Source: a virus
Strand: one strand, 5' to 3'
DNA: 64,000 nt
Virus record (IMG/VR): IMGVR_UViG_3300019458_000003
Span: 1-64,000 of that record
Shown: positions 1 through 64,000 of the stretch, in pieces
Numbering within the stretch: the first letter of the stretch is position 1
How the letters are laid out: the number at the start of each line of letters is the position of its first letter
The notes under the pieces: generated by a model
The model's input: the letters and a program-made list of their open reading frames with translations, nothing else
Databases searched by the model: none
What the model was told of the DNA's origin: nothing
Position numbers and translations under genes: made by a program

Positions 1-518
1 TCAGCGTCATGTCGTACCTTACGGACTACCGACGCAAACAGCCATTGGATAGCCTTCTTTTTTTCAAACATGGCTGTACCCTCAGCCAGTATCCCCCTTA
101 ACCGCTTGTGAATCTCATTTTCAAGATCATCGGGAATATTATCTGATCTGAATTGCTCGATATCTCCCACCGCGTACGGCGACAAATGAGACAGTGCGTA
201 TTCCTCATAACGATCTAGCTCGCGCTCGATTGCTTCGGTATCGATCTCGATGTCCCATTCAGCCTGATTAATAAAGGATTTGATTGTACGAATAATAGAC
301 CAAGTGATAGGATCAGACTTAGATAGCCTACTGAGGGTCTCCGCATTTAGCGTAAATAGACGTTGCTGCTTTTTATTGACAGTCCGGTTGTTGAACCACC
401 ACATGCCCTTACGGGGTTCTGGTTCGGGTCGAGTACCGTCTGCGTCCCGTTTAGCAAATAGGGATTGTCTGAGTTGAGTTAGTTTTTTAGGATCCAGTAG
501 ATCTCCGAACAACGGCAT
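1..518 (-). CDS. Portal protein, N-terminal part (gene continues past the left edge)
   Basis: Hand translation from the ATG at 516-518, with AAGGA upstream: MPLFGDLLDPKKLTQLRQSLF...SDPITWSIIRTIKSFINQAEWDIEIDTEAIERELDRYEEY. The frame is open to base 1 and is absent from the ORF track because no stop lies in the window. The pattern is recalled from portal N-termini and was not searched. Confidence 0.45.
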   Translation of the reverse strand, partial: MPLFGDLLDPKKLTQLRQSLFAKRDADGTRPEPEPRKGMWWFNNRTVNKKQQRLFTLNAETLSRLSKSDPITWSIIRTIKSFINQAEWDIEIDTEAIERELDRYEEYALSHLSPYAVGDIEQFRSDNIPDDLENEIHKRLRGILAEGTAMFEKKKAIQWLFASVVRKVRHDA

Positions 519-521
519 CAA

Positions 522-917
522 TTATTTCCTTTTGTCCTTTACCAACGCATCGGTCAGAGCTACGACAATTTTATGCTCTAGTCGCTCGGCTTTACGGAGC
601 AAGATACGCTTGGCATTGGGGTTGCGAACGTATTCTTTGAGAAGATCCACCACAAATTCCGCATACTCGTTCATACGAACGTGCAGAAGTTCATGTGCTA
701 CAGTCTTTTCTATTTCGTCCGGCTCGCGAGATAACCTATCCTTGTTAAACTCAATGAGCGATTCGCGGGTATCTTCATCTGTTTCAACCCTGGCATAGTC
801 ACCGCTCAAGGCGCGATCTCCCAACATCTTAAAGTCGAACTTATAGTCTGAGATTCCCAATTTCGGTGCCCATTTTCTGATCAAGGATAACAGTTGAGAT
901 TTCAGATCAACCTTCAT
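522..917 (-). CDS. HExxH zinc-metallopeptidase-like protein
   Basis: 131 aa with a single HELLH motif (TVAHELLHVRMNEY). The stop lies 3 nt before the portal start. Confidence 0.5.
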   Translation of the reverse strand: MKVDLKSQLLSLIRKWAPKLGISDYKFDFKMLGDRALSGDYARVETDEDTRESLIEFNKDRLSREPDEIEKTVAHELLHVRMNEYAEFVVDLLKEYVRNPNAKRILLRKAERLEHKIVVALTDALVKDKRK

Positions 918-1177
918 ACCCCGCCTCGCAATCCTGCAATCAGTCTCTTTTTGTCTTGTGCGTCAAGGGGTTTTCCCAATTCTTCTAAGCCACGACAATC
1001 AAAGCATCGCTTTAACACGCAGTCACTACAAAATTCACTCCAGAATCCACGCTTAGTGAGATAAAGTAGAATTGGCCGAGGTTCAATTCCAACTTCCTTT
1101 GCGATCTCTCGCACCGTGCTACCAGATTGAAACAATTCGAGAATTTTTTCTTGGATTTGCTGAGGGAAATCGTCCAT
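914..1177 (-). CDS. Small helix-turn-helix DNA-binding protein
   Basis: 87 aa. QSGSTVREIAKEVGIEPRPILLYL resembles a resolvase or sigma-region-4 type HTH and is followed by a Cys-rich tail. It overlaps the next gene by 4 nt. Confidence 0.45.
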   Translation of the reverse strand: MDDFPQQIQEKILELFQSGSTVREIAKEVGIEPRPILLYLTKRGFWSEFCSDCVLKRCFDCRGLEELGKPLDAQDKKRLIAGLRGGV

Positions 1178-1197
1178 TGCCGCTGTCCTCGCATCAG

Positions 1198-1485
1198 TTA
1201 TTCCGGCTCTCTCTCGTGGAGAGAAGTGTGATCGATGTAAGCGCTATCTTGTCTAGGATATTCTTCAGGCTCAGTTCCTGGCAACCCCTCGCCTTGCGGG
1301 TGCTTCTGTCCGTAAGCGTCATGAGCCTTTTCCTTTGATTTGGCATCATGTATAAACGGAACAACGGTTTTGGTATTAGGAGGCTCAGTAGCAGAATCAC
1401 TTTGGGGATCTAAAGCTTCATGAGATGTATATTCGCTGAACACCTCTAGAGTCCCTTTAAGGATTGCTAAAAACTCAGCGTTCAT
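1198..1485 (-). CDS. Hypothetical acidic protein
   Basis: ORF track 1198..1533. I prefer the internal ATG at 1485 (MNAEFLAILKG), which forms a TAATG overlap with the upstream stop. Confidence 0.4.
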   Translation of the reverse strand: MNAEFLAILKGTLEVFSEYTSHEALDPQSDSATEPPNTKTVVPFIHDAKSKEKAHDAYGQKHPQGEGLPGTEPEEYPRQDSAYIDHTSLHEREPE

Positions 1486-1763
1486 TACCGCCCCAAGCCA
1501 AGTAGGGATTTCACGATCTGGATAGTAGACCATATGATGGTCACTACGATTGCTAATCCTTTAATAACAACGCTCAGGAATTTAGAGACTGCATCCACAT
1601 CTCCCATTTTGCGGGCAAGTTTGTCTACTGACTCTTGCACAGCCCCTATCTGATGGGGTAGATGGTTACTGACCTGCAATTTAACGAACGCCACATCCTC
1701 TTTAAGATGTCCCATTTCAGTCTCTAGTACAGCCATTCTCTCTTCGGGTGTCAAATCAGCCAT
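1485..1763 (-). CDS. Coiled-coil protein with C-terminal transmembrane helix
   Basis: 92 aa with a hydrophobic C-terminus (LSVVIKGLAIVVTIIWSTIQIV). No family recognised. Confidence 0.5.
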   Translation of the reverse strand: MADLTPEERMAVLETEMGHLKEDVAFVKLQVSNHLPHQIGAVQESVDKLARKMGDVDAVSKFLSVVIKGLAIVVTIIWSTIQIVKSLLGLGR

Positions 1764-1775
1764 TAGATTGTATCC

Positions 1776-3221
1776 TTAATCGAATAAAGCGAATGCCGCA
1801 TGCTTTTGCGGTATGAAATTTATCAGCGTATTTCCCGAACCAGCATTGTATAAAGCAGTCTTTTCGTCTGTAGTTAACACCCGTCTCCAGAATCCTGCTT
1901 CGTCAGCGCGACCATCAAGAAAGTCTACCACAGTGGTCGTCACGTTTTCTCCGGCACCGATAACTAAACTTCTGGTAGAGTCTATGGGTCCGACTCCTGC
2001 TGTCGCGGCGGTATTAGCAGTTCCATTATTGACTTGAATACCGATTAAATCGTTGGCCGCGTCGTGCCATGCTACAATAAGATGCCAAGCCCCTGTCGCT
2101 GGAGATCCAAAATTGTCTGCGGAAACAACCAAAGCTCCTGCAGCGATCAAAAATCTATACCTGTCTGTAGAGGCGCGGTAATCTATTCCATATTCATCAG
2201 CAGCGGCACCTTTTTCAAAAATACGCATATCTGCTGCCTTACTATCAAGATATGCCCACACCGCTATTGTGAAATCTACATTGCCAACTGAAATAAACGT
2301 GTTGTCCGGGACGGTTAGATATTCAGAGTTCGCGGTTACAAATTGTGCGGCGGTTTGCGTTATGCTGCTTACTCCTGCAGCCTGTCCGACCGTGTTGTTG
2401 TCTCCCGCAATGTTTCCCGGATCAACTCCTTGAGCCTGTCCAACGGTGTTATTGTCCGCGAGGTCGTTGGTGCCATGCGAATCCAACCGAGTCCCATTTC
2501 CTTCGTGTAGATTCCAATAAGAAATCAACGAAGTCAAAAGACTGCCTGTCAAATTGGGGTAGGTCAGGCCGTTTCCAGAATTGTAAAGGCTTGTTCTCTC
2601 GCCAGTAGTCAAGACCTTCTTCCAAAACCCCAAAAGGTGTATTCTGCCATCCCAAGGACTGTTAGGTGCAATATTTGCATAGTCACCAATAACAAATTCA
2701 AATGCACTATCAAAACTGCCAATCGATGTGGAAGTGGAATCTACTGTGCCATTATCTACTTGAATATTAATTGTGTTAGCAACAGAATCGTGCCAGGCTA
2801 CAATAAAATACCAAGTGTTCAATGATGGAGCGCCTAGACTATCTGCCAAAACACCAGCGTTAGCAGAACCATTCCCGATACCAAACCTAAAACGATTAGT
2901 GCCTGCACTTCCTGTGAAGTGAATCCTATACTCAATAGTATTACTATTATTACTATTACCCTTACTAAGGATTACTCGTTCGTCTATATTATCGGTTAAG
3001 TAAATCCAAGCAGAAAATGAAAAATCAATATCTCCTACAGAAAGAGAAGTGTTATCAGCTATATTAAGCCGCTCTTGATTGGCCGCTACAAAGAGAGCCG
3101 CCGGTCCCGATCCTGGATTTATAAGGTCATATCGAGATCCTTCAGCTTCGTTCAAATTCCAATACGCCGCCAGATCAGTTGTCAGCGTACCCGCCGGGTC
3201 GTAGTAGAATTTTAGAGCCAT
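1776..3221 (-). CDS. Tail or receptor-binding protein with two LamG-like (concanavalin A-like lectin) domains
   Basis: Two internal copies of the LamG-like pattern: ...LNIADNTSLSVGDIDFSFSAWIYL...WYFIVAWHDSVANTINIQVDNG and ...LTVPDNTFISVGNVDFTIAVWAYL...WHLIVAWHDAANDLIGIQVNNG. Start moved to the ATG at 3221 (MALKFYYDP), a TAATG overlap with the fibre stop. Confidence 0.6.
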   Translation of the reverse strand: MALKFYYDPAGTLTTDLAAYWNLNEAEGSRYDLINPGSGPAALFVAANQERLNIADNTSLSVGDIDFSFSAWIYLTDNIDERVILSKGNSNNSNTIEYRIHFTGSAGTNRFRFGIGNGSANAGVLADSLGAPSLNTWYFIVAWHDSVANTINIQVDNGTVDSTSTSIGSFDSAFEFVIGDYANIAPNSPWDGRIHLLGFWKKVLTTGERTSLYNSGNGLTYPNLTGSLLTSLISYWNLHEGNGTRLDSHGTNDLADNNTVGQAQGVDPGNIAGDNNTVGQAAGVSSITQTAAQFVTANSEYLTVPDNTFISVGNVDFTIAVWAYLDSKAADMRIFEKGAAADEYGIDYRASTDRYRFLIAAGALVVSADNFGSPATGAWHLIVAWHDAANDLIGIQVNNGTANTAATAGVGPIDSTRSLVIGAGENVTTTVVDFLDGRADEAGFWRRVLTTDEKTALYNAGSGNTLINFIPQKHAAFALFD

Positions 3222-5002
3222 TAGAAGCCCTTTGTGTAGGCAATCACATCCCACTTATTGTCTGTGGCGTGATAAATTGCTCCAATGTAATCTGTCTTGT
3301 CTTGAGTTGTAGCGGTAAGTGACGTAATATCCGTACCGAAGCGGAAACCTCCTGTGCCTGTAGCAAGTGTTAAAGTTCGATTGGCACCAGAAGCCTTGAT
3401 TCTCCAAATAGCTTTTTGTCCACTAGCTGCGTTTGTTGGGGCGTCTAATGTTCTATCTCCGCCAATTGTTACGGTGAATACATTACCTAAAGAGGCGTCT
3501 GTTGCGATATTTGCGCCATCAGTTAATGCGGTTTCCTTCGTGTATAACGCATTGCCGATTGAGACACCCTTGGTACCCTTACCTGTAATCGTTAGTCCGA
3601 CGTTTGTCTCACCGCTAGCTGTTAGTGTTGGGTTGTTCCCTGTCGCGGCATTGGCAAGAGTCACGTCATTTACGGCTGATGTTACGGTATCTAGGATCAA
3701 TAATTCGTTTCCATTGGCATCTGCTATGAATCCAAGATCCGCAAATTTGGGCGCGGTCAATGTTTTATTGCTTAATGTTTCTGTTCCAGCTAGAGTAGCG
3801 AAATCTCCGTCCGTCAAAGCTGTATTAAATTGTGCTGTCGTACCTGTGATAGTGTTGCTACCCAAGCTGATTGTCTTATTCGTTAATGTCTCAGTACCGG
3901 CAAGCGTTGCAAAGTCACCGTCTGACAGAGCCGTATTGAATTGGGCTGTCGTACCAGATAGTGTGTTACTAGAAAGATTTATTGTTTTATTCGTTAGAGT
4001 CTGAGTAGCGGTTTCTCTCACAACGGAGGAATCAACTGCTACGGAATCAGCGGCCACACTTATACCATCTCCAGCACCAACATCAAGTGTGTTACCTGTC
4101 TTTGTTAGACCGGCACCCGCTGTAATCTGCCCTGCCCCGCTGAATTGTACAAAAGTTAACGCTGTTGTCCCAAGAACGATCGGGTCATTGGTAATCAGTA
4201 CCCATCCACTATCGGAATGGACGGTACCTTCTGAGACAAAGATAAACATACCCGTTGTCACTTCAGCATCTGTATCAGCGTCCGCCGAACGTGACCAGGC
4301 TCCAGCAGCCACTACGTAAATCCCATTCTCTTCTCCGGCTGTTTGGTTCTTTACCAGAACTCTGTTACCAGTAACTGCTGAGACTCCGTCGATTGTTTGT
4401 TCGCCGGACAATGTGATATTGGTCGTAGTAGCAACGCGAGCAGAATCCTTGACATCAAGACCTTGCTTGATAGCATCTACATAGCTCTTGTTAGCCGCGT
4501 CGTTGTCTGCCGTAGGTGTTGCCAGATTTATGATTTTGTTGCTATCCGCGTCTAAGTCAGATCCGAGAGCAGCATCCGTGAAGGTGTCTCCGTCTTGGTA
4601 GGCAAATACGTTGTCCACGCCAGTCTTACGATAGTGCAATCGACTGTCAGCCGAAGACAAGAAAAAGGATTGGTCCTCTACAACGGCGAAAGCCAGTTCG
4701 GTATCAAATCTTATATATTCACCTATGGTTAACTTTTCAAGAGCATGGACGGCATTATTCTCGATCTGGAACGGAATTACGCTCGTAGTAAAACCCCCAC
4801 CGACAGCCGTGTTCCATTCAAAATCAAGATTACTACCGACCAATTGCATTCGGACTAATCCATTAGGGAGAGCCGATTCCGTATCTCTCAGAGTCAGAGT
4901 AGGTTCAGCACCCTGTAACAACACTTCGTCCGAAGCCTTAGGAGATAGACTTCCGTCCGTATTGGTCTGCCATTTGCTAGGAGGAGACGATAATATAGCC
5001 AT
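3221..5002 (-). CDS. Tail fibre protein
   Basis: 593 aa, Thr/Gly/Ala/Asn-rich. It carries tandem TLTNKTI-type repeats and a beta-rich C-terminal region. Confidence 0.65.
3758..4000 (-). repeat. Tandem 111-nt (37-codon) coding repeat, about 2.2 copies, inside the tail fibre gene
   Basis: Copy 1 (3890-4000) encodes [37 protein letters not shown]. Copy 2 (3779-3889) encodes [38 protein letters not shown] partial third copy encodes TLSNKTL. Confidence 0.85.
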
Positions 5003-5027
5003 TAGCTTACCTCTTCAATAACTCCTT

Positions 5028-5237
5028 TTATTTAGTTTCTTCTGATTTAGTGAAAGGTTTGAGGAATTCATTCAACAGGATCCTAGCGCCCTCGATCCTA
5101 GACATCTGAACATTTAATTCGTTGATCTGCCTAAGAAGTGCTTCCCGCCTGGCTCGCCCGTTTTCAAGCTCCTTGTCCAATTGCTCGGCTCGATCCCTGT
5201 AAGACTGCTCCAATTCACTCATTGTAGTTCCTCCCAT
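5028..5237 (-). CDS. Small coiled-coil protein
   Basis: ORF track, 69 aa, heptad-like charged sequence. Start uncertain. Confidence 0.45.
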   Translation of the reverse strand: MGGTTMSELEQSYRDRAEQLDKELENGRARREALLRQINELNVQMSRIEGARILLNEFLKPFTKSEETK

Positions 5238-5238
5238 T

Positions 5239-5421
5239 TTATTCCTCTACGCCAAAACTCTCCGTATTAACTAATGCTCCACAAATGCTGCAAAAAGTTG
5301 ATCTCGTAACAGTTACTTGCCCCGCCGTGGTGCTGACATTAGAGTAGGTTCTCCACTCATGAGAGAAGGTTTTCCTCTCCTGTTTGCAATCTGGGCATTG
5401 TGATTTTTGTTCTTCAGCCAT
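5239..5421 (-). CDS. Small zinc-ribbon protein
   Basis: Contains CPDC...CSIC. I prefer the ATG at 5421 (MAEEQKSQCPDC), which has AGGGA 7 nt upstream and avoids overlap with the upstream gene. Confidence 0.45.
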   Translation of the reverse strand: MAEEQKSQCPDCKQERKTFSHEWRTYSNVSTTAGQVTVTRSTFCSICGALVNTESFGVEE

Positions 5422-5431
5422 GAATATGTCC

Positions 5432-5668
5432 CTATGATCCCGCCAATTTGTATGATTGTTCGAATAGTTCACGCCCTATCTTCCAATATTTTCCGTCAAT
5501 CTCTACCAGGTAATCTCCAGCCTCGCCACGAGCTAGTACCCCAAAGTGATGTACAGCGAATACTCGATCCATCTGTTTAGCTCTGAAACGAACTTCTAGG
5601 TAGGCGATTCCCTGGTACTCTTTGGCACCCGACATGGGGTCGCTACAATTACAAGGGCTTTTCATCAA
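5432..5668 (-). CDS. Hypothetical protein
   Basis: ORF track, 78 aa, co-directional and tightly packed. Confidence 0.45.
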   Translation of the reverse strand: MMKSPCNCSDPMSGAKEYQGIAYLEVRFRAKQMDRVFAVHHFGVLARGEAGDYLVEIDGKYWKIGRELFEQSYKLAGS

Positions 5669-5673
5669 ATTCT

Positions 5674-5829
5674 TTATGGTCTTTCCGTCCAGTTCGTCAG
5701 ATCCTGCCCGATTGTCTCAATGCCTTCAAGTAGGAAATGTGAGGCAACGGCAATTACGGCCAAAATACAAGCCGCAATCACAAACGGAATCATTACGAGT
5801 GACGCTACCAAATGCTTCCAAGTCATCAT
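5674..5829 (-). CDS. Small single-pass membrane protein (51 aa, below the ORF-track cutoff)
   Basis: Hand translation: MMTWKHLVASLVMIPFVIAACILAVIAVASHFLLEGIETIGQDLTNWTERP. The ATG overlaps the upstream TAA, and the ORF fills the gap between two track ORFs exactly. Confidence 0.45.
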   Translation of the reverse strand: MMTWKHLVASLVMIPFVIAACILAVIAVASHFLLEGIETIGQDLTNWTERP

Positions 5830-6035
5830 TATCCTCGATTCTTGTAATCCGTCTGAAAGAAACCTGGACCCTTGAAAACAAAGCCGCCTATTTTGGATAT
5901 GATCAGCTTAAGTTTGCCCCCACAGAAAGGTGGTAGGGTTTGATGAGTTCGCTTCTTTGCCAGCGTGTCCGCTGAATGCCTGATCTCTTGAATTTTTCCG
6001 CATTTCTGGCATTCATACTCATATATGGGTGGCAT
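5829..6035 (-). CDS. FmdB-family zinc-ribbon protein
   Basis: MPPIYEYECQKCGK...PPFCGG matches the FmdB/CxxC_CxxC_SSSS N-terminus (MPIYEYxCxxCG). The start at 6035 forms a TAATG overlap. Confidence 0.55.
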   Translation of the reverse strand: MPPIYEYECQKCGKIQEIRHSADTLAKKRTHQTLPPFCGGKLKLIISKIGGFVFKGPGFFQTDYKNRG

Positions 6036-6214
6036 TATCGATAAACCTGCATGCAAATAGTTTTGGTTTGAGCCTTAGTGTCCGTCGCCATATCTCTAAC
6101 GGAGGTAGCAACCTGCTCGCATGCTTCCAATGACTTAAAATATTCTATCTTGATAGGGATGTATCCGTATCCCGATTTAATTTGCACCATTACTAACAGC
6201 GCCCACCAAATCAT
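6035..6214 (-). CDS. Small membrane protein
   Basis: Track ORF 6035..6292. I prefer the ATG at 6214 (MIWWALLVMVQIK), an ATGA overlap with the upstream stop. Confidence 0.4.
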   Translation of the reverse strand: MIWWALLVMVQIKSGYGYIPIKIEYFKSLEACEQVATSVRDMATDTKAQTKTICMQVYR

Positions 6215-6660
6215 CTCAGAAGCAGCGCCGCTAAAATGCACGCTCCTTGAGTAGCCCCCATGGATGCTTCCACGACATGCCATACCATCCAATTATACCT
6301 CAGGGAAAGCCAATACAGGGACATGAAAGTCCCTGCCACTACGATCGGCCATACCCAGCTTTGGTTAATTAGCACGAAAGGAAGTCCTAGGAATATACCA
6401 ACCATAGCCCGTTCTGGCCATCTCTTTTTCTCCCCGTAACCCATCGATAGAGACATAGCCATTGTAGTAGCTACCCCACCCGCAATAATTAAAGGAAGGC
6501 CGTTTCCGGCCAAGAGGAGACCTACTACCCCAGGCCAAACCAATCTCCTCCACTTCTTATTTAACGGAAGAAGACCGCCCCGATGGGTACACTCGTCGCC
6601 ACACCCACCCAAGTACCATAGCACCGCGCCAACGGGAACCACTAACAGATTGAGTGTCAT
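6211..6660 (-). CDS. Multi-pass membrane protein (about 4 TM)
   Basis: 149 aa with four hydrophobic stretches. Possible holin-like role is inference only. Confidence 0.5.
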   Translation of the reverse strand: MTLNLLVVPVGAVLWYLGGCGDECTHRGGLLPLNKKWRRLVWPGVVGLLLAGNGLPLIIAGGVATTMAMSLSMGYGEKKRWPERAMVGIFLGLPFVLINQSWVWPIVVAGTFMSLYWLSLRYNWMVWHVVEASMGATQGACILAALLLR

Positions 6661-6818
6661 CCTACCTTCTCAATCGTATACGCATCTAGGTCTGGCCGGT
6701 AAGTTTCTAATACTTTCCATTTACCGGTCTTAGTCTCGAAAACCTCGTCTTTAACAAGCTTTCTACCCAATCGCTGCTCTAAAACTTCCCATGGCACTAC
6801 TTGTACTTGGCCTGACAT
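6657..6818 (-). CDS. Hypothetical protein (53 aa, below cutoff)
   Basis: Hand translation: MSGQVQVVPWEVLEQRLGRKLVKDEVFETKTGKWKVLETYRPDLDAYTIEKVG. ATGA overlap with the next gene; GGAG lies 9 nt upstream. Confidence 0.4.
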   Translation of the reverse strand: MSGQVQVVPWEVLEQRLGRKLVKDEVFETKTGKWKVLETYRPDLDAYTIEKVG

Positions 6819-6824
6819 TCGATT

Positions 6825-7781
6825 TTACTCCGAGTCAGTCTTTGCTTCAGATAATTCCATGCTCAACGCGGCCAGCAACTCTTCCGCTATTCCGCGAAGC
6901 TCATCCACAATTCGATGGTAATATTCAGATACTTCCGGATCTGCTGTGTTACGTTCTGCAGCCGCCTTCATTTCACCGGCCAGGCTGACGACTCTCTCTA
7001 GAGAGCATACTAGATCTTGAAAAGGAGTTGGACCGTAATGAGCGTCAGCAATATCTCCATCCTTCTTAACTTTATCTTCAGGATCTTCTTCATCCGTGAG
7101 ATTAGCCATGCCTGCAGCCTTTTTCACGGGAATTTCTGTCGTCATATCTTCATGCTTAACGCTCTCGGCTGGACCCGTGTGAGCCTTAACCAACAGATGT
7201 GCCCATTCCACGGTCTGCATTCCACCTTGCCATTTCACCATTGCACGGCCTGAAGAGTCGATGCTAACTACCTGCCCCTTCAGAATGTGTTGACCGGTCT
7301 TAGCGAAATTCTTCGATACCAGATCTCCAACATTAACCGGATCTGCTGACACAAACTTCGCTGCTGGCTCTGCAGTCACCGGCAATCTCAACGGCGCGTT
7401 AGTAGGCTGCTTGATTCCCACCTGGATCTTGTCTGAGAGAGCCTGTTCCTCGGTTGTGGTAGTCTTGAGTTTGTTGTCCACATCGGGCAACTTCTCCCCG
7501 TTCTTCAGAGATTCGTCCGGGTGCGCCATCGGGTCATCGTCTTCTGGCTTCAGACCGACCTGCCTCGGAAAGTTATACTCACGAGTCGCCTCGGCATCTA
7601 CGCCCTTGCGAAAATCTGTACCGGTGATAACTCTCAGAGTCTTTTGTACTGTTTTCTTGCTGTTCATCATTTGATCAAATAGCTTACGGGCGTAATTCTC
7701 TTCCTCTGTCGTGAGAGGGATCGATTGCGCTCGCTTACTCAAAATTGTTTTAGTCATACGTTCATCTACTTCAAATGACAT
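6825..7781 (-). CDS. Hypothetical virion-associated protein (possibly scaffold or internal)
   Basis: 318 aa, charged, no motif recognised. The functional guess comes from position in the late region only. Confidence 0.45.
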   Translation of the reverse strand: MSFEVDERMTKTILSKRAQSIPLTTEEENYARKLFDQMMNSKKTVQKTLRVITGTDFRKGVDAEATREYNFPRQVGLKPEDDDPMAHPDESLKNGEKLPDVDNKLKTTTTEEQALSDKIQVGIKQPTNAPLRLPVTAEPAAKFVSADPVNVGDLVSKNFAKTGQHILKGQVVSIDSSGRAMVKWQGGMQTVEWAHLLVKAHTGPAESVKHEDMTTEIPVKKAAGMANLTDEEDPEDKVKKDGDIADAHYGPTPFQDLVCSLERVVSLAGEMKAAAERNTADPEVSEYYHRIVDELRGIAEELLAALSMELSEAKTDSE

Positions 7782-7788
7782 CTTATTT

Positions 7789-8343
7789 TCACCTCGCTTT
7801 ATTCTGTTTCTTTTGTAGATGTCCCTCTTGCTTACTAGTATTTAAATAAGCAATGACACTGTTTAATTCCGTGATAATAGCGGACAATTCTTTGTCTTCT
7901 TCAGGAGTTAAAGGTTTATCCGAAGGAAATCGGTTGACTCTGGTTATGAGGTCACGCAAAATTGTAGTAGTATGAGAAATGCCCTTAGCCATCTCCATAG
8001 ACTTATCGGAGTAACGACCTCGTTCTTCGTCATCTGGGCCATAGTCATCCTTTAGATCCGCCGAATACGGCTCGTGACGACGGGCGTCAGATTCTGCCTC
8101 AAATGCTATGTTCTCGGCTTCATCCCGCTCAATATCGTGACGCTGTTGTTCCTTAGCCCCTTCTGGCACCTCTCTGGCTGCTATACGAGCTTTCCACGCC
8201 TCTTTTAGGTTCAAACCCTCAACACTAGGCTCTTGACCTACCTGACCACCGGCCAGCCAGCTTTTATAGTCGCTCTGGTATCTCTCTAAGTCAGCGTCCT
8301 TGCCTTCAGCACTACCACTTTCTTCCTCAGATCTATGCTTCAA
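7789..8343 (-). CDS. Hypothetical acidic protein
   Basis: 184 aa. The track start is a TTG at 8343 with GAGG 5 nt upstream. Confidence 0.45.
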   Translation of the reverse strand: MKHRSEEESGSAEGKDADLERYQSDYKSWLAGGQVGQEPSVEGLNLKEAWKARIAAREVPEGAKEQQRHDIERDEAENIAFEAESDARRHEPYSADLKDDYGPDDEERGRYSDKSMEMAKGISHTTTILRDLITRVNRFPSDKPLTPEEDKELSAIITELNSVIAYLNTSKQEGHLQKKQNKAR

Positions 8344-8401
8344 TTCGGCCTCAAGCGCTCGGACCTTTTCCTGATTCGGGGCAATTCGGAATTGCCCATA
8401 G

Positions 8402-8554
8402 TTATTCCTTGGAAGCAGCTTTCTTAAGTTCTTCGGTCTTAGCCCTAATCACATCGGCCTGGGATTTGGTAACGATCATCTTGGGCTTGATCTTCTTATC
8501 CAACATCTTGTTCAATTGTTCGTTTTTGTCATTATCAAGATTGAGCAAATTCAT
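8402..8554 (-). CDS. Hypothetical Lys-rich protein (50 aa, below cutoff)
   Basis: Hand translation: MNLLNLDNDKNEQLNKMLDKKIKPKMIVTKSQADVIRAKTEELKKAASKE. AAGGA lies 8 nt upstream. Confidence 0.4.
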   Translation of the reverse strand: MNLLNLDNDKNEQLNKMLDKKIKPKMIVTKSQADVIRAKTEELKKAASKE

Positions 8555-8566
8555 AATGTTTTCCTT

Positions 8567-9931
8567 TCAAACCGGCTCTATTCCACCAATGCTAGCTCCG
8601 GGACCTTTTCCGGAAGAATCGCCGGATATTGAGGTCGCCTGTCGTGTGCCTTTTAGTCCAGTAATAATGGGAGACACGTTTTCAACCATATTGCTATTGG
8701 GGTTAATGTAATCCTTTTCCTCGATAAAGGGCTTTACGTTTTTGGGGTCGCGGATAGGAGGGCTAGCAACAGCCATGTCTTCCCTAACTAGATCATCTTT
8801 TCTAAGCTTAGCTCCCATGTTGCGGAGGTCATCGATCGACTTTCTATTCATGTGTTTAAATGCCTCTACCTGAGCAAGACGCTTCTTTGCCTCGGCCTCG
8901 CTGCCATAGGTGCCCATGGGCTTACCGTCTTCAGAGTAGACTGTCCACTTGCTGCCCTCATGACGGATGTATTTGGTAATATCGCCAGAATCAGTGATCT
9001 TCTTTCGATGAGCACCTTTCCATCCGTCGAATTGGTCATTAATCTGTTTCATTTCGGCTGAACGGTATATGCGAGTATCTAGGGTGTCTAAGTCAACCTC
9101 CATCTCTTCTGCGATGGTACGAGCGTCTTTGTCAGTTTCCAGACCTTCCTCGCGCATAATTCTACCGGCTTCGAATAACGCCTCGGAAGTCTCTGGATAT
9201 CCGTGATCTTCCATTTTACGACCAAGATTCATAACCGCATCTTTAGCAGCTACCCCTCGATTATGTAGAAGTTGAGAAAAGCCACCATTTAAAACCTGCC
9301 CCCAGGTGTCTGCGTTACGCTCATCTAAAGTGCGGTGTAATTGACCCCGCATACTCGTAGCCTCACCTGACGTGGATTCCCCACCCGTCTCACCCCCACC
9401 GGATGTGAATTTGCCGTCGGCTCCGCGCGGGTGCTTAGATTCGTCAAATTCCTTAAATTCCTTGGATATATCGCCAGATATGGTAGATTTCTCCTTTTCA
9501 CCACGCAGCTTATCTTCCTCTCTATTAAAATCAACATTGGCTAGTAAGATGGGATTGTTACTATCCCAATTACCTATCTCCTTGATGGCTGCTCTAGCTG
9601 ATGCTTCGTAATCGATTTCTCCATCGGGGTCTTTGATTAAATCTTTTCCAGCATCATGCAGAACACTCTCTGTAAAGTCAATATCCCCGTCCCTCACAGC
9701 TTGCATGGCATCATCAAGGGCTTTTACCCGTTCGGCTGCACTAGGCTCTTTCCCCTTTCCTTCTTGTCCACCGCCGCCCCCTCCACTTGTGAATCTTCCT
9801 GACTCATCTCTAGGATGTTGGCTCTCATCGAATTCGGCCTTGGATAGTTTTGCCAGGTTACCCATATTGAAGATAAGCGCCCGGAGATGGTCTAATGACT
9901 TAAGCATATTGGGGTCGTTAAGATTGCTCAT
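8567..9931 (-). CDS. Putative virion or head-morphogenesis protein with duplicated HPR-G-F-TSGGG motif
   Basis: 454 aa with FDESQHPRDESGRFTSGGGGGG and FDESKHPRGADGKFTSGGGETGG. I associate HPRxxxG(R/K)F motifs with phage minor head or MuF-like proteins; this is recall only. Confidence 0.45.
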   Translation of the reverse strand: MSNLNDPNMLKSLDHLRALIFNMGNLAKLSKAEFDESQHPRDESGRFTSGGGGGGQEGKGKEPSAAERVKALDDAMQAVRDGDIDFTESVLHDAGKDLIKDPDGEIDYEASARAAIKEIGNWDSNNPILLANVDFNREEDKLRGEKEKSTISGDISKEFKEFDESKHPRGADGKFTSGGGETGGESTSGEATSMRGQLHRTLDERNADTWGQVLNGGFSQLLHNRGVAAKDAVMNLGRKMEDHGYPETSEALFEAGRIMREEGLETDKDARTIAEEMEVDLDTLDTRIYRSAEMKQINDQFDGWKGAHRKKITDSGDITKYIRHEGSKWTVYSEDGKPMGTYGSEAEAKKRLAQVEAFKHMNRKSIDDLRNMGAKLRKDDLVREDMAVASPPIRDPKNVKPFIEEKDYINPNSNMVENVSPIITGLKGTRQATSISGDSSGKGPGASIGGIEPV

Positions 9932-10284
9932 TTCTGCGTCTGCTTCCTTGAGAATCTTCGCGATTTCCGATTATCGGGACGGCTAGTTTTCTCTCCGCGC
10001 CATTGCTCGGAAGATCGTATATTCTCTTTCACTTTAACGGCACGAGATCTCCAATGTCCGTACTTCCTCATCAATTTGCTAACGTAGTCTATTAAACATT
10101 TATCCGAGCACAAGTGGCTCGGTCCATCGATAGAGTCCGCCGGATGCCCATATGGGAAATATGCTTGAATAGGAGATCCCGCTACTTCTTTAAGACAATG
10201 ATCACAAACATGTCCGTCTAATTCATTGGGATTAACGGCCTTTTTTATCATCCTCAAATTTTCCCCCGCTGACTTATTGCCCAT
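9928..10284 (-). CDS. Hypothetical Cys/His-rich basic protein
   Basis: 118 aa. The start is ambiguous: 10284, or the ATG at 10251. Confidence 0.45.
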   Translation of the reverse strand: MGNKSAGENLRMIKKAVNPNELDGHVCDHCLKEVAGSPIQAYFPYGHPADSIDGPSHLCSDKCLIDYVSKLMRKYGHWRSRAVKVKENIRSSEQWRGEKTSRPDNRKSRRFSRKQTQK

Positions 10285-10460
10285 TTTTCTTGTGCTGTCA
10301 ATACGGCACTGTCAGTAATCGTAAGAACCATTTCCATCGTAGTAGGGATGCCATATCCAGCGGATACACGAAAGCAGGATACCACTACATTTATACTATC
10401 AGAGTATCCTGATTGGATCAACGCTTCTGCCAAGTTCTGCTCTAACGATTTTGCATTCAT
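10254..10460 (-). CDS. Hypothetical protein
   Basis: ORF track, 68 aa, 4-nt overlap with the upstream gene. Confidence 0.4.
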   Translation of the reverse strand: MNAKSLEQNLAEALIQSGYSDSINVVVSCFRVSAGYGIPTTMEMVLTITDSAVLTAQEKWAISQRGKI

Positions 10461-10594
10461 GTCTCATCCAAATCTGCTTCAGTAATGTTTATAATTCCTA
10501 TTGGTACATCATTCACAAAAACTACGGCAGAGAAGTCAGACAACATTTCTAGATGAGCACGAACTCGTAAAGTAGTCTTAACCATGGTCTCCAT
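10457..10594 (-). CDS. Hypothetical protein
   Basis: Track ORF 10457..10687 shortened to the METMVKTT start, because the longer form lies inside the better-supported 10578..11042 gene. Confidence 0.3.
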   Translation of the reverse strand: METMVKTTLRVRAHLEMLSDFSAVVFVNDVPIGIINITEADLDET

Positions 10595-11042
10595 AGTCTT
10601 CCCAAAATGAGTTAAGAGTGATGCAATCTTCGCACAATGTCTTAACCCAATGCTTGCCACGAAGTTTAACGTCTTGTGTGGATCCACAATTCTCGCAGAT
10701 TCGGGCAGACATACTCTGAGCTAAACGAATCATACCTTCCTGCACACTAAGCTGATCTCCTATGGCTCGATTAGCAAGTTGGTCTTGCCATTCTACATGG
10801 ATCGGAGCGATATAGAATCGCAGAGTTCCGAACTTTTCTTTTACACAGGTGGCAACCGCCTGAGGATATTGGTTATGGTCTATATCCCATTGAAGTGAAG
10901 CGCAAAGTTGGTCGATCAACCAGTACCAACCATCATCACATTGGAAACCCCAACACATATTGGTTTCCATTTCTCCGAGATTTCGTTGAGCAAAAATCTT
11001 TGGGTATTCTTCAACCAATTGCCTATCGAGTTGACCATTCAT
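10578..11042 (-). CDS. Conserved phage hypothetical protein (Cys-rich)
   Basis: Start moved to the ATG at 11042 (MNGQLDRQLVEEYPKIF), which has GAGGTGA upstream. YPKIF...CWGFQCDDGWYWLIDQLC resembles a recurrent phage family whose name I cannot recall. Confidence 0.5.
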   Translation of the reverse strand: MNGQLDRQLVEEYPKIFAQRNLGEMETNMCWGFQCDDGWYWLIDQLCASLQWDIDHNQYPQAVATCVKEKFGTLRFYIAPIHVEWQDQLANRAIGDQLSVQEGMIRLAQSMSARICENCGSTQDVKLRGKHWVKTLCEDCITLNSFWEDYGDHG

Positions 11043-11415
11043 CGGATTCACCTCGTGGTTCACTTTCACGAACTTCGCCGGAGCCACCACAAAATGGACA
11101 TTCAACCATATCTGTCTCATACTCTTCAGGTCTAAAGCTCAATAGGTCGCGGCCAACTTCGGTTTTGCTCCAGTCATCATTTACACGCAACCGAAATCCA
11201 ATTCCAAGTATAATGATTTCAAGCTCGAATCCAGGTAACACGATGTCTCTCATTACGTGAAACTGAACGAAGTTAAAGTCGATCCAGTTCCATCTGCCTA
11301 ACATTTGCTCCCACTGACAGATTGAGTGCAGAAGCCAGTTTCCCTTACCAAGTTTTCCTTCCATCTCGATAAAGCCGGATTGGTCTTCGTTTTTATAGCC
11401 AAATTTTACGTCCAT
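11023..11415 (-). CDS. Hypothetical protein (MDVK N-terminus, C-terminal CPFCGG)
   Basis: 130 aa. It starts ATGGACGTAAAA, sharing GGACGTAAAA with the starts at 36288 and 36967. Confidence 0.5.
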   Translation of the reverse strand: MDVKFGYKNEDQSGFIEMEGKLGKGNWLLHSICQWEQMLGRWNWIDFNFVQFHVMRDIVLPGFELEIIILGIGFRLRVNDDWSKTEVGRDLLSFRPEEYETDMVECPFCGGSGEVRESEPRGESDEWSTR

Positions 11416-11515
11416 TCTTTTCTTATCCTCTGATAGTACCAGATAATTAATAGTGCGGGTTATCTCCCGCTTTCCTCCGCAAGAGGCAGCTGATTTGTGC
11501 TCCTATTGCTTGCGG

Positions 11516-11692
11516 CTAGGAGGCTTTTGTCAGCTCTTTGATTTGCCGGTATTCACCGGCTATTAAATATTCATGTGTTGCAGAGTCATCAAGCGTTTGA
11601 ACGGTTAACGCTGAACCACCCACCACAGGGGCACCATTAATCTCCAATCCTTGGGCATTTAGAGTGCCAGTTACTTCTACATTACCGGGCAA
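11516..11692 (-). CDS. Orphan coding-like segment (58 aa from TTG), a possible 3' exon or small gene
   Basis: Hand translation: (KDIAKTGISST)LPGNVEVTGTLNAQGLEINGAPVVGGSALTVQTLDDSATHEYLIAGEYRQIKELTKAS. It has no ATG or GTG start and lies directly after the group I-like core. Hairpins CCGCAAG..CTTGCGG and GCGGG..CCCGC follow it. Confidence 0.3.
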   Translation of the reverse strand: MPGNVEVTGTLNAQGLEINGAPVVGGSALTVQTLDDSATHEYLIAGEYRQIKELTKAS

Positions 11693-11699
11693 AGTGGAG

Positions 11700-11975
11700 C
11701 TTATCCCTGTTTTAGCTATATCTTTTCAGATCGAGCAATATGAAACTCGATGCTATTGGTTAGTGGGGATTTTACCCCGATTCCATTATGCCGTTTAGGC
11801 ACCCTAGTCACGGTTAACCAATCGCTTATAGGTTCAGAGTCTCAAAGCCAGCAATTTGACAATCTAGCGTCGGCACTATTTTAAGGGGTATCCCACCGAT
11901 ATTCTACTCACATTAAGTGAGGCACTAAGCGCATTGTCAAAGCCTCTCGCTACTGTTTCTATCAATTCTATTAAT
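11700..11975 (-). ncRNA. Candidate group I intron-like ribozyme core
   Basis: The minus strand has no ORF here. GUCAAAUUGC (11851-11860) equals the Tetrahymena P3/J3-4/P4 decamer as I recall it. AAGAUAUAGC (11715-11724) resembles J8/7-P7 AAGAUAUAGUC. A P8-like hairpin AUCGAG/CUCGAU (11730-11751) sits directly between CAAUAGC (11752-11758, which pairs with GCUA[GA]UUG at 11860-11868 as P3) and the J8/7 motif. A GGGG/CCCC hairpin could be P6. Confidence 0.45.
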
Positions 11976-12130
11976 CAATTATCACACGATCCACCAAGAC
12001 AATCAAAAAGATTGTGTTCGGGAATATTCTTATGTGCATTCATTCTATCTGTTGCATTCTTAGTCTTACACGCATCTGTCGGAGTAGCTAAACATTCAAA
12101 CAAGTTTTCATGTTCACACAAAATATTCAT
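11975..12130 (-). CDS. Small Cys-rich protein (51 aa, below cutoff)
   Basis: Hand translation: MNILCEHENLFECLATPTDACKTKNATDRMNAHKNIPEHNLFDCLGGSCDN. GGAG lies 7 nt upstream of the ATG at 12130. Confidence 0.4.
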   Translation of the reverse strand: MNILCEHENLFECLATPTDACKTKNATDRMNAHKNIPEHNLFDCLGGSCDN

Positions 12131-12163
12131 TTCCGTTCTCCTAATACTATTCCTCTAATGCAC

Positions 12164-12457
12164 TTATCTATAGCTAAACCCGATTTTCTCTAAAGTTTTG
12201 CCTTCATCATTACAGATATAAGCAAAGGTATTGAAGATGAAAACGTGCGGCAAATGTTGACCATCCTCTGGATTCTTGCAGTATGCCCGCACCACTTGAA
12301 ATTTATCTTTGTCTTTACCTGACGTTAAAACCAATGCCGCTCCGATGTCACGAACAGTTTGTTCTGGACAATCAACTGTCTTTCCAAAATCAACCTCTGA
12401 AAGATCGTCGAACATATACCATTGCTTTTCTGCGTCATCCCAAATCTTTAGAATCAT
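12164..12457 (-). CDS. Hypothetical protein
   Basis: 97 aa with a strong SD (AGGGAGATAAAAATG). Confidence 0.55.
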   Translation of the reverse strand: MILKIWDDAEKQWYMFDDLSEVDFGKTVDCPEQTVRDIGAALVLTSGKDKDKFQVVRAYCKNPEDGQHLPHVFIFNTFAYICNDEGKTLEKIGFSYR

Positions 12458-12479
12458 TTTTATCTCCCTATTTGTTTAC

Positions 12480-12722
12480 CTGTCTAGGTCTTTCGACCGC
12501 CCACCAGATCGAGCGGGAATCCCCACTCCGTTTGGCCGTACCATTTCAGGGCGAGCACTCGCGGCCTACACCATGAGGTTGGAGATGTAGGACGTTGCTC
12601 TGGTACTGTTCCTAACTCACTCTGTCAGCATTAGTAGACTTCAAGGAAGTCATCCCTGGAATACCATTACCGGCTGACTAGCCGCTCTCAGTCACCAGCC
12701 TACTACTTATGAGTTCAGACAG
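12480..12722 (-). ncRNA. Densely structured non-coding RNA element (unknown class)
   Basis: No ORF on the minus strand. Helices found by eye: closing CUGUCU (12717-12722) / AGACAG (12480-12485); GGC-UGACU/AGUCA-GCC; GGUAUUCC/GGAA(CAG)UACC enclosing GACUUC-CUU-GAAGUC; CCUACA/UGUAGG; GGCCG/CGGCC enclosing GCGA-GUGC-UCGC; GAGUGGG-GAUU-CCCGCUC; GGUC-GAAA-GACC (a GNRA loop). Confidence 0.45.
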
Positions 12723-12732
12723 ATAATTCTTA

Positions 12733-13419
12733 TTACGCTGCGCGGGTCACGAGCTTCCACACTGGAGAAGCCTTCGTGCCAGCATTAATATAAAGATTTC
12801 CTGCTGTTCGGTCGATATATTGAGAACCGATTTCAGCGAAAGTAGCGCCGCTACCCGCAACACCATCTGTTGGAGCACCTGCGCCATTAAGGATGCACAC
12901 CTCGCCGGACATGCGGATGTCGGCCTTCAGAATTGCCAACGCGTTGTATCCATCGTGCGCCGCGCCATGCAAGTCCACACCGAAGTCGAAACCAGAACCT
13001 ACCGTGCTGTTGTTAGACATCGCCTTGAAAGCAGCATTCGCCTTGGTCACACCTGAATCACCATCGATCACCGCAACCACCGCGCCATCAGCGTCAGTCA
13101 CCGTGTCCATGATAATCGCTAGAACCGCACCAACCGGGTAGGTCGAAGGATTCACACCTGTGACACTAAGAGCACCGATAACGCCTGCAATATAATTAGC
13201 GTCCTTTGTCAGGTCTTCTCCGAGGATGTTCCCCATAGCTGCCGCAAGGAAAGAAGGATCACTACCATCCGCGCTACCAGCATCTGCACCGAGCGTTAGA
13301 TCCGGAGCTACCGGCTGAAATGAATTTACGGCCTCATAGATCGGGAGGCCATTTAATACGCGACGAACGACGAGCCTGTCCGTGCGGAGTTCTGTACCAC
13401 GTTCAACTGGAAGGGCCAT
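12733..13419 (-). CDS. Ala/Gly/Asp-rich virion structural protein (family not recognised)
   Basis: 228 aa with a strong SD (AAAAGGAGAATAGACAATAAATG). The C-terminal GSQYIDRTAGNLYINAGTKASPVWKLV motif resembles motifs seen in phage structural or fibre proteins. Noticeably GC-richer than its neighbours by eye. Confidence 0.5.
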   Translation of the reverse strand: MALPVERGTELRTDRLVVRRVLNGLPIYEAVNSFQPVAPDLTLGADAGSADGSDPSFLAAAMGNILGEDLTKDANYIAGVIGALSVTGVNPSTYPVGAVLAIIMDTVTDADGAVVAVIDGDSGVTKANAAFKAMSNNSTVGSGFDFGVDLHGAAHDGYNALAILKADIRMSGEVCILNGAGAPTDGVAGSGATFAEIGSQYIDRTAGNLYINAGTKASPVWKLVTRAA

Positions 13420-13563
13420 TTATTGTCTATTCTCCTTTTATCTAATGTTTTCGTCTTTATAGACTGCTTGAATACTCACGAAGCTTGCGCCCCCAGCGAG
13501 TGAGCAATTTTGAAAGTCGATTAAATCTTTCGAAGAGCTTCCATTTAACGTCTTCTCCTCGCT

Positions 13564-13809
13564 TCAATATTTTTGCTTTCTCCCCAACTCATTGACGCCC
13601 AAATTTTCTATTCGAACACCGGCTTTAGTTAATATTTCTACGTGTTGCAGCCACATCTGACTTTCTGGATAAATCTTGCGTACTTTCGGAACAAATTTTT
13701 TCTTTTTGTATTCATTCTTAGGAGGTCTATCAAGATCATCTTCCTTAACAAAAGTTGGTCGATGGGGTCGAGCGGGTCCTGACTTAAATGGGGCTCTCTT
13801 CTGATCCAT
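13564..13809 (-). CDS. Hypothetical basic protein
   Basis: ORF track, 81 aa, Lys/Arg/Pro-rich. Confidence 0.45.
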   Translation of the reverse strand: MDQKRAPFKSGPARPHRPTFVKEDDLDRPPKNEYKKKKFVPKVRKIYPESQMWLQHVEILTKAGVRIENLGVNELGRKQKY

Positions 13810-14068
13810 CCATTACCTCTCGCGTTGGCTCACATTGGCAGGTAGAGCAATGTTTGAGATTAGGAGGCGGTCCACATATGAATGGCACTTCCTCTTCTAT
13901 CCGCACTAGTGTACCGTTACAAATCCAAACCCCATCTGAGTCTCTAAAGTTTTCTTGCGATGCTCTAGCTCCCAAAGGAATGGGGCGCAGACATCTCATT
14001 CCAGCTACAATCCCGCATTCATAGTCACATACATTGCACCTGACTCGGTATGGGATAAAACTCATCAC
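13784..14068 (-). CDS. Cys-rich (zinc-ribbon-like) protein
   Basis: 94 aa with CNVCDYEC...CNG...CSTCQC. Confidence 0.45.
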   Translation of the reverse strand: MMSFIPYRVRCNVCDYECGIVAGMRCLRPIPLGARASQENFRDSDGVWICNGTLVRIEEEVPFICGPPPNLKHCSTCQCEPTREVMDGSEESPI

Positions 14069-14136
14069 TTACCCTCCAAGGTTTACCAGCAGGATTATCC
14101 AATCTAATATCCGGTCCAATTCCTCACGCTCACGCC

Positions 14137-14508
14137 TCAATTGCATAAAATCTTTCCCTTGTTTACAATCTCGAATTGAGGATTAACATTTGAATGCGTT
14201 AGGGGTTTGATATTCTCTACATCCATTTGTTCATAGGATGGAAGGAAACCCCAAGGTAAATCCGCGTACTTCACAGTCCTAACATCAAAAATTAGTGTCA
14301 CCGCATCTGCAATAGAACCCTCACTAAATGAGGCAAACCGTACTTGGCAATAAAAATCACTACCATTAAAAAACTGAATAATCTTATCCTCTTCAAGTTT
14401 TACGATATTAGCAAGCGATAATTTCGAACTGATAAGAATCAAGCGCGGCACAGCTACACGAACTTGGGATTGCTCAACCTTCATTTTCGCGAGATATGCA
14501 GCATTCAT
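14137..14508 (-). CDS. Hypothetical protein
   Basis: Track ORF 14137..14532. I prefer the ATG at 14508 (MNAAYLAK), an ATGA overlap with the upstream stop. Confidence 0.45.
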   Translation of the reverse strand: MNAAYLAKMKVEQSQVRVAVPRLILISSKLSLANIVKLEEDKIIQFFNGSDFYCQVRFASFSEGSIADAVTLIFDVRTVKYADLPWGFLPSYEQMDVENIKPLTHSNVNPQFEIVNKGKILCN

Positions 14509-14783
14509 TCGCCCAACTGCTCCCTGAGCCACTTATCCTCGGTACTCTCCGGTTTAGCCTTATCGCCCTGCTTCCACTCTTCGCCCTCGCCCAGAAGGTC
14601 CTTAGCGAATTTACTCGCTTCTTGATTTGCGCGGTTGACAGCCTCCGTTAGGGCCTTAGTCACCAGGAGGATTGTCAGACCGATCCCCGCTACCAGGCCC
14701 AAAGAGAAGCAGGCCGCCACTAAGAGCAGAAGATCATTTAGATTCAGTTGCATTTTGTTTTCGTAGAATAACCAGGACCTCAT
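14505..14783 (-). CDS. Single-pass membrane protein
   Basis: 92 aa with TM LLLLVAACFSLGLVAGIGLTILLV. The start could instead be the ATG at 14753. Confidence 0.45.
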   Translation of the reverse strand: MRSWLFYENKMQLNLNDLLLLVAACFSLGLVAGIGLTILLVTKALTEAVNRANQEASKFAKDLLGEGEEWKQGDKAKPESTEDKWLREQLGE

Positions 14784-14813
14784 GCGCTTCCAGGACCTGG
14801 TATTTGTTCCCCT

Positions 14814-15281
14814 CTACTTCAAGCTCGACAACCAGTCCATGAATCGCCACGCCTGATAAACGATCCCGTATCCAATCTTCTCAATGACGTAGACCCAATC
14901 CCGGCGGTAGCTCAACGCGAATGTCAACCAAATCCCGTAATGTTCATAATCAGTATCACATTGGTCAACCACCCGGCTCAGAGGAATAACCACTCTCGGA
15001 CTTCGGGCCGGGTTCTTCCTGACCGTGATCAGAACCTCGGTAGTGGGGATTCTCGCCAACCGCTCCGTGACTTCAACCCTTAGCACCCTGGGGAGTCCTC
15101 GGAATCTGGCTTTTATATCCTTAATCCCCTCCGATGTCAAAGTGACATCAGGTTTTGCATTACGATCCACGCGCACAAGCGGAATTGTTTCTAGATATTC
15201 GTAATTCCGTTCGCTCATCCACGTCAGAAATTCCTCGCCGTCCTGATACCGGGTCTTTATAATCTCCCTCTTCGGTAGCAT
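14814..15281 (-). CDS. Hypothetical protein
   Basis: ORF track, 155 aa, SD AAGGAGTAAGGATG. Confidence 0.5.
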   Translation of the reverse strand: MLPKREIIKTRYQDGEEFLTWMSERNYEYLETIPLVRVDRNAKPDVTLTSEGIKDIKARFRGLPRVLRVEVTERLARIPTTEVLITVRKNPARSPRVVIPLSRVVDQCDTDYEHYGIWLTFALSYRRDWVYVIEKIGYGIVYQAWRFMDWLSSLK

Positions 15282-15379
15282 CCTTACTCCTTGTTCTTAA
15301 TGCGCGTTGTCGGCCCCTTCCAGCAGTACTAGGGCTACTCTCATTCTATAATCCTCCACTTTCCCTACCGAGTGCTACC

Positions 15380-15592
15380 CTATTCTTTGGTTTCTATCCG
15401 AATCGTAGGACCCTTGAAAAATTCTGTCTGCTGTTCCTGCCCGCAATCATCACAATGATCTATCTGTACTTCAATCCCTGAGGCATATACACGGATAGTC
15501 GTGTTAATAGAGCCTCTTATTGCGTTGCATCGCTCGCAATAAAAGCCTCTGGATGAAATAGAATAGGTTCTTACACATTTATCTTGACCCAT
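15380..15592 (-). CDS. Zinc-ribbon protein
   Basis: 70 aa with CERCNA...CDDCG. Confidence 0.45.
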   Translation of the reverse strand: MGQDKCVRTYSISSRGFYCERCNAIRGSINTTIRVYASGIEVQIDHCDDCGQEQQTEFFKGPTIRIETKE

Positions 15593-15601
15593 GGTAATAT
15601 G

Positions 15602-17419
15602 CTAACTGCCTATACTCCCACTCGGATTAGGTCTTTCTCCACGTCTCACTAATTTCTGGCTTTCAAATCTAGCTGGGTTAGCTTGAGCCGGATGGGGCAT
15701 CTTAGCTTCTTCCCGTTTACTAGGGAGTATTCCAAACCCAAACAAAGATTTCCCCCTGTCCATTGCCTGGGCTACGGCTCCACACACCGCATCAGTGACA
15801 TCCTTACTACCCCTATTTATCTTGTCTTCCTTCAGATACCTAGCTGAAGACAATTCTGGATGGTCTATCTTACCGTTTGGTAATTGGATCAATTCTTCGG
15901 CTTCCCGGACAAATATCGAATGAAGATAGGTTTCAAATATCCCTTCATATATTACATTCTTTAAGGTAGTGTAGGGGACCGAAGTTCTATCTACCGAAAA
16001 TTCCTCGGCGTTAACCCCGGCCTTCTTTAGCTGTTGGATACTATCGACAGATTGCCAGCCATCGTATGTCACCCGAAAGATAGGAAATTTTTCCACCCTT
16101 CTCAACCTCTCGATGAAAGCCCTGATCTCCTCAAACATAATCTCGCCCGCACTAGGAGCTTTGATCTGAAGAATGAGATCTACTACTGCGCCAACTTTAG
16201 CTATCCCCTGTTGCGATCTAAGGGTTTCAATTGATTGGTTGGAGTCTTTGGCTAGAGCTAGTAGAAAATCATCCGGCAAGGAGACAGTCATCCCCCGTTT
16301 GTAATGAGCCATCGCAAAACCTGCAGCGTCTCCGCCTACCTGGCCTTTAGCCAAGTCGATATGGACAAAATACTCGGTTTGCGGTTCTGGCTTAAAGAAA
16401 TCTTTGAATGCGAGATCACGCAAGTTGAAGGCGGTCACCCTTTCCCCAATTATGGGGTTTTGACGGTTAGAGGTATTAATTACCTGACTAATTCTCGTCT
16501 TATATCGGAAAAATCCGCCTTCTTGCGTCGTGCCCTTACACTCAAAGATTCGTTGTGACCCTTCAGGGTCTAAAATGTAATCCTCAGCAAACTCTTCTTT
16601 ATTTCTTTTAAGGTTAACTTCCCAAGTAGCAAAGGGTCCGCTCCTAAATGTTGTTGGTTCAGTCTCAGCCTGAGCGAAACGAGTCATCATAAAATCGTTA
16701 TCGCTCCTCTTATAGGAGATTAGAAGCAATTTCCCATATTTAGGGAAACGAGATCTAATGGTAGTCCTCAAGGCCGTATACAGGCTAGCGGCTCTCTGCA
16801 CTAAGAACCCGCCGACCTCATCGAATATCACAAAAAAGAGATTTAACCCCTCGCCCGTGTACTCCTCGCTATCTAAGGAGTGAGCAATGATATTCTTAGG
16901 AAATTCCACTTGGCGCTTCTGAATTGCCTTAGTGAGATCAATACCTTTTTCCTTGAACCAATTCACTCCGGTCTTCGGGTTTATTGTATTCCTCAAAATA
17001 ATAGTAAAATATGCGAAGAAGACCCCCTGAGCTAGTTTGGCATTAATACAGACATTGCCAACTTCAATTTTATCCTCTAGACCTGGGGGAGGTGGCTCTC
17101 CGCCCGCGCTCAAGTAAGATACCGGATCGCGCATACACAGCAACTTGTAGCAAACGTATGCTAGTATCTTTGCTGATGATCGATCTTTTCCGGATCCCTT
17201 ACCCCAAAGAGCTTGCCCCTCTTTAAATTCTGTAGCCCATTCGGAAGGCTCAGCCCCAATCATCTTAGTACCAAATTCCTGTTGGATGGGAAATAACGGT
17301 TCTTTAACCCAACTGTTGCAAAATTCCTCTAGACTTACTGGTACTTCTTCCCAGACCGAATCCTGAGAGGAGGATACCGGAGTCAATTCTGATTTGTGCT
17401 TATCATAAAAGCTACCCAT
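15602..17419 (-). CDS. terL: Terminase large subunit
   Basis: Walker A-like LWGKGSGKDRS and Walker B-like FFVIFDEVGGF, with a C-terminal nuclease-sized domain. Size and position are typical. Start moved to the ATG at 17419 (MGSFYDKHK); the track start is 17452. Confidence 0.8.
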   Translation of the reverse strand: MGSFYDKHKSELTPVSSSQDSVWEEVPVSLEEFCNSWVKEPLFPIQQEFGTKMIGAEPSEWATEFKEGQALWGKGSGKDRSSAKILAYVCYKLLCMRDPVSYLSAGGEPPPPGLEDKIEVGNVCINAKLAQGVFFAYFTIILRNTINPKTGVNWFKEKGIDLTKAIQKRQVEFPKNIIAHSLDSEEYTGEGLNLFFVIFDEVGGFLVQRAASLYTALRTTIRSRFPKYGKLLLISYKRSDNDFMMTRFAQAETEPTTFRSGPFATWEVNLKRNKEEFAEDYILDPEGSQRIFECKGTTQEGGFFRYKTRISQVINTSNRQNPIIGERVTAFNLRDLAFKDFFKPEPQTEYFVHIDLAKGQVGGDAAGFAMAHYKRGMTVSLPDDFLLALAKDSNQSIETLRSQQGIAKVGAVVDLILQIKAPSAGEIMFEEIRAFIERLRRVEKFPIFRVTYDGWQSVDSIQQLKKAGVNAEEFSVDRTSVPYTTLKNVIYEGIFETYLHSIFVREAEELIQLPNGKIDHPELSSARYLKEDKINRGSKDVTDAVCGAVAQAMDRGKSLFGFGILPSKREEAKMPHPAQANPARFESQKLVRRGERPNPSGSIGS

Positions 17420-17819
17420 ATAGTAGAGAGTCACTAAATTGTTCAGTCTCAAATTCTACGGTCACATGTGAGGCGTAAGGATACAGGCGAGATATACGCA
17501 ACTCCATAGCCCACGATGCTCTCTTGAAAGACCGAGCACAGACTATCGTATAAAATTTAAGCAACCTGCTTGGGGCATCCGGCTGTTCAACGGTGACTTC
17601 TACTCGCGCTTTAAAGCGTCTGCGCTGTTGGGAACGCATATGACGTGCTTCTAAAATAACTTTGCCACATTTACAAACAGTTCCCTCTTTATAGCGCACG
17701 AAACATATATCCTCAATAAAGAGTTTAAATAGGTGGCCGACCCTTGTCCCGACTCCGGCGGTGGAGTCGCAATGTTTCGCCTCGTAATACTCTTTCAAAC
17801 GATCAACTAGACTGAGCAT
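17412..17819 (-). CDS. Hypothetical protein upstream of terL
   Basis: 135 aa with no motif. A small-terminase role is possible by position only. Confidence 0.4.
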   Translation of the reverse strand: MLSLVDRLKEYYEAKHCDSTAGVGTRVGHLFKLFIEDICFVRYKEGTVCKCGKVILEARHMRSQQRRRFKARVEVTVEQPDAPSRLLKFYTIVCARSFKRASWAMELRISRLYPYASHVTVEFETEQFSDSLLYG

Positions 17820-17845
17820 TTCTGCCCTCCCGAATTGTTCAGAGA

Positions 17846-18178
17846 CTAAAGAACGCTATCAACCCACGCTCTCAGTCTCGCGATGTCTTCCGGCAAGATC
17901 TTCCACAGAAGATGCAACGCTAAAAAGATGCCCCCTGCTACCACCAATCCCGCCAGAGCGTAAGCCTTCCATCGCTCATCTAAAGGCAACTCCCTGCTCC
18001 ACTTCCAAAACCATTGGCTCAGAGTTAAATCAGTAACGATTTTGCAAAGCCCCTCCATCCCGCCCAACAGGAATGCCAAACTGCCCCAGAACGCCGTCCA
18101 CCAAGGGGAAACCTGATAGAATGCAAAAATGTACAATGCTACAACAATTGTCGCCACAACCGCATCCATTATCCACAA
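17846..18178 (-). CDS. Membrane protein (3 TM)
   Basis: 110 aa with three hydrophobic segments. Confidence 0.5.
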   Translation of the reverse strand: MWIMDAVVATIVVALYIFAFYQVSPWWTAFWGSLAFLLGGMEGLCKIVTDLTLSQWFWKWSRELPLDERWKAYALAGLVVAGGIFLALHLLWKILPEDIARLRAWVDSVL

Positions 18179-18323
18179 TTCTCCAGATTTGGCATTTTCC
18201 GTAAATTACCTATAGTCCTATTTATCTGCTTCTTGGAAAGTGTCTGTGGACTAAACGTCCTCCAAATTACCTTCACCGGATAAACACCTCGATCCAGTAT
18301 ACTTCTCGCCCGTACCTTGCTCC

Positions 18324-18887
18324 TCATTTCTTTTGAACCTCGGCTATTTCGTCGAGCATCTTCAGAAATGCTACCTTCAACGCCGCCCGTGTAGTTTCAT
18401 CCTTGCATTCCGTGTCTAAAATCCCTTTAACCTTTTCCCAGATCGATTCCGGATTAAGTATTACCCTATTTTTATATTCTATCTCTACCTTCTTCCAGAT
18501 CAACCCTGCCTTAGTATCCGTCAGCCGACGAATTGTCTCGGCCTCCCCCACGGGATTAGTAGTCCTGAGTATCTCTATCAGAGCAGTTAGTTGTAGGATC
18601 TCCCTATCTAGACTTAACGTATTGCTTGGATCTTTCCCTAATTCCTCGATCCTACTTTCTAACTCCTTCACCATTAACCACTTAAGGTCATCAGGTGACA
18701 TTTGACTTCGCCTATAGACGTCTCTGATGTAAGGCAAGTCGTGGCGCTCACACCTTTTCCCCTCCAAGCGTCCTGGACTATTACAATAGGCATTTACCCC
18801 GTTTAATCTCTCCCTGGCATTACATTTCCCATCTGCCGGTTCTTTGGGAGGTAGGGGACCTGTCTGATTTTCCTCTGAGTCACTCAT
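18324..18887 (-). CDS. Hypothetical protein (Cys cluster plus helical C-terminus)
   Basis: 187 aa with KCNARERLNGVNAYCNSPGRLEGKRCERHD. No family recognised. Confidence 0.45.
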   Translation of the reverse strand: MSDSEENQTGPLPPKEPADGKCNARERLNGVNAYCNSPGRLEGKRCERHDLPYIRDVYRRSQMSPDDLKWLMVKELESRIEELGKDPSNTLSLDREILQLTALIEILRTTNPVGEAETIRRLTDTKAGLIWKKVEIEYKNRVILNPESIWEKVKGILDTECKDETTRAALKVAFLKMLDEIAEVQKK

Positions 18888-18939
18888 AAGTAGACGCCCG
18901 TCGTAGTATCCATAGACACAAAAATCCTCACCTTCATGA

Positions 18940-19419
18940 CTAGTTGCTACTACCCCCCTGGACAGACTCTTTAGCCAGCTTTGCCATTTCCTCCCGGACC
19001 AATCTCTCTAAATTCTTCCTGCCAGTCCGAAGATACTTGTCAACCATAGTCCTACCTATTTTCTGGTTACTCTGCCCTACTACCTCAGCAGCAATTCTTA
19101 CCTGGGTTTGCTGTTCGGGCCATTCAATCCCATAGTACCTCTTGATAATATCTCTCTGAATAACTGGCAACCTCCCCAGGGCACGTTTAAGCGCCTCAAT
19201 ATACAAAAGCACCTTTGGGCTAAGAGGCATTTTCATGTAGTCCTCAGGAATCCCCTGATACTGAGCTAATAGCTCCAGCGCCCCTGTATCTCCGGCCAGC
19301 CGTTCTAGCTTCGGGGAGTTTCCCGAACCCCCCACCTCTTGATCCAAGAATTTAGACCACGCCTCCTGCAGTTGTTCAGGTGGCAGATCGTCACTCGGTC
19401 TGTTTAATTTTTCTTTCAT
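18940..19419 (-). CDS. Sigma-70 region-4-like HTH protein (candidate late regulator, sigma factor or small terminase)
   Basis: The C-terminal LPVIQRDIIKRYYGIEWPEQQTQVRIAAEVVGQSNQKIGRTMVDKYLRTGRKNLERL follows the sigma region-4 pattern. Start moved to the ATG at 19419, with GGAG 6 nt upstream. Confidence 0.45.
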   Translation of the reverse strand: MKEKLNRPSDDLPPEQLQEAWSKFLDQEVGGSGNSPKLERLAGDTGALELLAQYQGIPEDYMKMPLSPKVLLYIEALKRALGRLPVIQRDIIKRYYGIEWPEQQTQVRIAAEVVGQSNQKIGRTMVDKYLRTGRKNLERLVREEMAKLAKESVQGGSSN

Positions 19420-19427
19420 TTCTGGCT

Positions 19428-19465
19428 CCAAAAACACAAAAAGAGCAGGGATTTGTTCCCTGCTC
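19428..19465 (-). terminator. Rho-independent terminator
   Basis: Minus strand: GAGCAGGGA-ACAAA-TCCCTGCTC (9-bp perfect stem, 19443-19465) followed by TTTTTGTGTTTTTGG. Confidence 0.75.
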
Positions 19466-19500
19466 TCATCACACTAGATGTCGAGCAAATCTTTAATTGA

Positions 19501-19707
19501 TTAAGCAATCAACGCCTGTATCAAAGTTAATCTATCTTCTTTCGTGAATTTGGTGTAGTCTAGGTTATAACCTAGCCGAAACCCGCCATCTTGGGTGCGC
19601 ACCACTCTAATGACGCGACAACAGGGACGACTGCCAGCTTTGCTGTCTTCAACAACACCGTCCAGGACAATAGCCGATTTTAAAACAGGTTTACTGAAAT
19701 GAATCAT
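19501..19707 (-). CDS. Hypothetical protein
   Basis: ORF track, 68 aa. Confidence 0.45.
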   Translation of the reverse strand: MIHFSKPVLKSAIVLDGVVEDSKAGSRPCCRVIRVVRTQDGGFRLGYNLDYTKFTKEDRLTLIQALIA

Positions 19708-19720
19708 CGACTGCTCCTTG

Positions 19721-19903
19721 TTAAATTTCCATCATCTCCGTTTGGCCGAACTTCGCCATCCATTCCAACAAATACTGAATGGGATGACCAATAAAGACCA
19801 GGTAAGCCAAATCATCTACCGGAGAGCAATTTAGTACAACATCATTCTCATCTGTAGTTACAACGAGCTTAAATCTTTGGTTAGAAACCCAAAATCTAGT
19901 CAT
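19721..19903 (-). CDS. Hypothetical protein
   Basis: ORF track, 60 aa, 4-nt overlap with the upstream gene. Confidence 0.4.
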   Translation of the reverse strand: MTRFWVSNQRFKLVVTTDENDVVLNCSPVDDLAYLVFIGHPIQYLLEWMAKFGQTEMMEI

Positions 19904-20088
19904 CTTGATTCCCTGTTTTTGATAAATCGCTTAGTACGCATACCGTCAAGCTTGCCATCTACAATAACAAATTCAAGAGTCGCGAAATCCTCAGCATTAA
20001 CTTCTCTTTCATGCTTATGGATAAAAACAACTAATTGAGCAGAAATTGAAGCCAAACTCTTATTTGAATGTTCGCTCATTCGTCCCAA
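19900..20088 (-). CDS. Hypothetical protein
   Basis: ORF track, 62 aa. Confidence 0.4.
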   Translation of the reverse strand: MGRMSEHSNKSLASISAQLVVFIHKHEREVNAEDFATLEFVIVDGKLDGMRTKRFIKNRESR

Positions 20089-21437
20089 TCAAACTCCCAT
20101 TCCCTTTTATTTCCCGTAGGAGCAAACCCGGCTGGAGTGATCTTCTTAGCAGCGACACTCTGAATGTTATCTAGAAAATGAGAAGCCTTTAATGTAACTT
20201 TTCTTAACTCATCTATACATCCTTCATCAATAGCCGCAATCATAGCTGTGTTCACTAATTCCTTAAGGTGAGCACCACTCATCCCATCAGTACGCTTCGA
20301 TAAATCCTTAAGGAACCTTTCTCGCTCTTGTTCGGCCTTACCTATAAATTGTAATGTTTTGGTATACAATTCAAGCATCCTGAAACGACAATCTTCGTCC
20401 GGCAATGGAAAATCAATTAAACGATCAAATCTACCCGGCCGATTTCTTAAAGCTCCTTCCACCTCATCGGGACGATTGGTAGTCGCCACGACTACCACAA
20501 ATTCATTTCCAACAATCCCATCTAATTGATTCATTAATTCACCGAGCACTCCGCCATCTTCTTTCTCTCGGTGTCCGCCAAAAAGATCAATGTCCTCTAG
20601 AAATAAAATTGAGGGAGCTAAATCACGAGACAACTCGCAGATTCTTCGCATAGATTTCGGGGTATCAACATCTCCTGGTGCCACCCACAAGAAAGTCACA
20701 TCCTTAGTGGTGCTGCATAAAATCTTACCCACCAATGTCTTACCTAGACCTGGAGCACCTTTTAGAATTAATCCCCTCTTAAAAGACATGCCGTTTGCCT
20801 TATAAATATTTAAACTACCAAACAGTAAGTTAATATTGCGTTGCAAATCCCTCTTTAATAAATCCGGTAAAATAACAGAATCCCAGTTATATTCTTTTTC
20901 CAGTTTCACATGAGTAAGATCCGGCCTTAGTTTTTTGCCCTTATATACATTCTCCTCTTTCGCATATTCTCCAAGCTCTCGTAGGAAGGTAGTAGCATAT
21001 AATTCATGTTCTTTACTGGAATAAACTTTTATCTTCCATAAAGAACCCATCGGAGAAAAGCCTACAATAAGATTTACCTTCTCGGATGTCTTGCATATTA
21101 AAGAATACCCGTCCTCCGGGGCCTGTACCATCTCACCGGGATTGATTTCTATATTTTGGTATTCAAATATATCTGGATTTCCATATTCGTTTAAGGCACT
21201 TTGATCAACCACCTCAAATCCTTTTAAGGCGAGAAATTTATAAAAGACAGCACAATAGATTCGGAACTCATATAAGCTAAACTTCTCTGCTACCATAAAG
21301 GAATTTTGTACAGATACGCCAAGATGCTTAGTTATGATAGCAGATTTTAGAGAGTCTTCCCACCTAACTTCTCTCAATAACCTCTTTAATTCAAAGGCAT
21401 CAAAATCTGTCACCTTCTTACCTCCCATATGGGTCAT
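20076..21437 (-). CDS. AAA+ ATPase (classic FtsH/Cdc48-type clade) with a unique ~220-aa N-terminal domain
   Basis: Walker A GAPGLGKT, Walker B ILFLEDIDLF, and second region of homology VVVVATTNRPDEVEGALRNRPGRFD. Confidence 0.85.
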   Translation of the reverse strand: MTHMGGKKVTDFDAFELKRLLREVRWEDSLKSAIITKHLGVSVQNSFMVAEKFSLYEFRIYCAVFYKFLALKGFEVVDQSALNEYGNPDIFEYQNIEINPGEMVQAPEDGYSLICKTSEKVNLIVGFSPMGSLWKIKVYSSKEHELYATTFLRELGEYAKEENVYKGKKLRPDLTHVKLEKEYNWDSVILPDLLKRDLQRNINLLFGSLNIYKANGMSFKRGLILKGAPGLGKTLVGKILCSTTKDVTFLWVAPGDVDTPKSMRRICELSRDLAPSILFLEDIDLFGGHREKEDGGVLGELMNQLDGIVGNEFVVVVATTNRPDEVEGALRNRPGRFDRLIDFPLPDEDCRFRMLELYTKTLQFIGKAEQERERFLKDLSKRTDGMSGAHLKELVNTAMIAAIDEGCIDELRKVTLKASHFLDNIQSVAAKKITPAGFAPTGNKREWEFDWDE

Positions 21438-21874
21438 CCTTTAGTCCCTCTTTTGATCTGCGAGGCCAAATGAAGGCTTATTAGCACTAATACCGTTGCG
21501 GCAGCGGCAACTCCCACCATCCCAATCCCCACGGATATCCCAATTCCAGCAACAGTCCACAAACTTGCAGCCGTTGTCAGACCCCTGATTGCCCTGCGAC
21601 TCTGGATAATTGTTCCAGCGCCCAGAAACCCGATCCCGCTTATTACTTGAGCGGACAACCTACCTGCATCGGTACCTGGAAATAGCGCACAGAGGTGCAA
21701 ATCTACCAACGAGATAAGACAGGCACCGGTACCGACTAATATATGAGTTCTTAGACCAGCCGCTTTTCTGACAACTTCTCTCTCATAACCAATGAAAGCT
21801 GACAGGAGGGATGCTATCACAAGCAGGATACAGTCACTCTCATCCACTCGCATTGAGGTCATGAGTTCATTCAT
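21434..21874 (-). CDS. mgtC: MgtC/SapB-family membrane protein
   Basis: GYEREVVRKAAGLRTHILVGTGACL...RLSAQVISGIGFLGAGTII...GLTTAASLWTVAGIGISVGIG matches the MgtC signature. Confidence 0.8.
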   Translation of the reverse strand: MNELMTSMRVDESDCILLVIASLLSAFIGYEREVVRKAAGLRTHILVGTGACLISLVDLHLCALFPGTDAGRLSAQVISGIGFLGAGTIIQSRRAIRGLTTAASLWTVAGIGISVGIGMVGVAAAATVLVLISLHLASQIKRGTKG

Positions 21875-21996
21875 CTCCTTGATCCTCTAATTCGTCCAGA
21901 GCTTCCCCAATTACTGACCGCTCGTCGTACTCGTCACAAGGTTTCTTAGACTGCACTACCTTTTCTGCCGGATTGCGAGTCCAACTTTTTCTAATC

Positions 21997-22242
21997 TTAA
22001 TTCGCTCTCTTTTGTCCTTCATTCTTCTTTCCTGGATCCCCGAACCGCTTCAACAGATCCACGACGTGTTGTTTCTCAGTAGTGCTAAGCGCCTTCTTCC
22101 TCTCGAATAGCTGATATAACATTTTCGAGACAGCGGCAAGACTAAGACATAAAATACCTGGTCGCCCTGCTGCTATAACGACATATCCAGCATTTCCTTC
22201 TAGCTTCGTGATTTGCACTTCAAGGATTTGTTCTTGAGCCAT
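21997..22242 (-). CDS. Hypothetical protein
   Basis: Track ORF shortened to the ATG at 22242 (MAQEQILEV), which lies just after the upstream stop. Confidence 0.4.
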   Translation of the reverse strand: MAQEQILEVQITKLEGNAGYVVIAAGRPGILCLSLAAVSKMLYQLFERKKALSTTEKQHVVDLLKRFGDPGKKNEGQKRAN

Positions 22243-22246
22243 TTTC

Positions 22247-23110
22247 CTAATCCTCCCATATACCAATTACACGCAAAATGTCTGATGCCTCTGACACCGG
22301 AATCGCCAGATTAATGCCAATATTAGCACCCGTAGAGGTGATCATAGAATTACAAATCCCTATCAATTCTCCCTCCATATTAACAATAGCTCCTCCGCTA
22401 GAACCGGGATTCACCATAACATCAACCTGAAGCATACTGGGGGTGCGCGGACGTCCAATCCCCATTAAAGTGGCACCGATTTCAATGGCTCGCTCGATAG
22501 CTAAATCTCGGCTAATCTTTCGCTCCTCAATTCCAGACGCCATAGGTTCGAAAACCGTCCGATTTACCCCGCTCACCACTCCGCGAGAAACGGTTGCTGC
22601 TCCGCCTCCCAATGAATCATGGGCTGGAAATCCAAAAGCCATAATTTCTTGTCCCGGCGCAATCTCTTTATGGTTGATTTTGATGCTGTTCAGAGCAACA
22701 AACGATTTAGAGGCAACCTGCCCCTTAGTCACATCAATTGATATCTCTTCTAAAATGGGGACAAATTTCACAATGGCTAAATCCCTGTGAGCATCAGCTA
22801 TAAAATAACTAGCTCTAAACATGTCTCCGTGATGAGTCTTTATGTAGACATGGGCAACATCGTCAACCGCATGCTTAACAGTAAGAACATACCCACGATT
22901 GCTGACCAGAACGCCAGAAGCTATCGTCTTGACACTTGAATCCCCCGACATTGAAACACCTATCTGTACCATCGTTGGTAGCACTTTGTCCGCCACTTCT
23001 TGACTGCGTAAATCGCCAATCGAACGGTGATTCAATAATGCAACTAAGGTAAAGGACAGATTCAACATTACACTAAATATAATGATCCCGATTCTATCAA
23101 CTCTCTTCAT
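22247..23110 (-). CDS. Membrane-anchored trypsin-like (S1, HtrA-like) serine protease
   Basis: N-terminal TM helix. Triad contexts are VLTVKHAV (His), HRDLAIVKF (Asp) and NPGSSGGAIVN (Ser). Confidence 0.8.
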   Translation of the reverse strand: MKRVDRIGIIIFSVMLNLSFTLVALLNHRSIGDLRSQEVADKVLPTMVQIGVSMSGDSSVKTIASGVLVSNRGYVLTVKHAVDDVAHVYIKTHHGDMFRASYFIADAHRDLAIVKFVPILEEISIDVTKGQVASKSFVALNSIKINHKEIAPGQEIMAFGFPAHDSLGGGAATVSRGVVSGVNRTVFEPMASGIEERKISRDLAIERAIEIGATLMGIGRPRTPSMLQVDVMVNPGSSGGAIVNMEGELIGICNSMITSTGANIGINLAIPVSEASDILRVIGIWED

Positions 23111-23747
23111 ATTTGATACTCCCTAGGTGAACGATTTTTTCCAAATCCCACGACCTGACAGAAAAATGGAGATTCTCGGAGTATTCGCTCATAAGTAACA
23201 TGCGAATATTTCCAATTAAGTCCTGATTCGAGTCGATATCCAACCATCGACGGCCATTGAGATCGTACATCCCAATTTGACCTCTAAAAATATCAAAATA
23301 AACTGCGAATGCATGCCCCCCTCCCGAATCAGGTCCCGTCGTGATGTAATACACTGGCGCATTTGGGTAGTGAGCGTGCAATAAATAAGTGGTCATCCGA
23401 GCAAAATCGTCACAATCTCCTGACATCGTAGCGAAACTGATTATCGGGAGATTGGGTACATCCCATAGCTTAACATCTTCTCGATACTTCCATTCCATCC
23501 ATGATAACGTAATCATGTTATTAAATTCTCCTGTCCTGATAAGCTCTTCGAACATACGGTTGGTCATCATGGAGGGTTTGGGAGGAAGTACATCGTTTAT
23601 GTTCATTTGAGCTTGCGTGATATATTCGTAAACAACAAAACTAGAGAAAGAATTATATTGAAGTGCCAATATAACCGCCATGTTGACCACAACGCTGGTT
23701 ATAAAAGCAGTTATAACAACGCTTAGTCGAACTGTAGACATTTGCAT
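23097..23747 (-). CDS. Membrane-anchored transglutaminase-like cysteine peptidase
   Basis: N-terminal TM helix. The Cys-His-Asp core reads SGDCDDFARM ... GGGHAFAVYF ... GMYDLNG. Confidence 0.6.
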   Translation of the reverse strand: MQMSTVRLSVVITAFITSVVVNMAVILALQYNSFSSFVVYEYITQAQMNINDVLPPKPSMMTNRMFEELIRTGEFNNMITLSWMEWKYREDVKLWDVPNLPIISFATMSGDCDDFARMTTYLLHAHYPNAPVYYITTGPDSGGGHAFAVYFDIFRGQIGMYDLNGRRWLDIDSNQDLIGNIRMLLMSEYSENLHFSVRSWDLEKIVHLGSIKYEES

Positions 23748-23753
23748 AGGATC

Positions 23754-24089
23754 TCACCGGGAAAGGTTACGAGGGCGACGCTTACGAGCCGCACGGCGGA
23801 CTGCCGCATCAGTTGTCCGCCCTCTACTTTTTGCGACCCATACCATTGTCATCGACCCCAATCCCGAACCAAACGCGTAGGCCACAATAATCCACAGAGA
23901 ACCTGAATCCGCTAAAATTCTCTGGACAGCGGAGAACCAAGCCCCTGCCCATATTAAGACATACACGGTGCCACTCACACCGACCTGTAATGTTTTTCCA
24001 TGAGCGGCGGCTCGAATATGCCACGAATTTATCATATTCTCTACGAATCCGGCAGAAAAGAGCAAGAAACTGATAAATAAAAGGCTCAT
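23754..24089 (-). CDS. Small multi-pass membrane protein with basic C-terminal tail
   Basis: 111 aa, 3-4 TM segments, tail RRAARKRRPRNLSR. Confidence 0.5.
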   Translation of the reverse strand: MSLLFISFLLFSAGFVENMINSWHIRAAAHGKTLQVGVSGTVYVLIWAGAWFSAVQRILADSGSLWIIVAYAFGSGLGSMTMVWVAKSRGRTTDAAVRRAARKRRPRNLSR

Positions 24090-24592
24090 ATTTTACGCGC
24101 CCCATATGTCTTATCTAGGAACTCTAACAATTCCGTCCATGAGGTAAATATCTTTCCATGCCTTCTGATGACGCGATGCAACCAGTAGCTCCATTCCTTA
24201 ACCGGAGCGTATGTCACAATGTACACTGGAATCTTTACAGCCATAACTGCTTCCCAGATTTCGCATATAGTCCCTGCTGACTGTTTCTTGGGGTCATAGT
24301 AACCAACAAGCATATTCGCTTCATGAACCAGTCGAACATCTCGATCAATAAGCAGGTCCACTAAATGATCAAATCTGTCATAGTCTCCCTTGTCGCGGCA
24401 ACCATCAATCGTGTCTTTTACAGAATCCGGGTCTCCTAACTCTGCCGCTTCGTAAATTGTGGGGTCAAGAGCGACAATCCCCAATTTTTCCAAAAGAGGT
24501 GTAATCGTGCGTCGCCAAGTCACTCCTCCATCATCAGAGGCTTGAATTGAGCCGCAAAGGTAGGCTTTCAATGCTGGTAATTCAAGAGGCAT
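24086..24592 (-). CDS. Nucleoside 2-deoxyribosyltransferase / DNPH1(Rcl)-like protein
   Basis: KAYLCGSI (compare YLAGPI) and SAGTICEIWEAVMAVKIPVYIV (compare DxGTxxEIGxAxAxGKPV) fit the NDT-fold pattern. ATGA overlap with the next gene. Confidence 0.55.
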   Translation of the reverse strand: MPLELPALKAYLCGSIQASDDGGVTWRRTITPLLEKLGIVALDPTIYEAAELGDPDSVKDTIDGCRDKGDYDRFDHLVDLLIDRDVRLVHEANMLVGYYDPKKQSAGTICEIWEAVMAVKIPVYIVTYAPVKEWSYWLHRVIRRHGKIFTSWTELLEFLDKTYGARKI

Positions 24593-24745
24593 TTTGATTC
24601 ACCACCTTTATCCATGTCTGTCTACTGACTATGTACAATCCACAGACATACAATCCTAGGTCGCCCTCAGTGAGTGGTGGCGGCAATTCATCCTAAACCG
24701 GCACAACGTACAGACCAACTGTTATTGTATCTAAAACTTGCGACA

Positions 24746-25261
24746 TCAATCAAATATCTCCCCGTTCAAATCTCGTGCCTCATCTTCATAGGGGCGAACA
24801 CGCCTAGCGTAATATTCCGATGTGATGCAACACATTAAACCATTAAACTCATATTTCAGTTCCGGGAGCGCTTGCACTTCTTTCCATATCGTTGACAGAA
24901 CTCCCATAGCGTTGTTGTAATCACTGTATCTAGATTGTTCCTTGGCATACAACGCATTGATTATACGACAAACAACATAATTTAACGTCCCGGCCCGTTT
25001 TTCTAATAACACCTTATTGGCCTGGACAGTCTGAATGAGAAGCATCAACTTTTTATCCACCAAATGGCGCTTTTCCTCATCTGACGGCGGGATCTCCGCA
25101 TTCACGTCAATCCCGTAGAAAGTTTGGAGTATCTTTCTAACGATATGATAAGCTGTATCGTCCCTCGTTCCCATGAGTAACATATTCCAAGATACCCACT
25201 CGATCAAATCATTGAGCGGTTTTTCCAACCACGCTCTATGAGAGTTGTAAATATATGGCAT
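24746..25261 (-). CDS. Hypothetical all-alpha protein
   Basis: 171 aa. The GTLNYVV...RYSDYNNAMGVL...YYARRVRPYEDEARDLNGEIFD pattern feels like a recurrent phage family, but I cannot name it. Confidence 0.5.
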   Translation of the reverse strand: MPYIYNSHRAWLEKPLNDLIEWVSWNMLLMGTRDDTAYHIVRKILQTFYGIDVNAEIPPSDEEKRHLVDKKLMLLIQTVQANKVLLEKRAGTLNYVVCRIINALYAKEQSRYSDYNNAMGVLSTIWKEVQALPELKYEFNGLMCCITSEYYARRVRPYEDEARDLNGEIFD

Positions 25262-25263
25262 GT

Positions 25264-25521
25264 TTATGACTCCTCACCCGCATGATCACGGCCGTGGTTA
25301 CATGTCAGGCTGTCAAAGATCAACTCTCCGTCCATGCCTAGATAATCTCCACATGGCACCGCCCTGCCGTCGTTAGAAGGTACCAAGGCTAAAACATCTC
25401 CAGATTCATACAACCCCCACCCAAGGATAGGGATGAATTGCAATTCCGCATCCTCTTGATCCTTAATACGGTAAGTGGCAACCCAACCTGTTGTATCCGA
25501 AATAATCTGACGAAGTGTCAT
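25264..25521 (-). CDS. Hypothetical protein
   Basis: ORF track, 85 aa, SD GGGGAGGT. Confidence 0.5.
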   Translation of the reverse strand: MTLRQIISDTTGWVATYRIKDQEDAELQFIPILGWGLYESGDVLALVPSNDGRAVPCGDYLGMDGELIFDSLTCNHGRDHAGEES

Positions 25522-25539
25522 CGGTATACCTCCCCTTAT

Positions 25540-25749
25540 TTAACCTCGTCTGAAAACCTGCTGGATTATCTGCTTCTGTCTATTATTTTTCCTCTTGGCT
25601 CTAAGGGCATCCCACAGATATGGTGCATACACCAGCGTTTCGGTCTGACCCTTAGAATTTTCCCTTTGAAACCGGACCATGCCATATCCGACAGATATAC
25701 CAAGCTCGTTTGTGTGGGACTCTTGTGCAATCAAGACGAGGTTTTTCAT
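25540..25749 (-). CDS. Hypothetical basic protein
   Basis: ORF track, 69 aa, 4-nt overlap upstream. Confidence 0.4.
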   Translation of the reverse strand: MKNLVLIAQESHTNELGISVGYGMVRFQRENSKGQTETLVYAPYLWDALRAKRKNNRQKQIIQQVFRRG

Positions 25750-26522
25750 AGAGTTATTTTCCCCGACCGAACAGACGGCAACAACATTTTACCCGCATAA
25801 CCCTTGTGATCACAGCAATCATACATCATATACCGAGTAGTACCTTTGCACCGTTCGCGTGTTGGCTCGATATTATCACTACCACAGTAGATACACACCA
25901 CATCATCTGCGTTGATAAAAGTGTTCATATTTAATCGAGGCTTGATGTGCGGCTGCAGCTTGTTCCAAAGAGCGCGGGTGTCCTCCACGTCCTTTCGGTT
26001 ATATTTTAACATTTTTGCGAAACTTCTCTTACTGCGCTTTTCTACAATGTCAATCCAATCCTGAAACTCCATCTTCACCTTACCGCCTTGACCCATAGTC
26101 TTCGAAATATAATCTAGACTATAAGAAGGAAAGATAAAGTATCGGCGCAACTGCTTTTCCAAATCATCCGTGTAGTCCGTCCACTCTGGGAGAGGTGGAA
26201 GATCGTGTATAACTCTTTGTGCATTGATATGTTTCACATCAAATCGATCCGAGTTCTTACCAATCGCAATATCTGCCCGTTTTACAATTTTATCAAATGC
26301 GCTAATTACTCGCCCTGTATCTTGAGCTTCATAGCCCCAATCAATGGTTTGAGCGGGTTTCCAATCATTGAAAGCGTAACTTATGCAAATGATTCGAGTC
26401 TGATTACCGCTGTCTGCTAACTGATGGTGTCGAACGACTTGCTCTCCCAACACCCAGATATAAGCTAATAGAGGCGCTGTCTCTATATCGAAAAATATCA
26501 CAGAAGGCTTTCTACCTTGCAT
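25746..26522 (-). CDS. RNase H-fold 3'-5' exonuclease (PolB-exo / YprB-like)
   Basis: ExoI FFDIETAP, ExoII IGKNSDRFDV and ExoIII YNRKDVEDT, with a C-terminal Cys cluster. Confidence 0.65.
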   Translation of the reverse strand: MQGRKPSVIFFDIETAPLLAYIWVLGEQVVRHHQLADSGNQTRIICISYAFNDWKPAQTIDWGYEAQDTGRVISAFDKIVKRADIAIGKNSDRFDVKHINAQRVIHDLPPLPEWTDYTDDLEKQLRRYFIFPSYSLDYISKTMGQGGKVKMEFQDWIDIVEKRSKRSFAKMLKYNRKDVEDTRALWNKLQPHIKPRLNMNTFINADDVVCIYCGSDNIEPTRERCKGTTRYMMYDCCDHKGYAGKMLLPSVRSGKITL

Positions 26523-26576
26523 CGGCTAACACCCCCTTTTGTGCGGCTCGGAGCCGCTCCTCGCTCCCTTATTTAA

Positions 26577-26605
26577 ATTATACCACATCTTCATAGTGCT
26601 GTAAA
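26577..26605 (-). promoter_or_regulatory. Sigma70-type promoter (TTTACA, 17-nt spacer, TGGTATAAT)
   Basis: Minus strand: -35 TTTACA at 26600-26605 and extended -10 TGGTATAAT at 26577-26585. It is intergenic, just after the SbcC-like stop. Confidence 0.55.
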
Positions 26606-26608
26606 CCA

Positions 26609-28288
26609 TTAACCAATAGAAACTACGGATTCTCGGTCACGTTTTTCGACTCGCAGTTCAGTCCCTATGCGGTCCTTAATGTCAATGTGGGTTATGACAA
26701 TGATCCGTTCGAAGAATAACTTCAAATTTGTCATGAGTGCGACAAATTGGTCCTTTCCCTCCTCATCTAAGCACCCCATGCCCTCATCAATGATCATAGT
26801 AGATATATTGTACCCTGTGCGCCTAGACAGGACTTTAGACAATGCTACCCTAAGAGCAAGATCAATTCTAAATTTCTCCCCTCCCGACAAATTCTCGTAC
26901 AACCGAACGACATTGCCATGAAGCACTACTATATCAAGAGCGTCGCCAATACCACCCGTTTTTAGTTGCTTCTGTGTTCTAATCTGCACCTTCATATTTC
27001 CCGCAGCTAGAGTCTCCAATGCTGAATTTGCAGACAATTCCAATTCCGGCATTACGTTATCGATTATCATCGAAGGAATGCCGTGCTGATCGAAGGCTTT
27101 CTCTAGAATCTCATATCGAGATATTAAGCCCGCTAACCTGTGCGCTTCATCTCGCGCTATCTGCATTTTTTGTAGACTCTCTGAGCGCCTCGCCTCGTCC
27201 GCAACGCGACAAGCTTCTGTAATACGCACGTTTTCTAAATCCGCTTTTAGTTTGTCTATTCGGTCTTGTGTCAAAATTCTAAACTCATCGCACGAGTTTC
27301 TATCCACAATCAAGCCCTTTACAGAGGATTGCAAACCGTGAATCTCTTTATCTGTTTTAGATTTCTCGGATTCGTATTTCTCTATTTTATTTTCATAGGT
27401 ATGAATAACTTGCCCTAAACGTTCACCGGACAGTTCAGAAAAACACACCGGACATTTGCCACCGCCTATCAAAACACCTTTCTGTCGGACATTCGTAATG
27501 GCATCCGTCAACTGACGAGAATACAAAACCAATTCTGATAATCGAACATTCTTTGCCATCAAATCATCAGCAATTGCGCCAATTTTTTGATCATTTTCCG
27601 ACATCTTATCTACAAGCACCCCCAACTCCGTCTGTATATCTTCCTTCCATTGCTCAAATGTCTCCGATTGAAACTTGCCTAACGTATCTTTACTCTCATA
27701 AACTTCAAGAGCAGAAATTTCTGCACGTACCTTGATCATCTTTCCGGATAATTCTACTAAGATCTTCCTAGTTCGTGATAAATAGACATTATAGACTTCC
27801 AATCTCATAATTTGACTCAGGATTTGCTTTGCCGACTTAGGAGATAGAGCACTAAAACTATCGGATTTGCCCTGCTCCACACAAGCCGTATTTGTAAAGA
27901 CATCACAAGTCATACCCAAAAGCCTATCAATCTTCTCTTGGGTTTCAGCTATAACAGCCCCGCTCTCATCCTGCCATTCTGACTTATACATACGCGACAG
28001 GTGCAGTTCACTTTTGGAATTTCGAACTCTCTTCCTCATGACCTTATAATCAATATTTCCAATAGCAAATCCGATCTCCACCTCACAAGCGCCCTGCCCT
28101 TCCGTTATCAATTCATCCCCACTCCCCCGCGCCTTCCCAAACAAACCCCATGTGATTGAGTCTTTGAATAGGCTAGATTTGCCCGATCCATTTTTCCCAA
28201 CGACAATAATAGGATTATGTCCTCTGAGGTTAACAGTCGTGTTCCTGTGTGATAGAAAATTAGCAAGCCTAATTCCCACTATATTCAT
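26609..28288 (-). CDS. SbcC/Rad50-like ATPase
   Basis: N-terminal Walker A GKNGSGKSSL, a long coiled coil with CPVC hook, signature LSGGEKFR and Walker B MIIDEGMGCLD. Confidence 0.85.
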   Translation of the reverse strand: MNIVGIRLANFLSHRNTTVNLRGHNPIIVVGKNGSGKSSLFKDSITWGLFGKARGSGDELITEGQGACEVEIGFAIGNIDYKVMRKRVRNSKSELHLSRMYKSEWQDESGAVIAETQEKIDRLLGMTCDVFTNTACVEQGKSDSFSALSPKSAKQILSQIMRLEVYNVYLSRTRKILVELSGKMIKVRAEISALEVYESKDTLGKFQSETFEQWKEDIQTELGVLVDKMSENDQKIGAIADDLMAKNVRLSELVLYSRQLTDAITNVRQKGVLIGGGKCPVCFSELSGERLGQVIHTYENKIEKYESEKSKTDKEIHGLQSSVKGLIVDRNSCDEFRILTQDRIDKLKADLENVRITEACRVADEARRSESLQKMQIARDEAHRLAGLISRYEILEKAFDQHGIPSMIIDNVMPELELSANSALETLAAGNMKVQIRTQKQLKTGGIGDALDIVVLHGNVVRLYENLSGGEKFRIDLALRVALSKVLSRRTGYNISTMIIDEGMGCLDEEGKDQFVALMTNLKLFFERIIVITHIDIKDRIGTELRVEKRDRESVVSIG

Positions 28289-28791
28289 TTAACCTCTCGA
28301 TAATCAAATACTTTGGCAAGGTAAGTATCGCCGCTACCGTTTACGCAACAAGCTGGAATACCAGGACCTTCAAATTTGCGGTGCATGATTTGCCAAAAAT
28401 CGAAATACAAGCCAGCACGATCATATATCATCTGTACAAATTCGTCACATCTAACCCTTTTATTCATTCGTACTCTGGGCAGACCGAAGACTTCACAAAT
28501 AACCCCTAACCAATCAAACCGTACATCTTTGGGATATTCCGTCAAGCTTGCTTTCAACCACGACCTACAAAGGGCTGTTAATTGACGAGGACGTAAGATG
28601 ACTACTCTCTTCCCAAGGTACTTATTAACCGATTGTTCTATTGGCTCCCCCCTGAATCGAAATTCAATAACTTCCCCTTCGCCTTTATACAACACCATAT
28701 GGTCCCAATAAATGCCCAACAAATATTTGATGGGCGCTCTCCACCATGTAGTGCTTCTTACCAATATAACATCGCCGGATATCAAACGCAT
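28285..28791 (-). CDS. Hypothetical protein, possibly a permuted papain-fold (YiiX/C92-like) peptidase
   Basis: 168 aa. GDVILVRS..., WDHMVLY (His) and RVRCDEFV (Cys) occur in the permuted order typical of YiiX-like proteins. Support is weak. Confidence 0.35.
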   Translation of the reverse strand: MRLISGDVILVRSTTWWRAPIKYLLGIYWDHMVLYKGEGEVIEFRFRGEPIEQSVNKYLGKRVVILRPRQLTALCRSWLKASLTEYPKDVRFDWLGVICEVFGLPRVRMNKRVRCDEFVQMIYDRAGLYFDFWQIMHRKFEGPGIPACCVNGSGDTYLAKVFDYREVK

Positions 28792-28977
28792 TTATATTTG
28801 GGAATGAGTAATTGTCAGTCTCTTGCTTCCGCGATCCAAACTTCTAGCAATAGCCTTCAACTCAGTAAATAGCATACTACACAATTTGTCCATCCCGGCC
28901 TGGTTTTCGGGTTTATTCGGGTCTTCTACCAACACTTGAATTGAGACTTTAAATTCTCTCACCATTGACTCGGCCAT
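28792..28977 (-). CDS. Hypothetical protein
   Basis: ORF track, 61 aa, SD GGAGGAGGA. Confidence 0.45.
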   Translation of the reverse strand: MAESMVREFKVSIQVLVEDPNKPENQAGMDKLCSMLFTELKAIARSLDRGSKRLTITHSQI

Positions 28978-28997
28978 AGATCCTCCTCCACCCCTAT

Positions 28998-29975
28998 TTA
29001 ACCTGCACTAATTTCCTGACCCAATTTTTCGATTTCTAATCTCTCTTCATCTGAGAGATCCAATATCTTTAAATATTCTCTGACAGCTTGACCTGGAGAG
29101 ATTGACTCGTTCACCACACCATTCTGAGGTCTTCCCAATCTCTCAATTCGGTATTCAACCGTTAACTCTTTAGCGTCGGGGAAGTTCTGCCGCACTTTAT
29201 CTTCGTCTATCTTCTTCACCGATTCTTCATCCCCACTAATCACTATCTTTACTATAGCCCCGCGAGTCGATTCAGTTACTGCGTCAAAGACAATTCCGCG
29301 ATCTCGTAGAGCGCAGTTCACTTGTATCATAGGTCTACTCACTAAACCAATGCTTTTCCACCCTCGGTTGTCGAAAATTACAACTCTTTTGATATCCTCC
29401 CTTTCCCCGAAATTCTCACGCTCAATGCTACCCAAATACATAACCGGTGGATCTTCTTTAATCAATTGTGGCTTATGAACGTCTCCTAGCATATAGCCCC
29501 TACATCCGGGGTAGCGCGTTATTAATTGTTCTGCACTCATAGCATCAGAGATTTGAAAATCTTCAGGACCGATCTTGGCTTCTCTCAACAACATATGTCC
29601 TAGAAAGAATCCCTTAAACACTGTTGGACTATCCAACACAACAACATCCTTTATATTTAACTGCTCAAATTCTGAAAACGAATGACTGCCGTCTGGAAAA
29701 ATGTCATGGTTTCCCTTCAAAATGACCACTTCCATGGAATGCTGAGTCAAATAATACACCCATTCTTGAAATACTCGCCTTTCCTTTGGATGGGGACGGC
29801 GACTAGTGTAGATATCTCCCAAAACTACCACCGCATCTACCTGCTCCCGTAGAGCAATCTCTCGTATTTGATGGAGAGCTAAAACAAAATCATCAAATCG
29901 ACGGTTGATATTTAAGTGGAGATCCGAACAAAATAGGTACTTTGTCCGGCCAACACCTGCGATCGCATCATTCAT
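28998..29975 (-). CDS. SbcD/Mre11-like nuclease
   Basis: Metallophosphoesterase motifs CSDLHLN, VVVLGDIY and KGNHD. I prefer the ATG at 29975 (AGGAAA upstream); the track start is 29999. Confidence 0.85.
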   Translation of the reverse strand: MNDAIAGVGRTKYLFCSDLHLNINRRFDDFVLALHQIREIALREQVDAVVVLGDIYTSRRPHPKERRVFQEWVYYLTQHSMEVVILKGNHDIFPDGSHSFSEFEQLNIKDVVVLDSPTVFKGFFLGHMLLREAKIGPEDFQISDAMSAEQLITRYPGCRGYMLGDVHKPQLIKEDPPVMYLGSIERENFGEREDIKRVVIFDNRGWKSIGLVSRPMIQVNCALRDRGIVFDAVTESTRGAIVKIVISGDEESVKKIDEDKVRQNFPDAKELTVEYRIERLGRPQNGVVNESISPGQAVREYLKILDLSDEERLEIEKLGQEISAG

Positions 29976-30795
29976 CTGGTTTATTTCCTGAAGCTTCATC
30001 TATCTTTTTATCTATTTCGATCTTCTTTTGGGCTTCATCTACTATCTTATTTAAATCTTCATCAGTCACGCTAGTTCTAGATTCCAAATACAATTTCAGA
30101 TAATCGATGACGCGCCTACGCAAGGCAATATCAGTCTCATTATTTTTCCTTAGAAACCCAATCAATTCCACAATCTCATCGAGCGCGTCCCCTTCACTGT
30201 TGTAAAACTCCTCACTTTTACCTCCTATAAAACATTCGTAGAAGGAGGATTCACTTATTTGAGCCTTCAATAAGTCTACTATAGGTCTAACCACTCCAGA
30301 CTTCATGATCAATCGGGGTCGCGGTGATTTTTGTGAATCTCTTTCTGGGAACGCAGCGGCTTTGTTATAGTCAACCCTGACCATATCGGTGATGAAATAT
30401 CCCGGAACATTATTGATCCGTAACAATACCATAACCTCTGAAACCTCAAGCAACGATGTGAATATCTCGGCTGTCAATTCAGTGGTAATCACCAAAGATG
30501 GAAGTTTCAGAGATTTATCCTTTTTCTTTTTAGAAACATTGGTTGAAGGTAAATCTGTCGTGTCCCAATCCTCGCCCTCCCATGACATTTGACCTGTGCT
30601 CGAATTGCGATCAAGCTCTATCTCAAGCAAATCAACCTGATATTTCTTACTTCCCACTACTAACAACAGCGGGCTAACCACCTTGAATTTGGCTGCGGTT
30701 TCGGTAGGGCGTCTGTATCTTAACAGGCTCACTAATTCCTCCGAGCTTAGGTCAAGGGCGTGTTGCACCTCCTTGTCAGTCAGCGCTATTTTCAT
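29968..30795 (-). CDS. Hypothetical protein
   Basis: ORF track, 275 aa, no motif. Confidence 0.5.
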   Translation of the reverse strand: MKIALTDKEVQHALDLSSEELVSLLRYRRPTETAAKFKVVSPLLLVVGSKKYQVDLLEIELDRNSSTGQMSWEGEDWDTTDLPSTNVSKKKKDKSLKLPSLVITTELTAEIFTSLLEVSEVMVLLRINNVPGYFITDMVRVDYNKAAAFPERDSQKSPRPRLIMKSGVVRPIVDLLKAQISESSFYECFIGGKSEEFYNSEGDALDEIVELIGFLRKNNETDIALRRRVIDYLKLYLESRTSVTDEDLNKIVDEAQKKIEIDKKIDEASGNKPDE

Positions 30796-31148
30796 GTCTT
30801 CTCAAATGTTTGTGTAATTTTTAGCGTCCGACGAGATAGATCCCTTATCAACTCTTCCATTTGTTGTACTATGTCCTTCATAGATTCCAATTCAGCTTCA
30901 AGCTCAGCTATCTCCTTCTCTAGCCTCTCACGCTCCGATTGGCTTGTTGTCTCCTTAAGCTTCTTCTTCAGGCGCTCAAGTTCTTTAGCATGAGACTCGT
31001 AACGTTCTATGAGTCTATTGTAAAAAGACTCTAGATTTTTCTGGGTATCGCGCTGCTCTTCAGAGTCTACATTTTTAGTGTTCTGAATACGTATAACTTC
31101 CTCACGCACTATTTGAAATTGCTGACGCATGCGAGCGGTGCAAGGCAT
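30792..31148 (-). CDS. Coiled-coil protein
   Basis: 118 aa, highly charged with heptad character. Confidence 0.5.
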   Translation of the reverse strand: MPCTARMRQQFQIVREEVIRIQNTKNVDSEEQRDTQKNLESFYNRLIERYESHAKELERLKKKLKETTSQSERERLEKEIAELEAELESMKDIVQQMEELIRDLSRRTLKITQTFEKT

Positions 31149-31160
31149 CGGTGATTACTC

Positions 31161-31469
31161 CTATTTGCGCCCCAGATTCATGAAACCTGAGTTCTTTTTG
31201 CCAGGGTTCAACATCTTTGATAGAGTTATAGCACTCCCTTTGATCGAATCGCTCAACTCTATCTGGCCGATAGCTTCACGCAGCATCGCTCGAACTTGCC
31301 AGGGCTTAGTGACATTTGAGTTTGGCTGTATATCAATTTGGCCAGTCTCAGGATCAAGGATAACACCCAGAATCCACGCCCGCTTCTGAATACCTTCTTG
31401 TTGCTGCTGCTCCGTTGATTTCTGTGCTTCCACTTCTGCTGCCTTCTGTTCTGCAAGAGCATCCGACAT
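31161..31469 (-). CDS. Hypothetical protein
   Basis: Track ORF shortened to the ATG at 31469 (MSDALAEQK), with GAGGGAGGGAG upstream. Confidence 0.5.
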   Translation of the reverse strand: MSDALAEQKAAEVEAQKSTEQQQQEGIQKRAWILGVILDPETGQIDIQPNSNVTKPWQVRAMLREAIGQIELSDSIKGSAITLSKMLNPGKKNSGFMNLGRK

Positions 31470-31470
31470 A

Positions 31471-31587
31471 TTATTCTCCCTCCCTCTCTTCACATTCACA
31501 ACAATCGCTGCACCTGGACTCAGTTCCACACAAGTCCGCTATAGATTCCACCACTCTACAACAATAATGACAACAATAGTCGCTCAT
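31471..31587 (-). CDS. Very Cys-rich micro-protein (38 aa, 10 Cys; below cutoff)
   Basis: Hand translation: MSDYCCHYCCRVVESIADLCGTESRCSDCCECEEREGE. The stop lies 1 nt before the next start, but SD spacing is poor. Confidence 0.3.
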   Translation of the reverse strand: MSDYCCHYCCRVVESIADLCGTESRCSDCCECEEREGE

Positions 31588-31635
31588 CCCTTCTTATCTC
31601 TAGTATGTTTAGCGTTATACCGCCACACAATCCAA

Positions 31636-32511
31636 CTAACTTGCAGTTTTATTATCCACAATGGGAGATTCATTTCTTTTCTCTTGGGGTTCTACCAATT
31701 TAACCGATCCACCATTATCCATCAATATTTTACGTTCCGGCTCGATCTTAACGCCTTTTCCTAGTGCCCTCTCAAAATTGTTCAAGGCCGCAACAATCAT
31801 TCGCGCCCCGCCAGCAATCTGGTTAACTCCAGTACCAGATACCCTCCCGGGAATTTCCAGCGTTAGCGAATAGGTGGCACCTCGCTTTTCATATGCATAC
31901 TCCTCTAATGTCCCCTCGCGGCCACTGTTTACTACTCCCTGTCGGCACAATTCCCGATAAACTGTCTTCGTGTTTCTCACTTCGAAGTAGCTGCCCGTAT
32001 CATTGAGAATTAATCGCGCTAGCGAATCAAGACCGGGCAATTTGCGCTCATAAATATAAGCTTTGGTTTCGTCCTTATCTCCATGGATATCAATAAACAA
32101 GGATATCTTAGTAGGCATGCTCTTGAATATCAAACCTAGCTCTGCCGTATCTCGCTCCCCAACTTTCCAATTACTTCCTTTCTTATCTCCAGTCAATCTA
32201 GACGTATGCGCCCAACCCCACGGATTGGCCGCTGGCACCACAAATAAATTCCACAGATCCTTGTCTAAGTCGCTCAATGCATGAATTAAACAGTCTATAG
32301 ACCAATATTCATCTCCATGTTGCCCCGCCACTAAGAAAGCTGTATACTTCGCCTTCTTACTATTAGATCTCAGCAACGGAAAAGCAAAGCCTTCTTCGCC
32401 ATAGACCAGATGTTTGAGAAACTTAACTTCTAGATCGGCTTTAACTGCTTCTTCTATGATGGTGGTCAATAGCTTATCATAATCTTTAATTCGAGGTCGC
32501 ATCTGAGTCAT
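31636..32511 (-). CDS. M14 / AstE-AspA-like zinc carboxypeptidase-fold protein
   Basis: The HxxE zinc motif in FLVAGQHGDEYW and a second His in LFIDIHGD. 291 aa. Confidence 0.5.
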   Translation of the reverse strand: MTQMRPRIKDYDKLLTTIIEEAVKADLEVKFLKHLVYGEEGFAFPLLRSNSKKAKYTAFLVAGQHGDEYWSIDCLIHALSDLDKDLWNLFVVPAANPWGWAHTSRLTGDKKGSNWKVGERDTAELGLIFKSMPTKISLFIDIHGDKDETKAYIYERKLPGLDSLARLILNDTGSYFEVRNTKTVYRELCRQGVVNSGREGTLEEYAYEKRGATYSLTLEIPGRVSGTGVNQIAGGARMIVAALNNFERALGKGVKIEPERKILMDNGGSVKLVEPQEKRNESPIVDNKTAS

Positions 32512-32819
32512 TCCACCATTTCTCCAATCCTAGCAAACCAACTCCTTCCTCCAATGACAATGACAAATACTGGCTCCCTACCACCTTTAATTGCGTTCTC
32601 TCGCAATTTCTCTAAATCTTCTAACTTGACAACGATGCTCTTTTTATCTGTTGATTTCACTTGATACAAATAATTTAAATCTTTAATATCCTCGCGAATG
32701 CCTGGGAATGCGCCAGACCCTGGTTGGACTCGCGCCCCTAAACCTTTGGCTAGCTGTTTTTCTATACCCCTCCCACGGACCTGAGGAGTTTTGCCTTTTA
32801 GCCATCTAGGTATCGACAT
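32508..32819 (-). CDS. PD-(D/E)xK nuclease-like protein (Hjc/RecU-type resolvase-like)
   Basis: 103 aa. GRGIEKQLAKGLGARVQPGSGAF...EDIKD...YQVKST fits a minimal restriction-endonuclease-fold pattern. Confidence 0.35.
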   Translation of the reverse strand: MSIPRWLKGKTPQVRGRGIEKQLAKGLGARVQPGSGAFPGIREDIKDLNYLYQVKSTDKKSIVVKLEDLEKLRENAIKGGREPVFVIVIGGRSWFARIGEMVE

Positions 32820-32821
32820 GA

Positions 32822-33079
32822 TTAACCCTCTAGGGAGTAATTCCTAAAGTCATGAGATCTCGACCGACTTTTCTTTTTAGAAATCGTCGACTCCCCATTT
32901 AGTCCCCTAGAAAACTCATAATAGCGTTCAATTCTCTTAATCAACTCCCCATCCTCTATATAATAAAAGTCGAACGGTAAAACATTGATAAGCAATTGAG
33001 CCAAGCGCATATTGTGGTTTCTAACCCAGACATCCTGAAGGCGTTTCATGATTTTAGGGATCCGACTCAACTTCTTCAT
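32822..33079 (-). CDS. Hypothetical protein
   Basis: ORF track, 85 aa. Confidence 0.45.
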   Translation of the reverse strand: MKKLSRIPKIMKRLQDVWVRNHNMRLAQLLINVLPFDFYYIEDGELIKRIERYYEFSRGLNGESTISKKKSRSRSHDFRNYSLEG

Positions 33080-33979
33080 CTAAAATTCTCCTTCAGCGAC
33101 CTGCAAGCACGTTAGACCTTGCTCGCGCCACATGTCAACTACTTTCGAACGATCATCTAACACGAAGAGCACGTTGAATTTTCCCTTAATATAGGTCTCG
33201 TAAATCTCCTTCTTAACAATCGTATCGTCTCTCTTATCGGTTGCCCTCCGCATATAGATTCCATTGTGAGGGATACCGTGAGTAATCAACCATTCCCTTG
33301 TATGTTCTTTGTATATATCATCTCTTCCAGATACGATTATCACATGCACCGATGGTCTGCCATCCAGTCGATTATTCGATAGATGAAATTCTCGAACTAT
33401 CTCTGCTACAGAGTGATTCACCAAATCCTCTTTACATTTCTCTACGTCATAAGGACTCCGCCCATTCATTAAGGCTAAAGTCCCATCCATATCACAAATA
33501 ATCGCGTCCGGAACATTCATAATACGCTCAGAGAGAACAGGCGGTCCCTTCCGCAGGAATTGCCTGTACATCTGTCGAATCACCTTAGCTCCAACCCCAT
33601 TAGCCCTCATGGAGTCCCTTTTAATGCACTCATCCACCGAAGTAGAAAACTCTTTAATTTCCACCTCTACTTCTTCCAAACCCATTTCAGGGTCAGCTTG
33701 CGCAAGTTGTCTCATCCGAGCCTCGTGCTTCAGATGCAAATTTGTGTCATCCACAATCACACTATATCCTGCAGCCAAACACTTAATTACTAACTCGTCT
33801 CTAATTTTTAAGATAAATTTCTCGTTTTCTGTGCTCCACTCCCCGGCATCTAACATGGCTCTAAGTTCATCTTTATTGATTCTCTTGTAAACACCAGGAT
33901 TATCCTTGATCAATTGTCGAGCATAGGAAGTCTTTCCAGAGGCTGGAAGACCTTTAAGGAGCAGGATTTTTGACATCAT
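33080..33979 (-). CDS. Polynucleotide 5'-kinase / 3'-phosphatase (T4 Pnk-like)
   Basis: N-terminal P-loop GLPASGKTS and C-terminal HAD phosphatase motif IICDMDGTLA. At 299 aa it matches T4 Pnk in size and architecture. Confidence 0.85.
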   Translation of the reverse strand: MMSKILLLKGLPASGKTSYARQLIKDNPGVYKRINKDELRAMLDAGEWSTENEKFILKIRDELVIKCLAAGYSVIVDDTNLHLKHEARMRQLAQADPEMGLEEVEVEIKEFSTSVDECIKRDSMRANGVGAKVIRQMYRQFLRKGPPVLSERIMNVPDAIICDMDGTLALMNGRSPYDVEKCKEDLVNHSVAEIVREFHLSNNRLDGRPSVHVIIVSGRDDIYKEHTREWLITHGIPHNGIYMRRATDKRDDTIVKKEIYETYIKGKFNVLFVLDDRSKVVDMWREQGLTCLQVAEGEF

Positions 33980-34884
33980 CGTCCTCGTAGCGCAGATTGA
34001 AAGTATGCATTGAGCAATCGAGAAGTGGCCTTGGCAATAGCCTTCCTGACGTCGTTATTCCACACTATCTCTCCAGCGGCTTCTCGCTTTACATCTTCAA
34101 TCATCTCTGAAATGATCTCTCCGGTTTGTTTGACTTGTGGATTCTCTCTCTTCCCTAAGATATGATGAAGTCTCATAAGTGTAACCCATTCATCAGCAAT
34201 GGCGTTGGCGTTCTCCAATATTTGTAACTTCTCCGGAGATAAGACTGGTCGTGGCTTTGCAGTCTCCTTAAAGGCATCAGCTTTATGCTTAGCGATGACA
34301 CGTTTATCACCATTTGTCAACATTTCTTCGAGAGGTCTTATGATAATCCCCTCTCGTATCTTCGAATCTGAGATCCCATTCCTCCGCGCTTGAATCGAAG
34401 GATAATCTCTCTCAGCATCCAGGCACTCCACGGTAGCTGGCACCTTTTCATAAGCTACAAACTCTAGCCCTAAACTTTCAACCAATCGATGAGCGTTCGG
34501 TACATTTAGCCACCAATCTCCAATTTTAACATCGAAGGCTATAAATCTCAATTCCTTGCCATATGTAGCGCTCATCCCCTGCTGCTTGCCGCCATAGGCT
34601 TCTCCATAAATCGTCAGTTTATGCTTAACTCCCAATAGGTTGAACTTTGGCACTAACTCTGCCTCATTGAATAGCGCCAAGAACCGCTCTCGGTTCTCCC
34701 CGCCATTGAAGTAATGCACGTCAACTCTACTTGAGATCGCTTCTGGCTTACCAAACTCGAACGTGGTAACTGTTTCAAAGCTGATGTGGGCTGAGGTTCC
34801 ATGGATTTTCTCCAATGCGTATACCTCTTGAAATAATAATACTCTCTGATCTTTGTAGAGATTATCAATATGCAAATAGCCCAT
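33976..34884 (-). CDS. RNA ligase 2-like (Rnl2 family) nucleotidyltransferase
   Basis: Motif I LEKIHGTSAHISF (T4 Rnl2 has REKIHGTNFS). Start moved to the ATG at 34884, with GGGGAG 6 nt upstream. Confidence 0.7.
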   Translation of the reverse strand: MGYLHIDNLYKDQRVLLFQEVYALEKIHGTSAHISFETVTTFEFGKPEAISSRVDVHYFNGGENRERFLALFNEAELVPKFNLLGVKHKLTIYGEAYGGKQQGMSATYGKELRFIAFDVKIGDWWLNVPNAHRLVESLGLEFVAYEKVPATVECLDAERDYPSIQARRNGISDSKIREGIIIRPLEEMLTNGDKRVIAKHKADAFKETAKPRPVLSPEKLQILENANAIADEWVTLMRLHHILGKRENPQVKQTGEIISEMIEDVKREAAGEIVWNNDVRKAIAKATSRLLNAYFQSALRGR

Positions 34885-34920
34885 CTTAGCTCCCCATAGC
34901 AACGATGTTAAATCCCAATA

Positions 34921-36003
34921 TCATGCGACATCTTCATTTGTTACACGGAAGGGCTTGCTAGCTTTCGGTCTAACTCTCTTCCATATTGCTTGAGAATAAT
35001 CCTGATCGTCCAACATCTGGAATAAAATATCGGCGTACCTCGTCCGTACGAATGCCTCCGCAATCTCTTTTCGATTAACTTTCTTGTCCAAATTTTTGTA
35101 CCTTGCTCTAAGAAGAGTTAATAGTCCACCATAAAGATGGAGACACTCTTCCTCAATGAGAGAATACTGATTCCGAAGTCCAGCATCAACGACCTTTACC
35201 CACTGATAAAATTCGTCCGGGACTCTGTTCAGCAACTCTTCTAGACTTTCTCCCTCCTTGAGCATTTCCCAAATCGTCTTGCTATTTACCCCGAATACCA
35301 GGCGATGTAGCCGCCTATATTCTTCCCCCTTAACCTTGATTCTGAAACCATTTGGCCACTTAACTACGAAACCTTCTCGGTCGTTTGGCACAGTTTCCCT
35401 AAGATTTGATAAATCTGAGATTGCCTCAAGATGTGGGCGCACCATTGGAACGAAAGAAGGACAGTTTTCTAACAACGACAATTCTTCGCCTGTTTTAGTT
35501 TCGATAACAGCTAACATAAAGAGGTCATCAATGCTTCCATAATTCACGACGATTTGATTGTCCGGAAACACAATTTCAAATAAGTATGTAAACGCTGGAT
35601 TGAATTGAACGAATTTGTATTTGTCGTGTAAAACCTTAGTAGCATGGAGAGCTTGCTCCGACACAAAACTGCCCCTAGTCGCAATGAACGGCTTTCCCCC
35701 TACGAAGTATAAAATACCAAGACTACCATCTATCTTTTCATAAACTTCAAACTTTCCGCCAGGCAGAGCACCTTGATGCTCCTCCAAATTAAAGAATTTC
35801 TGAAATGGACGCGCTACGATATTAAAATTCAAATCCGTTATTAATCCCCGACATGCTACTGTTTCCGGCGTCCACATTCGTTCAAACTGAGTTCGATTGG
35901 TGTAGTTCCAAATAAGCAGAGGAAATGTTGGATGCTTCTGACACCCGATGTACCCCTGCTGCTGGAGAGTCAAAACTTTTTGGAAATCAATTTCCATAAC
36001 CAT
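34921..36003 (-). CDS. RNA ligase 1-like (T4 RnlA family)
   Basis: Motif I VYEKIDGSLGILY (KxDG). At 360 aa it is close to T4 Rnl1 in size. Confidence 0.7.
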   Translation of the reverse strand: MVMEIDFQKVLTLQQQGYIGCQKHPTFPLLIWNYTNRTQFERMWTPETVACRGLITDLNFNIVARPFQKFFNLEEHQGALPGGKFEVYEKIDGSLGILYFVGGKPFIATRGSFVSEQALHATKVLHDKYKFVQFNPAFTYLFEIVFPDNQIVVNYGSIDDLFMLAVIETKTGEELSLLENCPSFVPMVRPHLEAISDLSNLRETVPNDREGFVVKWPNGFRIKVKGEEYRRLHRLVFGVNSKTIWEMLKEGESLEELLNRVPDEFYQWVKVVDAGLRNQYSLIEEECLHLYGGLLTLLRARYKNLDKKVNRKEIAEAFVRTRYADILFQMLDDQDYSQAIWKRVRPKASKPFRVTNEDVA

Positions 36004-36093
36004 CTTTCATTAATGAGTCCACCCGTAGACATTCTCGCGGCTCCTGTGTCGTTATGGCTCGACCGCCTCATACCGCTGCAACTCAGTCATGGG

Positions 36094-36288
36094 TCAGTCA
36101 TTAGCCAAAGGAGGGATAAGGGTCACAATCATGTTACGCCTTTGGGTGTCTTCATCAATCGCCACCTTGCAATAGTCAAACTCGCCCCAATCGTGTCCGC
36201 TAACCGCGACAACACGCACACGCCGAACTTGACCATAATGGACCTTACAGGAACCATCGCAGACGGGCTTAGTCATTTTTACGTCCAC
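36094..36288 (-). CDS. Hypothetical protein (MDVKM N-terminus)
   Basis: 64 aa. It starts inside the 26-nt repeat; the true start is GTG (MDVKM) or the ATG 12 nt downstream. Confidence 0.45.
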   Translation of the reverse strand: MDVKMTKPVCDGSCKVHYGQVRRVRVVAVSGHDWGEFDYCKVAIDEDTQRRNMIVTLIPPLAND

Positions 36289-36299
36289 TCATCTCAAAG
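36274..36299 (-). repeat. 26-nt direct repeat, copy 1 (CTTTGAGATGAGTGGACGTAAAAATG on the minus strand)
   Basis: Identical to 36953-36978. It covers the translation start of 36094..36288. Confidence 0.9.
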
Positions 36300-36332
36300 T
36301 AGAAAGTTTTGTTCCACAATAAAAACAATATT

Positions 36333-36485
36333 CTAAAACAAGCGCTCCAAATTTATAAAAATCTTCCCCCAGTAGTCATCAGTTTTCTTATTTCGAGTAT
36401 AATTTCTCCAACGATGCCCCTTCGAGTCTTTACATCCAGGCTCTGGCGTTATTGCCGGTCTAAAATCGTCGCTGCAATTGCCCAT
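36333..36485 (-). CDS. Hypothetical protein (50 aa, below cutoff)
   Basis: Hand translation: MGNCSDDFRPAITPEPGCKDSKGHRWRNYTRNKKTDDYWGKIFINLERLF. GGAGG lies 10 nt upstream. Confidence 0.35.
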   Translation of the reverse strand: MGNCSDDFRPAITPEPGCKDSKGHRWRNYTRNKKTDDYWGKIFINLERLF

Positions 36486-36500
36486 CTACGTAGGGCCTCC

Positions 36501-36710
36501 TTAGCCGCCAATTTCTGTTATTTTCAGGTCAAACACTTCCGTAAATGTCACTTCAAATGCATCTGCTATGACTTTTCTAGCCATTGTTACAGCGTCTCGA
36601 TGTGATTCTATACCACTTAATTCAAAACTAAGAGAGCCTCCCGGCCGAATCAAACCTTTACCACCTTGGTAAATATCGCTTACGCTACCCACACAACGAT
36701 ATACACTCAT
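36501..36710 (-). CDS. Hypothetical protein
   Basis: ORF track, 69 aa. Confidence 0.45.
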   Translation of the reverse strand: MSVYRCVGSVSDIYQGGKGLIRPGGSLSFELSGIESHRDAVTMARKVIADAFEVTFTEVFDLKITEIGG

Positions 36711-36730
36711 TTATTTCTCCTTGGTTAATT

Positions 36731-36967
36731 TTATTCCATCCATTGTCCAGGTGCCGGTTTACTCATAATCTCTTTCACTCGATCTTCACCATGTTTCAAG
36801 CAGTAATAACCTTCTATTGCATATCCTGTAGAACTACCTAACTGAATCTTACCTACAGAATTTTTAGAACAATTTTCACATCTTGGCCAAAGATAAAATA
36901 TGGGAGCATGTCCATGATGTAATGTTTTGTTGCCTGGGTAGGTGAAATCAGACATTTTTACGTCCAC
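36731..36967 (-). CDS. Hypothetical Cys/His-rich protein (MDVKM N-terminus)
   Basis: 78 aa. It starts inside copy 2 of the 26-nt repeat. Confidence 0.45.
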   Translation of the reverse strand: MDVKMSDFTYPGNKTLHHGHAPIFYLWPRCENCSKNSVGKIQLGSSTGYAIEGYYCLKHGEDRVKEIMSKPAPGQWME

Positions 36968-37232
36968 TCATCTCAAAGGTGATATTTCCACAAATTCTAG
37001 TAGATTTTATATTATAAAAGTTTACGTTTGTCTTTGGCTCTTTGCGACTGATTAATTCTGGTAAAGGAGGTCTTTCAAGAGCATGGTCAATATGGACATC
37101 TACTGTAACACTACCAGGCTTTATCCTAACCTTTAATGCTTTAAAATAATCAGATTCCAAAACGACATTTTCTATCGCTCTAGTTAATTTTAGTAGCTTT
37201 GTTTTAATTCGTTTAGGTGTCGCTTCTATCAT
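36948..37232 (-). CDS. Hypothetical protein
   Basis: 94 aa. The 3' end (FEMSGRKNV) is encoded by copy 2 of the 26-nt repeat. Confidence 0.45.
   Translation of the reverse strand: MIEATPKRIKTKLLKLTRAIENVVLESDYFKALKVRIKPGSVTVDVHIDHALERPPLPELISRKEPKTNVNFYNIKSTRICGNITFEMSGRKNV
36953..36978 (-). repeat. 26-nt direct repeat, copy 2
   Basis: Identical to 36274-36299. Confidence 0.9.
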
Positions 37233-37245
37233 CGCCTGTAACTCC

Positions 37246-37434
37246 CTATTCTATGTCCGAAATTTCTTTTAAATAGTACGCCTCATCAGGCAACACTAAC
37301 CATTCGGAGTTTAATACGTATGTGTTGAGAGTAGAACCATCAACAAACTTAACCAAAACCCTATGATAGCCCATGCCCGATTCTGGCAAATCGAGTAACT
37401 TATTAGTCAAATGCTCTGGCAACTTAATTCTCAT
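37246..37434 (-). CDS. Hypothetical protein
   Basis: ORF track, 62 aa. Confidence 0.45.
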   Translation of the reverse strand: MRIKLPEHLTNKLLDLPESGMGYHRVLVKFVDGSTLNTYVLNSEWLVLPDEAYYLKEISDIE

Positions 37435-37491
37435 GTTTAGCTTCCTCCGTTTCTGATATATTAGCGAAATGTTCGGCTATTACTTTTTCTT

Positions 37492-37680
37492 TTACCATTT
37501 CTCCGTCCCTTTGTCACGTTCGTATGGTCCTCGGATAGGCTGAAATTGCGAAGGATAATGGCTTCCTAAATTACTCAGGTTTCTTTTCCATGCTGGCCAT
37601 CTAGCCACTTTCCTGGCTGCTTCGGCGACCCTTCCCCAAAAAGCATCTTCCGACTTTTCCGGTTGGGTTTTACTTTTCAT
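37492..37680 (-). CDS. Hypothetical basic protein
   Basis: ORF track, 62 aa. Confidence 0.4.
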   Translation of the reverse strand: MKSKTQPEKSEDAFWGRVAEAARKVARWPAWKRNLSNLGSHYPSQFQPIRGPYERDKGTEKW

Positions 37681-37973
37681 TTAACTCCCATCACCTTTTG
37701 CCAATATGGAACATAGGGTTTCTTGCTGTCCTTGGCTCGAATTTCTTCTAACTCTGCTTCTGTCGGAAAAATGCGACATTCGTCAATAATATCCGCCCAT
37801 AATTCCTTGATACTGTCAGCACGAAACATTGTGCGACGACCCGCACTCTGATGGATAGTAACAAGAAACGCTACCGTTTTGTGAGAAGTAATATCGTCAT
37901 CTATGGTTCGTTCCACTAAGCGACTAATATCTATTCTATAATCACGCCACACTTTATTCTTGAGACGTTTCAT
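37677..37973 (-). CDS. Hypothetical protein
   Basis: ORF track, 98 aa, 4-nt overlap downstream. Confidence 0.45.
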   Translation of the reverse strand: MKRLKNKVWRDYRIDISRLVERTIDDDITSHKTVAFLVTIHQSAGRRTMFRADSIKELWADIIDECRIFPTEAELEEIRAKDSKKPYVPYWQKVMGVK

Positions 37974-37984
37974 CTATGCCCTCC

Positions 37985-38437
37985 TCAGAGTCCGACCTTT
38001 TCGAGAATTTGTGCTGCTTTAAGATAATCTTTCCACGCTGCTCTACCTATCCCGCTATCCCGCTTGTCGCCTACAAACTCACTAGCTTCCTCTATAGCAT
38101 CTACTTGTATATCCGATAAACTAGGAGTAGGTTTCGAATTTATATATCTAAATGCGTACTCAAACATTCCTTCTCGCATATAATTAATAGCCTGTAATTT
38201 CTTTCCAGTCTCAGCATTATAGTAACCTGGACGAAGATCACTAACGTTAAATGATCTGGCTTTCAGAGTTCTATCCATAACTGCTCCCGCCATACAAACA
38301 TGACAAACGCCGCCGAACAATTTAAACCATCGAGACATATCTAATTTATAATTTTCGAGCTTCTCGACCTTTCTGCAATCGCTTACAGCAAGTCTAAGAA
38401 GTTCAGATAATTTGTTAGGCAATAACGGTTGTTTCAT
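37985..38437 (-). CDS. Hypothetical protein
   Basis: ORF track, 150 aa. Confidence 0.5.
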   Translation of the reverse strand: MKQPLLPNKLSELLRLAVSDCRKVEKLENYKLDMSRWFKLFGGVCHVCMAGAVMDRTLKARSFNVSDLRPGYYNAETGKKLQAINYMREGMFEYAFRYINSKPTPSLSDIQVDAIEEASEFVGDKRDSGIGRAAWKDYLKAAQILEKVGL

Positions 38438-38650
38438 TTATTCTCCCATCAATTCGTGGTTTTCGTACAAATTACCAAGAATTTTGATTTCTCCGAGAAA
38501 GTCCGTTCTATGGTATCCCTTAGTTGTCCAAATACCCCACTCCAAGTTACCGAGCGTTTGGTCGTCATTCCAAATGACTTCGCCTATAACCCGTTCTCCC
38601 CCAATACCTGTATTATCAAATGAGACAATATCACTTCTCAGCCAGCCCAA
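38438..38650 (-). CDS. Hypothetical protein
   Basis: ORF track, 70 aa, abuts the next gene. Confidence 0.4.
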   Translation of the reverse strand: MGWLRSDIVSFDNTGIGGERVIGEVIWNDDQTLGNLEWGIWTTKGYHRTDFLGEIKILGNLYENHELMGE

Positions 38651-39902
38651 TGCGGCGGTGACTCAGTTCAATATATGCGGGTTGGAGTTCTAGTCCCACG
38701 AAGAAACGACCGAGTTTCACCGCGACGGCTCCGGTAGTTCCAGAGCCGCAGAATGGGTCGAGGACGGTGCAGGGGATGGTATCATCCTGACAAGAGCAGG
38801 TGGGCGACCAGCCCGTTGTCTTGGGAGGATTGGCGATGCGCTTCCTCGGTGCCCCACACGCCGCACAGCAGCCCTTCGTGCTAGTACCAGCCTTGATGCA
38901 GGGTTCGACCAGCTTCTCCGGGTAGGTGGCAAAGTGCGCCTCTTTGTAGGGCTGAGTGGTAATCGTCCAGACGGTGCGGAGGTTGCGGCCAGTATTCTTA
39001 TAAAACTCAGACTGTGGTTTACCCAATGCAGAATGATTTTTACTTCCAGGAGGTGTACTACGAAATCCTGTGATAGGTCGTTTACTTGAATTGATTTTGG
39101 CGTTTTTATAATCTTCCCGCACCGCCTCCTGGTCGAAGAAGTAGCGGGGCGACTTGGTCAGCAGGAACAGATATTCGTGCGACTTCGTAGGACGATCCGT
39201 GACGCTCTCTGGTATGGGATTCGGCTTCGCCCAGATGATGTCGCTGCGGAGATACCAGCCATCGGCTTGGAGGGCGAGGGCCACGCGCCAGGGGATGCCA
39301 ACGAGGTCTTTGGGTTTTAGGATAGGGTGATGTCCATCGCTAGGTCGCATGCGACCTGGCCCGCCCACATGAGCAGCTGGAGATGATAATGACTTGCCAG
39401 CAGCGACCCTCGCGGCCTGATACTCTGGACTGGAATGACCACTCTGACCCTTACCGCCCCAATACGAGTCACCGAGGTTCAAGAACATCACGCCGTCATC
39501 GCGTAGGACGCGCCGGACTTCTCGGAATACATCAACGATGTGCTTAACATACAACTCTGGCGTCGGCTCCGACCCCAATTCACCACGCCAGGCGCTGCAG
39601 GAACAAAAACGATCTGTATCAGACTTAAAAGCGCGGCCTGAGTTTCCTGGTTGCTCGCCGCGACTACCATAAACCTTCCCACCTCCTACACCGCCGGAAG
39701 CATCGCGTTGTGGAGATTGAGTTCTAATAGACGTTTCTCCCCATCCATGCTCATGTCCCGCTTCCCCACCCCAGACCTGCGGCTCGGTCTTATAGCTCCG
39801 CAGTCCCCAATAAGGCGGGGAGGTAACAACACAATGGACGCTGTTGTTAGGCATCGCTTTCAACAAATCTACCGCATGACCTTGTAATATTTCCCACACC
39901 AT
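38631..39902 (-). CDS. Beta-class N4-cytosine/N6-adenine DNA methyltransferase (SPPY type)
   Basis: Motif IV VVTSPPYWGLR near the N-terminus and motif I VLDPFCGSGTTGAVA near the C-terminus (N6_N4_Mtase order). SPPY is more typical of m4C enzymes. It has a large central insertion and GC-rich coding sequence by eye. Confidence 0.8.
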   Translation of the reverse strand: MVWEILQGHAVDLLKAMPNNSVHCVVTSPPYWGLRSYKTEPQVWGGEAGHEHGWGETSIRTQSPQRDASGGVGGGKVYGSRGEQPGNSGRAFKSDTDRFCSCSAWRGELGSEPTPELYVKHIVDVFREVRRVLRDDGVMFLNLGDSYWGGKGQSGHSSPEYQAARVAAGKSLSSPAAHVGGPGRMRPSDGHHPILKPKDLVGIPWRVALALQADGWYLRSDIIWAKPNPIPESVTDRPTKSHEYLFLLTKSPRYFFDQEAVREDYKNAKINSSKRPITGFRSTPPGSKNHSALGKPQSEFYKNTGRNLRTVWTITTQPYKEAHFATYPEKLVEPCIKAGTSTKGCCAACGAPRKRIANPPKTTGWSPTCSCQDDTIPCTVLDPFCGSGTTGAVAVKLGRFFVGLELQPAYIELSHRRIGLAEK

Positions 39903-39984
39903 CTTTTCTCCTTTTTATCAAGTGTTGGTTTATATCTATTCATAATTGCTACTCACATATAGAAAGAGTTTCCACTTCACCGTG

Positions 39985-40125
39985 TCAGGAGTTACCTACA
40001 AGTGCCTTTACGAGCATGGTCTTTATGTTGTTGATGGAATACTCCCCAAGTAGAATGCCAGTAAAGTCAATCCCTACTTCGTCCCAAATCTTTTTCTCGA
40101 TAAGTTGTCGGTCTTCCTCAGTCAT
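39985..40125 (-). CDS. Hypothetical protein (46 aa, below cutoff)
   Basis: Hand translation: MTEEDRQLIEKKIWDEVGIDFTGILLGEYSINNIKTMLVKALVGNS. GGAG lies 6 nt upstream. Confidence 0.4.
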   Translation of the reverse strand: MTEEDRQLIEKKIWDEVGIDFTGILLGEYSINNIKTMLVKALVGNS

Positions 40126-40147
40126 CGTAATCTCCTATTGCCACCGA

Positions 40148-40354
40148 TTACGTTTGTATCGGTTCATTTTTTAAACCTCTTTCGTTAATTATCTCAATTG
40201 TCTCCCTAAATATCAAAAACCATCTCTTAGCAAACTGCCTCTGCATATTATTTACCTTTTCGACATTCACATCAAACAACAATGCCGCAAATTCTCTATA
40301 GATATCGATCATCGTCTGACCTCCAATCTTTGAGAAGGCTTGTCTGCGAGGCAT
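40148..40354 (-). CDS. Hypothetical protein
   Basis: ORF track, 68 aa. Start uncertain. Confidence 0.4.
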   Translation of the reverse strand: MPRRQAFSKIGGQTMIDIYREFAALLFDVNVEKVNNMQRQFAKRWFLIFRETIEIINERGLKNEPIQT

Positions 40355-40484
40355 ATGTAATGTTCCCCGCTTTTCCCGGCCAGGACGTCCGATTTGTCAC
40401 TAACCGTTAGCCGCCAGTTAGCCTTTCTTTGTCGGACCTTATATTTAGCGACAACCTTCTCAATCTTACTCTTGCTCCACTAAA

Positions 40485-41210
40485 TCAAAACAACCCGAAA
40501 GCGTTCAGCAATCCTCGATCATTCGACTTAGAACGATTCTCAAGCCGCTTCATTGCCTTGCGGTAGCTGGTGCTGCATTCTTCCTTCGTCATGACTTCGG
40601 CCTTGCAAGCCTCAATCAAACGAGTGATGTAATTGTCGGTCTTGGCATAGGTACTGGTCTGACTAAAGCCGATGCCTCCAAAGATCGTACCGACGCTGAT
40701 TGAATCTGTTCCGAGCGCTGCTGGTGCCGCTGAGTGTCCGTAGCTGTAGACCTTAACCTTATCGCCCTCAACGTTGACTCCCTCGTTGTTAGCTGACTGG
40801 TTCTGATCTTGGTCTGAGTTCGAGCGAGAACGAGTTGACTGGCTCTGTCCCTGACCTTGAATCTGACCCTGAGATTGACGGTTCGAATTACGATTACGAA
40901 CGCTGTTACGATTGCTAATGTCATTAACGTTAACGTCAGTTGTGTTCACTGTGTTACGAACGTCATTGTCAACGTTAGAAGAGCCTCCGAATCCCAAACC
41001 CGTACCGCCCTGACCGCCTTGTCCACCGAACGCCGTTGCATTTCCACCATTTGACGTGCTGCTAACGTTGCCGACCGAAGCGTTTGAACGATTGTCCGCA
41101 TTGTTGTTAGCTGTTGCGGTAGCGTTCGAGTCATTCCCGTTATTTGACGCAAAAGCGACGGTGTTAATGAAACACAGGCCACACAAGAGACTGATTGCCC
41201 AATTGCGCAT
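40485..41210 (-). CDS. Secreted low-complexity N/S/G/Q-rich protein
   Basis: Signal peptide MRNWAISLLCGLCFINTVAFA is followed by ~130 aa of N/S/G/Q-rich sequence (GGQGGQGGTGLGFGG, QSQGQIQGQGQSQS) and an ordered C-terminal domain with two Cys. Confidence 0.65.
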   Translation of the reverse strand: MRNWAISLLCGLCFINTVAFASNNGNDSNATATANNNADNRSNASVGNVSSTSNGGNATAFGGQGGQGGTGLGFGGSSNVDNDVRNTVNTTDVNVNDISNRNSVRNRNSNRQSQGQIQGQGQSQSTRSRSNSDQDQNQSANNEGVNVEGDKVKVYSYGHSAAPAALGTDSISVGTIFGGIGFSQTSTYAKTDNYITRLIEACKAEVMTKEECSTSYRKAMKRLENRSKSNDRGLLNAFGLF

Positions 41211-41263
41211 TTCGTATTACCTCCCAATTAAGTGCTCTACGTTTGATTGCTGCCCGAATTGCC

Positions 41264-41464
41264 CTATTTTGTCTGCTTTTTACAGTCTGCACCCCCTTTT
41301 ATATGGCACTTAAGCTTCTCTAGCGCTTTCTGCAGGAGCCGATGTTCTCGTTCTACAGCGCTACCTGGGGCACCATATCCCAACGTGCTGACAGCGCGAT
41401 CAAGTAAATCTACCTCTTTCAAGGTAATTCTACACATCTGCCCCCCCACGTGATGGCTACACAA
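41264..41464 (-). CDS. Hypothetical protein
   Basis: 66 aa. The TTG start has GGAGG 9 nt upstream and lies directly downstream of promoter 41481..41510. An internal ATG start is possible. Confidence 0.4.
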   Translation of the reverse strand: MCSHHVGGQMCRITLKEVDLLDRAVSTLGYGAPGSAVEREHRLLQKALEKLKCHIKGGADCKKQTK

Positions 41465-41480
41465 CAGAGCCTACCTCCAA

Positions 41481-41510
41481 AGTATACCACACGAAATATC
41501 CCCCTGTCAA
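41481..41510 (-). promoter_or_regulatory. Early sigma70-type promoter P1
   Basis: Minus strand: TTGACAGGGGGATATTTCGTGTGGTATACT. It has -35 TTGACA, an 18-nt spacer, the TGTG extended -10 motif and -10 TATACT. Confidence 0.75.
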
Positions 41511-41698
41511 GATTTCTTAGACGGCTTCTTGAAACGTGTTCGAGCAAGAATTTGAAGCTCAACTAACCGCTGCGTCCTCGGTCCATCAACAGGCGGAGTG
41601 GCACATTTGATAGCCTCGTCAAGTTCCTCTCGACTCATGAGATTAAAGCAACGAATCTTCAATTCTTTTGCCCTAACCTTCATCTCTTTACGAGTCAT
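41507..41698 (-). CDS. Small HeH / Rho-N-like (SAP-like) motif protein
   Basis: Start moved to the ATG at 41698 (MTRKEMKVRAKELKIRCFNLMSREELDEAI), with GAGGAGGTAG upstream. The track start would lie inside promoter P2. Confidence 0.55.
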   Translation of the reverse strand: MTRKEMKVRAKELKIRCFNLMSREELDEAIKCATPPVDGPRTQRLVELQILARTRFKKPSKKS

Positions 41699-41727
41699 AT
41701 CTACCTCCTCTTCTAATGAGTACCTAA

Positions 41728-41757
41728 AGTATACCACACCGGATATATCTTTGTCAA
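41728..41757 (-). promoter_or_regulatory. Early sigma70-type promoter P2
   Basis: Minus strand: TTGACAAAGATATATCCGGTGTGGTATACT. Confidence 0.75.
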
Positions 41758-42791
41758 GATTTCCCTGTAGCAGGTCCCGGTCGCGTGCTCACCACCAACA
41801 CCTCTTTACGAAGCTTATCCATGACTTTCGGATTGCTCTCTAGAAGCTTGACGAAATTTGCTTTGCCTTGAGCTTTTAGATCTTCATAAGAGAGTACGCT
41901 ACCACTAACCCTGACCAGATCTCGGAGCATGCCATATCGAACGATCTCTTCATCAGCATCAATCTGGCTCCGTCGAGGTCCAGAAGTATAAAAAACAAAC
42001 TCTGATTCTTTGTATGGCGGCGCGGTCTTATTCTTTACGATGTTAAAACGTACCACATGGCCCACCTTCTCCTTGCCCGCCGAACCTTTTTCCTCTATCC
42101 ACTCTCCACGAGCCAACCGAACTCGAACAGAAGCGAAAAATTTCACCGCATTTCCTCCTGGGGTATACTCGGTTGGACCGTAGACGACACCCGGTTTTTC
42201 CCTGATTTGATTAAGTAAAATAATCAAACATTGGTTATATTCTCCTTCTGAGTCATAGGCATTCAAGGCAGCTTGAAGCTTCTTGACGGCACCGCCTACC
42301 AATTGAGCCGGAGAAGCCATACGGGAAGACTCACCTGCTGATTTTTCTAAGTCTTCTGATGGAACTAGAGCCGCCACGCTATCAAGAACCACCAATCCAA
42401 CCTCGTTGGTCTTAACCACGGCCTGAAGCATATCAACAGCGTCTTCCCCTTTTTCAGGGCGCATCACTGTCAGCCGCTTGAGATCAACCCCAATTAAAGC
42501 TACCCATGCAGGATCAAGAGTACCTTCCACGTCAAGCCAAACGACTGGCTTACCGAGCTTCTGAACCTCTCTAGCTGCATACAAAGCTAGAGAGGATTTT
42601 GTGGATCCCTCTTTTCCGAATAGCTCCACTATTCTACCAGCCGGATATCCGCCCCCCATCTCTACGTCCAAGGCAAGGCTTCCGGTTGGGATTCTCTGTA
42701 TCTCTAAACTCTTTAGGTCTGCCCCGGCTGTAACGGCTGGTCCGTACTTTTTAGCTAGAGCCTCCATTGTTTTCTCAAATTCTGTTCCCAT
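41754..42791 (-). CDS. RecA-family recombinase
   Basis: 345 aa with Walker A ELFGKEGSTKSS and Walker B LVVLDSVAAL, in a RecA-like layout. Confidence 0.75.
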   Translation of the reverse strand: MGTEFEKTMEALAKKYGPAVTAGADLKSLEIQRIPTGSLALDVEMGGGYPAGRIVELFGKEGSTKSSLALYAAREVQKLGKPVVWLDVEGTLDPAWVALIGVDLKRLTVMRPEKGEDAVDMLQAVVKTNEVGLVVLDSVAALVPSEDLEKSAGESSRMASPAQLVGGAVKKLQAALNAYDSEGEYNQCLIILLNQIREKPGVVYGPTEYTPGGNAVKFFASVRVRLARGEWIEEKGSAGKEKVGHVVRFNIVKNKTAPPYKESEFVFYTSGPRRSQIDADEEIVRYGMLRDLVRVSGSVLSYEDLKAQGKANFVKLLESNPKVMDKLRKEVLVVSTRPGPATGKS

Positions 42792-43317
42792 GACTCCCGC
42801 CTCTCCTCGACTTACCCTTAAAGGTTTCCCACCCCGCCATGGCTAGTACAATGCCGTCAGCTACATTGTCATCCTCCGCTTCACTCCCATACCGATATCT
42901 TACAAAGGATACTACTTCTGGCTTCTTCGCGTTCCCTTTACAGCCTACCATTTTTCGAGCACTGGCTGCAGATATGATTAGAGCTTTTCTCTGATCCGGT
43001 GCTCGTTGTAACCAATCCCATAGAATGGCACCCGATAGACGGGCTAGCAATTGTAGAGTCCTAACATTTTTACCCAAATAACAATCTTCTACAACTAGCC
43101 GATCTACTTCGTGTCGAGTTAGAAGCTTTGACATCTCACTAGCAATTACCCTTAATATGTCCTGCTCGTCAACGTTGGCTTTTGCTTCCGTCTTATTCTT
43201 ATACAGAGGAGCCAATTTATCCAAAGGTCGAATAACACCAGTCTTTTCGATTTTACCATTCTCGACTATGCACCAGCCGGTGCTGACGCTACTGGTGTCG
43301 GCTCCCAAAATTTTCAT
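42775..43317 (-). CDS. RuvC-like Holliday junction resolvase
   Basis: MKILGADTSSVSTGW (catalytic Asp), LVVEDCY and DNVADGIVLA. Start moved to the ATG at 43317. Confidence 0.7.
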   Translation of the reverse strand: MKILGADTSSVSTGWCIVENGKIEKTGVIRPLDKLAPLYKNKTEAKANVDEQDILRVIASEMSKLLTRHEVDRLVVEDCYLGKNVRTLQLLARLSGAILWDWLQRAPDQRKALIISAASARKMVGCKGNAKKPEVVSFVRYRYGSEAEDDNVADGIVLAMAGWETFKGKSRRGGSHGNRI

Positions 43318-43399
43318 TTGGACCCCTGTTCTCTCAACCACCACCCCAATTTTATCAACATCTTTCCAACCACATACATGCCGTGTCTTGCATACGTCA

Positions 43400-43429
43400 G
43401 GGGCGAGAGGCGTAAGGTCCTCTCGCCCC
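43400..43429 (-). terminator. GC-rich hairpin without U-tract (possible terminator or RNA processing/stability element)
   Basis: Minus strand: GGGGCGAGAGG-ACCTTACG-CCTCTCGCCCC (11-bp perfect stem). It is intergenic. Confidence 0.35.
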
Positions 43430-43452
43430 TAGCACTAGCCCCCGTGTTGACG

Positions 43453-43677
43453 TTACGATAGCTTGTTCGCCACAGCATTGAGAATGCCCGCCGTGACCGG
43501 AAGGAGAGCGAAGTCAGGAACAACCGTAAAGACTGCTCCCAGTACCGGAGCTACCGCCGTAGAGATCAGAACCAGCAAAGAAACACTGATAATCTGGTCC
43601 GCGACAGTAGCATCGTTGTCAGTCGCCAATAGACCCGCAACCTGCTTCACAATCGCCAACTTACTCACATCCATCAT
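43453..43677 (-). CDS. Small membrane protein
   Basis: 74 aa, hydrophobic, with strong SD GAGGAGGAGGTGAAGAAATG. Confidence 0.5.
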   Translation of the reverse strand: MMDVSKLAIVKQVAGLLATDNDATVADQIISVSLLVLISTAVAPVLGAVFTVVPDFALLPVTAGILNAVANKLS

Positions 43678-43804
43678 TTCTTCACCTCCTCCTCGATTGA
43701 TTTTTGCTAAATAACCTTACAATACTTCACTATGTTAAGACATTCCGCGAGAAATTCATCCCGGCTTCGTTTACCTTTAAATTGATTATGTGGCCAATTG
43801 TTCT

Positions 43805-44167
43805 TTAGTCATTCTTATTAAGAGTTGGCCACCTTACATCATCTGTACCTAACTTACGTCGCTCAAATATGATTAACGTCAAGGCGTGCCAAGCCAGGTG
43901 CGCTAAGTGATGGCATCCTGTTTCTGGATCAATCGATTCTCCTCCCACCCATCGCCAATAATGCCTTTGGAGAGCATGCGCACTTAAGGACCAATTATAT
44001 CCAAACCGATAATTAACTGGATTGTATTTTCTAGCTCCAACACCGTAAACCTTCCCCAATTCAAGCATCGCCTCTGGGGGTGCCCACGCAAGCTGCTCGA
44101 TCTTAGAACCTTTTGCCCCGCCGGTCTTCTCATCAACTACTCTTATTTCTCCGAAATTTTTATCCAT
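43805..44167 (-). CDS. DUF5664-like protein (dATP/dGTP diphosphohydrolase MazZ N-terminal-domain-like)
   Basis: 120 aa. KGSKIEQLAWAPPEAMLELGKVYGVGARKY..NYRFGYNWSLSAHALQRHYWRW..GESIDPETGCHHLAHLAWHALTLI follows the DUF5664 pattern as I recall it (GK.R.dLiP..al..la.vl.fGa.KY...NW..G...s....a..RH...w..Ge..D.esG..HLaHa..n..fl). Confidence 0.6.
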   Translation of the reverse strand: MDKNFGEIRVVDEKTGGAKGSKIEQLAWAPPEAMLELGKVYGVGARKYNPVNYRFGYNWSLSAHALQRHYWRWVGGESIDPETGCHHLAHLAWHALTLIIFERRKLGTDDVRWPTLNKND

Positions 44168-44193
44168 GACTCCCCCATTTTACACCGTATCAA

Positions 44194-44817
44194 TCAGATA
44201 GGTGCCTCGTCGTCAGCATCAGTCAACGGATTTGGCGTCTCTGCCTCGTCCTCCTTCACTTCCTTCTTGTCAGGAGTCTTACCGTTTAATAGGGCGTCTA
44301 GTCGTTCTTTATTCGGCTTAAAATACTCCACCAGATCAACTAAAGCTAACGTCTTTTCTGCTTCCGAAAGAGGCTCCATGTTGGGCGCAATAGTAATGTC
44401 ATATTCCGTTTGAAGGTCTACCCCTCGCCTAGTAATAGAAAGATCGAACTCGGTTGGAAGCTTCTTCCATTTCTTCATGATTGCCTGAACCTGTCCCATC
44501 TGACGGTCCCTGAAGGTCCAAATTTTAACCCTCTTGTCACGCCGATCTAGGACATTAACTGAAATCCCTTTCTGAATCTTATGTCCATCTGCTTTAACCC
44601 GCTCGTTGTCCTCCTTGAGAACTGTTACCGGATGACGCTTACCGTTGATAGGGATGTAGGTCACGAACGCAACCAACGGTACATCATTAAGAATCCTGAT
44701 CTCGGCTTCCTCCCCGTCTTTCAGCTTGAAATATTCTACCTTAGGCAGATCTTCTCCAGATTTAACGCTAGGCTCCCACGCCTTGGCTGCATCAGTAATC
44801 GACTGTTGATCGCTCAT
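44194..44817 (-). CDS. ssDNA-binding protein-like (OB-fold, acidic C-terminal tail)
   Basis: 207 aa with acidic tail EDEAETPNPLTDADDEAPI. Same architecture as 45954..46589. Confidence 0.5.
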   Translation of the reverse strand: MSDQQSITDAAKAWEPSVKSGEDLPKVEYFKLKDGEEAEIRILNDVPLVAFVTYIPINGKRHPVTVLKEDNERVKADGHKIQKGISVNVLDRRDKRVKIWTFRDRQMGQVQAIMKKWKKLPTEFDLSITRRGVDLQTEYDITIAPNMEPLSEAEKTLALVDLVEYFKPNKERLDALLNGKTPDKKEVKEDEAETPNPLTDADDEAPI

Positions 44818-45257
44818 CTATCATGCCTCCTATCGTTTTCTTCGCCTCGTAACAATCTCTTTGCCGTATTAATGTACTCCATGCACCTCTCCCAACCTGA
44901 CTCGAAGAACGATTCCAAAGCCCTCGCCCCGTTCGCCTCGGCCTTTCCTTCTCTCTCTGCAGCGGCAGAGACAAACTTATCTCCTGAGGCTACGGTCTGA
45001 GTTTTGACATCCATATACTTTGCGTTCTCTAAATTTTCTCTGATCGTTTTCCACATATGATACTTTGCACTAAAATATCCGAATAGCGCCGTCGCTTCAG
45101 CTAGGAATTTCTCCACTTCCTCTCTAGCCATAAACCGCTCTGCCAGAGTACCGCGCATTAGCTTTTGGTCCATTTCGTCTAGTCTTTTGCCCTGCTCTAC
45201 CGCTTCCGCCGGGACTAGATTATTAAATTCTGTTGCCAATTCGCTCAGAGTTTTCAT
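44814..45257 (-). CDS. Hypothetical helical protein
   Basis: ORF track, 147 aa. Confidence 0.5.
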   Translation of the reverse strand: MKTLSELATEFNNLVPAEAVEQGKRLDEMDQKLMRGTLAERFMAREEVEKFLAEATALFGYFSAKYHMWKTIRENLENAKYMDVKTQTVASGDKFVSAAAEREGKAEANGARALESFFESGWERCMEYINTAKRLLRGEENDRRHDR

Positions 45258-45273
45258 TGTTCTCCTATGGGGG

Positions 45274-45329
45274 AGGGTGAGAGGCTAACCAACAATGCTA
45301 TAATTTACTAAATGGTTTCCGCTCACCCT
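45274..45329 (-). other. Long-loop GC-rich inverted repeat
   Basis: agggtgagagg (45274-45284) pairs with ccgctcaccct (45319-45329) at 10 of 11 positions. It is intergenic, and its arm sequence resembles the other G-rich hairpins. Confidence 0.35.
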
Positions 45330-45340
45330 GGGGACGATCC

Positions 45341-45943
45341 TTAATCCAAGTTGCCTCCATCCCACTTAAAATCGCCTACCTTGCCCCACTCATCGTGGAT
45401 GACAAAGTAAAGCATACCAACATTCATCCAAGCGTCATACATTGCGTTATGTGAAGAAAGATTCGGCACACGATGTTCCGCATAAGACTTACCTATCGTT
45501 TCAGCAGCCTTCCTAGTTTCCTCAAAAGTCAATCCTCTCACAATTGCATCCACAAATATCAAGGCATTCAGGTCTAGGGATCGATATCCAAACATCTTAG
45601 CTGATTTAGGTAGATATTTCTTAAGAAATAACATATCAAAAGCAGCTATGTTCTTCCCTAGCGGGATTAACTTCTTATCTGGTCCCTCCTGAGAAAGCCA
45701 AGAAGCTAGCTGTTCATCTGCTTCCTCCAGCGTCGGCAGAGTTTTATCGTCGCGGGTGCTAAGGTCGATTTTGTTAATCCTTATTGAGGCAGGATTGACG
45801 GTTATTGACTCATGACGAATCTCTACATAAAACTCGGCCATGTTCGATAGTCGGACGCAACCGACTGATAAAATTTGGTGCCGGTCCTTATCGACGCCTG
45901 ACGTTTCTAGATCAATAGAGATCAAATCAAAATCCCTCGACAT
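45341..45943 (-). CDS. DEDDh 3'-5' exonuclease (DnaQ/RNase T-like)
   Basis: ISIDLETSG, GKNIAAFDMLFL and SHNAMYDAWM. Confidence 0.75.
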   Translation of the reverse strand: MSRDFDLISIDLETSGVDKDRHQILSVGCVRLSNMAEFYVEIRHESITVNPASIRINKIDLSTRDDKTLPTLEEADEQLASWLSQEGPDKKLIPLGKNIAAFDMLFLKKYLPKSAKMFGYRSLDLNALIFVDAIVRGLTFEETRKAAETIGKSYAEHRVPNLSSHNAMYDAWMNVGMLYFVIHDEWGKVGDFKWDGGNLD

Positions 45944-45953
45944 AGACCCTCCT

Positions 45954-46589
45954 TTAAAGGGGAGTATCTGAATCCGCTATGGGGACAAGCTCTGCAGCAT
46001 CTGCTTGCACAGAGCTAACCATGTCCGGATTGGATAATTCCCTAATTTTCTTGCTTGTAGCAGCACTTCTCTGACCCAAGTGCCTGATCTGTTCTTCTAC
46101 TGGCATTGGTTTTAGAAGCTCCCCCAGATCAAACGTGGTAACCTGTTCCGGCGTAGTTTTCTCTCCGGCCTTCCCGATTTGATATCTAGTGGAGCTTCGA
46201 TCTTTACCTGTTCGAACAATCGTTATGTCGTAATATCTCGGATCGCCCGCAACTGTCAACAATCCCACCAACCCATCAGAATGATCTGGTCGCCCCACCA
46301 ATCCGGCGGAATAAACCATCACCTTAACTTTATTGTCCGCTCGATCAACCACATTGGAATAAAACCTAAGAGTCGGTTGATCGCCCTTTGCACAAAATAG
46401 GCAATCGCGACCTGGGCAAATCACAGGCTTCTTGCCTATCGCTCCGAAATGAACATTACGACAAGTAGGCTCCTCGTCAAGGATACGAATTTTGTATGTC
46501 CCCTCATTGATTCGGAGCATGGGAAATTGCTGACTCTCCCCGCTTTCCGGCTGCCACTTCTGCAAACTATCCAAAAATTTGTTGCTCAT
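45954..46589 (-). CDS. ssDNA-binding protein-like with Cys4 cluster (second copy)
   Basis: 211 aa with CRNVHF...CPGRDCLFC and acidic tail ADSDTPL. Its layout parallels 44194..44817. Confidence 0.5.
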   Translation of the reverse strand: MSNKFLDSLQKWQPESGESQQFPMLRINEGTYKIRILDEEPTCRNVHFGAIGKKPVICPGRDCLFCAKGDQPTLRFYSNVVDRADNKVKVMVYSAGLVGRPDHSDGLVGLLTVAGDPRYYDITIVRTGKDRSSTRYQIGKAGEKTTPEQVTTFDLGELLKPMPVEEQIRHLGQRSAATSKKIRELSNPDMVSSVQADAAELVPIADSDTPL

Positions 46590-46641
46590 GCCTTGCCCCC
46601 TTATTTAATTAAAGTGTACCACATCGTCAAACTCTCGTTAA

Positions 46642-49278
46642 TTATTCGCCTTTCTTCATGGAGAATAGATCTTTGCCGACTTTAATCTCCACACCTAGAG
46701 GTACTTCCACACCAGGAATAGGCCTAGCCATCTCTCTTTTCATAATCTCCGTTACTTCGGGCACTAATTCATCAGGCGCTTCAGAAATAACAGAATCATG
46801 TACAGTCAAGACAGGGTGCGCTTGCGGGCATTCCTTCTCAAATGCCATATCTATCCGTACAAACGAAATAAACATAATGTGTGCCTCTAATCTTTGAATA
46901 GGAGCATTGACAGCACACCTTTCTGCGTGGCCTCTCATTTTAGGTTCAGCAGATATAATGTCTGGTAATCGTCGGCGTCCGCCAAATAAATCCGTCACGT
47001 ATCCTTTATCACGCGCCATTTGAATCATGCGACGTTCATAATTTTTGGTCCCTGGATAACGAGCCGAAAACTTATCTATCCACTCTTGAGCGGTATATTC
47101 TGGAACTCCAAATTCTTTACTCAATTTCCATGCGGACACTCCCATGATTACCGCATATACGAATGTCTTTGCCTGTTGCCTCTGTTCGAGCGTGATCTTC
47201 TCAGCAGGAATACCAAAAATTACTGACGCATTGATTCTATGTGGGTCGCGACCATTGATAATATCGTCTAGAAGCTGCGGATCTTTAGAATAATTAGCCC
47301 ATAGACGATATTGAATTTGGTTAAAATCTGCCTCAACTAGGCTGTGTCCTTCTTCTGCCACAAAGATCCTTCTAGCGCGGCTACCGATCGCCACTTGACC
47401 GGTAAGTGCATCCGATTCCAACCTATGGATGTTCTGCAAGTTAGGGTTCCTAGAACTTAATCTGTGCACTTCGGTTGCTATTAGACCGAATTTTGAATGA
47501 ATACGCCCATCTTTGCGAATAAAAGCCTCAAAATTCTCTCCGTAGGCTTCCACTAAATGGAGATGAGATCGATATTCCGTGATCATCTTGGGGATTTCAT
47601 GATCACGACCCAATATCGCCAACACTTTTTCATCTGTAGAATTAACACCATGCGGATGCTTCTGACTAGGCTTGGTTTTCTTGATCGGCTTCAATCCCAA
47701 GATATCAAACAATATCACTCGTAACTGAGTAGAAGATCCATAATTGATCTCCTCAAGACCAAGGATTTTCTTTGCCTGTTCTGTAACAGAATGAGCTTGT
47801 AACTGCCTATCGATATCGCTAGCTACAGCGTGGTACTCGTCTCGAATTTCTTTCAATCTCTGCCTATCGATCTTAATGCCACGCCACTCCATTTTACAGA
47901 GAGCGGATTGCATTGGCACAATGATACGCCTAAACAGATGAATCATTCCCTGTTCTTCGATCATTTTACAAAATAGCCGTCGTAACCTGCCAGTGGCATC
48001 GACGTCCGCAGCGGCGTATTTCCACAGAACCTCATATGGGATACGAGAGAAATCAACTACCGGTCCATCCGACATTAATTGCTCTCCTAGTGTCGCGTCA
48101 GGAGTTGGACCGTATTTCTCGACAATCCTCGTCTTCCACATATCAAGTTCAGTATCATAAGCCCCCATATCAGTGAATTTCAAAGCCAGCGGCTTAAGAC
48201 CGTTTGTCTTAGCATTCTCATCTAACAAACGGTGCATAACCAAGGTATCATAGGCATACTTATTAACTCCCAAGCCGCCGGTACCTAGCTCAGTTTTAAT
48301 GAACGGTATATCGAATGACCCCATATGTGCACATTTCGGCACCTCAGATTCAAAAAATTCCTTCAATCTTTCTCTGACGTAGTTATGTAATTCTCCCCAG
48401 AAGGGTTCCAATTCCGAATCTGGGTTCTTTCTCGTATATAACGGGACCACACGCCCCGACCCCTCATGGTTCGAGAACGCAAAGAAGATGATCTTGCGTA
48501 TATCTAGATCGAAACCAGTAGTTTCAAGGTCAAATTCCACCACTTCAGACTTCAACAATTCGTCAATCAGGCCATCAAATTGCTCTTTATTCTCAATAAC
48601 CTTGTAATCAGTAGGTCTGCGAGGCTTATCCCCCATAACAGGATCTTCTCCGCGAGAAACGGCTCTAGCCATTTTTAGATCGGAGACCAAATGGCCGTGG
48701 AGAACTTCGTCCCCTGCATTATGCAATAGATAGGAAGGATGGTACGCGGGAATAACTTTGCACTCAAATTCTTCTAGCATAAAAATAGTCCCGCGTACCT
48801 TAGTGATTCCGCTCTTCTTCAATAGAGCTTTCAAAGGCACATTGCCCAGAGGCACGATTACTTTAGGCTTAACTTTTAAGATCTCATGCACCAAATATGG
48901 CGCATCCTGAGCAATCTCTGCATCCGTCGGGACTCGATTTTCGGGTGGCCGGAAATGTCTCGCATTGGTCACATATATCTCTTCTCTCCGCAATCCTGCC
49001 TCTTCTAGGCATCGCATCAACAGTTTGCCCGACGCCCCTACGAACGGACGCCCCTGGCTGTCTTCTTCTGCACCTGGAGCTTCTCCGATAATCATCAAAT
49101 CAGATGGGGCTGGTCCTTCCCCATCCACAAATTTGGCTCCTTTAGGGGAGGAATCCGCACCCCAGATGGTCGCAGCTTCTAGCCCCTTGGGATGTTCGGT
49201 TAAAGCCCGTAAAACTGGTGACAATTTCGTAAGCGCTAATTGCTCTTCTGTTAGAGGGACAGTTGGTTTCTTAGTCAT
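46642..49278 (-). CDS. Family A DNA polymerase with N-terminal family-4 UDG-like domain and 3'-5' exonuclease domain
   Basis: UDG-like motifs IIGEAPGAEEDSQGRPFVGASGKLL and PAYHPSYLL, with no Fe-S Cys cluster seen. Exo I is VVEFDLETTG. Pol motif A is VEADFNQIQYRL, motif B RQQAKTFVYAVIMG and motif C LTVHDSVISE. Confidence 0.9.
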   Translation of the reverse strand: MTKKPTVPLTEEQLALTKLSPVLRALTEHPKGLEAATIWGADSSPKGAKFVDGEGPAPSDLMIIGEAPGAEEDSQGRPFVGASGKLLMRCLEEAGLRREEIYVTNARHFRPPENRVPTDAEIAQDAPYLVHEILKVKPKVIVPLGNVPLKALLKKSGITKVRGTIFMLEEFECKVIPAYHPSYLLHNAGDEVLHGHLVSDLKMARAVSRGEDPVMGDKPRRPTDYKVIENKEQFDGLIDELLKSEVVEFDLETTGFDLDIRKIIFFAFSNHEGSGRVVPLYTRKNPDSELEPFWGELHNYVRERLKEFFESEVPKCAHMGSFDIPFIKTELGTGGLGVNKYAYDTLVMHRLLDENAKTNGLKPLALKFTDMGAYDTELDMWKTRIVEKYGPTPDATLGEQLMSDGPVVDFSRIPYEVLWKYAAADVDATGRLRRLFCKMIEEQGMIHLFRRIIVPMQSALCKMEWRGIKIDRQRLKEIRDEYHAVASDIDRQLQAHSVTEQAKKILGLEEINYGSSTQLRVILFDILGLKPIKKTKPSQKHPHGVNSTDEKVLAILGRDHEIPKMITEYRSHLHLVEAYGENFEAFIRKDGRIHSKFGLIATEVHRLSSRNPNLQNIHRLESDALTGQVAIGSRARRIFVAEEGHSLVEADFNQIQYRLWANYSKDPQLLDDIINGRDPHRINASVIFGIPAEKITLEQRQQAKTFVYAVIMGVSAWKLSKEFGVPEYTAQEWIDKFSARYPGTKNYERRMIQMARDKGYVTDLFGGRRRLPDIISAEPKMRGHAERCAVNAPIQRLEAHIMFISFVRIDMAFEKECPQAHPVLTVHDSVISEAPDELVPEVTEIMKREMARPIPGVEVPLGVEIKVGKDLFSMKKGE

Positions 49279-51545
49279 TGAACCCTCGCACCTTCTATCG
49301 GAAATGCAATACGGTGATATCTACTCATTTCTTCTCTAGAACACTCAATCATTTTGTGAAAATCAGAAAAGAACCGATAATAGTGCCTACCTTTGAAGGA
49401 GGACGTACGATTTTTGTGTCCATAATTAATTTCAACAATGGGGTAAAAAATTTCCCCATCCAAAAATTTTAGGTCAGCGGATTCCATCCCTTGAGAGCCA
49501 ATATCATTGTACATCAACCCCAAGCTATCGGCATCATATTTTAGATCACTGGCTTCCTTTAAATCGTCGGCGGTAGGGCGCATGCCTTTCTGGTTTAGCT
49601 TTCGCAATTCTGCAGTAGCAAGTACCGGTATTTTAAAATCGTTTCTCCACCGTTTTAGCGCATCCGATATTTCAATCGTATCTTCTCGCATAGAAGAATG
49701 GAATTTCTTAGGGACCCTAATACGGTGCAGACTATCAATAATAACGACCAATTTACGGCCTTCTGCAATCTCCTTATAAGTACGTATGTATTTCTCAATG
49801 TCAGATATATTACGTACGTCTATTTCGTCCTTGATAGCCATATGACTCGACAAACTCCTAACTCGCTTAATTGCGTCTGAGTATTTGTCCATCAGACGCT
49901 GACGCTCCCCTTCGGTATATGCAGAATTGTTCAAAATTTTATATTTCGGATTCTTGACCGCATTGATTTCCAAACCCGATTCCATAGCTATCAACCGCGC
50001 AATCAATTCATCTGTAGTCTCATCAATAGAAACAAACAAAATAAAGGCTTTTTCCGGCTCGGCCTTTATCACATTCATAGCCAAATTCCGCGTAAATGCA
50101 CTTTTGCCTGTACCCTGTTCCCCCGCAAATAAATAAACCATATCTTGTAGCCCATCCATGTCTTCGGTGAAGATGGGAAATCCACAAGAAAGACCAAGGA
50201 GTTGCCCCCGATCTTTTGACAATTGCTCAAAATTCAAAACCGCCCTCTCAAAAAGCGACTTTTCACGCAATACATCCGCTGCCGTGATTAATACTTGGTC
50301 GCCTTCTTTTTCAATTATTTGGTCAAATTCTTTTTGTATAACCTCTAATCGCACATCTAATTCTTTCGCGGCCTTCTTGCACAACTGCTCTTGATCTATC
50401 CTGCTGCGCTCTAGGAGGATAGCCCGTAACGCCTTATCCCGATCTGATCGTGCATCCGTCTTTTTGTACTTTTCAATGTAGTGATCAAACATGGTTCGAC
50501 AATTGGAGGTAAGAAGAAAATCGTGTTTCTGGAGACACGCATCAGGGTCTTTACATTCATCCTTAACTTTAATACATATAGTTAGTCCATCCGTAGCTCT
50601 CAATCGACCCATAATCAAATCTTCTGCAGCAGAACCTGCAGCATCCGTATCCAAGCAAAGAATAATCGATTTGATGCCTTTCTTGGCCAATATTTTAACA
50701 TGGTCCGGGGTGAAAGAAGTGCCACACAATCCAACAACATTCTTAATACCTTTCTGATAAAGAGATACCACATCGGCTAGCCCCTCTACCACCCAAACCG
50801 AATCTCCCGATATTCGATATAAATTGTACAAGGTTTCAGACTTTTGATAGACCGATGAAGAACTTGAATTAATGTACTTAGGGCTTTCATCGTCCTTAAT
50901 CCATCGACTGGAGAACCCCACAACCCGACCATGAAAATCTTTAATCGGAAACAGCAAACGACGATCTAGCATTTCCTTATGGATGATTCCAGCCCGAATC
51001 ATCACATCAGTGGTATATCCCTTTTGAGATAAAATTTCAACTAATTTATCATAGCTGCAATATCCCAAGAGGAAATCTCCTGCTACAGATTCCCAACCGC
51101 GCCCCTTGACATAGGTCATAGCAGCCTCTGATTTCTTTAGCCCTTGATGAGCCAACTCAGCGGCCACCTTTAATACTTCATAAACCTGTGCCTTTTCTTT
51201 CTCTTCTGGTGTAGGTTCCTCAAATTCTACGGTCACTTTTAACAGATCAGCTAGATACAGCAACGTCTGAGGCACCCATTGAGGTCCATCCTTGGGCTTT
51301 TCTTCAAGCAGATGAGCGGCTAGAAAAATGTCACCATTCATGTTACATACAAAACAATGCCAACTCGATTCATCGGGAAAGAAACCACATGAAGGCTTCT
51401 CATCATTGTTTGCATGGAATGCCCGGTTAGGACACGAAAAGGATTGCCCATTAGAAGAAAAAGCCGTACCTGCCGTCTCTAGGTAGTTTCGTAGCTTAGG
51501 ACGAAGGCGCGACTTTAGTCCATTTATATCTTTGACCTTATTCAT
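49275..51545 (-). CDS. Bifunctional primase-helicase (T7 gp4-like)
   Basis: Zinc finger CPNRAFHANNDEKPSC...HCFVC, TOPRIM VVEGLADVVSL / LCLDTDAAGSAA, and DnaB-like Walker A GEQGTGKSAF. Confidence 0.9.
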   Translation of the reverse strand: MNKVKDINGLKSRLRPKLRNYLETAGTAFSSNGQSFSCPNRAFHANNDEKPSCGFFPDESSWHCFVCNMNGDIFLAAHLLEEKPKDGPQWVPQTLLYLADLLKVTVEFEEPTPEEKEKAQVYEVLKVAAELAHQGLKKSEAAMTYVKGRGWESVAGDFLLGYCSYDKLVEILSQKGYTTDVMIRAGIIHKEMLDRRLLFPIKDFHGRVVGFSSRWIKDDESPKYINSSSSSVYQKSETLYNLYRISGDSVWVVEGLADVVSLYQKGIKNVVGLCGTSFTPDHVKILAKKGIKSIILCLDTDAAGSAAEDLIMGRLRATDGLTICIKVKDECKDPDACLQKHDFLLTSNCRTMFDHYIEKYKKTDARSDRDKALRAILLERSRIDQEQLCKKAAKELDVRLEVIQKEFDQIIEKEGDQVLITAADVLREKSLFERAVLNFEQLSKDRGQLLGLSCGFPIFTEDMDGLQDMVYLFAGEQGTGKSAFTRNLAMNVIKAEPEKAFILFVSIDETTDELIARLIAMESGLEINAVKNPKYKILNNSAYTEGERQRLMDKYSDAIKRVRSLSSHMAIKDEIDVRNISDIEKYIRTYKEIAEGRKLVVIIDSLHRIRVPKKFHSSMREDTIEISDALKRWRNDFKIPVLATAELRKLNQKGMRPTADDLKEASDLKYDADSLGLMYNDIGSQGMESADLKFLDGEIFYPIVEINYGHKNRTSSFKGRHYYRFFSDFHKMIECSREEMSRYHRIAFPIEGARVQ

Positions 51546-51552
51546 GATAACA

Positions 51553-51582
51553 AGTATACCACATTGAGGGTTTATTTGTCAA
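51553..51582 (-). promoter_or_regulatory. Early sigma70-type promoter P3 (leaderless configuration)
   Basis: Minus strand: TTGACAAATAAACCCTCAATGTGGTATACT. The -10 ends 7 nt before the primase-helicase ATG at 51545, and no SD lies between them. Confidence 0.7.
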
Positions 51583-52394
51583 GATCTAGGAAACGCCCAC
51601 CCAAGAGGAAGCCCGGTTTCCTTAGCCCAATCTTCCGCCGCACATCGCTTTCTATGAGAACACATGTTACACTTATTGTAAGTAGGATCAAATTTCTTTT
51701 GCTCTATGGATTGCCATGTTTGGTCTATAACCTCTATGATTTGCCGATGATCAATATCGCTTCTGGTAGACCACCTGACCGACCCATACCTAGGATAAAA
51801 GAACCCGACACGGGTTTCCACTTCTTTCATAATCTGACGGACCGCCAAGCTATAAATAGTTAATTGGTCGTTTGTTTTTAACTCCTGATCGGTTACTTGA
51901 TAGGATCCCGTTTTGGTATCGATGATCCTCAAATCACCCCCTCTAGAGAAAGGTCTAACTATTAGATCAACAACTCCCACAATCAAGAATTGACGACCTG
52001 AAACAGCTTCGACCGGTAACTTAAATTTCCATTCTACCCCAACAGGTCTAATTAGAATCCCCTCCACTTTAGCCATTTCATGGAATTTTCTTAGTATATT
52101 GCATCCGATACGATCCCATCGTTTGGCCAACTCAGGGGTAGCAAATTTGTATTTCTCTAGAGCCAACTCTTCTTGATAAATTGAAGGCCAATTCGTTAAA
52201 AGGAAATCGCAACTAAAATCTTCCGATAGATACATCGCTTCAATGACCCGATGTGAAGCCCTCCCTACGATAGTTGATATATTCTTTGGATATTCGGGTT
52301 GATATTTGGCAACCCTAGTGTATTTATAGTTTCTAGGGCACCATTTATACAAAAATAAATCTGAGTAAGAGAATCTATTTCTCTCATTCTCCAT
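51579..52394 (-). CDS. Cas4/RecB-like PD-(D/E)xK exonuclease with 4-Cys cluster
   Basis: N-terminal Cys (YKWCPRNY), VVDLIV and IIDTKTG nuclease motifs, and C-terminal CNMCSHRKRC. Confidence 0.65.
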   Translation of the reverse strand: MENERNRFSYSDLFLYKWCPRNYKYTRVAKYQPEYPKNISTIVGRASHRVIEAMYLSEDFSCDFLLTNWPSIYQEELALEKYKFATPELAKRWDRIGCNILRKFHEMAKVEGILIRPVGVEWKFKLPVEAVSGRQFLIVGVVDLIVRPFSRGGDLRIIDTKTGSYQVTDQELKTNDQLTIYSLAVRQIMKEVETRVGFFYPRYGSVRWSTRSDIDHRQIIEVIDQTWQSIEQKKFDPTYNKCNMCSHRKRCAAEDWAKETGLPLGWAFPRS

Positions 52395-52755
52395 GAGGAT
52401 TGCCCATTAAACGAGCCTTGAGTATCTGCATAGCCGGATAATTTCGTAACTTCCTCATTAGTTGAGTCATACGCGCCCTGGAAATTTTTAGATTTTTGGC
52501 AATGAAAACAGGAGAGACACCGTCACAGAGTTGGTCGAAGATGACCATGTAGGTATCTACATTGCCCGGATTATGAAACCCTGCATGCGCTTCTTCGATC
52601 TCCACACGCAGTCTCGCACGGATCTTACGGAGACTATCATATACATCGCCGCCAGTGGACAAATCACGCTTTTTGGCCGCTTCCCGCCCAGCCTCCACCA
52701 ACAAATCCTTTACCTTATTCAACGTCACGACAGCCTCCAAACAGGTATAAATCAA
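52384..52755 (-). CDS. HTH DNA-binding protein
   Basis: 123 aa. VFIAKNLKISRARMTQLMRKLRN is HTH-like. Confidence 0.45.
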   Translation of the reverse strand: MIYTCLEAVVTLNKVKDLLVEAGREAAKKRDLSTGGDVYDSLRKIRARLRVEIEEAHAGFHNPGNVDTYMVIFDQLCDGVSPVFIAKNLKISRARMTQLMRKLRNYPAMQILKARLMGNPHGE

Positions 52756-52990
52756 TCATTGCATCCAATACATCGTTATAACCAATCACGCCTTGAGTTT
52801 TGTCAGACATAGTGGTCATGGATTCGGACAATTCAGAGCAGGTGGCTATTTCTTCCACCCCATAGCCAAATTTTTTATACTCCTTGACCTTAGAACCGAA
52901 GAGCCAATACATGGCCGATTCTCCGCGTTTAGGGCCGGACTGGATCGCGATTTTATAAAGCTTAGGATACGAAATCGTTTTAGTCTTCAT
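52715..52990 (-). CDS. Hypothetical protein
   Basis: ORF track, 91 aa. Confidence 0.4.
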   Translation of the reverse strand: MKTKTISYPKLYKIAIQSGPKRGESAMYWLFGSKVKEYKKFGYGVEEIATCSELSESMTTMSDKTQGVIGYNDVLDAMIDLYLFGGCRDVE

Positions 52991-53298
52991 TCAGGAAATT
53001 CCCGCTCAAACAATCTCCTAGCTTCTAGCCAATCAACCACTTTACTATTTTCTATTTCAAAGTCCGCCTCCGGCAACCGAGCAACAAGGTCTCTTTTTAG
53101 CTCCTGGTAGTAAGCCATAGCCTCATTCTCAGACGCTCCGAAGAACAACAACAGCGCAAGAGCCAATTGGCTTGGACCACTTCCCCCGTAGCCCCACATA
53201 AACTCTGAGCTATAATCCCGCACCCCTCTACTAAACTTAGGGTCCAATACCACATCGTCAATAGTTACTTTATATTCGTTATAAACGCCTTTAATCAT
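52987..53298 (-). CDS. Hypothetical protein, paralogue B of the WGYGGSG...ALALLL family
   Basis: 103 aa with WGYGGSGPSQLALALLLFFGASENEAMAYYQ. It is a paralogue of 55574..55873. Confidence 0.55.
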   Translation of the reverse strand: MIKGVYNEYKVTIDDVVLDPKFSRGVRDYSSEFMWGYGGSGPSQLALALLLFFGASENEAMAYYQELKRDLVARLPEADFEIENSKVVDWLEARRLFEREFPE

Positions 53299-53825
53299 CT
53301 GTCACTCACCAGCCTTGTTTGCACATGTCGTACCAAATCCCCCGCACCCGCCTTATTACCAAGAATCTGTAAATCAAACATCGGTATCAAATTCCTCATC
53401 TTTAGATCAATGGCACGAGCCTCTGTCTCGGTCTGAAATCGCCCACGAGGATTATAGCATTTAGTTCTAATCACTTCTACATTCAAGCTATGTTGCTCTG
53501 CATGGAAAGATTTAACTGCTTCGATGAACGCTCTAGGGGAGGACTCAGGCGCGTAAAAAGCCGAAAGCAATATTGGGCTGTCTGTAATAACAACCCGCAC
53601 CTTTCCTATTAATCGCTGTATACGCCATAGTTGTTGTCCGAAAACATAAGGTTGGCATTGAAGTGGGCCGTGGTGTTCCTCCCAAGCCAACTCCTTAGCA
53701 AATTCTGTCACTAACTCAATATCCACACTTTGCTCTTTGAGTTCGGCAAAAGCCATGGCTGCTACGGTGGATTTCCCCGCGCCGGGACCAGCAAACAAAT
53801 TAACTACCAGAGTATCAAAGGCCAT
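53295..53825 (-). CDS. P-loop NTPase or (deoxy)nucleotide kinase-like protein
   Basis: 176 aa with Walker A FAGPGAGKST and VVITDSP (Walker B-like). Size and layout resemble a small nucleotide kinase or AAA_28-like protein. Confidence 0.5.
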   Translation of the reverse strand: MAFDTLVVNLFAGPGAGKSTVAAMAFAELKEQSVDIELVTEFAKELAWEEHHGPLQCQPYVFGQQLWRIQRLIGKVRVVITDSPILLSAFYAPESSPRAFIEAVKSFHAEQHSLNVEVIRTKCYNPRGRFQTETEARAIDLKMRNLIPMFDLQILGNKAGAGDLVRHVQTRLVSDR

Positions 53826-53831
53826 TTTCTC

Positions 53832-54464
53832 TCAATCTACATATTTAACTTCTCGATGAATCGCTTCTGGATTTTGCGCAATCTGCTCCAACAAATCCGC
53901 GATCATTCCAGGGCAAGTGTTGAACCCCTGATTATTATACTTGAGCATTCTCCTAACTGTAGAGACTCCATAGGTCACCTTGTGAATCGCTAGTCGCCGC
54001 CTGGCCAAATCCCATAAAGTATTCTGACCAACCATCAACGTTTTCCCATCTGTTAGAGCTTGACATATCGTGAAGTCGAAGAAATCTAACACGTCTTCGG
54101 GCTTAGAATAATACATCATGCGTACGATCTGGATTTTGATTTGTGTGTCTTTGTCAATCTGCCAAAGATAGTCAGAAACACGACCTTCTTTCTTACCGAG
54201 AAGCTTTACTTCCCCCATTTTAGATACAACCTCTTCAACCTTATCAGCTTGAATTTCATCTTCAAAGAAGAGATCAAGGTCTGTACCTTTCATATCTTCT
54301 GCTGCTAAGGTTCTACGAACTGCCCCACCCGCTAGCCAAGGACCGCCTTCCATTTTAAGGATTACTCCCGCATCAGAGAGCTTAGCAATCAAAGACAACA
54401 ACAGAATGTCTTCTGTATCGTAAGATCGACCCAAAAAGTGTCGAAAATCGTAAATATGCCACAT
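53832..54464 (-). CDS. Minimal nucleotidyltransferase-fold protein (CCA-adding / poly(A) polymerase head-domain-like)
   Basis: 210 aa. WLAGGAVRRTLAAEDMKGTDLDLFF matches the GGxVRDxLLGxxxxDxD signature of the PolyA_pol head domain. Confidence 0.5.
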   Translation of the reverse strand: MWHIYDFRHFLGRSYDTEDILLLSLIAKLSDAGVILKMEGGPWLAGGAVRRTLAAEDMKGTDLDLFFEDEIQADKVEEVVSKMGEVKLLGKKEGRVSDYLWQIDKDTQIKIQIVRMMYYSKPEDVLDFFDFTICQALTDGKTLMVGQNTLWDLARRRLAIHKVTYGVSTVRRMLKYNNQGFNTCPGMIADLLEQIAQNPEAIHREVKYVD

Positions 54465-55574
54465 CTAAAACAAGTCCTTTTTATACAATGGGATAATGTT
54501 TTGGAAGCCAGTGCTGACCCACAAGATGGGAGCGCCAGCATCTTTTTCAAATTTCTTAATCTGCTCCATGGCGTCGGAGTCCAGTATGTTTTTGTTCGCT
54601 AAATCGGGTCTTTCATAATCAAAGAAACTGAGAATTATAGCGTCTGCGTTGGTAATCTCTACCGCATATCGCGCCCAATCCGGGTTCCACTTAGCGATCC
54701 GGCGAATACGCTTCGTCACCGTCGTTCGTTCAGGTTGAATGTAACCACCCGATTGTTCCGATAGCTGCTCCCAAGTGACTTCTTGTCCAATATCTCCTGA
54801 ATTTCCTGCAACTCGGATGGGGTAAGTTCGCATAACTAATATCACAGAGTGTGGAAAATTTGAAGGGAGGCCAGCATCAGCTAATACTTGACCGGGAACA
54901 ATGTCTCGTGAGGTCGTGAAAGGGTATTGCGGACCATTTAATGATAACATGACACCTTGTGTAGATTCAACCAAAACAGCAGTATCCTTGGCTCTAACTT
55001 GCGCCCTTAATATGGCTCCTACATCAGCCACGTAATCCTTAAACTCTTCGAGTTCCTTAAAGACCTTAGCACGGCGCATTACTTTATCAGCTTGAGCCGC
55101 CCCCACTCCTTCGGCTGTAGAGCCAATCTTAGCATTCATGCCGTCTTGAACTTCCATATCATGATGTTTAGGCTCGATCACAGTGGCATGACGGTCTATC
55201 CACAATCTACCAAGCAGATTGCCCTTGCCAAGCTCTGCCTCTACCCACCCAATTTCACGTCTCAAAACCTCCGGATTGACAAGAGAGCCAGGACCTAAAT
55301 ATAGCTGTGCATCGGGGTTAATCCAACCCACAGGGACCTGCTGCATGGCATAAGCTTTTCCCCGATATTTCACGTAGTGACCAGCGTTAGGACCACCAGT
55401 TCGTACAACGGAGAGTTTAGGCAGATCTAGTAATCGATTAATATTGTCCGGGTTATGTGGATCAGACAGATAGCCAACCGCCGAACCTTTTGCTTCCGAC
55501 CCTGCCAACCCACCCATAATTACCGTAATGGGACTATAACAAATATTCTTTATAGCCTCTCTTCTATTTCCCAT
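54465..55574 (-). CDS. purZ: PurZ-like adenylosuccinate synthetase homologue (candidate N6-succino-2-amino-2'-deoxyadenylate synthase)
   Basis: Motif-by-motif match to PurA: GSEAKGS (PurA GDEGKGK, Asp to Ser), GGPNAGH (GGHNAGH), IGSTAEGVGA (IGTTGRGIGP), ESTQG (EGAQG), PFTTS (PYVTSS), TTVTKRIRR (ATTGRRRR) and VSTGF (ISTGP). Start moved to the ATG at 55574, with GGAGG 10 nt upstream. Confidence 0.75.
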   Translation of the reverse strand: MGNRREAIKNICYSPITVIMGGLAGSEAKGSAVGYLSDPHNPDNINRLLDLPKLSVVRTGGPNAGHYVKYRGKAYAMQQVPVGWINPDAQLYLGPGSLVNPEVLRREIGWVEAELGKGNLLGRLWIDRHATVIEPKHHDMEVQDGMNAKIGSTAEGVGAAQADKVMRRAKVFKELEEFKDYVADVGAILRAQVRAKDTAVLVESTQGVMLSLNGPQYPFTTSRDIVPGQVLADAGLPSNFPHSVILVMRTYPIRVAGNSGDIGQEVTWEQLSEQSGGYIQPERTTVTKRIRRIAKWNPDWARYAVEITNADAIILSFFDYERPDLANKNILDSDAMEQIKKFEKDAGAPILWVSTGFQNIIPLYKKDLF

Positions 55575-55873
55575 TAGTTGTAGTCCTCCCTCGCTTCTAC
55601 TTCTCTCCACCCACCTTTACCCGCGTATTGTCCTGTTTGTTCATCCTTGAGGGGAGCAATTACTTCTTCTTTAAAACCCTGATACCACGAAAGAGCTTCA
55701 CTCTCTGTCGCGCCAAAATGTAGCAGGAGTGCCAATGCTGTTTGAGCACAACCACTCCCTCTGTAGCCCCAACTCAGACCAGTCGGGGGGTGTGCTCGTA
55801 CTTTTAGGCTCCGCTCTAGGAGGATTTCTGTACCGTCGTGGTAGAGCTTGTTAGTCTGATAATCGCCTGTAAT
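55574..55873 (-). CDS. Paralogue A of the WGY(R/G)GSG...ALALLL family, lacking a canonical start codon
   Basis: Hand translation: (I)ITGDYQTNKLYHDGTEILLERSLKVRAHPPTGLSWGYRGSGCAQTALALLLHFGATESEALSWYQGFKEEV...EDYN. It aligns over its full length with 52987..53298 (MIKGVYNEY...). The aligned start position is ATA-ATT, and the stop forms TAATG with the purZ start. Confidence 0.45.
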   Translation of the reverse strand: MTGDYQTNKLYHDGTEILLERSLKVRAHPPTGLSWGYRGSGCAQTALALLLHFGATESEALSWYQGFKEEVIAPLKDEQTGQYAGKGGWREVEAREDYN

Positions 55874-56229
55874 TATAGTCTCACACTACGCGGCTTAATT
55901 CTATCCTTCTTTTTGTCTGCCTCGTATGCGAATTGTTTTGCTTCCTCTGATAGTTGAACTAGTTTTCTCAGATAACGATGATAATTCGACCCACACTCGT
56001 TCACTTTACAATCATGTGGAATAAAACTTTCCCTGCTAACGTTCATATATGGGATAATGAGAGCAAATCGGTAATCAGGAAATGTCCTCTTTAGAGCAAT
56101 AGCCAAAGGACAAGAATCTGCTCGATAATAGGAAGTTATTTTCCGTTCCCTATACTCCCTACTGATTCTCTTTGCTTCTCGAATATCTGACGCCTTGACT
56201 TCGATTATCATTCCTGAGAGTTCAATCAT
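55873..56229 (-). CDS. Hypothetical protein
   Basis: ORF track, 118 aa. Confidence 0.5.
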   Translation of the reverse strand: MIELSGMIIEVKASDIREAKRISREYRERKITSYYRADSCPLAIALKRTFPDYRFALIIPYMNVSRESFIPHDCKVNECGSNYHRYLRKLVQLSEEAKQFAYEADKKKDRIKPRSVRL

Positions 56230-56416
56230 TGTGCCTCTCCCGTTGTTTCATTACTTCCTTAGCGGCTTTCATAATTCCCTCTCTAATTTCTCGCTTTCGG
56301 ATTAGTCGGAGAGCTTCAAACTCTGAAAAATGACGGCTGATAAGTTCAGAAGAAGCGTAGTTCCTCGCTACATCGTCTATCTCCTGCTCATCAGGTATGA
56401 TATTAAATCCGTCCAT
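56222..56416 (-). CDS. Hypothetical protein
   Basis: ORF track, 64 aa. Confidence 0.45.
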   Translation of the reverse strand: MDGFNIIPDEQEIDDVARNYASSELISRHFSEFEALRLIRKREIREGIMKAAKEVMKQRERHND

Positions 56417-56417
56417 A

Positions 56418-56534
56418 TCAATTAGTCCTTAGACAAGATAACTCTACACAGTGAGGACATTGACCTATATTTGTATAAAGAGTTTCCCAAACTCGATAGC
56501 ATACAACACAAACCCAATAGGAGTCCCCAATCAT
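56418..56534 (-). CDS. Zinc-ribbon micro-protein (38 aa, below cutoff)
   Basis: Hand translation: MIGDSYWVCVVCYRVWETLYTNIGQCPHCVELSCLRTN. ATGA overlap upstream; the stop lies 1 nt before the next ATG. Confidence 0.4.
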   Translation of the reverse strand: MIGDSYWVCVVCYRVWETLYTNIGQCPHCVELSCLRTN

Positions 56535-56707
56535 CTACCTAACTCCATTAGAAACATTCCGATAGACTTGTCGTATAGCCTCATATAGTCTAGTATCTCT
56601 GTCGCAATTATTTCTCTTTGTCCGTCCCATTCTGCCATAGACTCATAATACGATATAAGCTCATTTATCTTGGAGTCCTGAACTTTAATTCGTGAGTACA
56701 GTTCCAT
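56531..56707 (-). CDS. Hypothetical protein
   Basis: Track ORF shortened to the ATG at 56707 (MELYSRIK), a TAATG overlap. Confidence 0.45.
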   Translation of the reverse strand: MELYSRIKVQDSKINELISYYESMAEWDGQREIIATEILDYMRLYDKSIGMFLMELGR

Positions 56708-56862
56708 TAGATACGACATTCGACCTTGCCCCTCCTAGTATACATATAGTGATTGCAGTCCCCACAGTAAGCTACTCGGTATCCACAGAAAGTTACACCG
56801 CTACATTTTCGGCTTTTGTGGTCGCAGAACTGTCTCTTGAGCCAGATAAAGAGTTTCCTCAT
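56707..56862 (-). CDS. Cys-rich micro-protein (51 aa, below cutoff)
   Basis: Hand translation: MRKLFIWLKRQFCDHKSRKCSGVTFCGYRVAYCGDCNHYMYTRRGKVECRI. Confidence 0.4.
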   Translation of the reverse strand: MRKLFIWLKRQFCDHKSRKCSGVTFCGYRVAYCGDCNHYMYTRRGKVECRI

Positions 56863-56866
56863 GTCT

Positions 56867-57073
56867 TTACACCCACAAACTTACTTTGAGGTTAGCGTGT
56901 TCAGAAATATCGAATCTTCCCACGCCGCCGAATATAAATCTAAAAAACTCTTTCCTCGCATTTCCATCAGGGAGATTATCAAACTTCCTCCCATCTTTTC
57001 TATGTTTAGTCCAAACTATAAACTCAACAAGTCCCCAACATAATTCTTGCAGCCAATAAAATGGTGTCCACAA
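56867..57073 (-). CDS. Hypothetical protein
   Basis: ORF track, 68 aa. Confidence 0.4.
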   Translation of the reverse strand: MWTPFYWLQELCWGLVEFIVWTKHRKDGRKFDNLPDGNARKEFFRFIFGGVGRFDISEHANLKVSLWV

Positions 57074-57101
57074 CTCATAATGTTTCTCCTTTGTCTCCCT
57101 A

Positions 57102-57323
57102 TCATTTCTTCGTCTTTATTCCGCGCTGCTCAATTTGCTTCATGGAGGAAACAAGACCGACTCTAAAGAGGTCAATAGCTGCTGATATAGCTCTTGAAAG
57201 CCCAATACATTCATCAGCCGTTACTTTGTGCTCCACAAGCCAATCAGTACTGAACGGGTCTCTACACTCGTCAAATGCTTCTGCTGCCTGTTCGAGAAGG
57301 AAGTCTAGTCGCTTTGAGGTCAT
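57102..57323 (-). CDS. Hypothetical protein
   Basis: ORF track, 73 aa. Confidence 0.45.
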   Translation of the reverse strand: MTSKRLDFLLEQAAEAFDECRDPFSTDWLVEHKVTADECIGLSRAISAAIDLFRVGLVSSMKQIEQRGIKTKK

Positions 57324-57754
57324 TTTACACCTTTTCGGTTTAGCTCACGCATTTTCTCAAAAATCTTATACGGTCTCCTATCATTAGGAGCATAGCCTGG
57401 CCTGTGCTCCTTCAAAAGTCTCAACGCCTCAAGAAGAAGTGTCGCCTGTTTCCTCTTGATAATCAAATATGGAAGTATTGTAGGAAGTAATTGTCTAATC
57501 CTATTTGCATAGATAGAAGCCCGATACAGGGACTTCTCATTGTGTTTGTTCCGTTTCTCAAATCTTATCTTTCCACCTGCCAATAGGACAAAATACTCTA
57601 TGAACTCTCGACTAGTATTGCCGATAGTAACTACAGGTATTAGGGAGAATCCTCGTCTATTTCGTGGTTCTGCCATCCTGGTAAGTCCAATATGTCCTTC
57701 CCCATCTATAGCACAAGCTAACCATGTTAAATCAACCCTTGACAAAGTGCTCAT
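57320..57754 (-). CDS. Free-standing single-motif LAGLIDADG homing endonuclease
   Basis: LTWLACAIDGEGHIGL matches LAGLIDADG (LAGFIDGEG). 144 aa, consistent with a homodimeric I-CreI-type enzyme. Confidence 0.7.
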   Translation of the reverse strand: MSTLSRVDLTWLACAIDGEGHIGLTRMAEPRNRRGFSLIPVVTIGNTSREFIEYFVLLAGGKIRFEKRNKHNEKSLYRASIYANRIRQLLPTILPYLIIKRKQATLLLEALRLLKEHRPGYAPNDRRPYKIFEKMRELNRKGVK

Positions 57755-57906
57755 GCTTTAGCCGCGAGTTGCTTTTTAAGACAGTTTTGACAAAGCATCC
57801 TGAACTGTAACTCCCCCAACTCTTTCTCAGTCAATTCTCGCTCAGAGGACACAGGAACTTCCAACTCACAGTCATTACATTTGAGAGTGGAGTGATGGTT
57901 ATTCAT
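57751..57906 (-). CDS. Zinc-ribbon micro-protein (51 aa, below cutoff)
   Basis: Hand translation: MNNHHSTLKCNDCELEVPVSSERELTEKELGELQFRMLCQNCLKKQLAAKA. SD AAGGAGACAGTGATG; ATGA overlap with the endonuclease start. Confidence 0.45.
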   Translation of the reverse strand: MNNHHSTLKCNDCELEVPVSSERELTEKELGELQFRMLCQNCLKKQLAAKA

Positions 57907-57926
57907 CACTGTCTCCTTGAGGGCGC

Positions 57927-57956
57927 GGGGAGAGGGGTTGAACTCACCCTCTCCCC
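57927..57956 (-). terminator. GC-rich hairpin without U-tract
   Basis: Minus strand: GGGGAGAGGG-TGAGTTCAAC-CCCTCTCCCC (10-bp perfect stem), directly after the DUF932-like gene. Confidence 0.35.
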
Positions 57957-57968
57957 AGGGGGCGCCGC

Positions 57969-58757
57969 TTACGCCTCAACCAACTCCGCGAAAGTCTCCC
58001 CCGCTCGGTACACTTGGTTAAACGTCACCAAGCTACCATTGTCCTCAATTCGACGGGAGAGCACGTCCGTAATTGAGTTCATCAACCGCCAGAAGTCCCG
58101 TCCCTCATCCTCCTTGCGGATGGGGTTCTCGTACAGGTCTGCCGCCTTCTCTGCAACCGTCGCGGGAATAATGTGCTTCTCTGCTAACTTCGTGAGAAAC
58201 GCTTTACCCGCTTCTGTAGTGCAAGGAAGGTTGACGAGCTTCCGAGCGGTCTCCAACTGTCCATCGAGAGCATTGTAAATCTGCTCCACCAACGGAACCT
58301 GCTCAAAGAACTTCTGCACCCCTGATTGAATGTGTCGCTCTGAAATGCTCACATACGCTGTCTTGAAGTGCAGGACAAACGTGTTGCGACACACTACCCT
58401 CGTAGGACTCACGATGAGTCCCAAGCTCCACCCACCGTCAAGACTGTTCCGAAGATTCACGCAGGTTTGGATTTCCTCTCCCCCCACGTCTGAGACCTTC
58501 GGAAGTTTGATGTTGAACAGCGCCCGCGAGTAGTTCTTTGTGGTGTACACATTCTCGACCTTTCCCTCAGGAAGGAACTCCTGCACCCGCGAGAGAACTG
58601 CTTGATGGGAGACAGGAACATAGTCATCCGTCCGAACTGCAAACACCCGCTTTCCATCCGTGACTGCTTTATATCCCCGAAGCTCCTGCCCATTCCACAT
58701 TACGGGGTCAAGATGCACGTTCTGAATCTCCAACACCTGCTCCAAATCTGTTTTCAT
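57969..58757 (-). CDS. DUF932/DUF945-like phage-plasmid protein
   Basis: 262 aa. The pattern VRTDDYVPVSHQAVL...CVNLRNSLDGGWSLGLIVSPTRVVCRNT resembles DUF932 (..nShDGs.a......R.vC.N). Recall only. Confidence 0.5.
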   Translation of the reverse strand: MKTDLEQVLEIQNVHLDPVMWNGQELRGYKAVTDGKRVFAVRTDDYVPVSHQAVLSRVQEFLPEGKVENVYTTKNYSRALFNIKLPKVSDVGGEEIQTCVNLRNSLDGGWSLGLIVSPTRVVCRNTFVLHFKTAYVSISERHIQSGVQKFFEQVPLVEQIYNALDGQLETARKLVNLPCTTEAGKAFLTKLAEKHIIPATVAEKAADLYENPIRKEDEGRDFWRLMNSITDVLSRRIEDNGSLVTFNQVYRAGETFAELVEA

Positions 58758-58773
58758 TTCCCCTCCTCTGTTG

Positions 58774-58792
58774 TAGCCCCGTTGTGGGGCTA
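58774..58792 (-). other. 5'-UTR hairpin
   Basis: Minus strand: TAGCCCC-ACAAC-GGGGCTA, between promoter P4 and the SD of 57969..58757. Confidence 0.4.
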
Positions 58793-58800
58793 ACCCAACA

Positions 58801-58830
58801 ATTATACCACATGAAGGACATTTTTGTCAA
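58801..58830 (-). promoter_or_regulatory. Early sigma70-type promoter P4
   Basis: Minus strand: TTGACAAAAATGTCCTTCATGTGGTATAAT, with a perfect -35 and -10. Confidence 0.8.
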
Positions 58831-58981
58831 GTCCCACCGCTGAGATCTACAATCGTGGTTCCGTGCTCATCTTTGTACATCCTAGCGTCAGTAACCGCCA
58901 ACCGTACAACACACACAACGCAGCAGTAATCTTCGAATCCTGTAATCCCCTGCTTCTCAACGCATGTGGGACAAGAGCCTT

Positions 58982-59431
58982 TCATTCAGATTTCTTACCC
59001 TTTTTGGCTTTCATCGCTGCGAAACGCGCCTTCGTTCGCTCTCTCGATAACTTTTGAAGCTCTTCTAATCGGCTTCTTCCAACCTCTATGCTTGGTAAAT
59101 TTCCTGAGGCAATTCCGGTCGCTAGATTGATCGCCTCGTCTAGCTCCGTTTTAGTCATGCCATTGAATCCACGTATTCCTAATTCTTTTGCGGCCAATTT
59201 CTGCGCTTTTGTCATTGATTTACCCACCAATTTCCTTTCGTCTACTCCCACATCTTTAGCTGCTCTGATTGCGGCCTTCTGTTCACCTTGAGCGCTATAA
59301 TACTTCTCGTACAACCTCGCTATAGTTGCCTTGTACGATCCTCCTTTATGTTCACGCCTTCGACGGCGCTCAGCAAGCCATGCCAAATTCCGCTTAGCAA
59401 GGTCTTCTCTTTCCCTAGGGCTAAGAGGCAT
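58982..59431 (-). CDS. Basic protein with HeH / Rho-N-like motif
   Basis: 149 aa. MTKAQKLAAKELGIRGFNGMTKTELDEAINLA parallels the motif in 41507..41698. Confidence 0.5.
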   Translation of the reverse strand: MPLSPREREDLAKRNLAWLAERRRRREHKGGSYKATIARLYEKYYSAQGEQKAAIRAAKDVGVDERKLVGKSMTKAQKLAAKELGIRGFNGMTKTELDEAINLATGIASGNLPSIEVGRSRLEELQKLSRERTKARFAAMKAKKGKKSE

Positions 59432-59507
59432 CGACTCTCCCTATTTAATCAGTCACGTCGCTATCTTCCGCCCCGCAACCTATGCACCGATACCCAAGGT
59501 CCACGAC

Positions 59508-60041
59508 TTACGGACTACCGACGCTGGCGCATTCAACTTCATTCCCCCATACATCCCATCCGGGGGAGGTCTGTCGAGCAAACAACTCTATTCTACTCGC
59601 TTTTGGAAACATCTGCTCTATTCTTTTTCTAACTTCTTCAGGCTTTTTAGAGTGGAACGTTCTAGTTACTTCAACATACTGCTTCACATTTCTTGCTCCA
59701 TATGGGAGAGGAACCTTACCCTTCTTAAATAGGAGCACAAATTCACAGTAAGTCATATTGTACATCCCTACAACTGGCAACCTTTTATTCCATACAAAAG
59801 CCACAGTGCTATACTTAAAACCCCACCCATTGGCGCAATTAAAAGCAAATTCAAGGTGTCGGGCAGGGCTCCAGAGAAACAGTAGACAGTTTTCGTCCGC
59901 TACTTCTCGAATGACAGGAAAGCTCAAAAGTTGCCCCTTAGTCATGCATGGGTAGTGGTTGGTAGGGGAACTGCCGCTGGCCATTGTAGAGTTTTCAGGC
60001 CACGGCGGGTCTGCGTAGATGATTTGGTATTTCCTAGCCAT
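59508..60041 (-). CDS. MT-A70-family N6-adenine methyltransferase
   Basis: IIYADPPWPE (DPPW catalytic motif) near the N-terminus, then HYPCM, LFLW and HSKKPEE, as in the MT-A70 / phage Dam-like family. Confidence 0.75.
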   Translation of the reverse strand: MARKYQIIYADPPWPENSTMASGSSPTNHYPCMTKGQLLSFPVIREVADENCLLFLWSPARHLEFAFNCANGWGFKYSTVAFVWNKRLPVVGMYNMTYCEFVLLFKKGKVPLPYGARNVKQYVEVTRTFHSKKPEEVRKRIEQMFPKASRIELFARQTSPGWDVWGNEVECASVGSP

Positions 60042-60318
60042 TATAATCTTCGCTCCGCTCCACTAATCGGAAGGCGTGAATATGAACGCAAGTCTTACCC
60101 CCGAAGAAATATCCGTCACATTGGCATGAGAAGCTATATCGCCCTCGCCCTGTGCGGCGCTTCTTAACCCCGTAAAATCGGCCATCTTTAGTGAACGATA
60201 GCACCTGTCCATATAATGTCACCCCGTTAACAATAGAGGCCGGTTTCCGGAGAATGACTTTGACCTGTTTTCCTTCAATCTCTAAAATCTTAACCTCAGT
60301 GTTATTCTCTTGATTCAT
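60034..60318 (-). CDS. SWIM zinc-finger protein
   Basis: 94 aa with CQCDGYFFGGKTCVHIHA (CxCxnCxH). Confidence 0.55.
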   Translation of the reverse strand: MNQENNTEVKILEIEGKQVKVILRKPASIVNGVTLYGQVLSFTKDGRFYGVKKRRTGRGRYSFSCQCDGYFFGGKTCVHIHAFRLVERSEDYNG

Positions 60319-60366
60319 CCGTATCCCCTCCCCCGATTGGCCTGCCCATCCCCGTACCTAAAGTAT

Positions 60367-60396
60367 ATTATACCCAACCTAGCGAGTGCATCACAA
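60367..60396 (-). promoter_or_regulatory. Weaker sigma70-type promoter
   Basis: Minus strand: TTGTGA (60391-60396), 18-nt spacer, TATAAT (60367-60372). It lies upstream of 60034..60318. Confidence 0.4.
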
Positions 60397-60529
60397 GAGC
60401 AATCAATAAGACAGCGCCGAGCATTTTTAGGAAAGTGGTCAAGTTAATCATAGTACACACCTCTCGCTAATGTCTACAGTAGTATCCCTGAGAAATAGGT
60501 ACTCGGTTTTCAGGAGCTTAACCAGTTTA

Positions 60530-60913
60530 TCAAGCTGCTTGGCTAGCCGTTTCATGTTTGCGCCCCCGCTTCTGCTCCCCCGCGAACACGACCTGCAAAT
60601 TGCACCGACGAATGTCTAAGGTGTTGCCGTTCTTGTAAGTCGTCACTTCCTCGTCAGAAGTCATTCCCTGGTGACCTTCATCTAACCCTGCAATTTCCCG
60701 CGCTACGTTGAAGCCATATTTCGTGCCATTTTCTTTTTTAACGTAGTCCCGGCCGCGCCGCTTGTCAAGAAAGAGCAGGTCATTCGCGTACCGCTTGTAG
60801 TCCTCTTGGTGGATTTGCACCGGTCGAACGTCCAATGCCGATTTCCGGTATGGCACCGCTAGCGTGATTTCCTCAGCCCCACATTCGCAAATCTTCATCC
60901 TCGCCTCGCTCAT
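60530..60913 (-). CDS. Degenerate HNH_3-like endonuclease-domain protein
   Basis: Start moved to the ATG at 60913 (ATGA overlap). TTYKNGNTLDIRRCNLQVV resembles the HxDGNxxNNRxxNL motif but has Tyr in place of the first His. Coding sequence is GC-rich by eye. Confidence 0.35.
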   Translation of the reverse strand: MSEARMKICECGAEEITLAVPYRKSALDVRPVQIHQEDYKRYANDLLFLDKRRGRDYVKKENGTKYGFNVAREIAGLDEGHQGMTSDEEVTTYKNGNTLDIRRCNLQVVFAGEQKRGRKHETASQAA

Positions 60914-61116
60914 CGTCGGGCCTCCGGGGTGATCTTGATGTCGTCGAGCGTCACCATGAACGACCGCCGATTCATCCAGGCCCCGTTGCCGGTCACGGCC
61001 CAACCGGTCGCGTCGTTGTAGGCAGTCACCTTCCGCTTGCCCCGCTCCAGGTAGGCCCTCCCCTCCCAGATGGCTCGGTGAATCTCATCGAGCCGCTGCT
61101 GCTGTGTCGTGCGCAT
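60910..61116 (-). CDS. Hypothetical protein
   Basis: Start moved to the ATG at 61116 (MRTTQQQRLDEIH), with GGGAGGCGAGG upstream. GC-rich. Confidence 0.45.
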   Translation of the reverse strand: MRTTQQQRLDEIHRAIWEGRAYLERGKRKVTAYNDATGWAVTGNGAWMNRRSFMVTLDDIKITPEARR

Positions 61117-61163
61117 CCTCGCCTCCCTTGTTGTCTTTCTCCCCCTCTCAATCTTACACAACA

Positions 61164-61193
61164 AGTATACCATACAGAGGCACCTTTTGTCAA
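61164..61193 (-). promoter_or_regulatory. Early sigma70-type promoter P5
   Basis: Minus strand: TTGACAAAAGGTGCCTCTGTATGGTATACT, preceded by a ~45-nt A/T-rich tract (UP-element-like). Confidence 0.7.
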
Positions 61194-61235
61194 GGTTAAA
61201 ATCACTTAACGCTGCTTAAAATCTATTAATAAATA

Positions 61236-61424
61236 TTAAAAAAGTTTATTTTTCAACACTTGCGCCCTTGATCGGTTAGCCTTTAAGGCGAACTCCGACA
61301 ATTCCACCAACCTCTCAGTAGGTATTCCAGGGTAGTACTCAAACTCCGCTACCGCGACTGGCAATCCATATAAGACTCCAGCCCTCTTAATTAATAGAAC
61401 TTGGCGCACTCTGTCGTGTTGCAT
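61236..61424 (-). CDS. Hypothetical protein
   Basis: ORF track, 62 aa. Confidence 0.45.
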   Translation of the reverse strand: MQHDRVRQVLLIKRAGVLYGLPVAVAEFEYYPGIPTERLVELSEFALKANRSRAQVLKNKLF

Positions 61425-61437
61425 GCATCCTCCTGAA

Positions 61438-61611
61438 TTATTGAGCCGCCGACTGCCGAATCAACCGTTGGTAACGCAACAACACAAAACGAAACATCCT
61501 TGGATTATTTTGATACAAGCGATTAATCACTTCCTCCGTACCTTCCAGTCCATACTTCTGAAACGCTTCTTGAAGGCTGCAATCGCAAAGAGATTTGACC
61601 ACAGTGTTCAT
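61438..61611 (-). CDS. Hypothetical protein
   Basis: Track ORF shortened to the ATG at 61611 (MNTVVKSLCDC), with AAGGGGAGGGG upstream. This removes the overlap with 61628..61864. Confidence 0.45.
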   Translation of the reverse strand: MNTVVKSLCDCSLQEAFQKYGLEGTEEVINRLYQNNPRMFRFVLLRYQRLIRQSAAQ

Positions 61612-61627
61612 TGTCTGCCCCTCCCCT

Positions 61628-61864
61628 TTAAAGGCACTCCACCAAATCCCCCAACTGCGCCCCGCTTGTTTCCATAACACCCAAAAACGAGTACCTTCTC
61701 TTAAACAATTCAATAGCCTCTCGCTTTGAAAATGCTGTACAATAGTCGTAAAACTCGCGATCACTGGTTCTTAACATCAGACCAAACTTGGAAAATGTCG
61801 GTGGACGAACTTGCCGCCTCCTTTCTCGAACCCAATTTTGCCTATCCTCGGTTTGTGCCACCAT
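61628..61864 (-). CDS. Hypothetical basic protein
   Basis: Start moved to the ATG at 61864 (MVAQTEDRQNW), with GGAGG 5 nt upstream. The track start lies inside promoter P6. Confidence 0.5.
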   Translation of the reverse strand: MVAQTEDRQNWVRERRRQVRPPTFSKFGLMLRTSDREFYDYCTAFSKREAIELFKRRYSFLGVMETSGAQLGDLVECL

Positions 61865-61879
61865 CTTGCCTCCAACTAA

Positions 61880-61909
61880 AGTATACCACATGAAAGATAT
61901 TTCTGTCAA
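61880..61909 (-). promoter_or_regulatory. Early sigma70-type promoter P6
   Basis: Minus strand: TTGACAGAAATATCTTTCATGTGGTATACT. Confidence 0.75.
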
Positions 61910-61919
61910 GATTTTCCGT

Positions 61920-62693
61920 TCACGCTAGATAGCCCTTGATACGCTTCCTCATTTCTTCCCCTTGCCGCCCATGAACACCTGGGTACAATGTGTACACGAT
62001 ATCAGACTGCCAGTAATCATGAGTGTCTACGTCCATAATGGTTATTTTGCCTTCCCACCCTCCGCCTGTATCCAAATCCCAAATTTCAAATAAATTTACA
62101 GGTGTATCTACCACAATTGAACCTTCTGTCGCGGCGATGCCGAGCGCCGAGACAGGTGTATGCCCTAAGAAAACTTCGGAAAATTCAGTCAACTTCTTTG
62201 GTCTGCTCCCCCTCATTCGGCTACATTCCACGGCAGTCTGAATGAGCCTCCTATCCCACATCAAAGTCTGCTGATCTTGGGTCCGGGCGTCCTTCTTTCG
62301 GTCGAACCCTCCATGAACAAACGCTCGGTTCTTGTCATCAATGTAGAGGGGAGTCCCACTCTTTAAGAACTCGATATGCGACTCGGGTACATCAAGATAA
62401 TCCTGATTATAGGAGATTAGGGTGCTCATTCCACCCTGTTCCGTCCAAATGGGTGGCTGTTCTCCTGTTAGCATCCACTCCAAAGTCCAATAGTCGTGAT
62501 TGCCAATAACGAAAATGAGATTCTTCATGGTAAGTAGCTCGTCAATAACTTCGCGTGTCTGCGGCCAACCGTCGCACACATCACCAAGCACAATAAGCTT
62601 ATCCTCGGTCCTATTAAACCTTGACCGCTCAAAGCACTGGAGTAAAGCTTTGTATCCGCCGTGTATGTCACCGATTGCGAAAGTTTTGCTCAT
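61920..62693 (-). CDS. PPP-family Ser/Thr protein phosphatase (lambda PPase / PrpE-like)
   Basis: FAIGDIHGGY, LIVLGDVCDGW and VIGNHD. Start moved to the ATG at 62693 (GGAG 5 nt upstream). Confidence 0.8.
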   Translation of the reverse strand: MSKTFAIGDIHGGYKALLQCFERSRFNRTEDKLIVLGDVCDGWPQTREVIDELLTMKNLIFVIGNHDYWTLEWMLTGEQPPIWTEQGGMSTLISYNQDYLDVPESHIEFLKSGTPLYIDDKNRAFVHGGFDRKKDARTQDQQTLMWDRRLIQTAVECSRMRGSRPKKLTEFSEVFLGHTPVSALGIAATEGSIVVDTPVNLFEIWDLDTGGGWEGKITIMDVDTHDYWQSDIVYTLYPGVHGRQGEEMRKRIKGYLA

Positions 62694-62812
62694 TTGTCTC
62701 CTGATCTTCACACTCAACTCGCTTCTCGAATTGTGTCCCTGGTGCGTATATGTGATAGTAACGATTCTGTTCGTCCCAATGTTTGGAATACTCTTGCTTG
62801 CACCACCGACAG

Positions 62813-63043
62813 TTAATCCGCGACATACGGCCTCAAATTTGATGACTGAAAACAATAAACCCCGGCGTAATAGACACTGATGTCCTCATGTACCGGAGTT
62901 CCTTCTCTCTTATTCAATTCTTCCCGCGTTACATATTCACCTGTCGTGTGATCTTTCAGCACCGCCACCCCCGCCTTAATTCTATCTCCGCAAACTACGC
63001 ACGTCTCTAGGCGATCAATAAACTTTTCTACCGCAACGGCCAT
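62813..63043 (-). CDS. Hypothetical protein
   Basis: Start moved to the ATG at 63043 (MAVAVEKFIDRLETCVVCGD), with AGGAG 7 nt upstream. Confidence 0.45.
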   Translation of the reverse strand: MAVAVEKFIDRLETCVVCGDRIKAGVAVLKDHTTGEYVTREELNKREGTPVHEDISVYYAGVYCFQSSNLRPYVAD

Positions 63044-63057
63044 CGCGTGCTCCTTTT

Positions 63058-63411
63058 TTATTGACCCACCCAATAGATAACACCGCCATAATTGATTGTG
63101 AAGTAGTCTGACCGGATGTTCTTAGCCGTTTTGTTCCAATCAATCGCAAGGTACGGTGGGATATCTTTTGGTAATACACCGATATCCATGCATCTTTCCT
63201 TGGTGTATTCCACAAAATAAGAGTCTCGAATAAGCGTTACTCCATCCTCCCAATCATCACTGTAACTTTTCACTCGTTGTGCAAGCAATTTAAGCGCGTA
63301 CAACTCAGCCTTTTCTTCGTCCAATTCCCCACAGGCTTCCAATTCCTCAATACGCCTAATAATGTCCCTGCTGTCCAGCATATCTTCCGTGTTACTGACC
63401 GACTGGTTCAT
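63058..63411 (-). CDS. Acidic protein, possibly ArdA-like anti-restriction
   Basis: Start moved to the ATG at 63411 (GGAGGGG upstream). The acidic N-terminal half and ...YLAIDWNKTAKNIRSDYFTINYGGVIYWV loosely recall the ArdA C-terminus. Support is weak. Confidence 0.3.
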   Translation of the reverse strand: MNQSVSNTEDMLDSRDIIRRIEELEACGELDEEKAELYALKLLAQRVKSYSDDWEDGVTLIRDSYFVEYTKERCMDIGVLPKDIPPYLAIDWNKTAKNIRSDYFTINYGGVIYWVGQ

Positions 63412-63428
63412 TGTGTCCCCTCCTTGTG

Positions 63429-63902
63429 CTAATCTCCCTGGCTCTCGTTTCTCTCCCATCCAAACCTGGCCAATTCAGCGGAGCGGTTAGAACGAAAACA
63501 CGGACTACACATTAGTCCGGCCATTCTCAGGTTTCGGTAAATGGTTCGATTACAGGTAGGACAAACTCCTTTAAACTTCTTGGGCGGCGTCACCACCGAA
63601 GCCCTATCATAACATCGCTCTCCATCATCACCAATAGAAATGGCCACCCGCCGCCACGCTTCGCCGTGCCCGGCCTCGTGCCCTGCCAAGGCATGGGCGA
63701 TTTCGTGGAGCACGGTCTTGCGGACTTCTTCTTCTGTGTTCAATTCAACCAACTCTTGCGAGAGACTAATGACCTTCCTATTGAAGGAACAGAGGCCAAA
63801 CCTGCTACGAGCCGCGTCAAACTGAAATGCCCACCCCTTCGCCAATAGGCCATGATCACCCATCAACTTTATTGCCAATCCCCGCGCCGTTGACGTGTCC
63901 AT
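63429..63902 (-). CDS. SprT-like zinc metalloprotease-domain protein
   Basis: WAFQFDAARSRFGLCSFNRKVISLS, HEIAHALAGHEAGHG and a C-terminal CPTC...CSPC zinc ribbon. I chose the ATG at 63902 because the longer track ORF runs through promoter P7. Confidence 0.7.
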   Translation of the reverse strand: MDTSTARGLAIKLMGDHGLLAKGWAFQFDAARSRFGLCSFNRKVISLSQELVELNTEEEVRKTVLHEIAHALAGHEAGHGEAWRRVAISIGDDGERCYDRASVVTPPKKFKGVCPTCNRTIYRNLRMAGLMCSPCFRSNRSAELARFGWERNESQGD

Positions 63903-63908
63903 ACAATA

Positions 63909-63938
63909 AGTATACCACACTCGATACCTTTTTGTCAA
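63909..63938 (-). promoter_or_regulatory. Early sigma70-type promoter P7 (leaderless configuration)
   Basis: Minus strand: TTGACAAAAAGGTATCGAGTGTGGTATACT. The -10 ends 6 nt before the SprT-like ATG. Confidence 0.7.
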
Positions 63939-63950
63939 GATATACAGTTT

Positions 63951-63980
63951 GAGCGGGGGCACTTGTTGGCACCCCCGCTC
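63951..63980 (-). terminator. GC-rich hairpin upstream of P7
   Basis: Minus strand: GAGCGGGGG-TGCCAACAAGTG-CCCCCGCTC (9-bp stem) with no U-tract. It probably ends the preceding transcription unit. Confidence 0.35.
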
Positions 63981-64000
63981 TGTCCGCCTCAATCGCAAGC

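Follow-up and report, generated by a model that had tools for sequence, protein, structure and literature searches.

A probable PurZ0-type toolkit in an uncultured phage

The 64,000-nucleotide stretch of viral DNA analyzed here (hereafter the window) probably encodes a toolkit of the PurZ0 type for 2-aminoadenine (Z) DNA, one that does without DatZ; next to purZ, a Gad2-like nucleotidyltransferase (NTase) and an AAA_28 kinase would be accessory genes, and the DUF6166 genes on either side would be old paralogues. The reading is built around an enzyme predicted to carry out the key step in replacing adenine with 2-aminoadenine in DNA:

54465..55574, minus strand: predicted PurZ0-like succino-amino-deoxyadenylate synthase, 369 aa

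The ORF starts with an ATG, with a Shine-Dalgarno sequence (GGGAGGA) 9 nt upstream, and an alternative longer ORF with a GTG start extends to 55610. It was originally predicted to be a PurA-like protein of the phage PurZ type, with the P-loop Asp replaced by Ser, and both parts of this claim hold. The protein matches Pfam PF00709 (4e-38) and PHROG 1211, "2-aminooxy adenylosuccinate synthetase" (9e-66), and its P-loop, GGLAGSEAKGSAVG (GSEAKG), has Ser where PurA of E. coli and Pyrococcus carries Asp (Asp13); this Ser is also present in all of its best 120 metagenomic homologues. Ser replaces this Asp in 100% of phage PurZ/PurZ0, while Asp is retained in 99% of PurA (PMC12884076), and an S14D change leads to a loss of substrate selectivity (bioRxiv 10.1101/2025.10.22.683976). 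At the positions of VpPurZ residues 262, 252, and 233, the ORF has Thr, Trp, and Pro, as in PurZ/PurZ0 and unlike PurA. The phylogeny, which was by neighbor-joining (NJ) only, joined it to actinophage PurZ0 with a bootstrap of 99, apart from both classic PurZ and the PurA of P. horikoshii and E. coli. Judged by these residues and this grouping, the ORF is a PurZ-family enzyme rather than a cellular PurA, from an uncharacterized metagenomic lineage that groups with PurZ0.

The same residues and tree argue against a PurA-type adenylosuccinate synthetase in an auxiliary role, raising AMP synthesis during infection in a phage with ordinary adenine in its DNA, a reading we regard as very unlikely even though several features would suit it. 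NCBIfam scores were 241 bits for archaeal PurA and 234 bits for PurZ (cut-off 300), both under the respective cut-offs, and in a PDB search P. horikoshii PurA was as close as the best match, PurZ0 7VF6 (E 6.6e-48). The equivalent of F12 is Ala, and the NTP-pocket motif, SFFDY, retains Asp at the guanine-recognizing position, like GTP-dependent PurA. This pocket is a hybrid (F-D-Y), and the phosphate donor is therefore not predictable from it. As a PurZ-family member, the enzyme would condense dGMP with aspartate to succino-2-amino-deoxyadenylate, from which PurB and kinases of the host would make dZTP, and the virion DNA would contain Z.

Probable further toolkit components across the window

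The likely partners of PurZ lie elsewhere in the window, outside the region to which the original prediction had confined its module, and had been missed there; the primase-helicase and nuclease between purZ and the polymerase are listed with them:

24086..24592, minus strand: NDT-superfamily (nucleoside 2-deoxyribosyltransferase) protein, 168 aa
43805..44167, minus strand: DUF5664 (dGTP_diPhyd_N) protein, 120 aa, predicted dATP/dGTP pyrophosphohydrolase
46642..49278, minus strand: fusion of UDG-like, 3'-5' exonuclease, and family-A DNA polymerase (PolA) domains, 878 aa
49275..51545, minus strand: primase-helicase
51579..52394, minus strand: PD-(D/E)XK nuclease

The DUF5664 assignment is based on PF18909 (2.4e-26) and PHROG 801 (1.7e-32), and the protein is homologous (E 1.9e-19) to gp51 of Arthrobacter phage Wayne, which we take to be the Wayne DUF5664 protein whose activity was characterized. 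The latter hydrolyzes dATP and dGTP (PMC12884076); the window protein would likewise provide dGMP, the PurZ substrate, from dGTP, in addition to removing dATP. For the NDT-superfamily ORF, its own Pfam matches are weak (E about 1e-3), and the assignment was obtained from a profile of 60 homologues against NDT 2A0K (E 1.4e-7), with 44 of these homologues matching PF15891 and 37 matching PF05014. Similarity to Wayne DmtZ was not detectable, and on profile evidence we consider the ORF a candidate counterpart of what NDT/DmtZ is in dZ phages; it may dispose of dAMP or dA. The presence of both proteins in the same genome is a further point against the PurA reading.

The polymerase fusion (PF03167, PF01612, and PF00476), which would replicate the phage genome, keeps its synteny with purZ in every long relative, and the same architecture occurs near purZ in relatives L001, L003, and L006, where the order purZ, PD-(D/E)XK nuclease (PDDEXK_1), primase-helicase (DNAG_N, Toprim, and DnaB_C), and polymerase is kept. 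The primase-helicase and nuclease (49275..52394) are a conserved replication backbone connecting purZ with the polymerase. The polymerase is ~22% identical to DpoZ of phiVC8 and Wayne and falls outside both described DpoZ clades; its best cultured matches are from SPO1-like phages. NDT, UDG, PolA, and dGTP_diPhyd_N domains have been statistically associated with dZ-modified contigs in a preprint. As for its setting, the window covers the replication and early genes of an uncultured phage of ~95 kb: proteins identical to those of the window are found on a 95,360-bp contig, ~31 kb of which lie beyond the window.

The original prediction had noted that no HD-domain DatZ was visible in the 64 kb. 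The absence was confirmed: among all minus-strand ORFs of at least 60 aa in the window, no Pfam match to HD or dUTPase domains was obtained, and a phmmer search of every six-frame ORF of the 64 kb with the DatZ of S-2L and of phiVC8 returned no match. DutZ was not found either within these 64 kb of the ~95-kb contig. Toolkits without DatZ that rely on DUF5664, on DutZ, and on DmtZ, an enzyme of the NDT family, have been published (PMC12884076); because such toolkits exist and the window has DUF5664 and NDT-superfamily proteins, the missing DatZ leaves nothing that needs filling. Judged by its gene content, the phage appears to carry a PurZ0-type toolkit that lacks DatZ and, as far as the 64 kb show, DutZ too.

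The NTase and kinase genes next to purZ

Downstream of purZ lie two further genes, and the trio is bracketed by two DUF6166 genes:

52987..53298, minus strand: DUF6166 copy a, 103 aa, intact, ATG start
53295..53825, minus strand: P-loop kinase-fold protein, AAA_28 family, 176 aa
53832..54464, minus strand: stand-alone class II (Pol-beta superfamily) nucleotidyltransferase head-neck domain, 210 aa
55574..55876, minus strand: DUF6166 copy b, probably decaying

All sequence features originally listed for the trio and its flanks were recovered at their positions, all on the minus strand, and the described tight coupling of purZ, NTase, and kinase, along with the folds of the latter two, was corroborated by ORF coordinates, packing, and structure models. 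The stop of DUF6166b overlaps the purZ start (TAATG), the NTase ATG immediately follows the purZ stop TAG, the NTase-kinase spacer is 6 nt, and the stop of the kinase gene and the start of DUF6166a overlap in ATGA.

The NTase carries the motif GGAVRR...DLDLFF, and G46, G47, R50, D62, and D64 are invariant in its family. Foldseek matched its AlphaFold2 model (pLDDT 93.5) to class II CCA-adding enzymes, over their head and neck (3H39, E 1.8e-7, TMq 0.60). A precomputed Pfam match to PF26128, "Gad2", exists for the identical protein P0121, and hhalign aligned the NTase family profile with residues 23–164 (of 400) of Gad2 from Bacillus phage SPbetaL7 (probability 98.4, E 1e-14). The NTase is homologous to the N-terminal half of this validated anti-Gabija protein (bioRxiv 10.1101/2023.05.01.538930): the two share AGGA, DxDxxF, and FDFT[IV]C, and both are phage-borne accessory genes, whereas the NTase lacks the entire C-terminal half of Gad2 (210 versus 400 aa) and is 22% identical to it. 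Most likely it acts as a counter-defense or RNA/nucleotide-modifying enzyme.

Structure could also suggest a minimal tRNA 3'-end (CCA) repair or tailing enzyme, one that would join the Pnkp and the RNA ligases of the phage in countering host defenses that target tRNA, instead of a Gad2-like anti-Gabija factor. The best solved matches are indeed CCA-adding enzymes, A-adding enzymes, and poly(A) polymerase (T. maritima 3H39 and E. coli PAP 3AQL; TMq about 0.6, with GGxxR and the DxD carboxylates), one NTase family member also matches PF01743, and Pnkp and two RNA ligases are encoded in the window at 33080..36003. We nonetheless consider this reading unlikely. The NTase consists of head and neck only, without the body/tail domains that would bind tRNA (TMt about 0.34), its identity to these enzymes is 13–20% with a sequence-profile E of only 0.04, and its sequence homology points to Gad2. 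The RNA-repair genes are ~18 kb away, RNA-ligase homologues occur in just 3 of 80 NTase loci, and the window has zero tRNA genes.

The kinase (GPGAGKST) matches AAA_28 (2.8e-6) and PHROG 2107, "thymidylate kinase" (7e-6), and its model (pLDDT 94.8) has a P-loop nucleoside/nucleotide-kinase fold, with Foldseek matches to TMPK, APS kinase, and dNK at TM 0.5–0.62. The best PDB match of its family profile was the M. mycoides deoxyadenosine/deoxyguanosine kinase 2JAS (E 1e-4). It shares with such dNK-type kinases the Walker A GxGKST and an E-x-V...W segment that aligns with dNK, but the similarity reaches an E of about 1e-4 only, and AAA_28 proteins are annotated inconsistently (thymidylate kinase, AAA ATPase, NadR-like). 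Weak as it is, this resemblance to deoxynucleoside kinases would fit a function in supplying purine deoxynucleotides, and the protein is most likely a kinase of general use, acting on (deoxy)nucleosides or nucleotides. Homologues are found in large non-Z phages (Caulobacter, Lak, Synechococcus, and Rhizobium), and the AAA_28 kinase family has never been tied to Z phages.

Are these genes parts of the Z pathway? The original prediction had raised an undescribed Z-toolkit variant, i.e., one functional nucleotide module of purZ, NTase, and kinase, in which the kinase would phosphorylate dZMP, dGMP, or dG and the NTase would take part in a step, at the nucleotide or RNA level, that Z-DNA requires. 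The common orientation and tight or overlapping packing would fit, as would the lack of any separate promoter or terminator signal above chance, the relation of the kinase to 2JAS, and the absence of DatZ and DutZ from the 64 kb. The NTase, in addition, directly follows purZ in two phages, that of the window and L001/L023, whose PurZ are only 57% identical, which leaves room for a lineage-specific functional link. Association counts, based on 80 IMG/VR loci with a PurZ-like gene, 80 NTase loci, and 80 kinase loci, point the other way: the NTase was found near 2 and the kinase near 1 of the 80 PurZ-like genes, against 63 for DutZ and 41 for PolA, and conversely a PurZ-like gene occurred in 1/80 NTase and 0/80 kinase loci, with both families widespread in PurZ-less phages. 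Among four close relatives (PurZ identity 57–64%), one has the NTase and none the kinase. In L001, purZ is followed by the NTase, with kinase and DUF6166 absent; in L003, purZ leads to DUF6166 and then the orf91 homologue with nothing intervening. Close packing is the norm throughout this minus-strand genome, and DUF5664, NDT, and PolA, together with enzymes of the host, already make up a full pathway. We therefore judge a single functional module distinctly improbable, and the view of the NTase and kinase as undescribed members of the Z toolkit is not supported. The notion of "non-canonical partners" of PurZ fails the same comparative tests, i.e., the co-occurrence counts and the closest relatives without one or both genes. 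No other window gene was found to co-travel with either family.

Overall, the NTase, a lineage-variable gene, and the kinase, from the widespread AAA_28 family, are sporadic accessory genes and not new Z-pathway parts. With purZ on one side and the downstream DUF6166 gene on the other, they would be mobile accessory genes of a hyperplastic early region, neither of them needed for Z synthesis.

Flanking DUF6166 paralogues

Paralogues of one gene do flank the trio on both sides, as first described, both belonging to DUF6166 (PF19663; 4.7e-16 for copy a and 1.1e-16 for copy b). They are 41% identical across 78 aa (E 9e-17) and have no nucleotide similarity to each other. Copy a is of the orthologue type found directly downstream of purZ in L003 (57% identity to the L003 copy), and the two copies represent two distinct orthologue types, each occurring singly in relatives. 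The proposal that they mark a recent insertion or duplication was not borne out by these observations. Copy b is probably decaying: it has no ATG, GTG, or TTG start, with ATA/ATT where its orthologues have ATG, and differs from those of L003, L005, and L006 by a GSGP to GSGC change, an internal deletion, and a divergent C-terminus. The genes are probably ancient paralogues differentially lost in different lineages, with the upstream copy now decaying.

Comparison with known systems

The window polymerase resembles the SPO1-type UDG-PolA of Bacillus phage SPO1 (gp31) and relatives, with the same three domains (UDG-like, 3'-5' exonuclease, and PolA); these best cultured matches cover 87–95% of the length at 27–30% identity. 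SPO1-like phages replace T with hydroxymethyluracil, not A with Z.

Compared with classic PurZ, the window enzyme shares the Ser at the Asp13 position, T262, P233, W252, F295, and Y298, and the predicted reaction is the same; it differs in its P-loop (GSEAKG versus GSTGKG), in overall identity (30–32%), and at the adenine-selecting position 297, with Asp instead of Asn/Gln. The HD DatZ and MazG/DUF550 MazZ of the classic toolkit are both absent from the 64 kb, and the toolkit genes are, unlike the classic ones, unclustered (10 kb between purZ and DUF5664).

Another close likeness is to the PurZ0 toolkit of Gordonia phages Archimedes and Ghobes and Arthrobacter phage Wayne (7VF6; PMC12884076). 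Differences include a PurZ identity of only 31–37%, F and Y at VpPurZ positions 295 and 298 (M/F and Q in PurZ0), an NDT protein whose relation to DmtZ is not detectable, a UDG-like domain in a polymerase ~22% identical to DpoZ-1, the lack of DutZ in the 64 kb where all 98 PurZ0 genomes have one, and a ~95-kb genome with 45% G+C versus 43–45 kb for PurZ0 actinophages. Shared with PurZ0 are the GSEAKG P-loop with its Ser, the best PDB match and NJ clade, and Asp at the NTP-base position, along with a DatZ-less gene set of a DUF5664 dATP/dGTP pyrophosphohydrolase, an NDT-superfamily gene, and a family-A polymerase near purZ.

Genomic setting of the locus

All substantial ORFs of the 64-kb window lie on the - strand, with a G+C content of about 45% and a GC skew that is negative throughout. 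The genes are typical of a tailed phage, i.e., a primase-helicase, RecA, RuvC, an SbcCD-like nuclease, and a family-A polymerase, alongside proteins with Laminin_G_3 (concanavalin A-like lectin) domains. For each of the three focal ORFs, one record of an identical protein was found, all on a single 95,360-bp contig. Megablast with a 15-kb query revealed no cultured phage with DNA similarity. The three ORFs are as follows.

54465..55574, - strand: PurZ-family ORF, 369 aa, ATG start, GGGAGGA 9 nt upstream
53832..54464, - strand: nucleotidyltransferase (NTase)-fold ORF, 210 aa, GGAVRR...DLDLFF, beginning right after the purZ stop
53295..53825, - strand: P-loop kinase-fold ORF, GPGAGKST, 6 nt after the NTase ORF

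Several other genes of the window stood out. An RNA-repair set at 33080..36003 (-) comprises Pnkp (AAA_33 and HAD_PNKP) and, after it, two RNA ligases, one of the RNA_ligase and one of the RNA_lig_T4_1 family; no tRNA genes were found in the 64-kb window. Unusual cargo genes follow one another at 20076..23110 (-): 20076..21437 encodes an AAA+ ATPase, 21434..21874 a membrane protein of the MgtC family, and 22247..23110 a trypsin-like protease. The 144-aa ORF at 57320..57754 (-) shows a LAGLIDADG-like motif by eye (AIDGEGHIGL), with no Pfam match at E 0.001, and is possibly a homing endonuclease. Finally, two DNA methyltransferases of the N6_N4_Mtase and MT-A70 families (38631..39902 and 59508..60041, both -) sit in a phage predicted to swap adenine for 2-aminoadenine; their targets may be Z, C, or host DNA.

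Assignment of the PurA homologue to the PurZ family

The original prediction of a PurA homologue at 54465..55574 was confirmed by matches to PF00709 (4e-38) and to PHROG 1211, “2-aminooxy adenylosuccinate synthetase” (9e-66), with full-length alignments to 7VF6, 5K7X, and 6FM1. The proposed replacement of the P-loop Asp by Ser also held: the window protein reads GGLAGSEAKGS, against GDEGKG in the PurA of E. coli and Pyrococcus horikoshii, and Ser occupies this position in all of its best 120 homologues. As a criterion, Ser in place of Asp13 was taken from PMC12884076 and the metaGPA preprint: phage PurZ and PurZ0 have Ser for Asp in 100% of sequences, while PurA retains Asp in 99% (PMC12884076), and an S14D mutation abolishes substrate selectivity (preprint 10.1101/2025.10.22.683976).

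The position of this protein within the family was evaluated through profile scores, individual residues, and phylogeny. The top match in the PDB was 7VF6, PurZ0 of Gordonia phage Archimedes (6.6e-48), level with P. horikoshii PurA (1e-47), and both phiVC8 PurZ (1e-28) and S-2L PurZ (3.5e-26) ranked far behind these two. The protein scored under the cut-offs of two NCBIfam models: the PurZ model NF038379, which derives from classic PurZ (234.1 bits, cut-off 300), and the archaeal PurA model NF003295 (240.9 bits, cut-off 368). When aligned to twelve references from annotated records, P. horikoshii PurA (transcribed from the PDB-search alignment), and 119 metagenomic homologues, it displayed S14, P233, W252, T262, F295, and Y298 in VpPurZ numbering; T262 is conserved, and F12 is Ala in the window protein and F or W in close relatives. 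In a tree built by neighbor-joining only (NJ; 59 taxa, 339 columns, 100 bootstraps), the protein belonged to an innermost clade of five metagenomic sequences (bootstrap 100), enclosed in a clade of 22 members (bootstrap 97), and then in a wider clade that adds PurZ0 of Archimedes, Ghobes, and Wayne and a homologue from Streptomyces phage Hiyaa (bootstrap 99). Classic PurZ formed a separate group, and both PurA sequences (P. horikoshii and E. coli) fell outside. The phylogeny suggested earlier as a check thus placed the ORF in the PurZ0 clade and not with cellular PurA. On the basis of the Ser P-loop, residues P233, W252, and T262, the NJ placement, and the Ser criterion from the literature, we assign the product of 54465..55574 to the PurZ family, on its PurZ0 side, with putative PurZ-type activity, and the phage DNA is predicted to contain Z.

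The pocket for the NTP base is a hybrid. Position 297 (VpPurZ) is Asp in the window protein (motif SFFDY), as it is in PurZ0 and PurA, whereas in classic PurZ an Asn or Gln at this position recognizes the adenine of ATP (for N297/Q308, see PMC8342488). The residues at 295/297/298 are accordingly F-D-Y, compared to F295, N297, and Y298 in ATP-dependent PurZ and M/F, D, and Q in GTP-dependent PurZ0. This F-D-Y signature was common to 93 of the 119 metagenomic Ser-type homologues, with F-N-Y in 22, i.e., the majority state corresponds to neither characterized subtype. Given Asp297 in such a hybrid pocket, the phosphate donor is not predictable from sequence; if the enzyme were expressed, its preference for ATP or GTP would help map the transition from PurZ0 to PurZ.

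Identity and distribution of the NTase and kinase neighbors

Both downstream neighbors of purZ proved to be as first described, i.e., an NTase-fold protein directly after the purZ stop and a P-loop kinase-like protein behind it. The NTase model (pLDDT 93.5) could be superposed on class II CCA-adding enzymes over their head and neck (Foldseek E 1.8e-7, TMq 0.60; TMt about 0.34, the targets having about 415 residues), and on many uncharacterized phage proteins. The GGxxR and DxD head motifs are shared with these enzymes and invariant in the NTase family (G46, G47, R50, D62, and D64), but the protein stops after the neck and lacks the tRNA-holding body and tail. The identical database protein (P0121) carries a precomputed Pfam match to PF26128, “Gad2”. 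When the family was compared to the experimentally validated Gad2 of SPbetaL7, its profile aligned with residues 23–164 of 400 (hhalign probability 98.4, E 1e-14) and BLASTP gave 22% identity (E 5e-8). These three matches relate the NTase, in a short form, to the NTase domain of Gad2, and it may have an anti-Gabija role: at 210 aa, it compares to the full Gad2 architecture of about 400 aa, and homology is confined to the aligned segment. A PADLOC scan of the trio, both flanking paralogues, and three neighboring ORFs gave no matches.

The kinase ORF combines a Walker A P-loop with a nucleoside/nucleotide-kinase fold (Foldseek; model pLDDT 94.8), and is most likely a general (deoxy)nucleoside or nucleotide kinase. 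It matches Pfam AAA_28 at 2.8e-6, and its family profile is weakly similar to the deoxyadenosine/deoxyguanosine kinase 2JAS (1e-4). Homologues are present, under inconsistent annotations, in many large phages not known as Z phages.

The original prediction was that these two proteins might make up an undescribed variant of the Z toolkit, which gene association counts did not bear out. Among 80 IMG/VR loci with a PurZ-like gene (L019..L098), surveyed up to 10 kb on each side, the NTase family occurred in two and the kinase in one. The same procedure recovered known components, i.e., a DutZ homologue in 63/80, PolA in 41/80, and DUF5664 in 10/80, with S-2L/phiVC8-type DatZ in none; since it finds DutZ this often, the method is able to detect real partners. 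In the reverse direction, a PurZ-family gene was present in one of 80 NTase loci (again the phage of locus L001) and in none of 80 kinase loci, and across these 160 viral loci no window gene co-travelled with either family beyond 2–4 chance-level cases. When DutZ serves as the positive control, association counts can tell real partners from hitchhikers. They also caution against a tempting over-interpretation, in that the operon-like tight packing of a phage early region does not make neighbors pathway partners. A promoter and terminator scan of 51.5–57.5 kb yielded counts no different from shuffles, which neither supports nor opposes sub-operons.

Gene order in the closest relatives (57–64% identity in PurZ) likewise speaks against a partnership. 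In L003, purZ is followed by DUF6166 and an orf91 homologue with no gene between; L001 has an NTase directly after purZ and neither kinase nor DUF6166; and L005 and L006 have neither NTase nor kinase. The NTase and kinase are most readily explained as an accessory segment of 1.2 kb inserted into a conserved purZ/DUF6166/orf91 backbone, and we conclude that they are hitchhiking accessory genes and not PurZ-pathway partners. A lineage-specific link between NTase and purZ is still conceivable because the NTase lies directly after purZ in two phages.

We also considered the NTase and kinase as a two-gene module of their own. The two families were found within 10 kb of each other on just three distinct contigs, near-adjacent in one, and this was rejected as a general rule. 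On that viral contig (L203, 102 kb), 540 bp separate a gene of the kinase family from an NTase-family ORF of 328 aa (9950..12054); no other near-adjacent pairing was found outside the window.

The small paralogues reported on either side of the trio were both recognized, each matching Pfam DUF6166, a family with almost no members in cultured phages. Their proposed role as footprints of an insertion or duplication by recombination was rejected: the copies share 41% protein identity and no nucleotide similarity whatever. The downstream copy (52987..53298) resembles the short orthologue directly after purZ in L003, and the upstream copy resembles a longer orthologue 3–4 kb upstream of purZ in L005 and L006. 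We take this as a sign of an old duplication whose copies were lost differentially, and not of a recent recombination footprint. The upstream copy reads ATA ATT ACA GGC where its orthologues have ATG AT[AT] A[AC]G GG[AC], ATG having become ATA at an ATGA-type overlap with the stop of the preceding gene, now ATAA. Further signs of decay are Cys for the conserved Pro of GSGP (GSGC), the internal loss of about 12 aa, and a divergent C-terminus. Probably, 55574..55876 (-) is either decaying or dependent on re-initiation for its expression.

A candidate toolkit with no DatZ in the 64-kb window

Outside the trio, three further ORFs of the window are relevant to a Z pathway.

43805..44167, - strand: DUF5664 (dGTP_diPhyd_N) protein, PF18909 at 2.4e-26
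46642..49278, - strand: UDG-like/exonuclease/PolA fusion (Pfam)
24086..24592, - strand: nucleoside 2-deoxyribosyltransferase (NDT)-superfamily ORF, from a profile of 60 homologues

The DUF5664 ORF, 10 kb from purZ, is homologous to gp51 of phage Wayne (E 1.9e-19), which we take to be the DUF5664 protein of Wayne. The latter hydrolyzes dATP and dGTP to monophosphates (PMC12884076), and this component of the PurZ0-type toolkit, a dATP/dGTP pyrophosphohydrolase, is present in the window by homology. The UDG-exonuclease-PolA fusion has the same placement relative to purZ in three long relatives. It is outside both described DpoZ clades, with an identity of 21.6% for phiVC8 DpoZ and of 22.6% for Wayne DpoZ (about 22% for either), compared to 27–30% for its nearest relatives, the polymerases of SPO1-like phages, and Z phages may thus use polymerases of a third lineage. 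For the NDT-like ORF, which has weak Pfam matches of its own, the profile matched solved NDTs (2A0K at 1.4e-7), PF15891 was found in 44/60 homologues, and a Glu within a GTxxE motif is invariant; it has no detectable similarity to Wayne DmtZ and no match in a PHROG scan. NDT domains have lately been tied to dZ phages (DmtZ; metaGPA), and the metaGPA preprint associates adenylosuccinate synthetase, dGTP_diPhyd_N, PolA/exonuclease, UDG, and NDT domains with dZ-modified contigs.

A bolder reading, which we consider improbable, is that the accessory pair would be tied to Z-DNA synthesis in this lineage, and that, separately, the lineage would embody a third type of Z toolkit. The kinase, as a dNK-like enzyme, would feed the pathway with dG, dZ, or dZMP, freeing the phage from host GMP kinase, while the Gad2-like NTase would shield a dATP/dGTP-hydrolyzing phage from nucleotide-depletion-sensing defenses such as Gabija. 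The toolkit would consist of an F-D-Y PurZ, DUF5664 only, an NDT protein, and an SPO1-like UDG-PolA as a third, independently recruited Z polymerase.

We favor the reading of the pair as hitchhikers, next to a toolkit that can be recognized from homology. The reported lack of an HD-type DatZ was reproduced in the 64 of about 95 kb covered by the window, both with Pfam (no HD_3 or YfbR match in any - strand ORF of 60 aa or more) and with phmmer (no match of S-2L or phiVC8 DatZ to all six-frame ORFs). The 64-kb window also has no MazG-type/DUF550 MazZ beside purZ, no match to S-2L MazZ, and no dUTPase/DutZ, either by Pfam or by phmmer with Wayne or Archimedes DutZ. The nearest relatives (L019..L023) have no DutZ within 10 kb either, unlike the wider set, suggesting a DutZ-less sub-lineage. 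Since toolkits without DatZ have already been published for PurZ0 phages (PMC12884076), the missing DatZ needs no new partners.

Z-genome phages are of interest for restriction evasion and synthetic biology, and with this locus the PurZ/PurZ0 family gains a divergent lineage of ~95 kb that is uncultured. It shows a hybrid NTP-pocket signature and an SPO1-type UDG-polymerase, and the 64 kb covered contain neither DatZ nor DutZ. Compared to the classic Z-cluster (datZ-mazZ-purZ with DpoZ), the window is without DatZ, an adjacent MazZ, and a DpoZ-clade polymerase; compared to the PurZ0-type toolkit (DutZ, DmtZ, DUF5664-1, and DpoZ-1), it is without DutZ and has DUF5664. Overall, the PurZ-family gene is real and belongs to a new lineage without cultured members, whose toolkit is recognizable and DatZ-less; the locus fits recent reports of Z-pathway accessory enzymes being recruited repeatedly and interchangeably.
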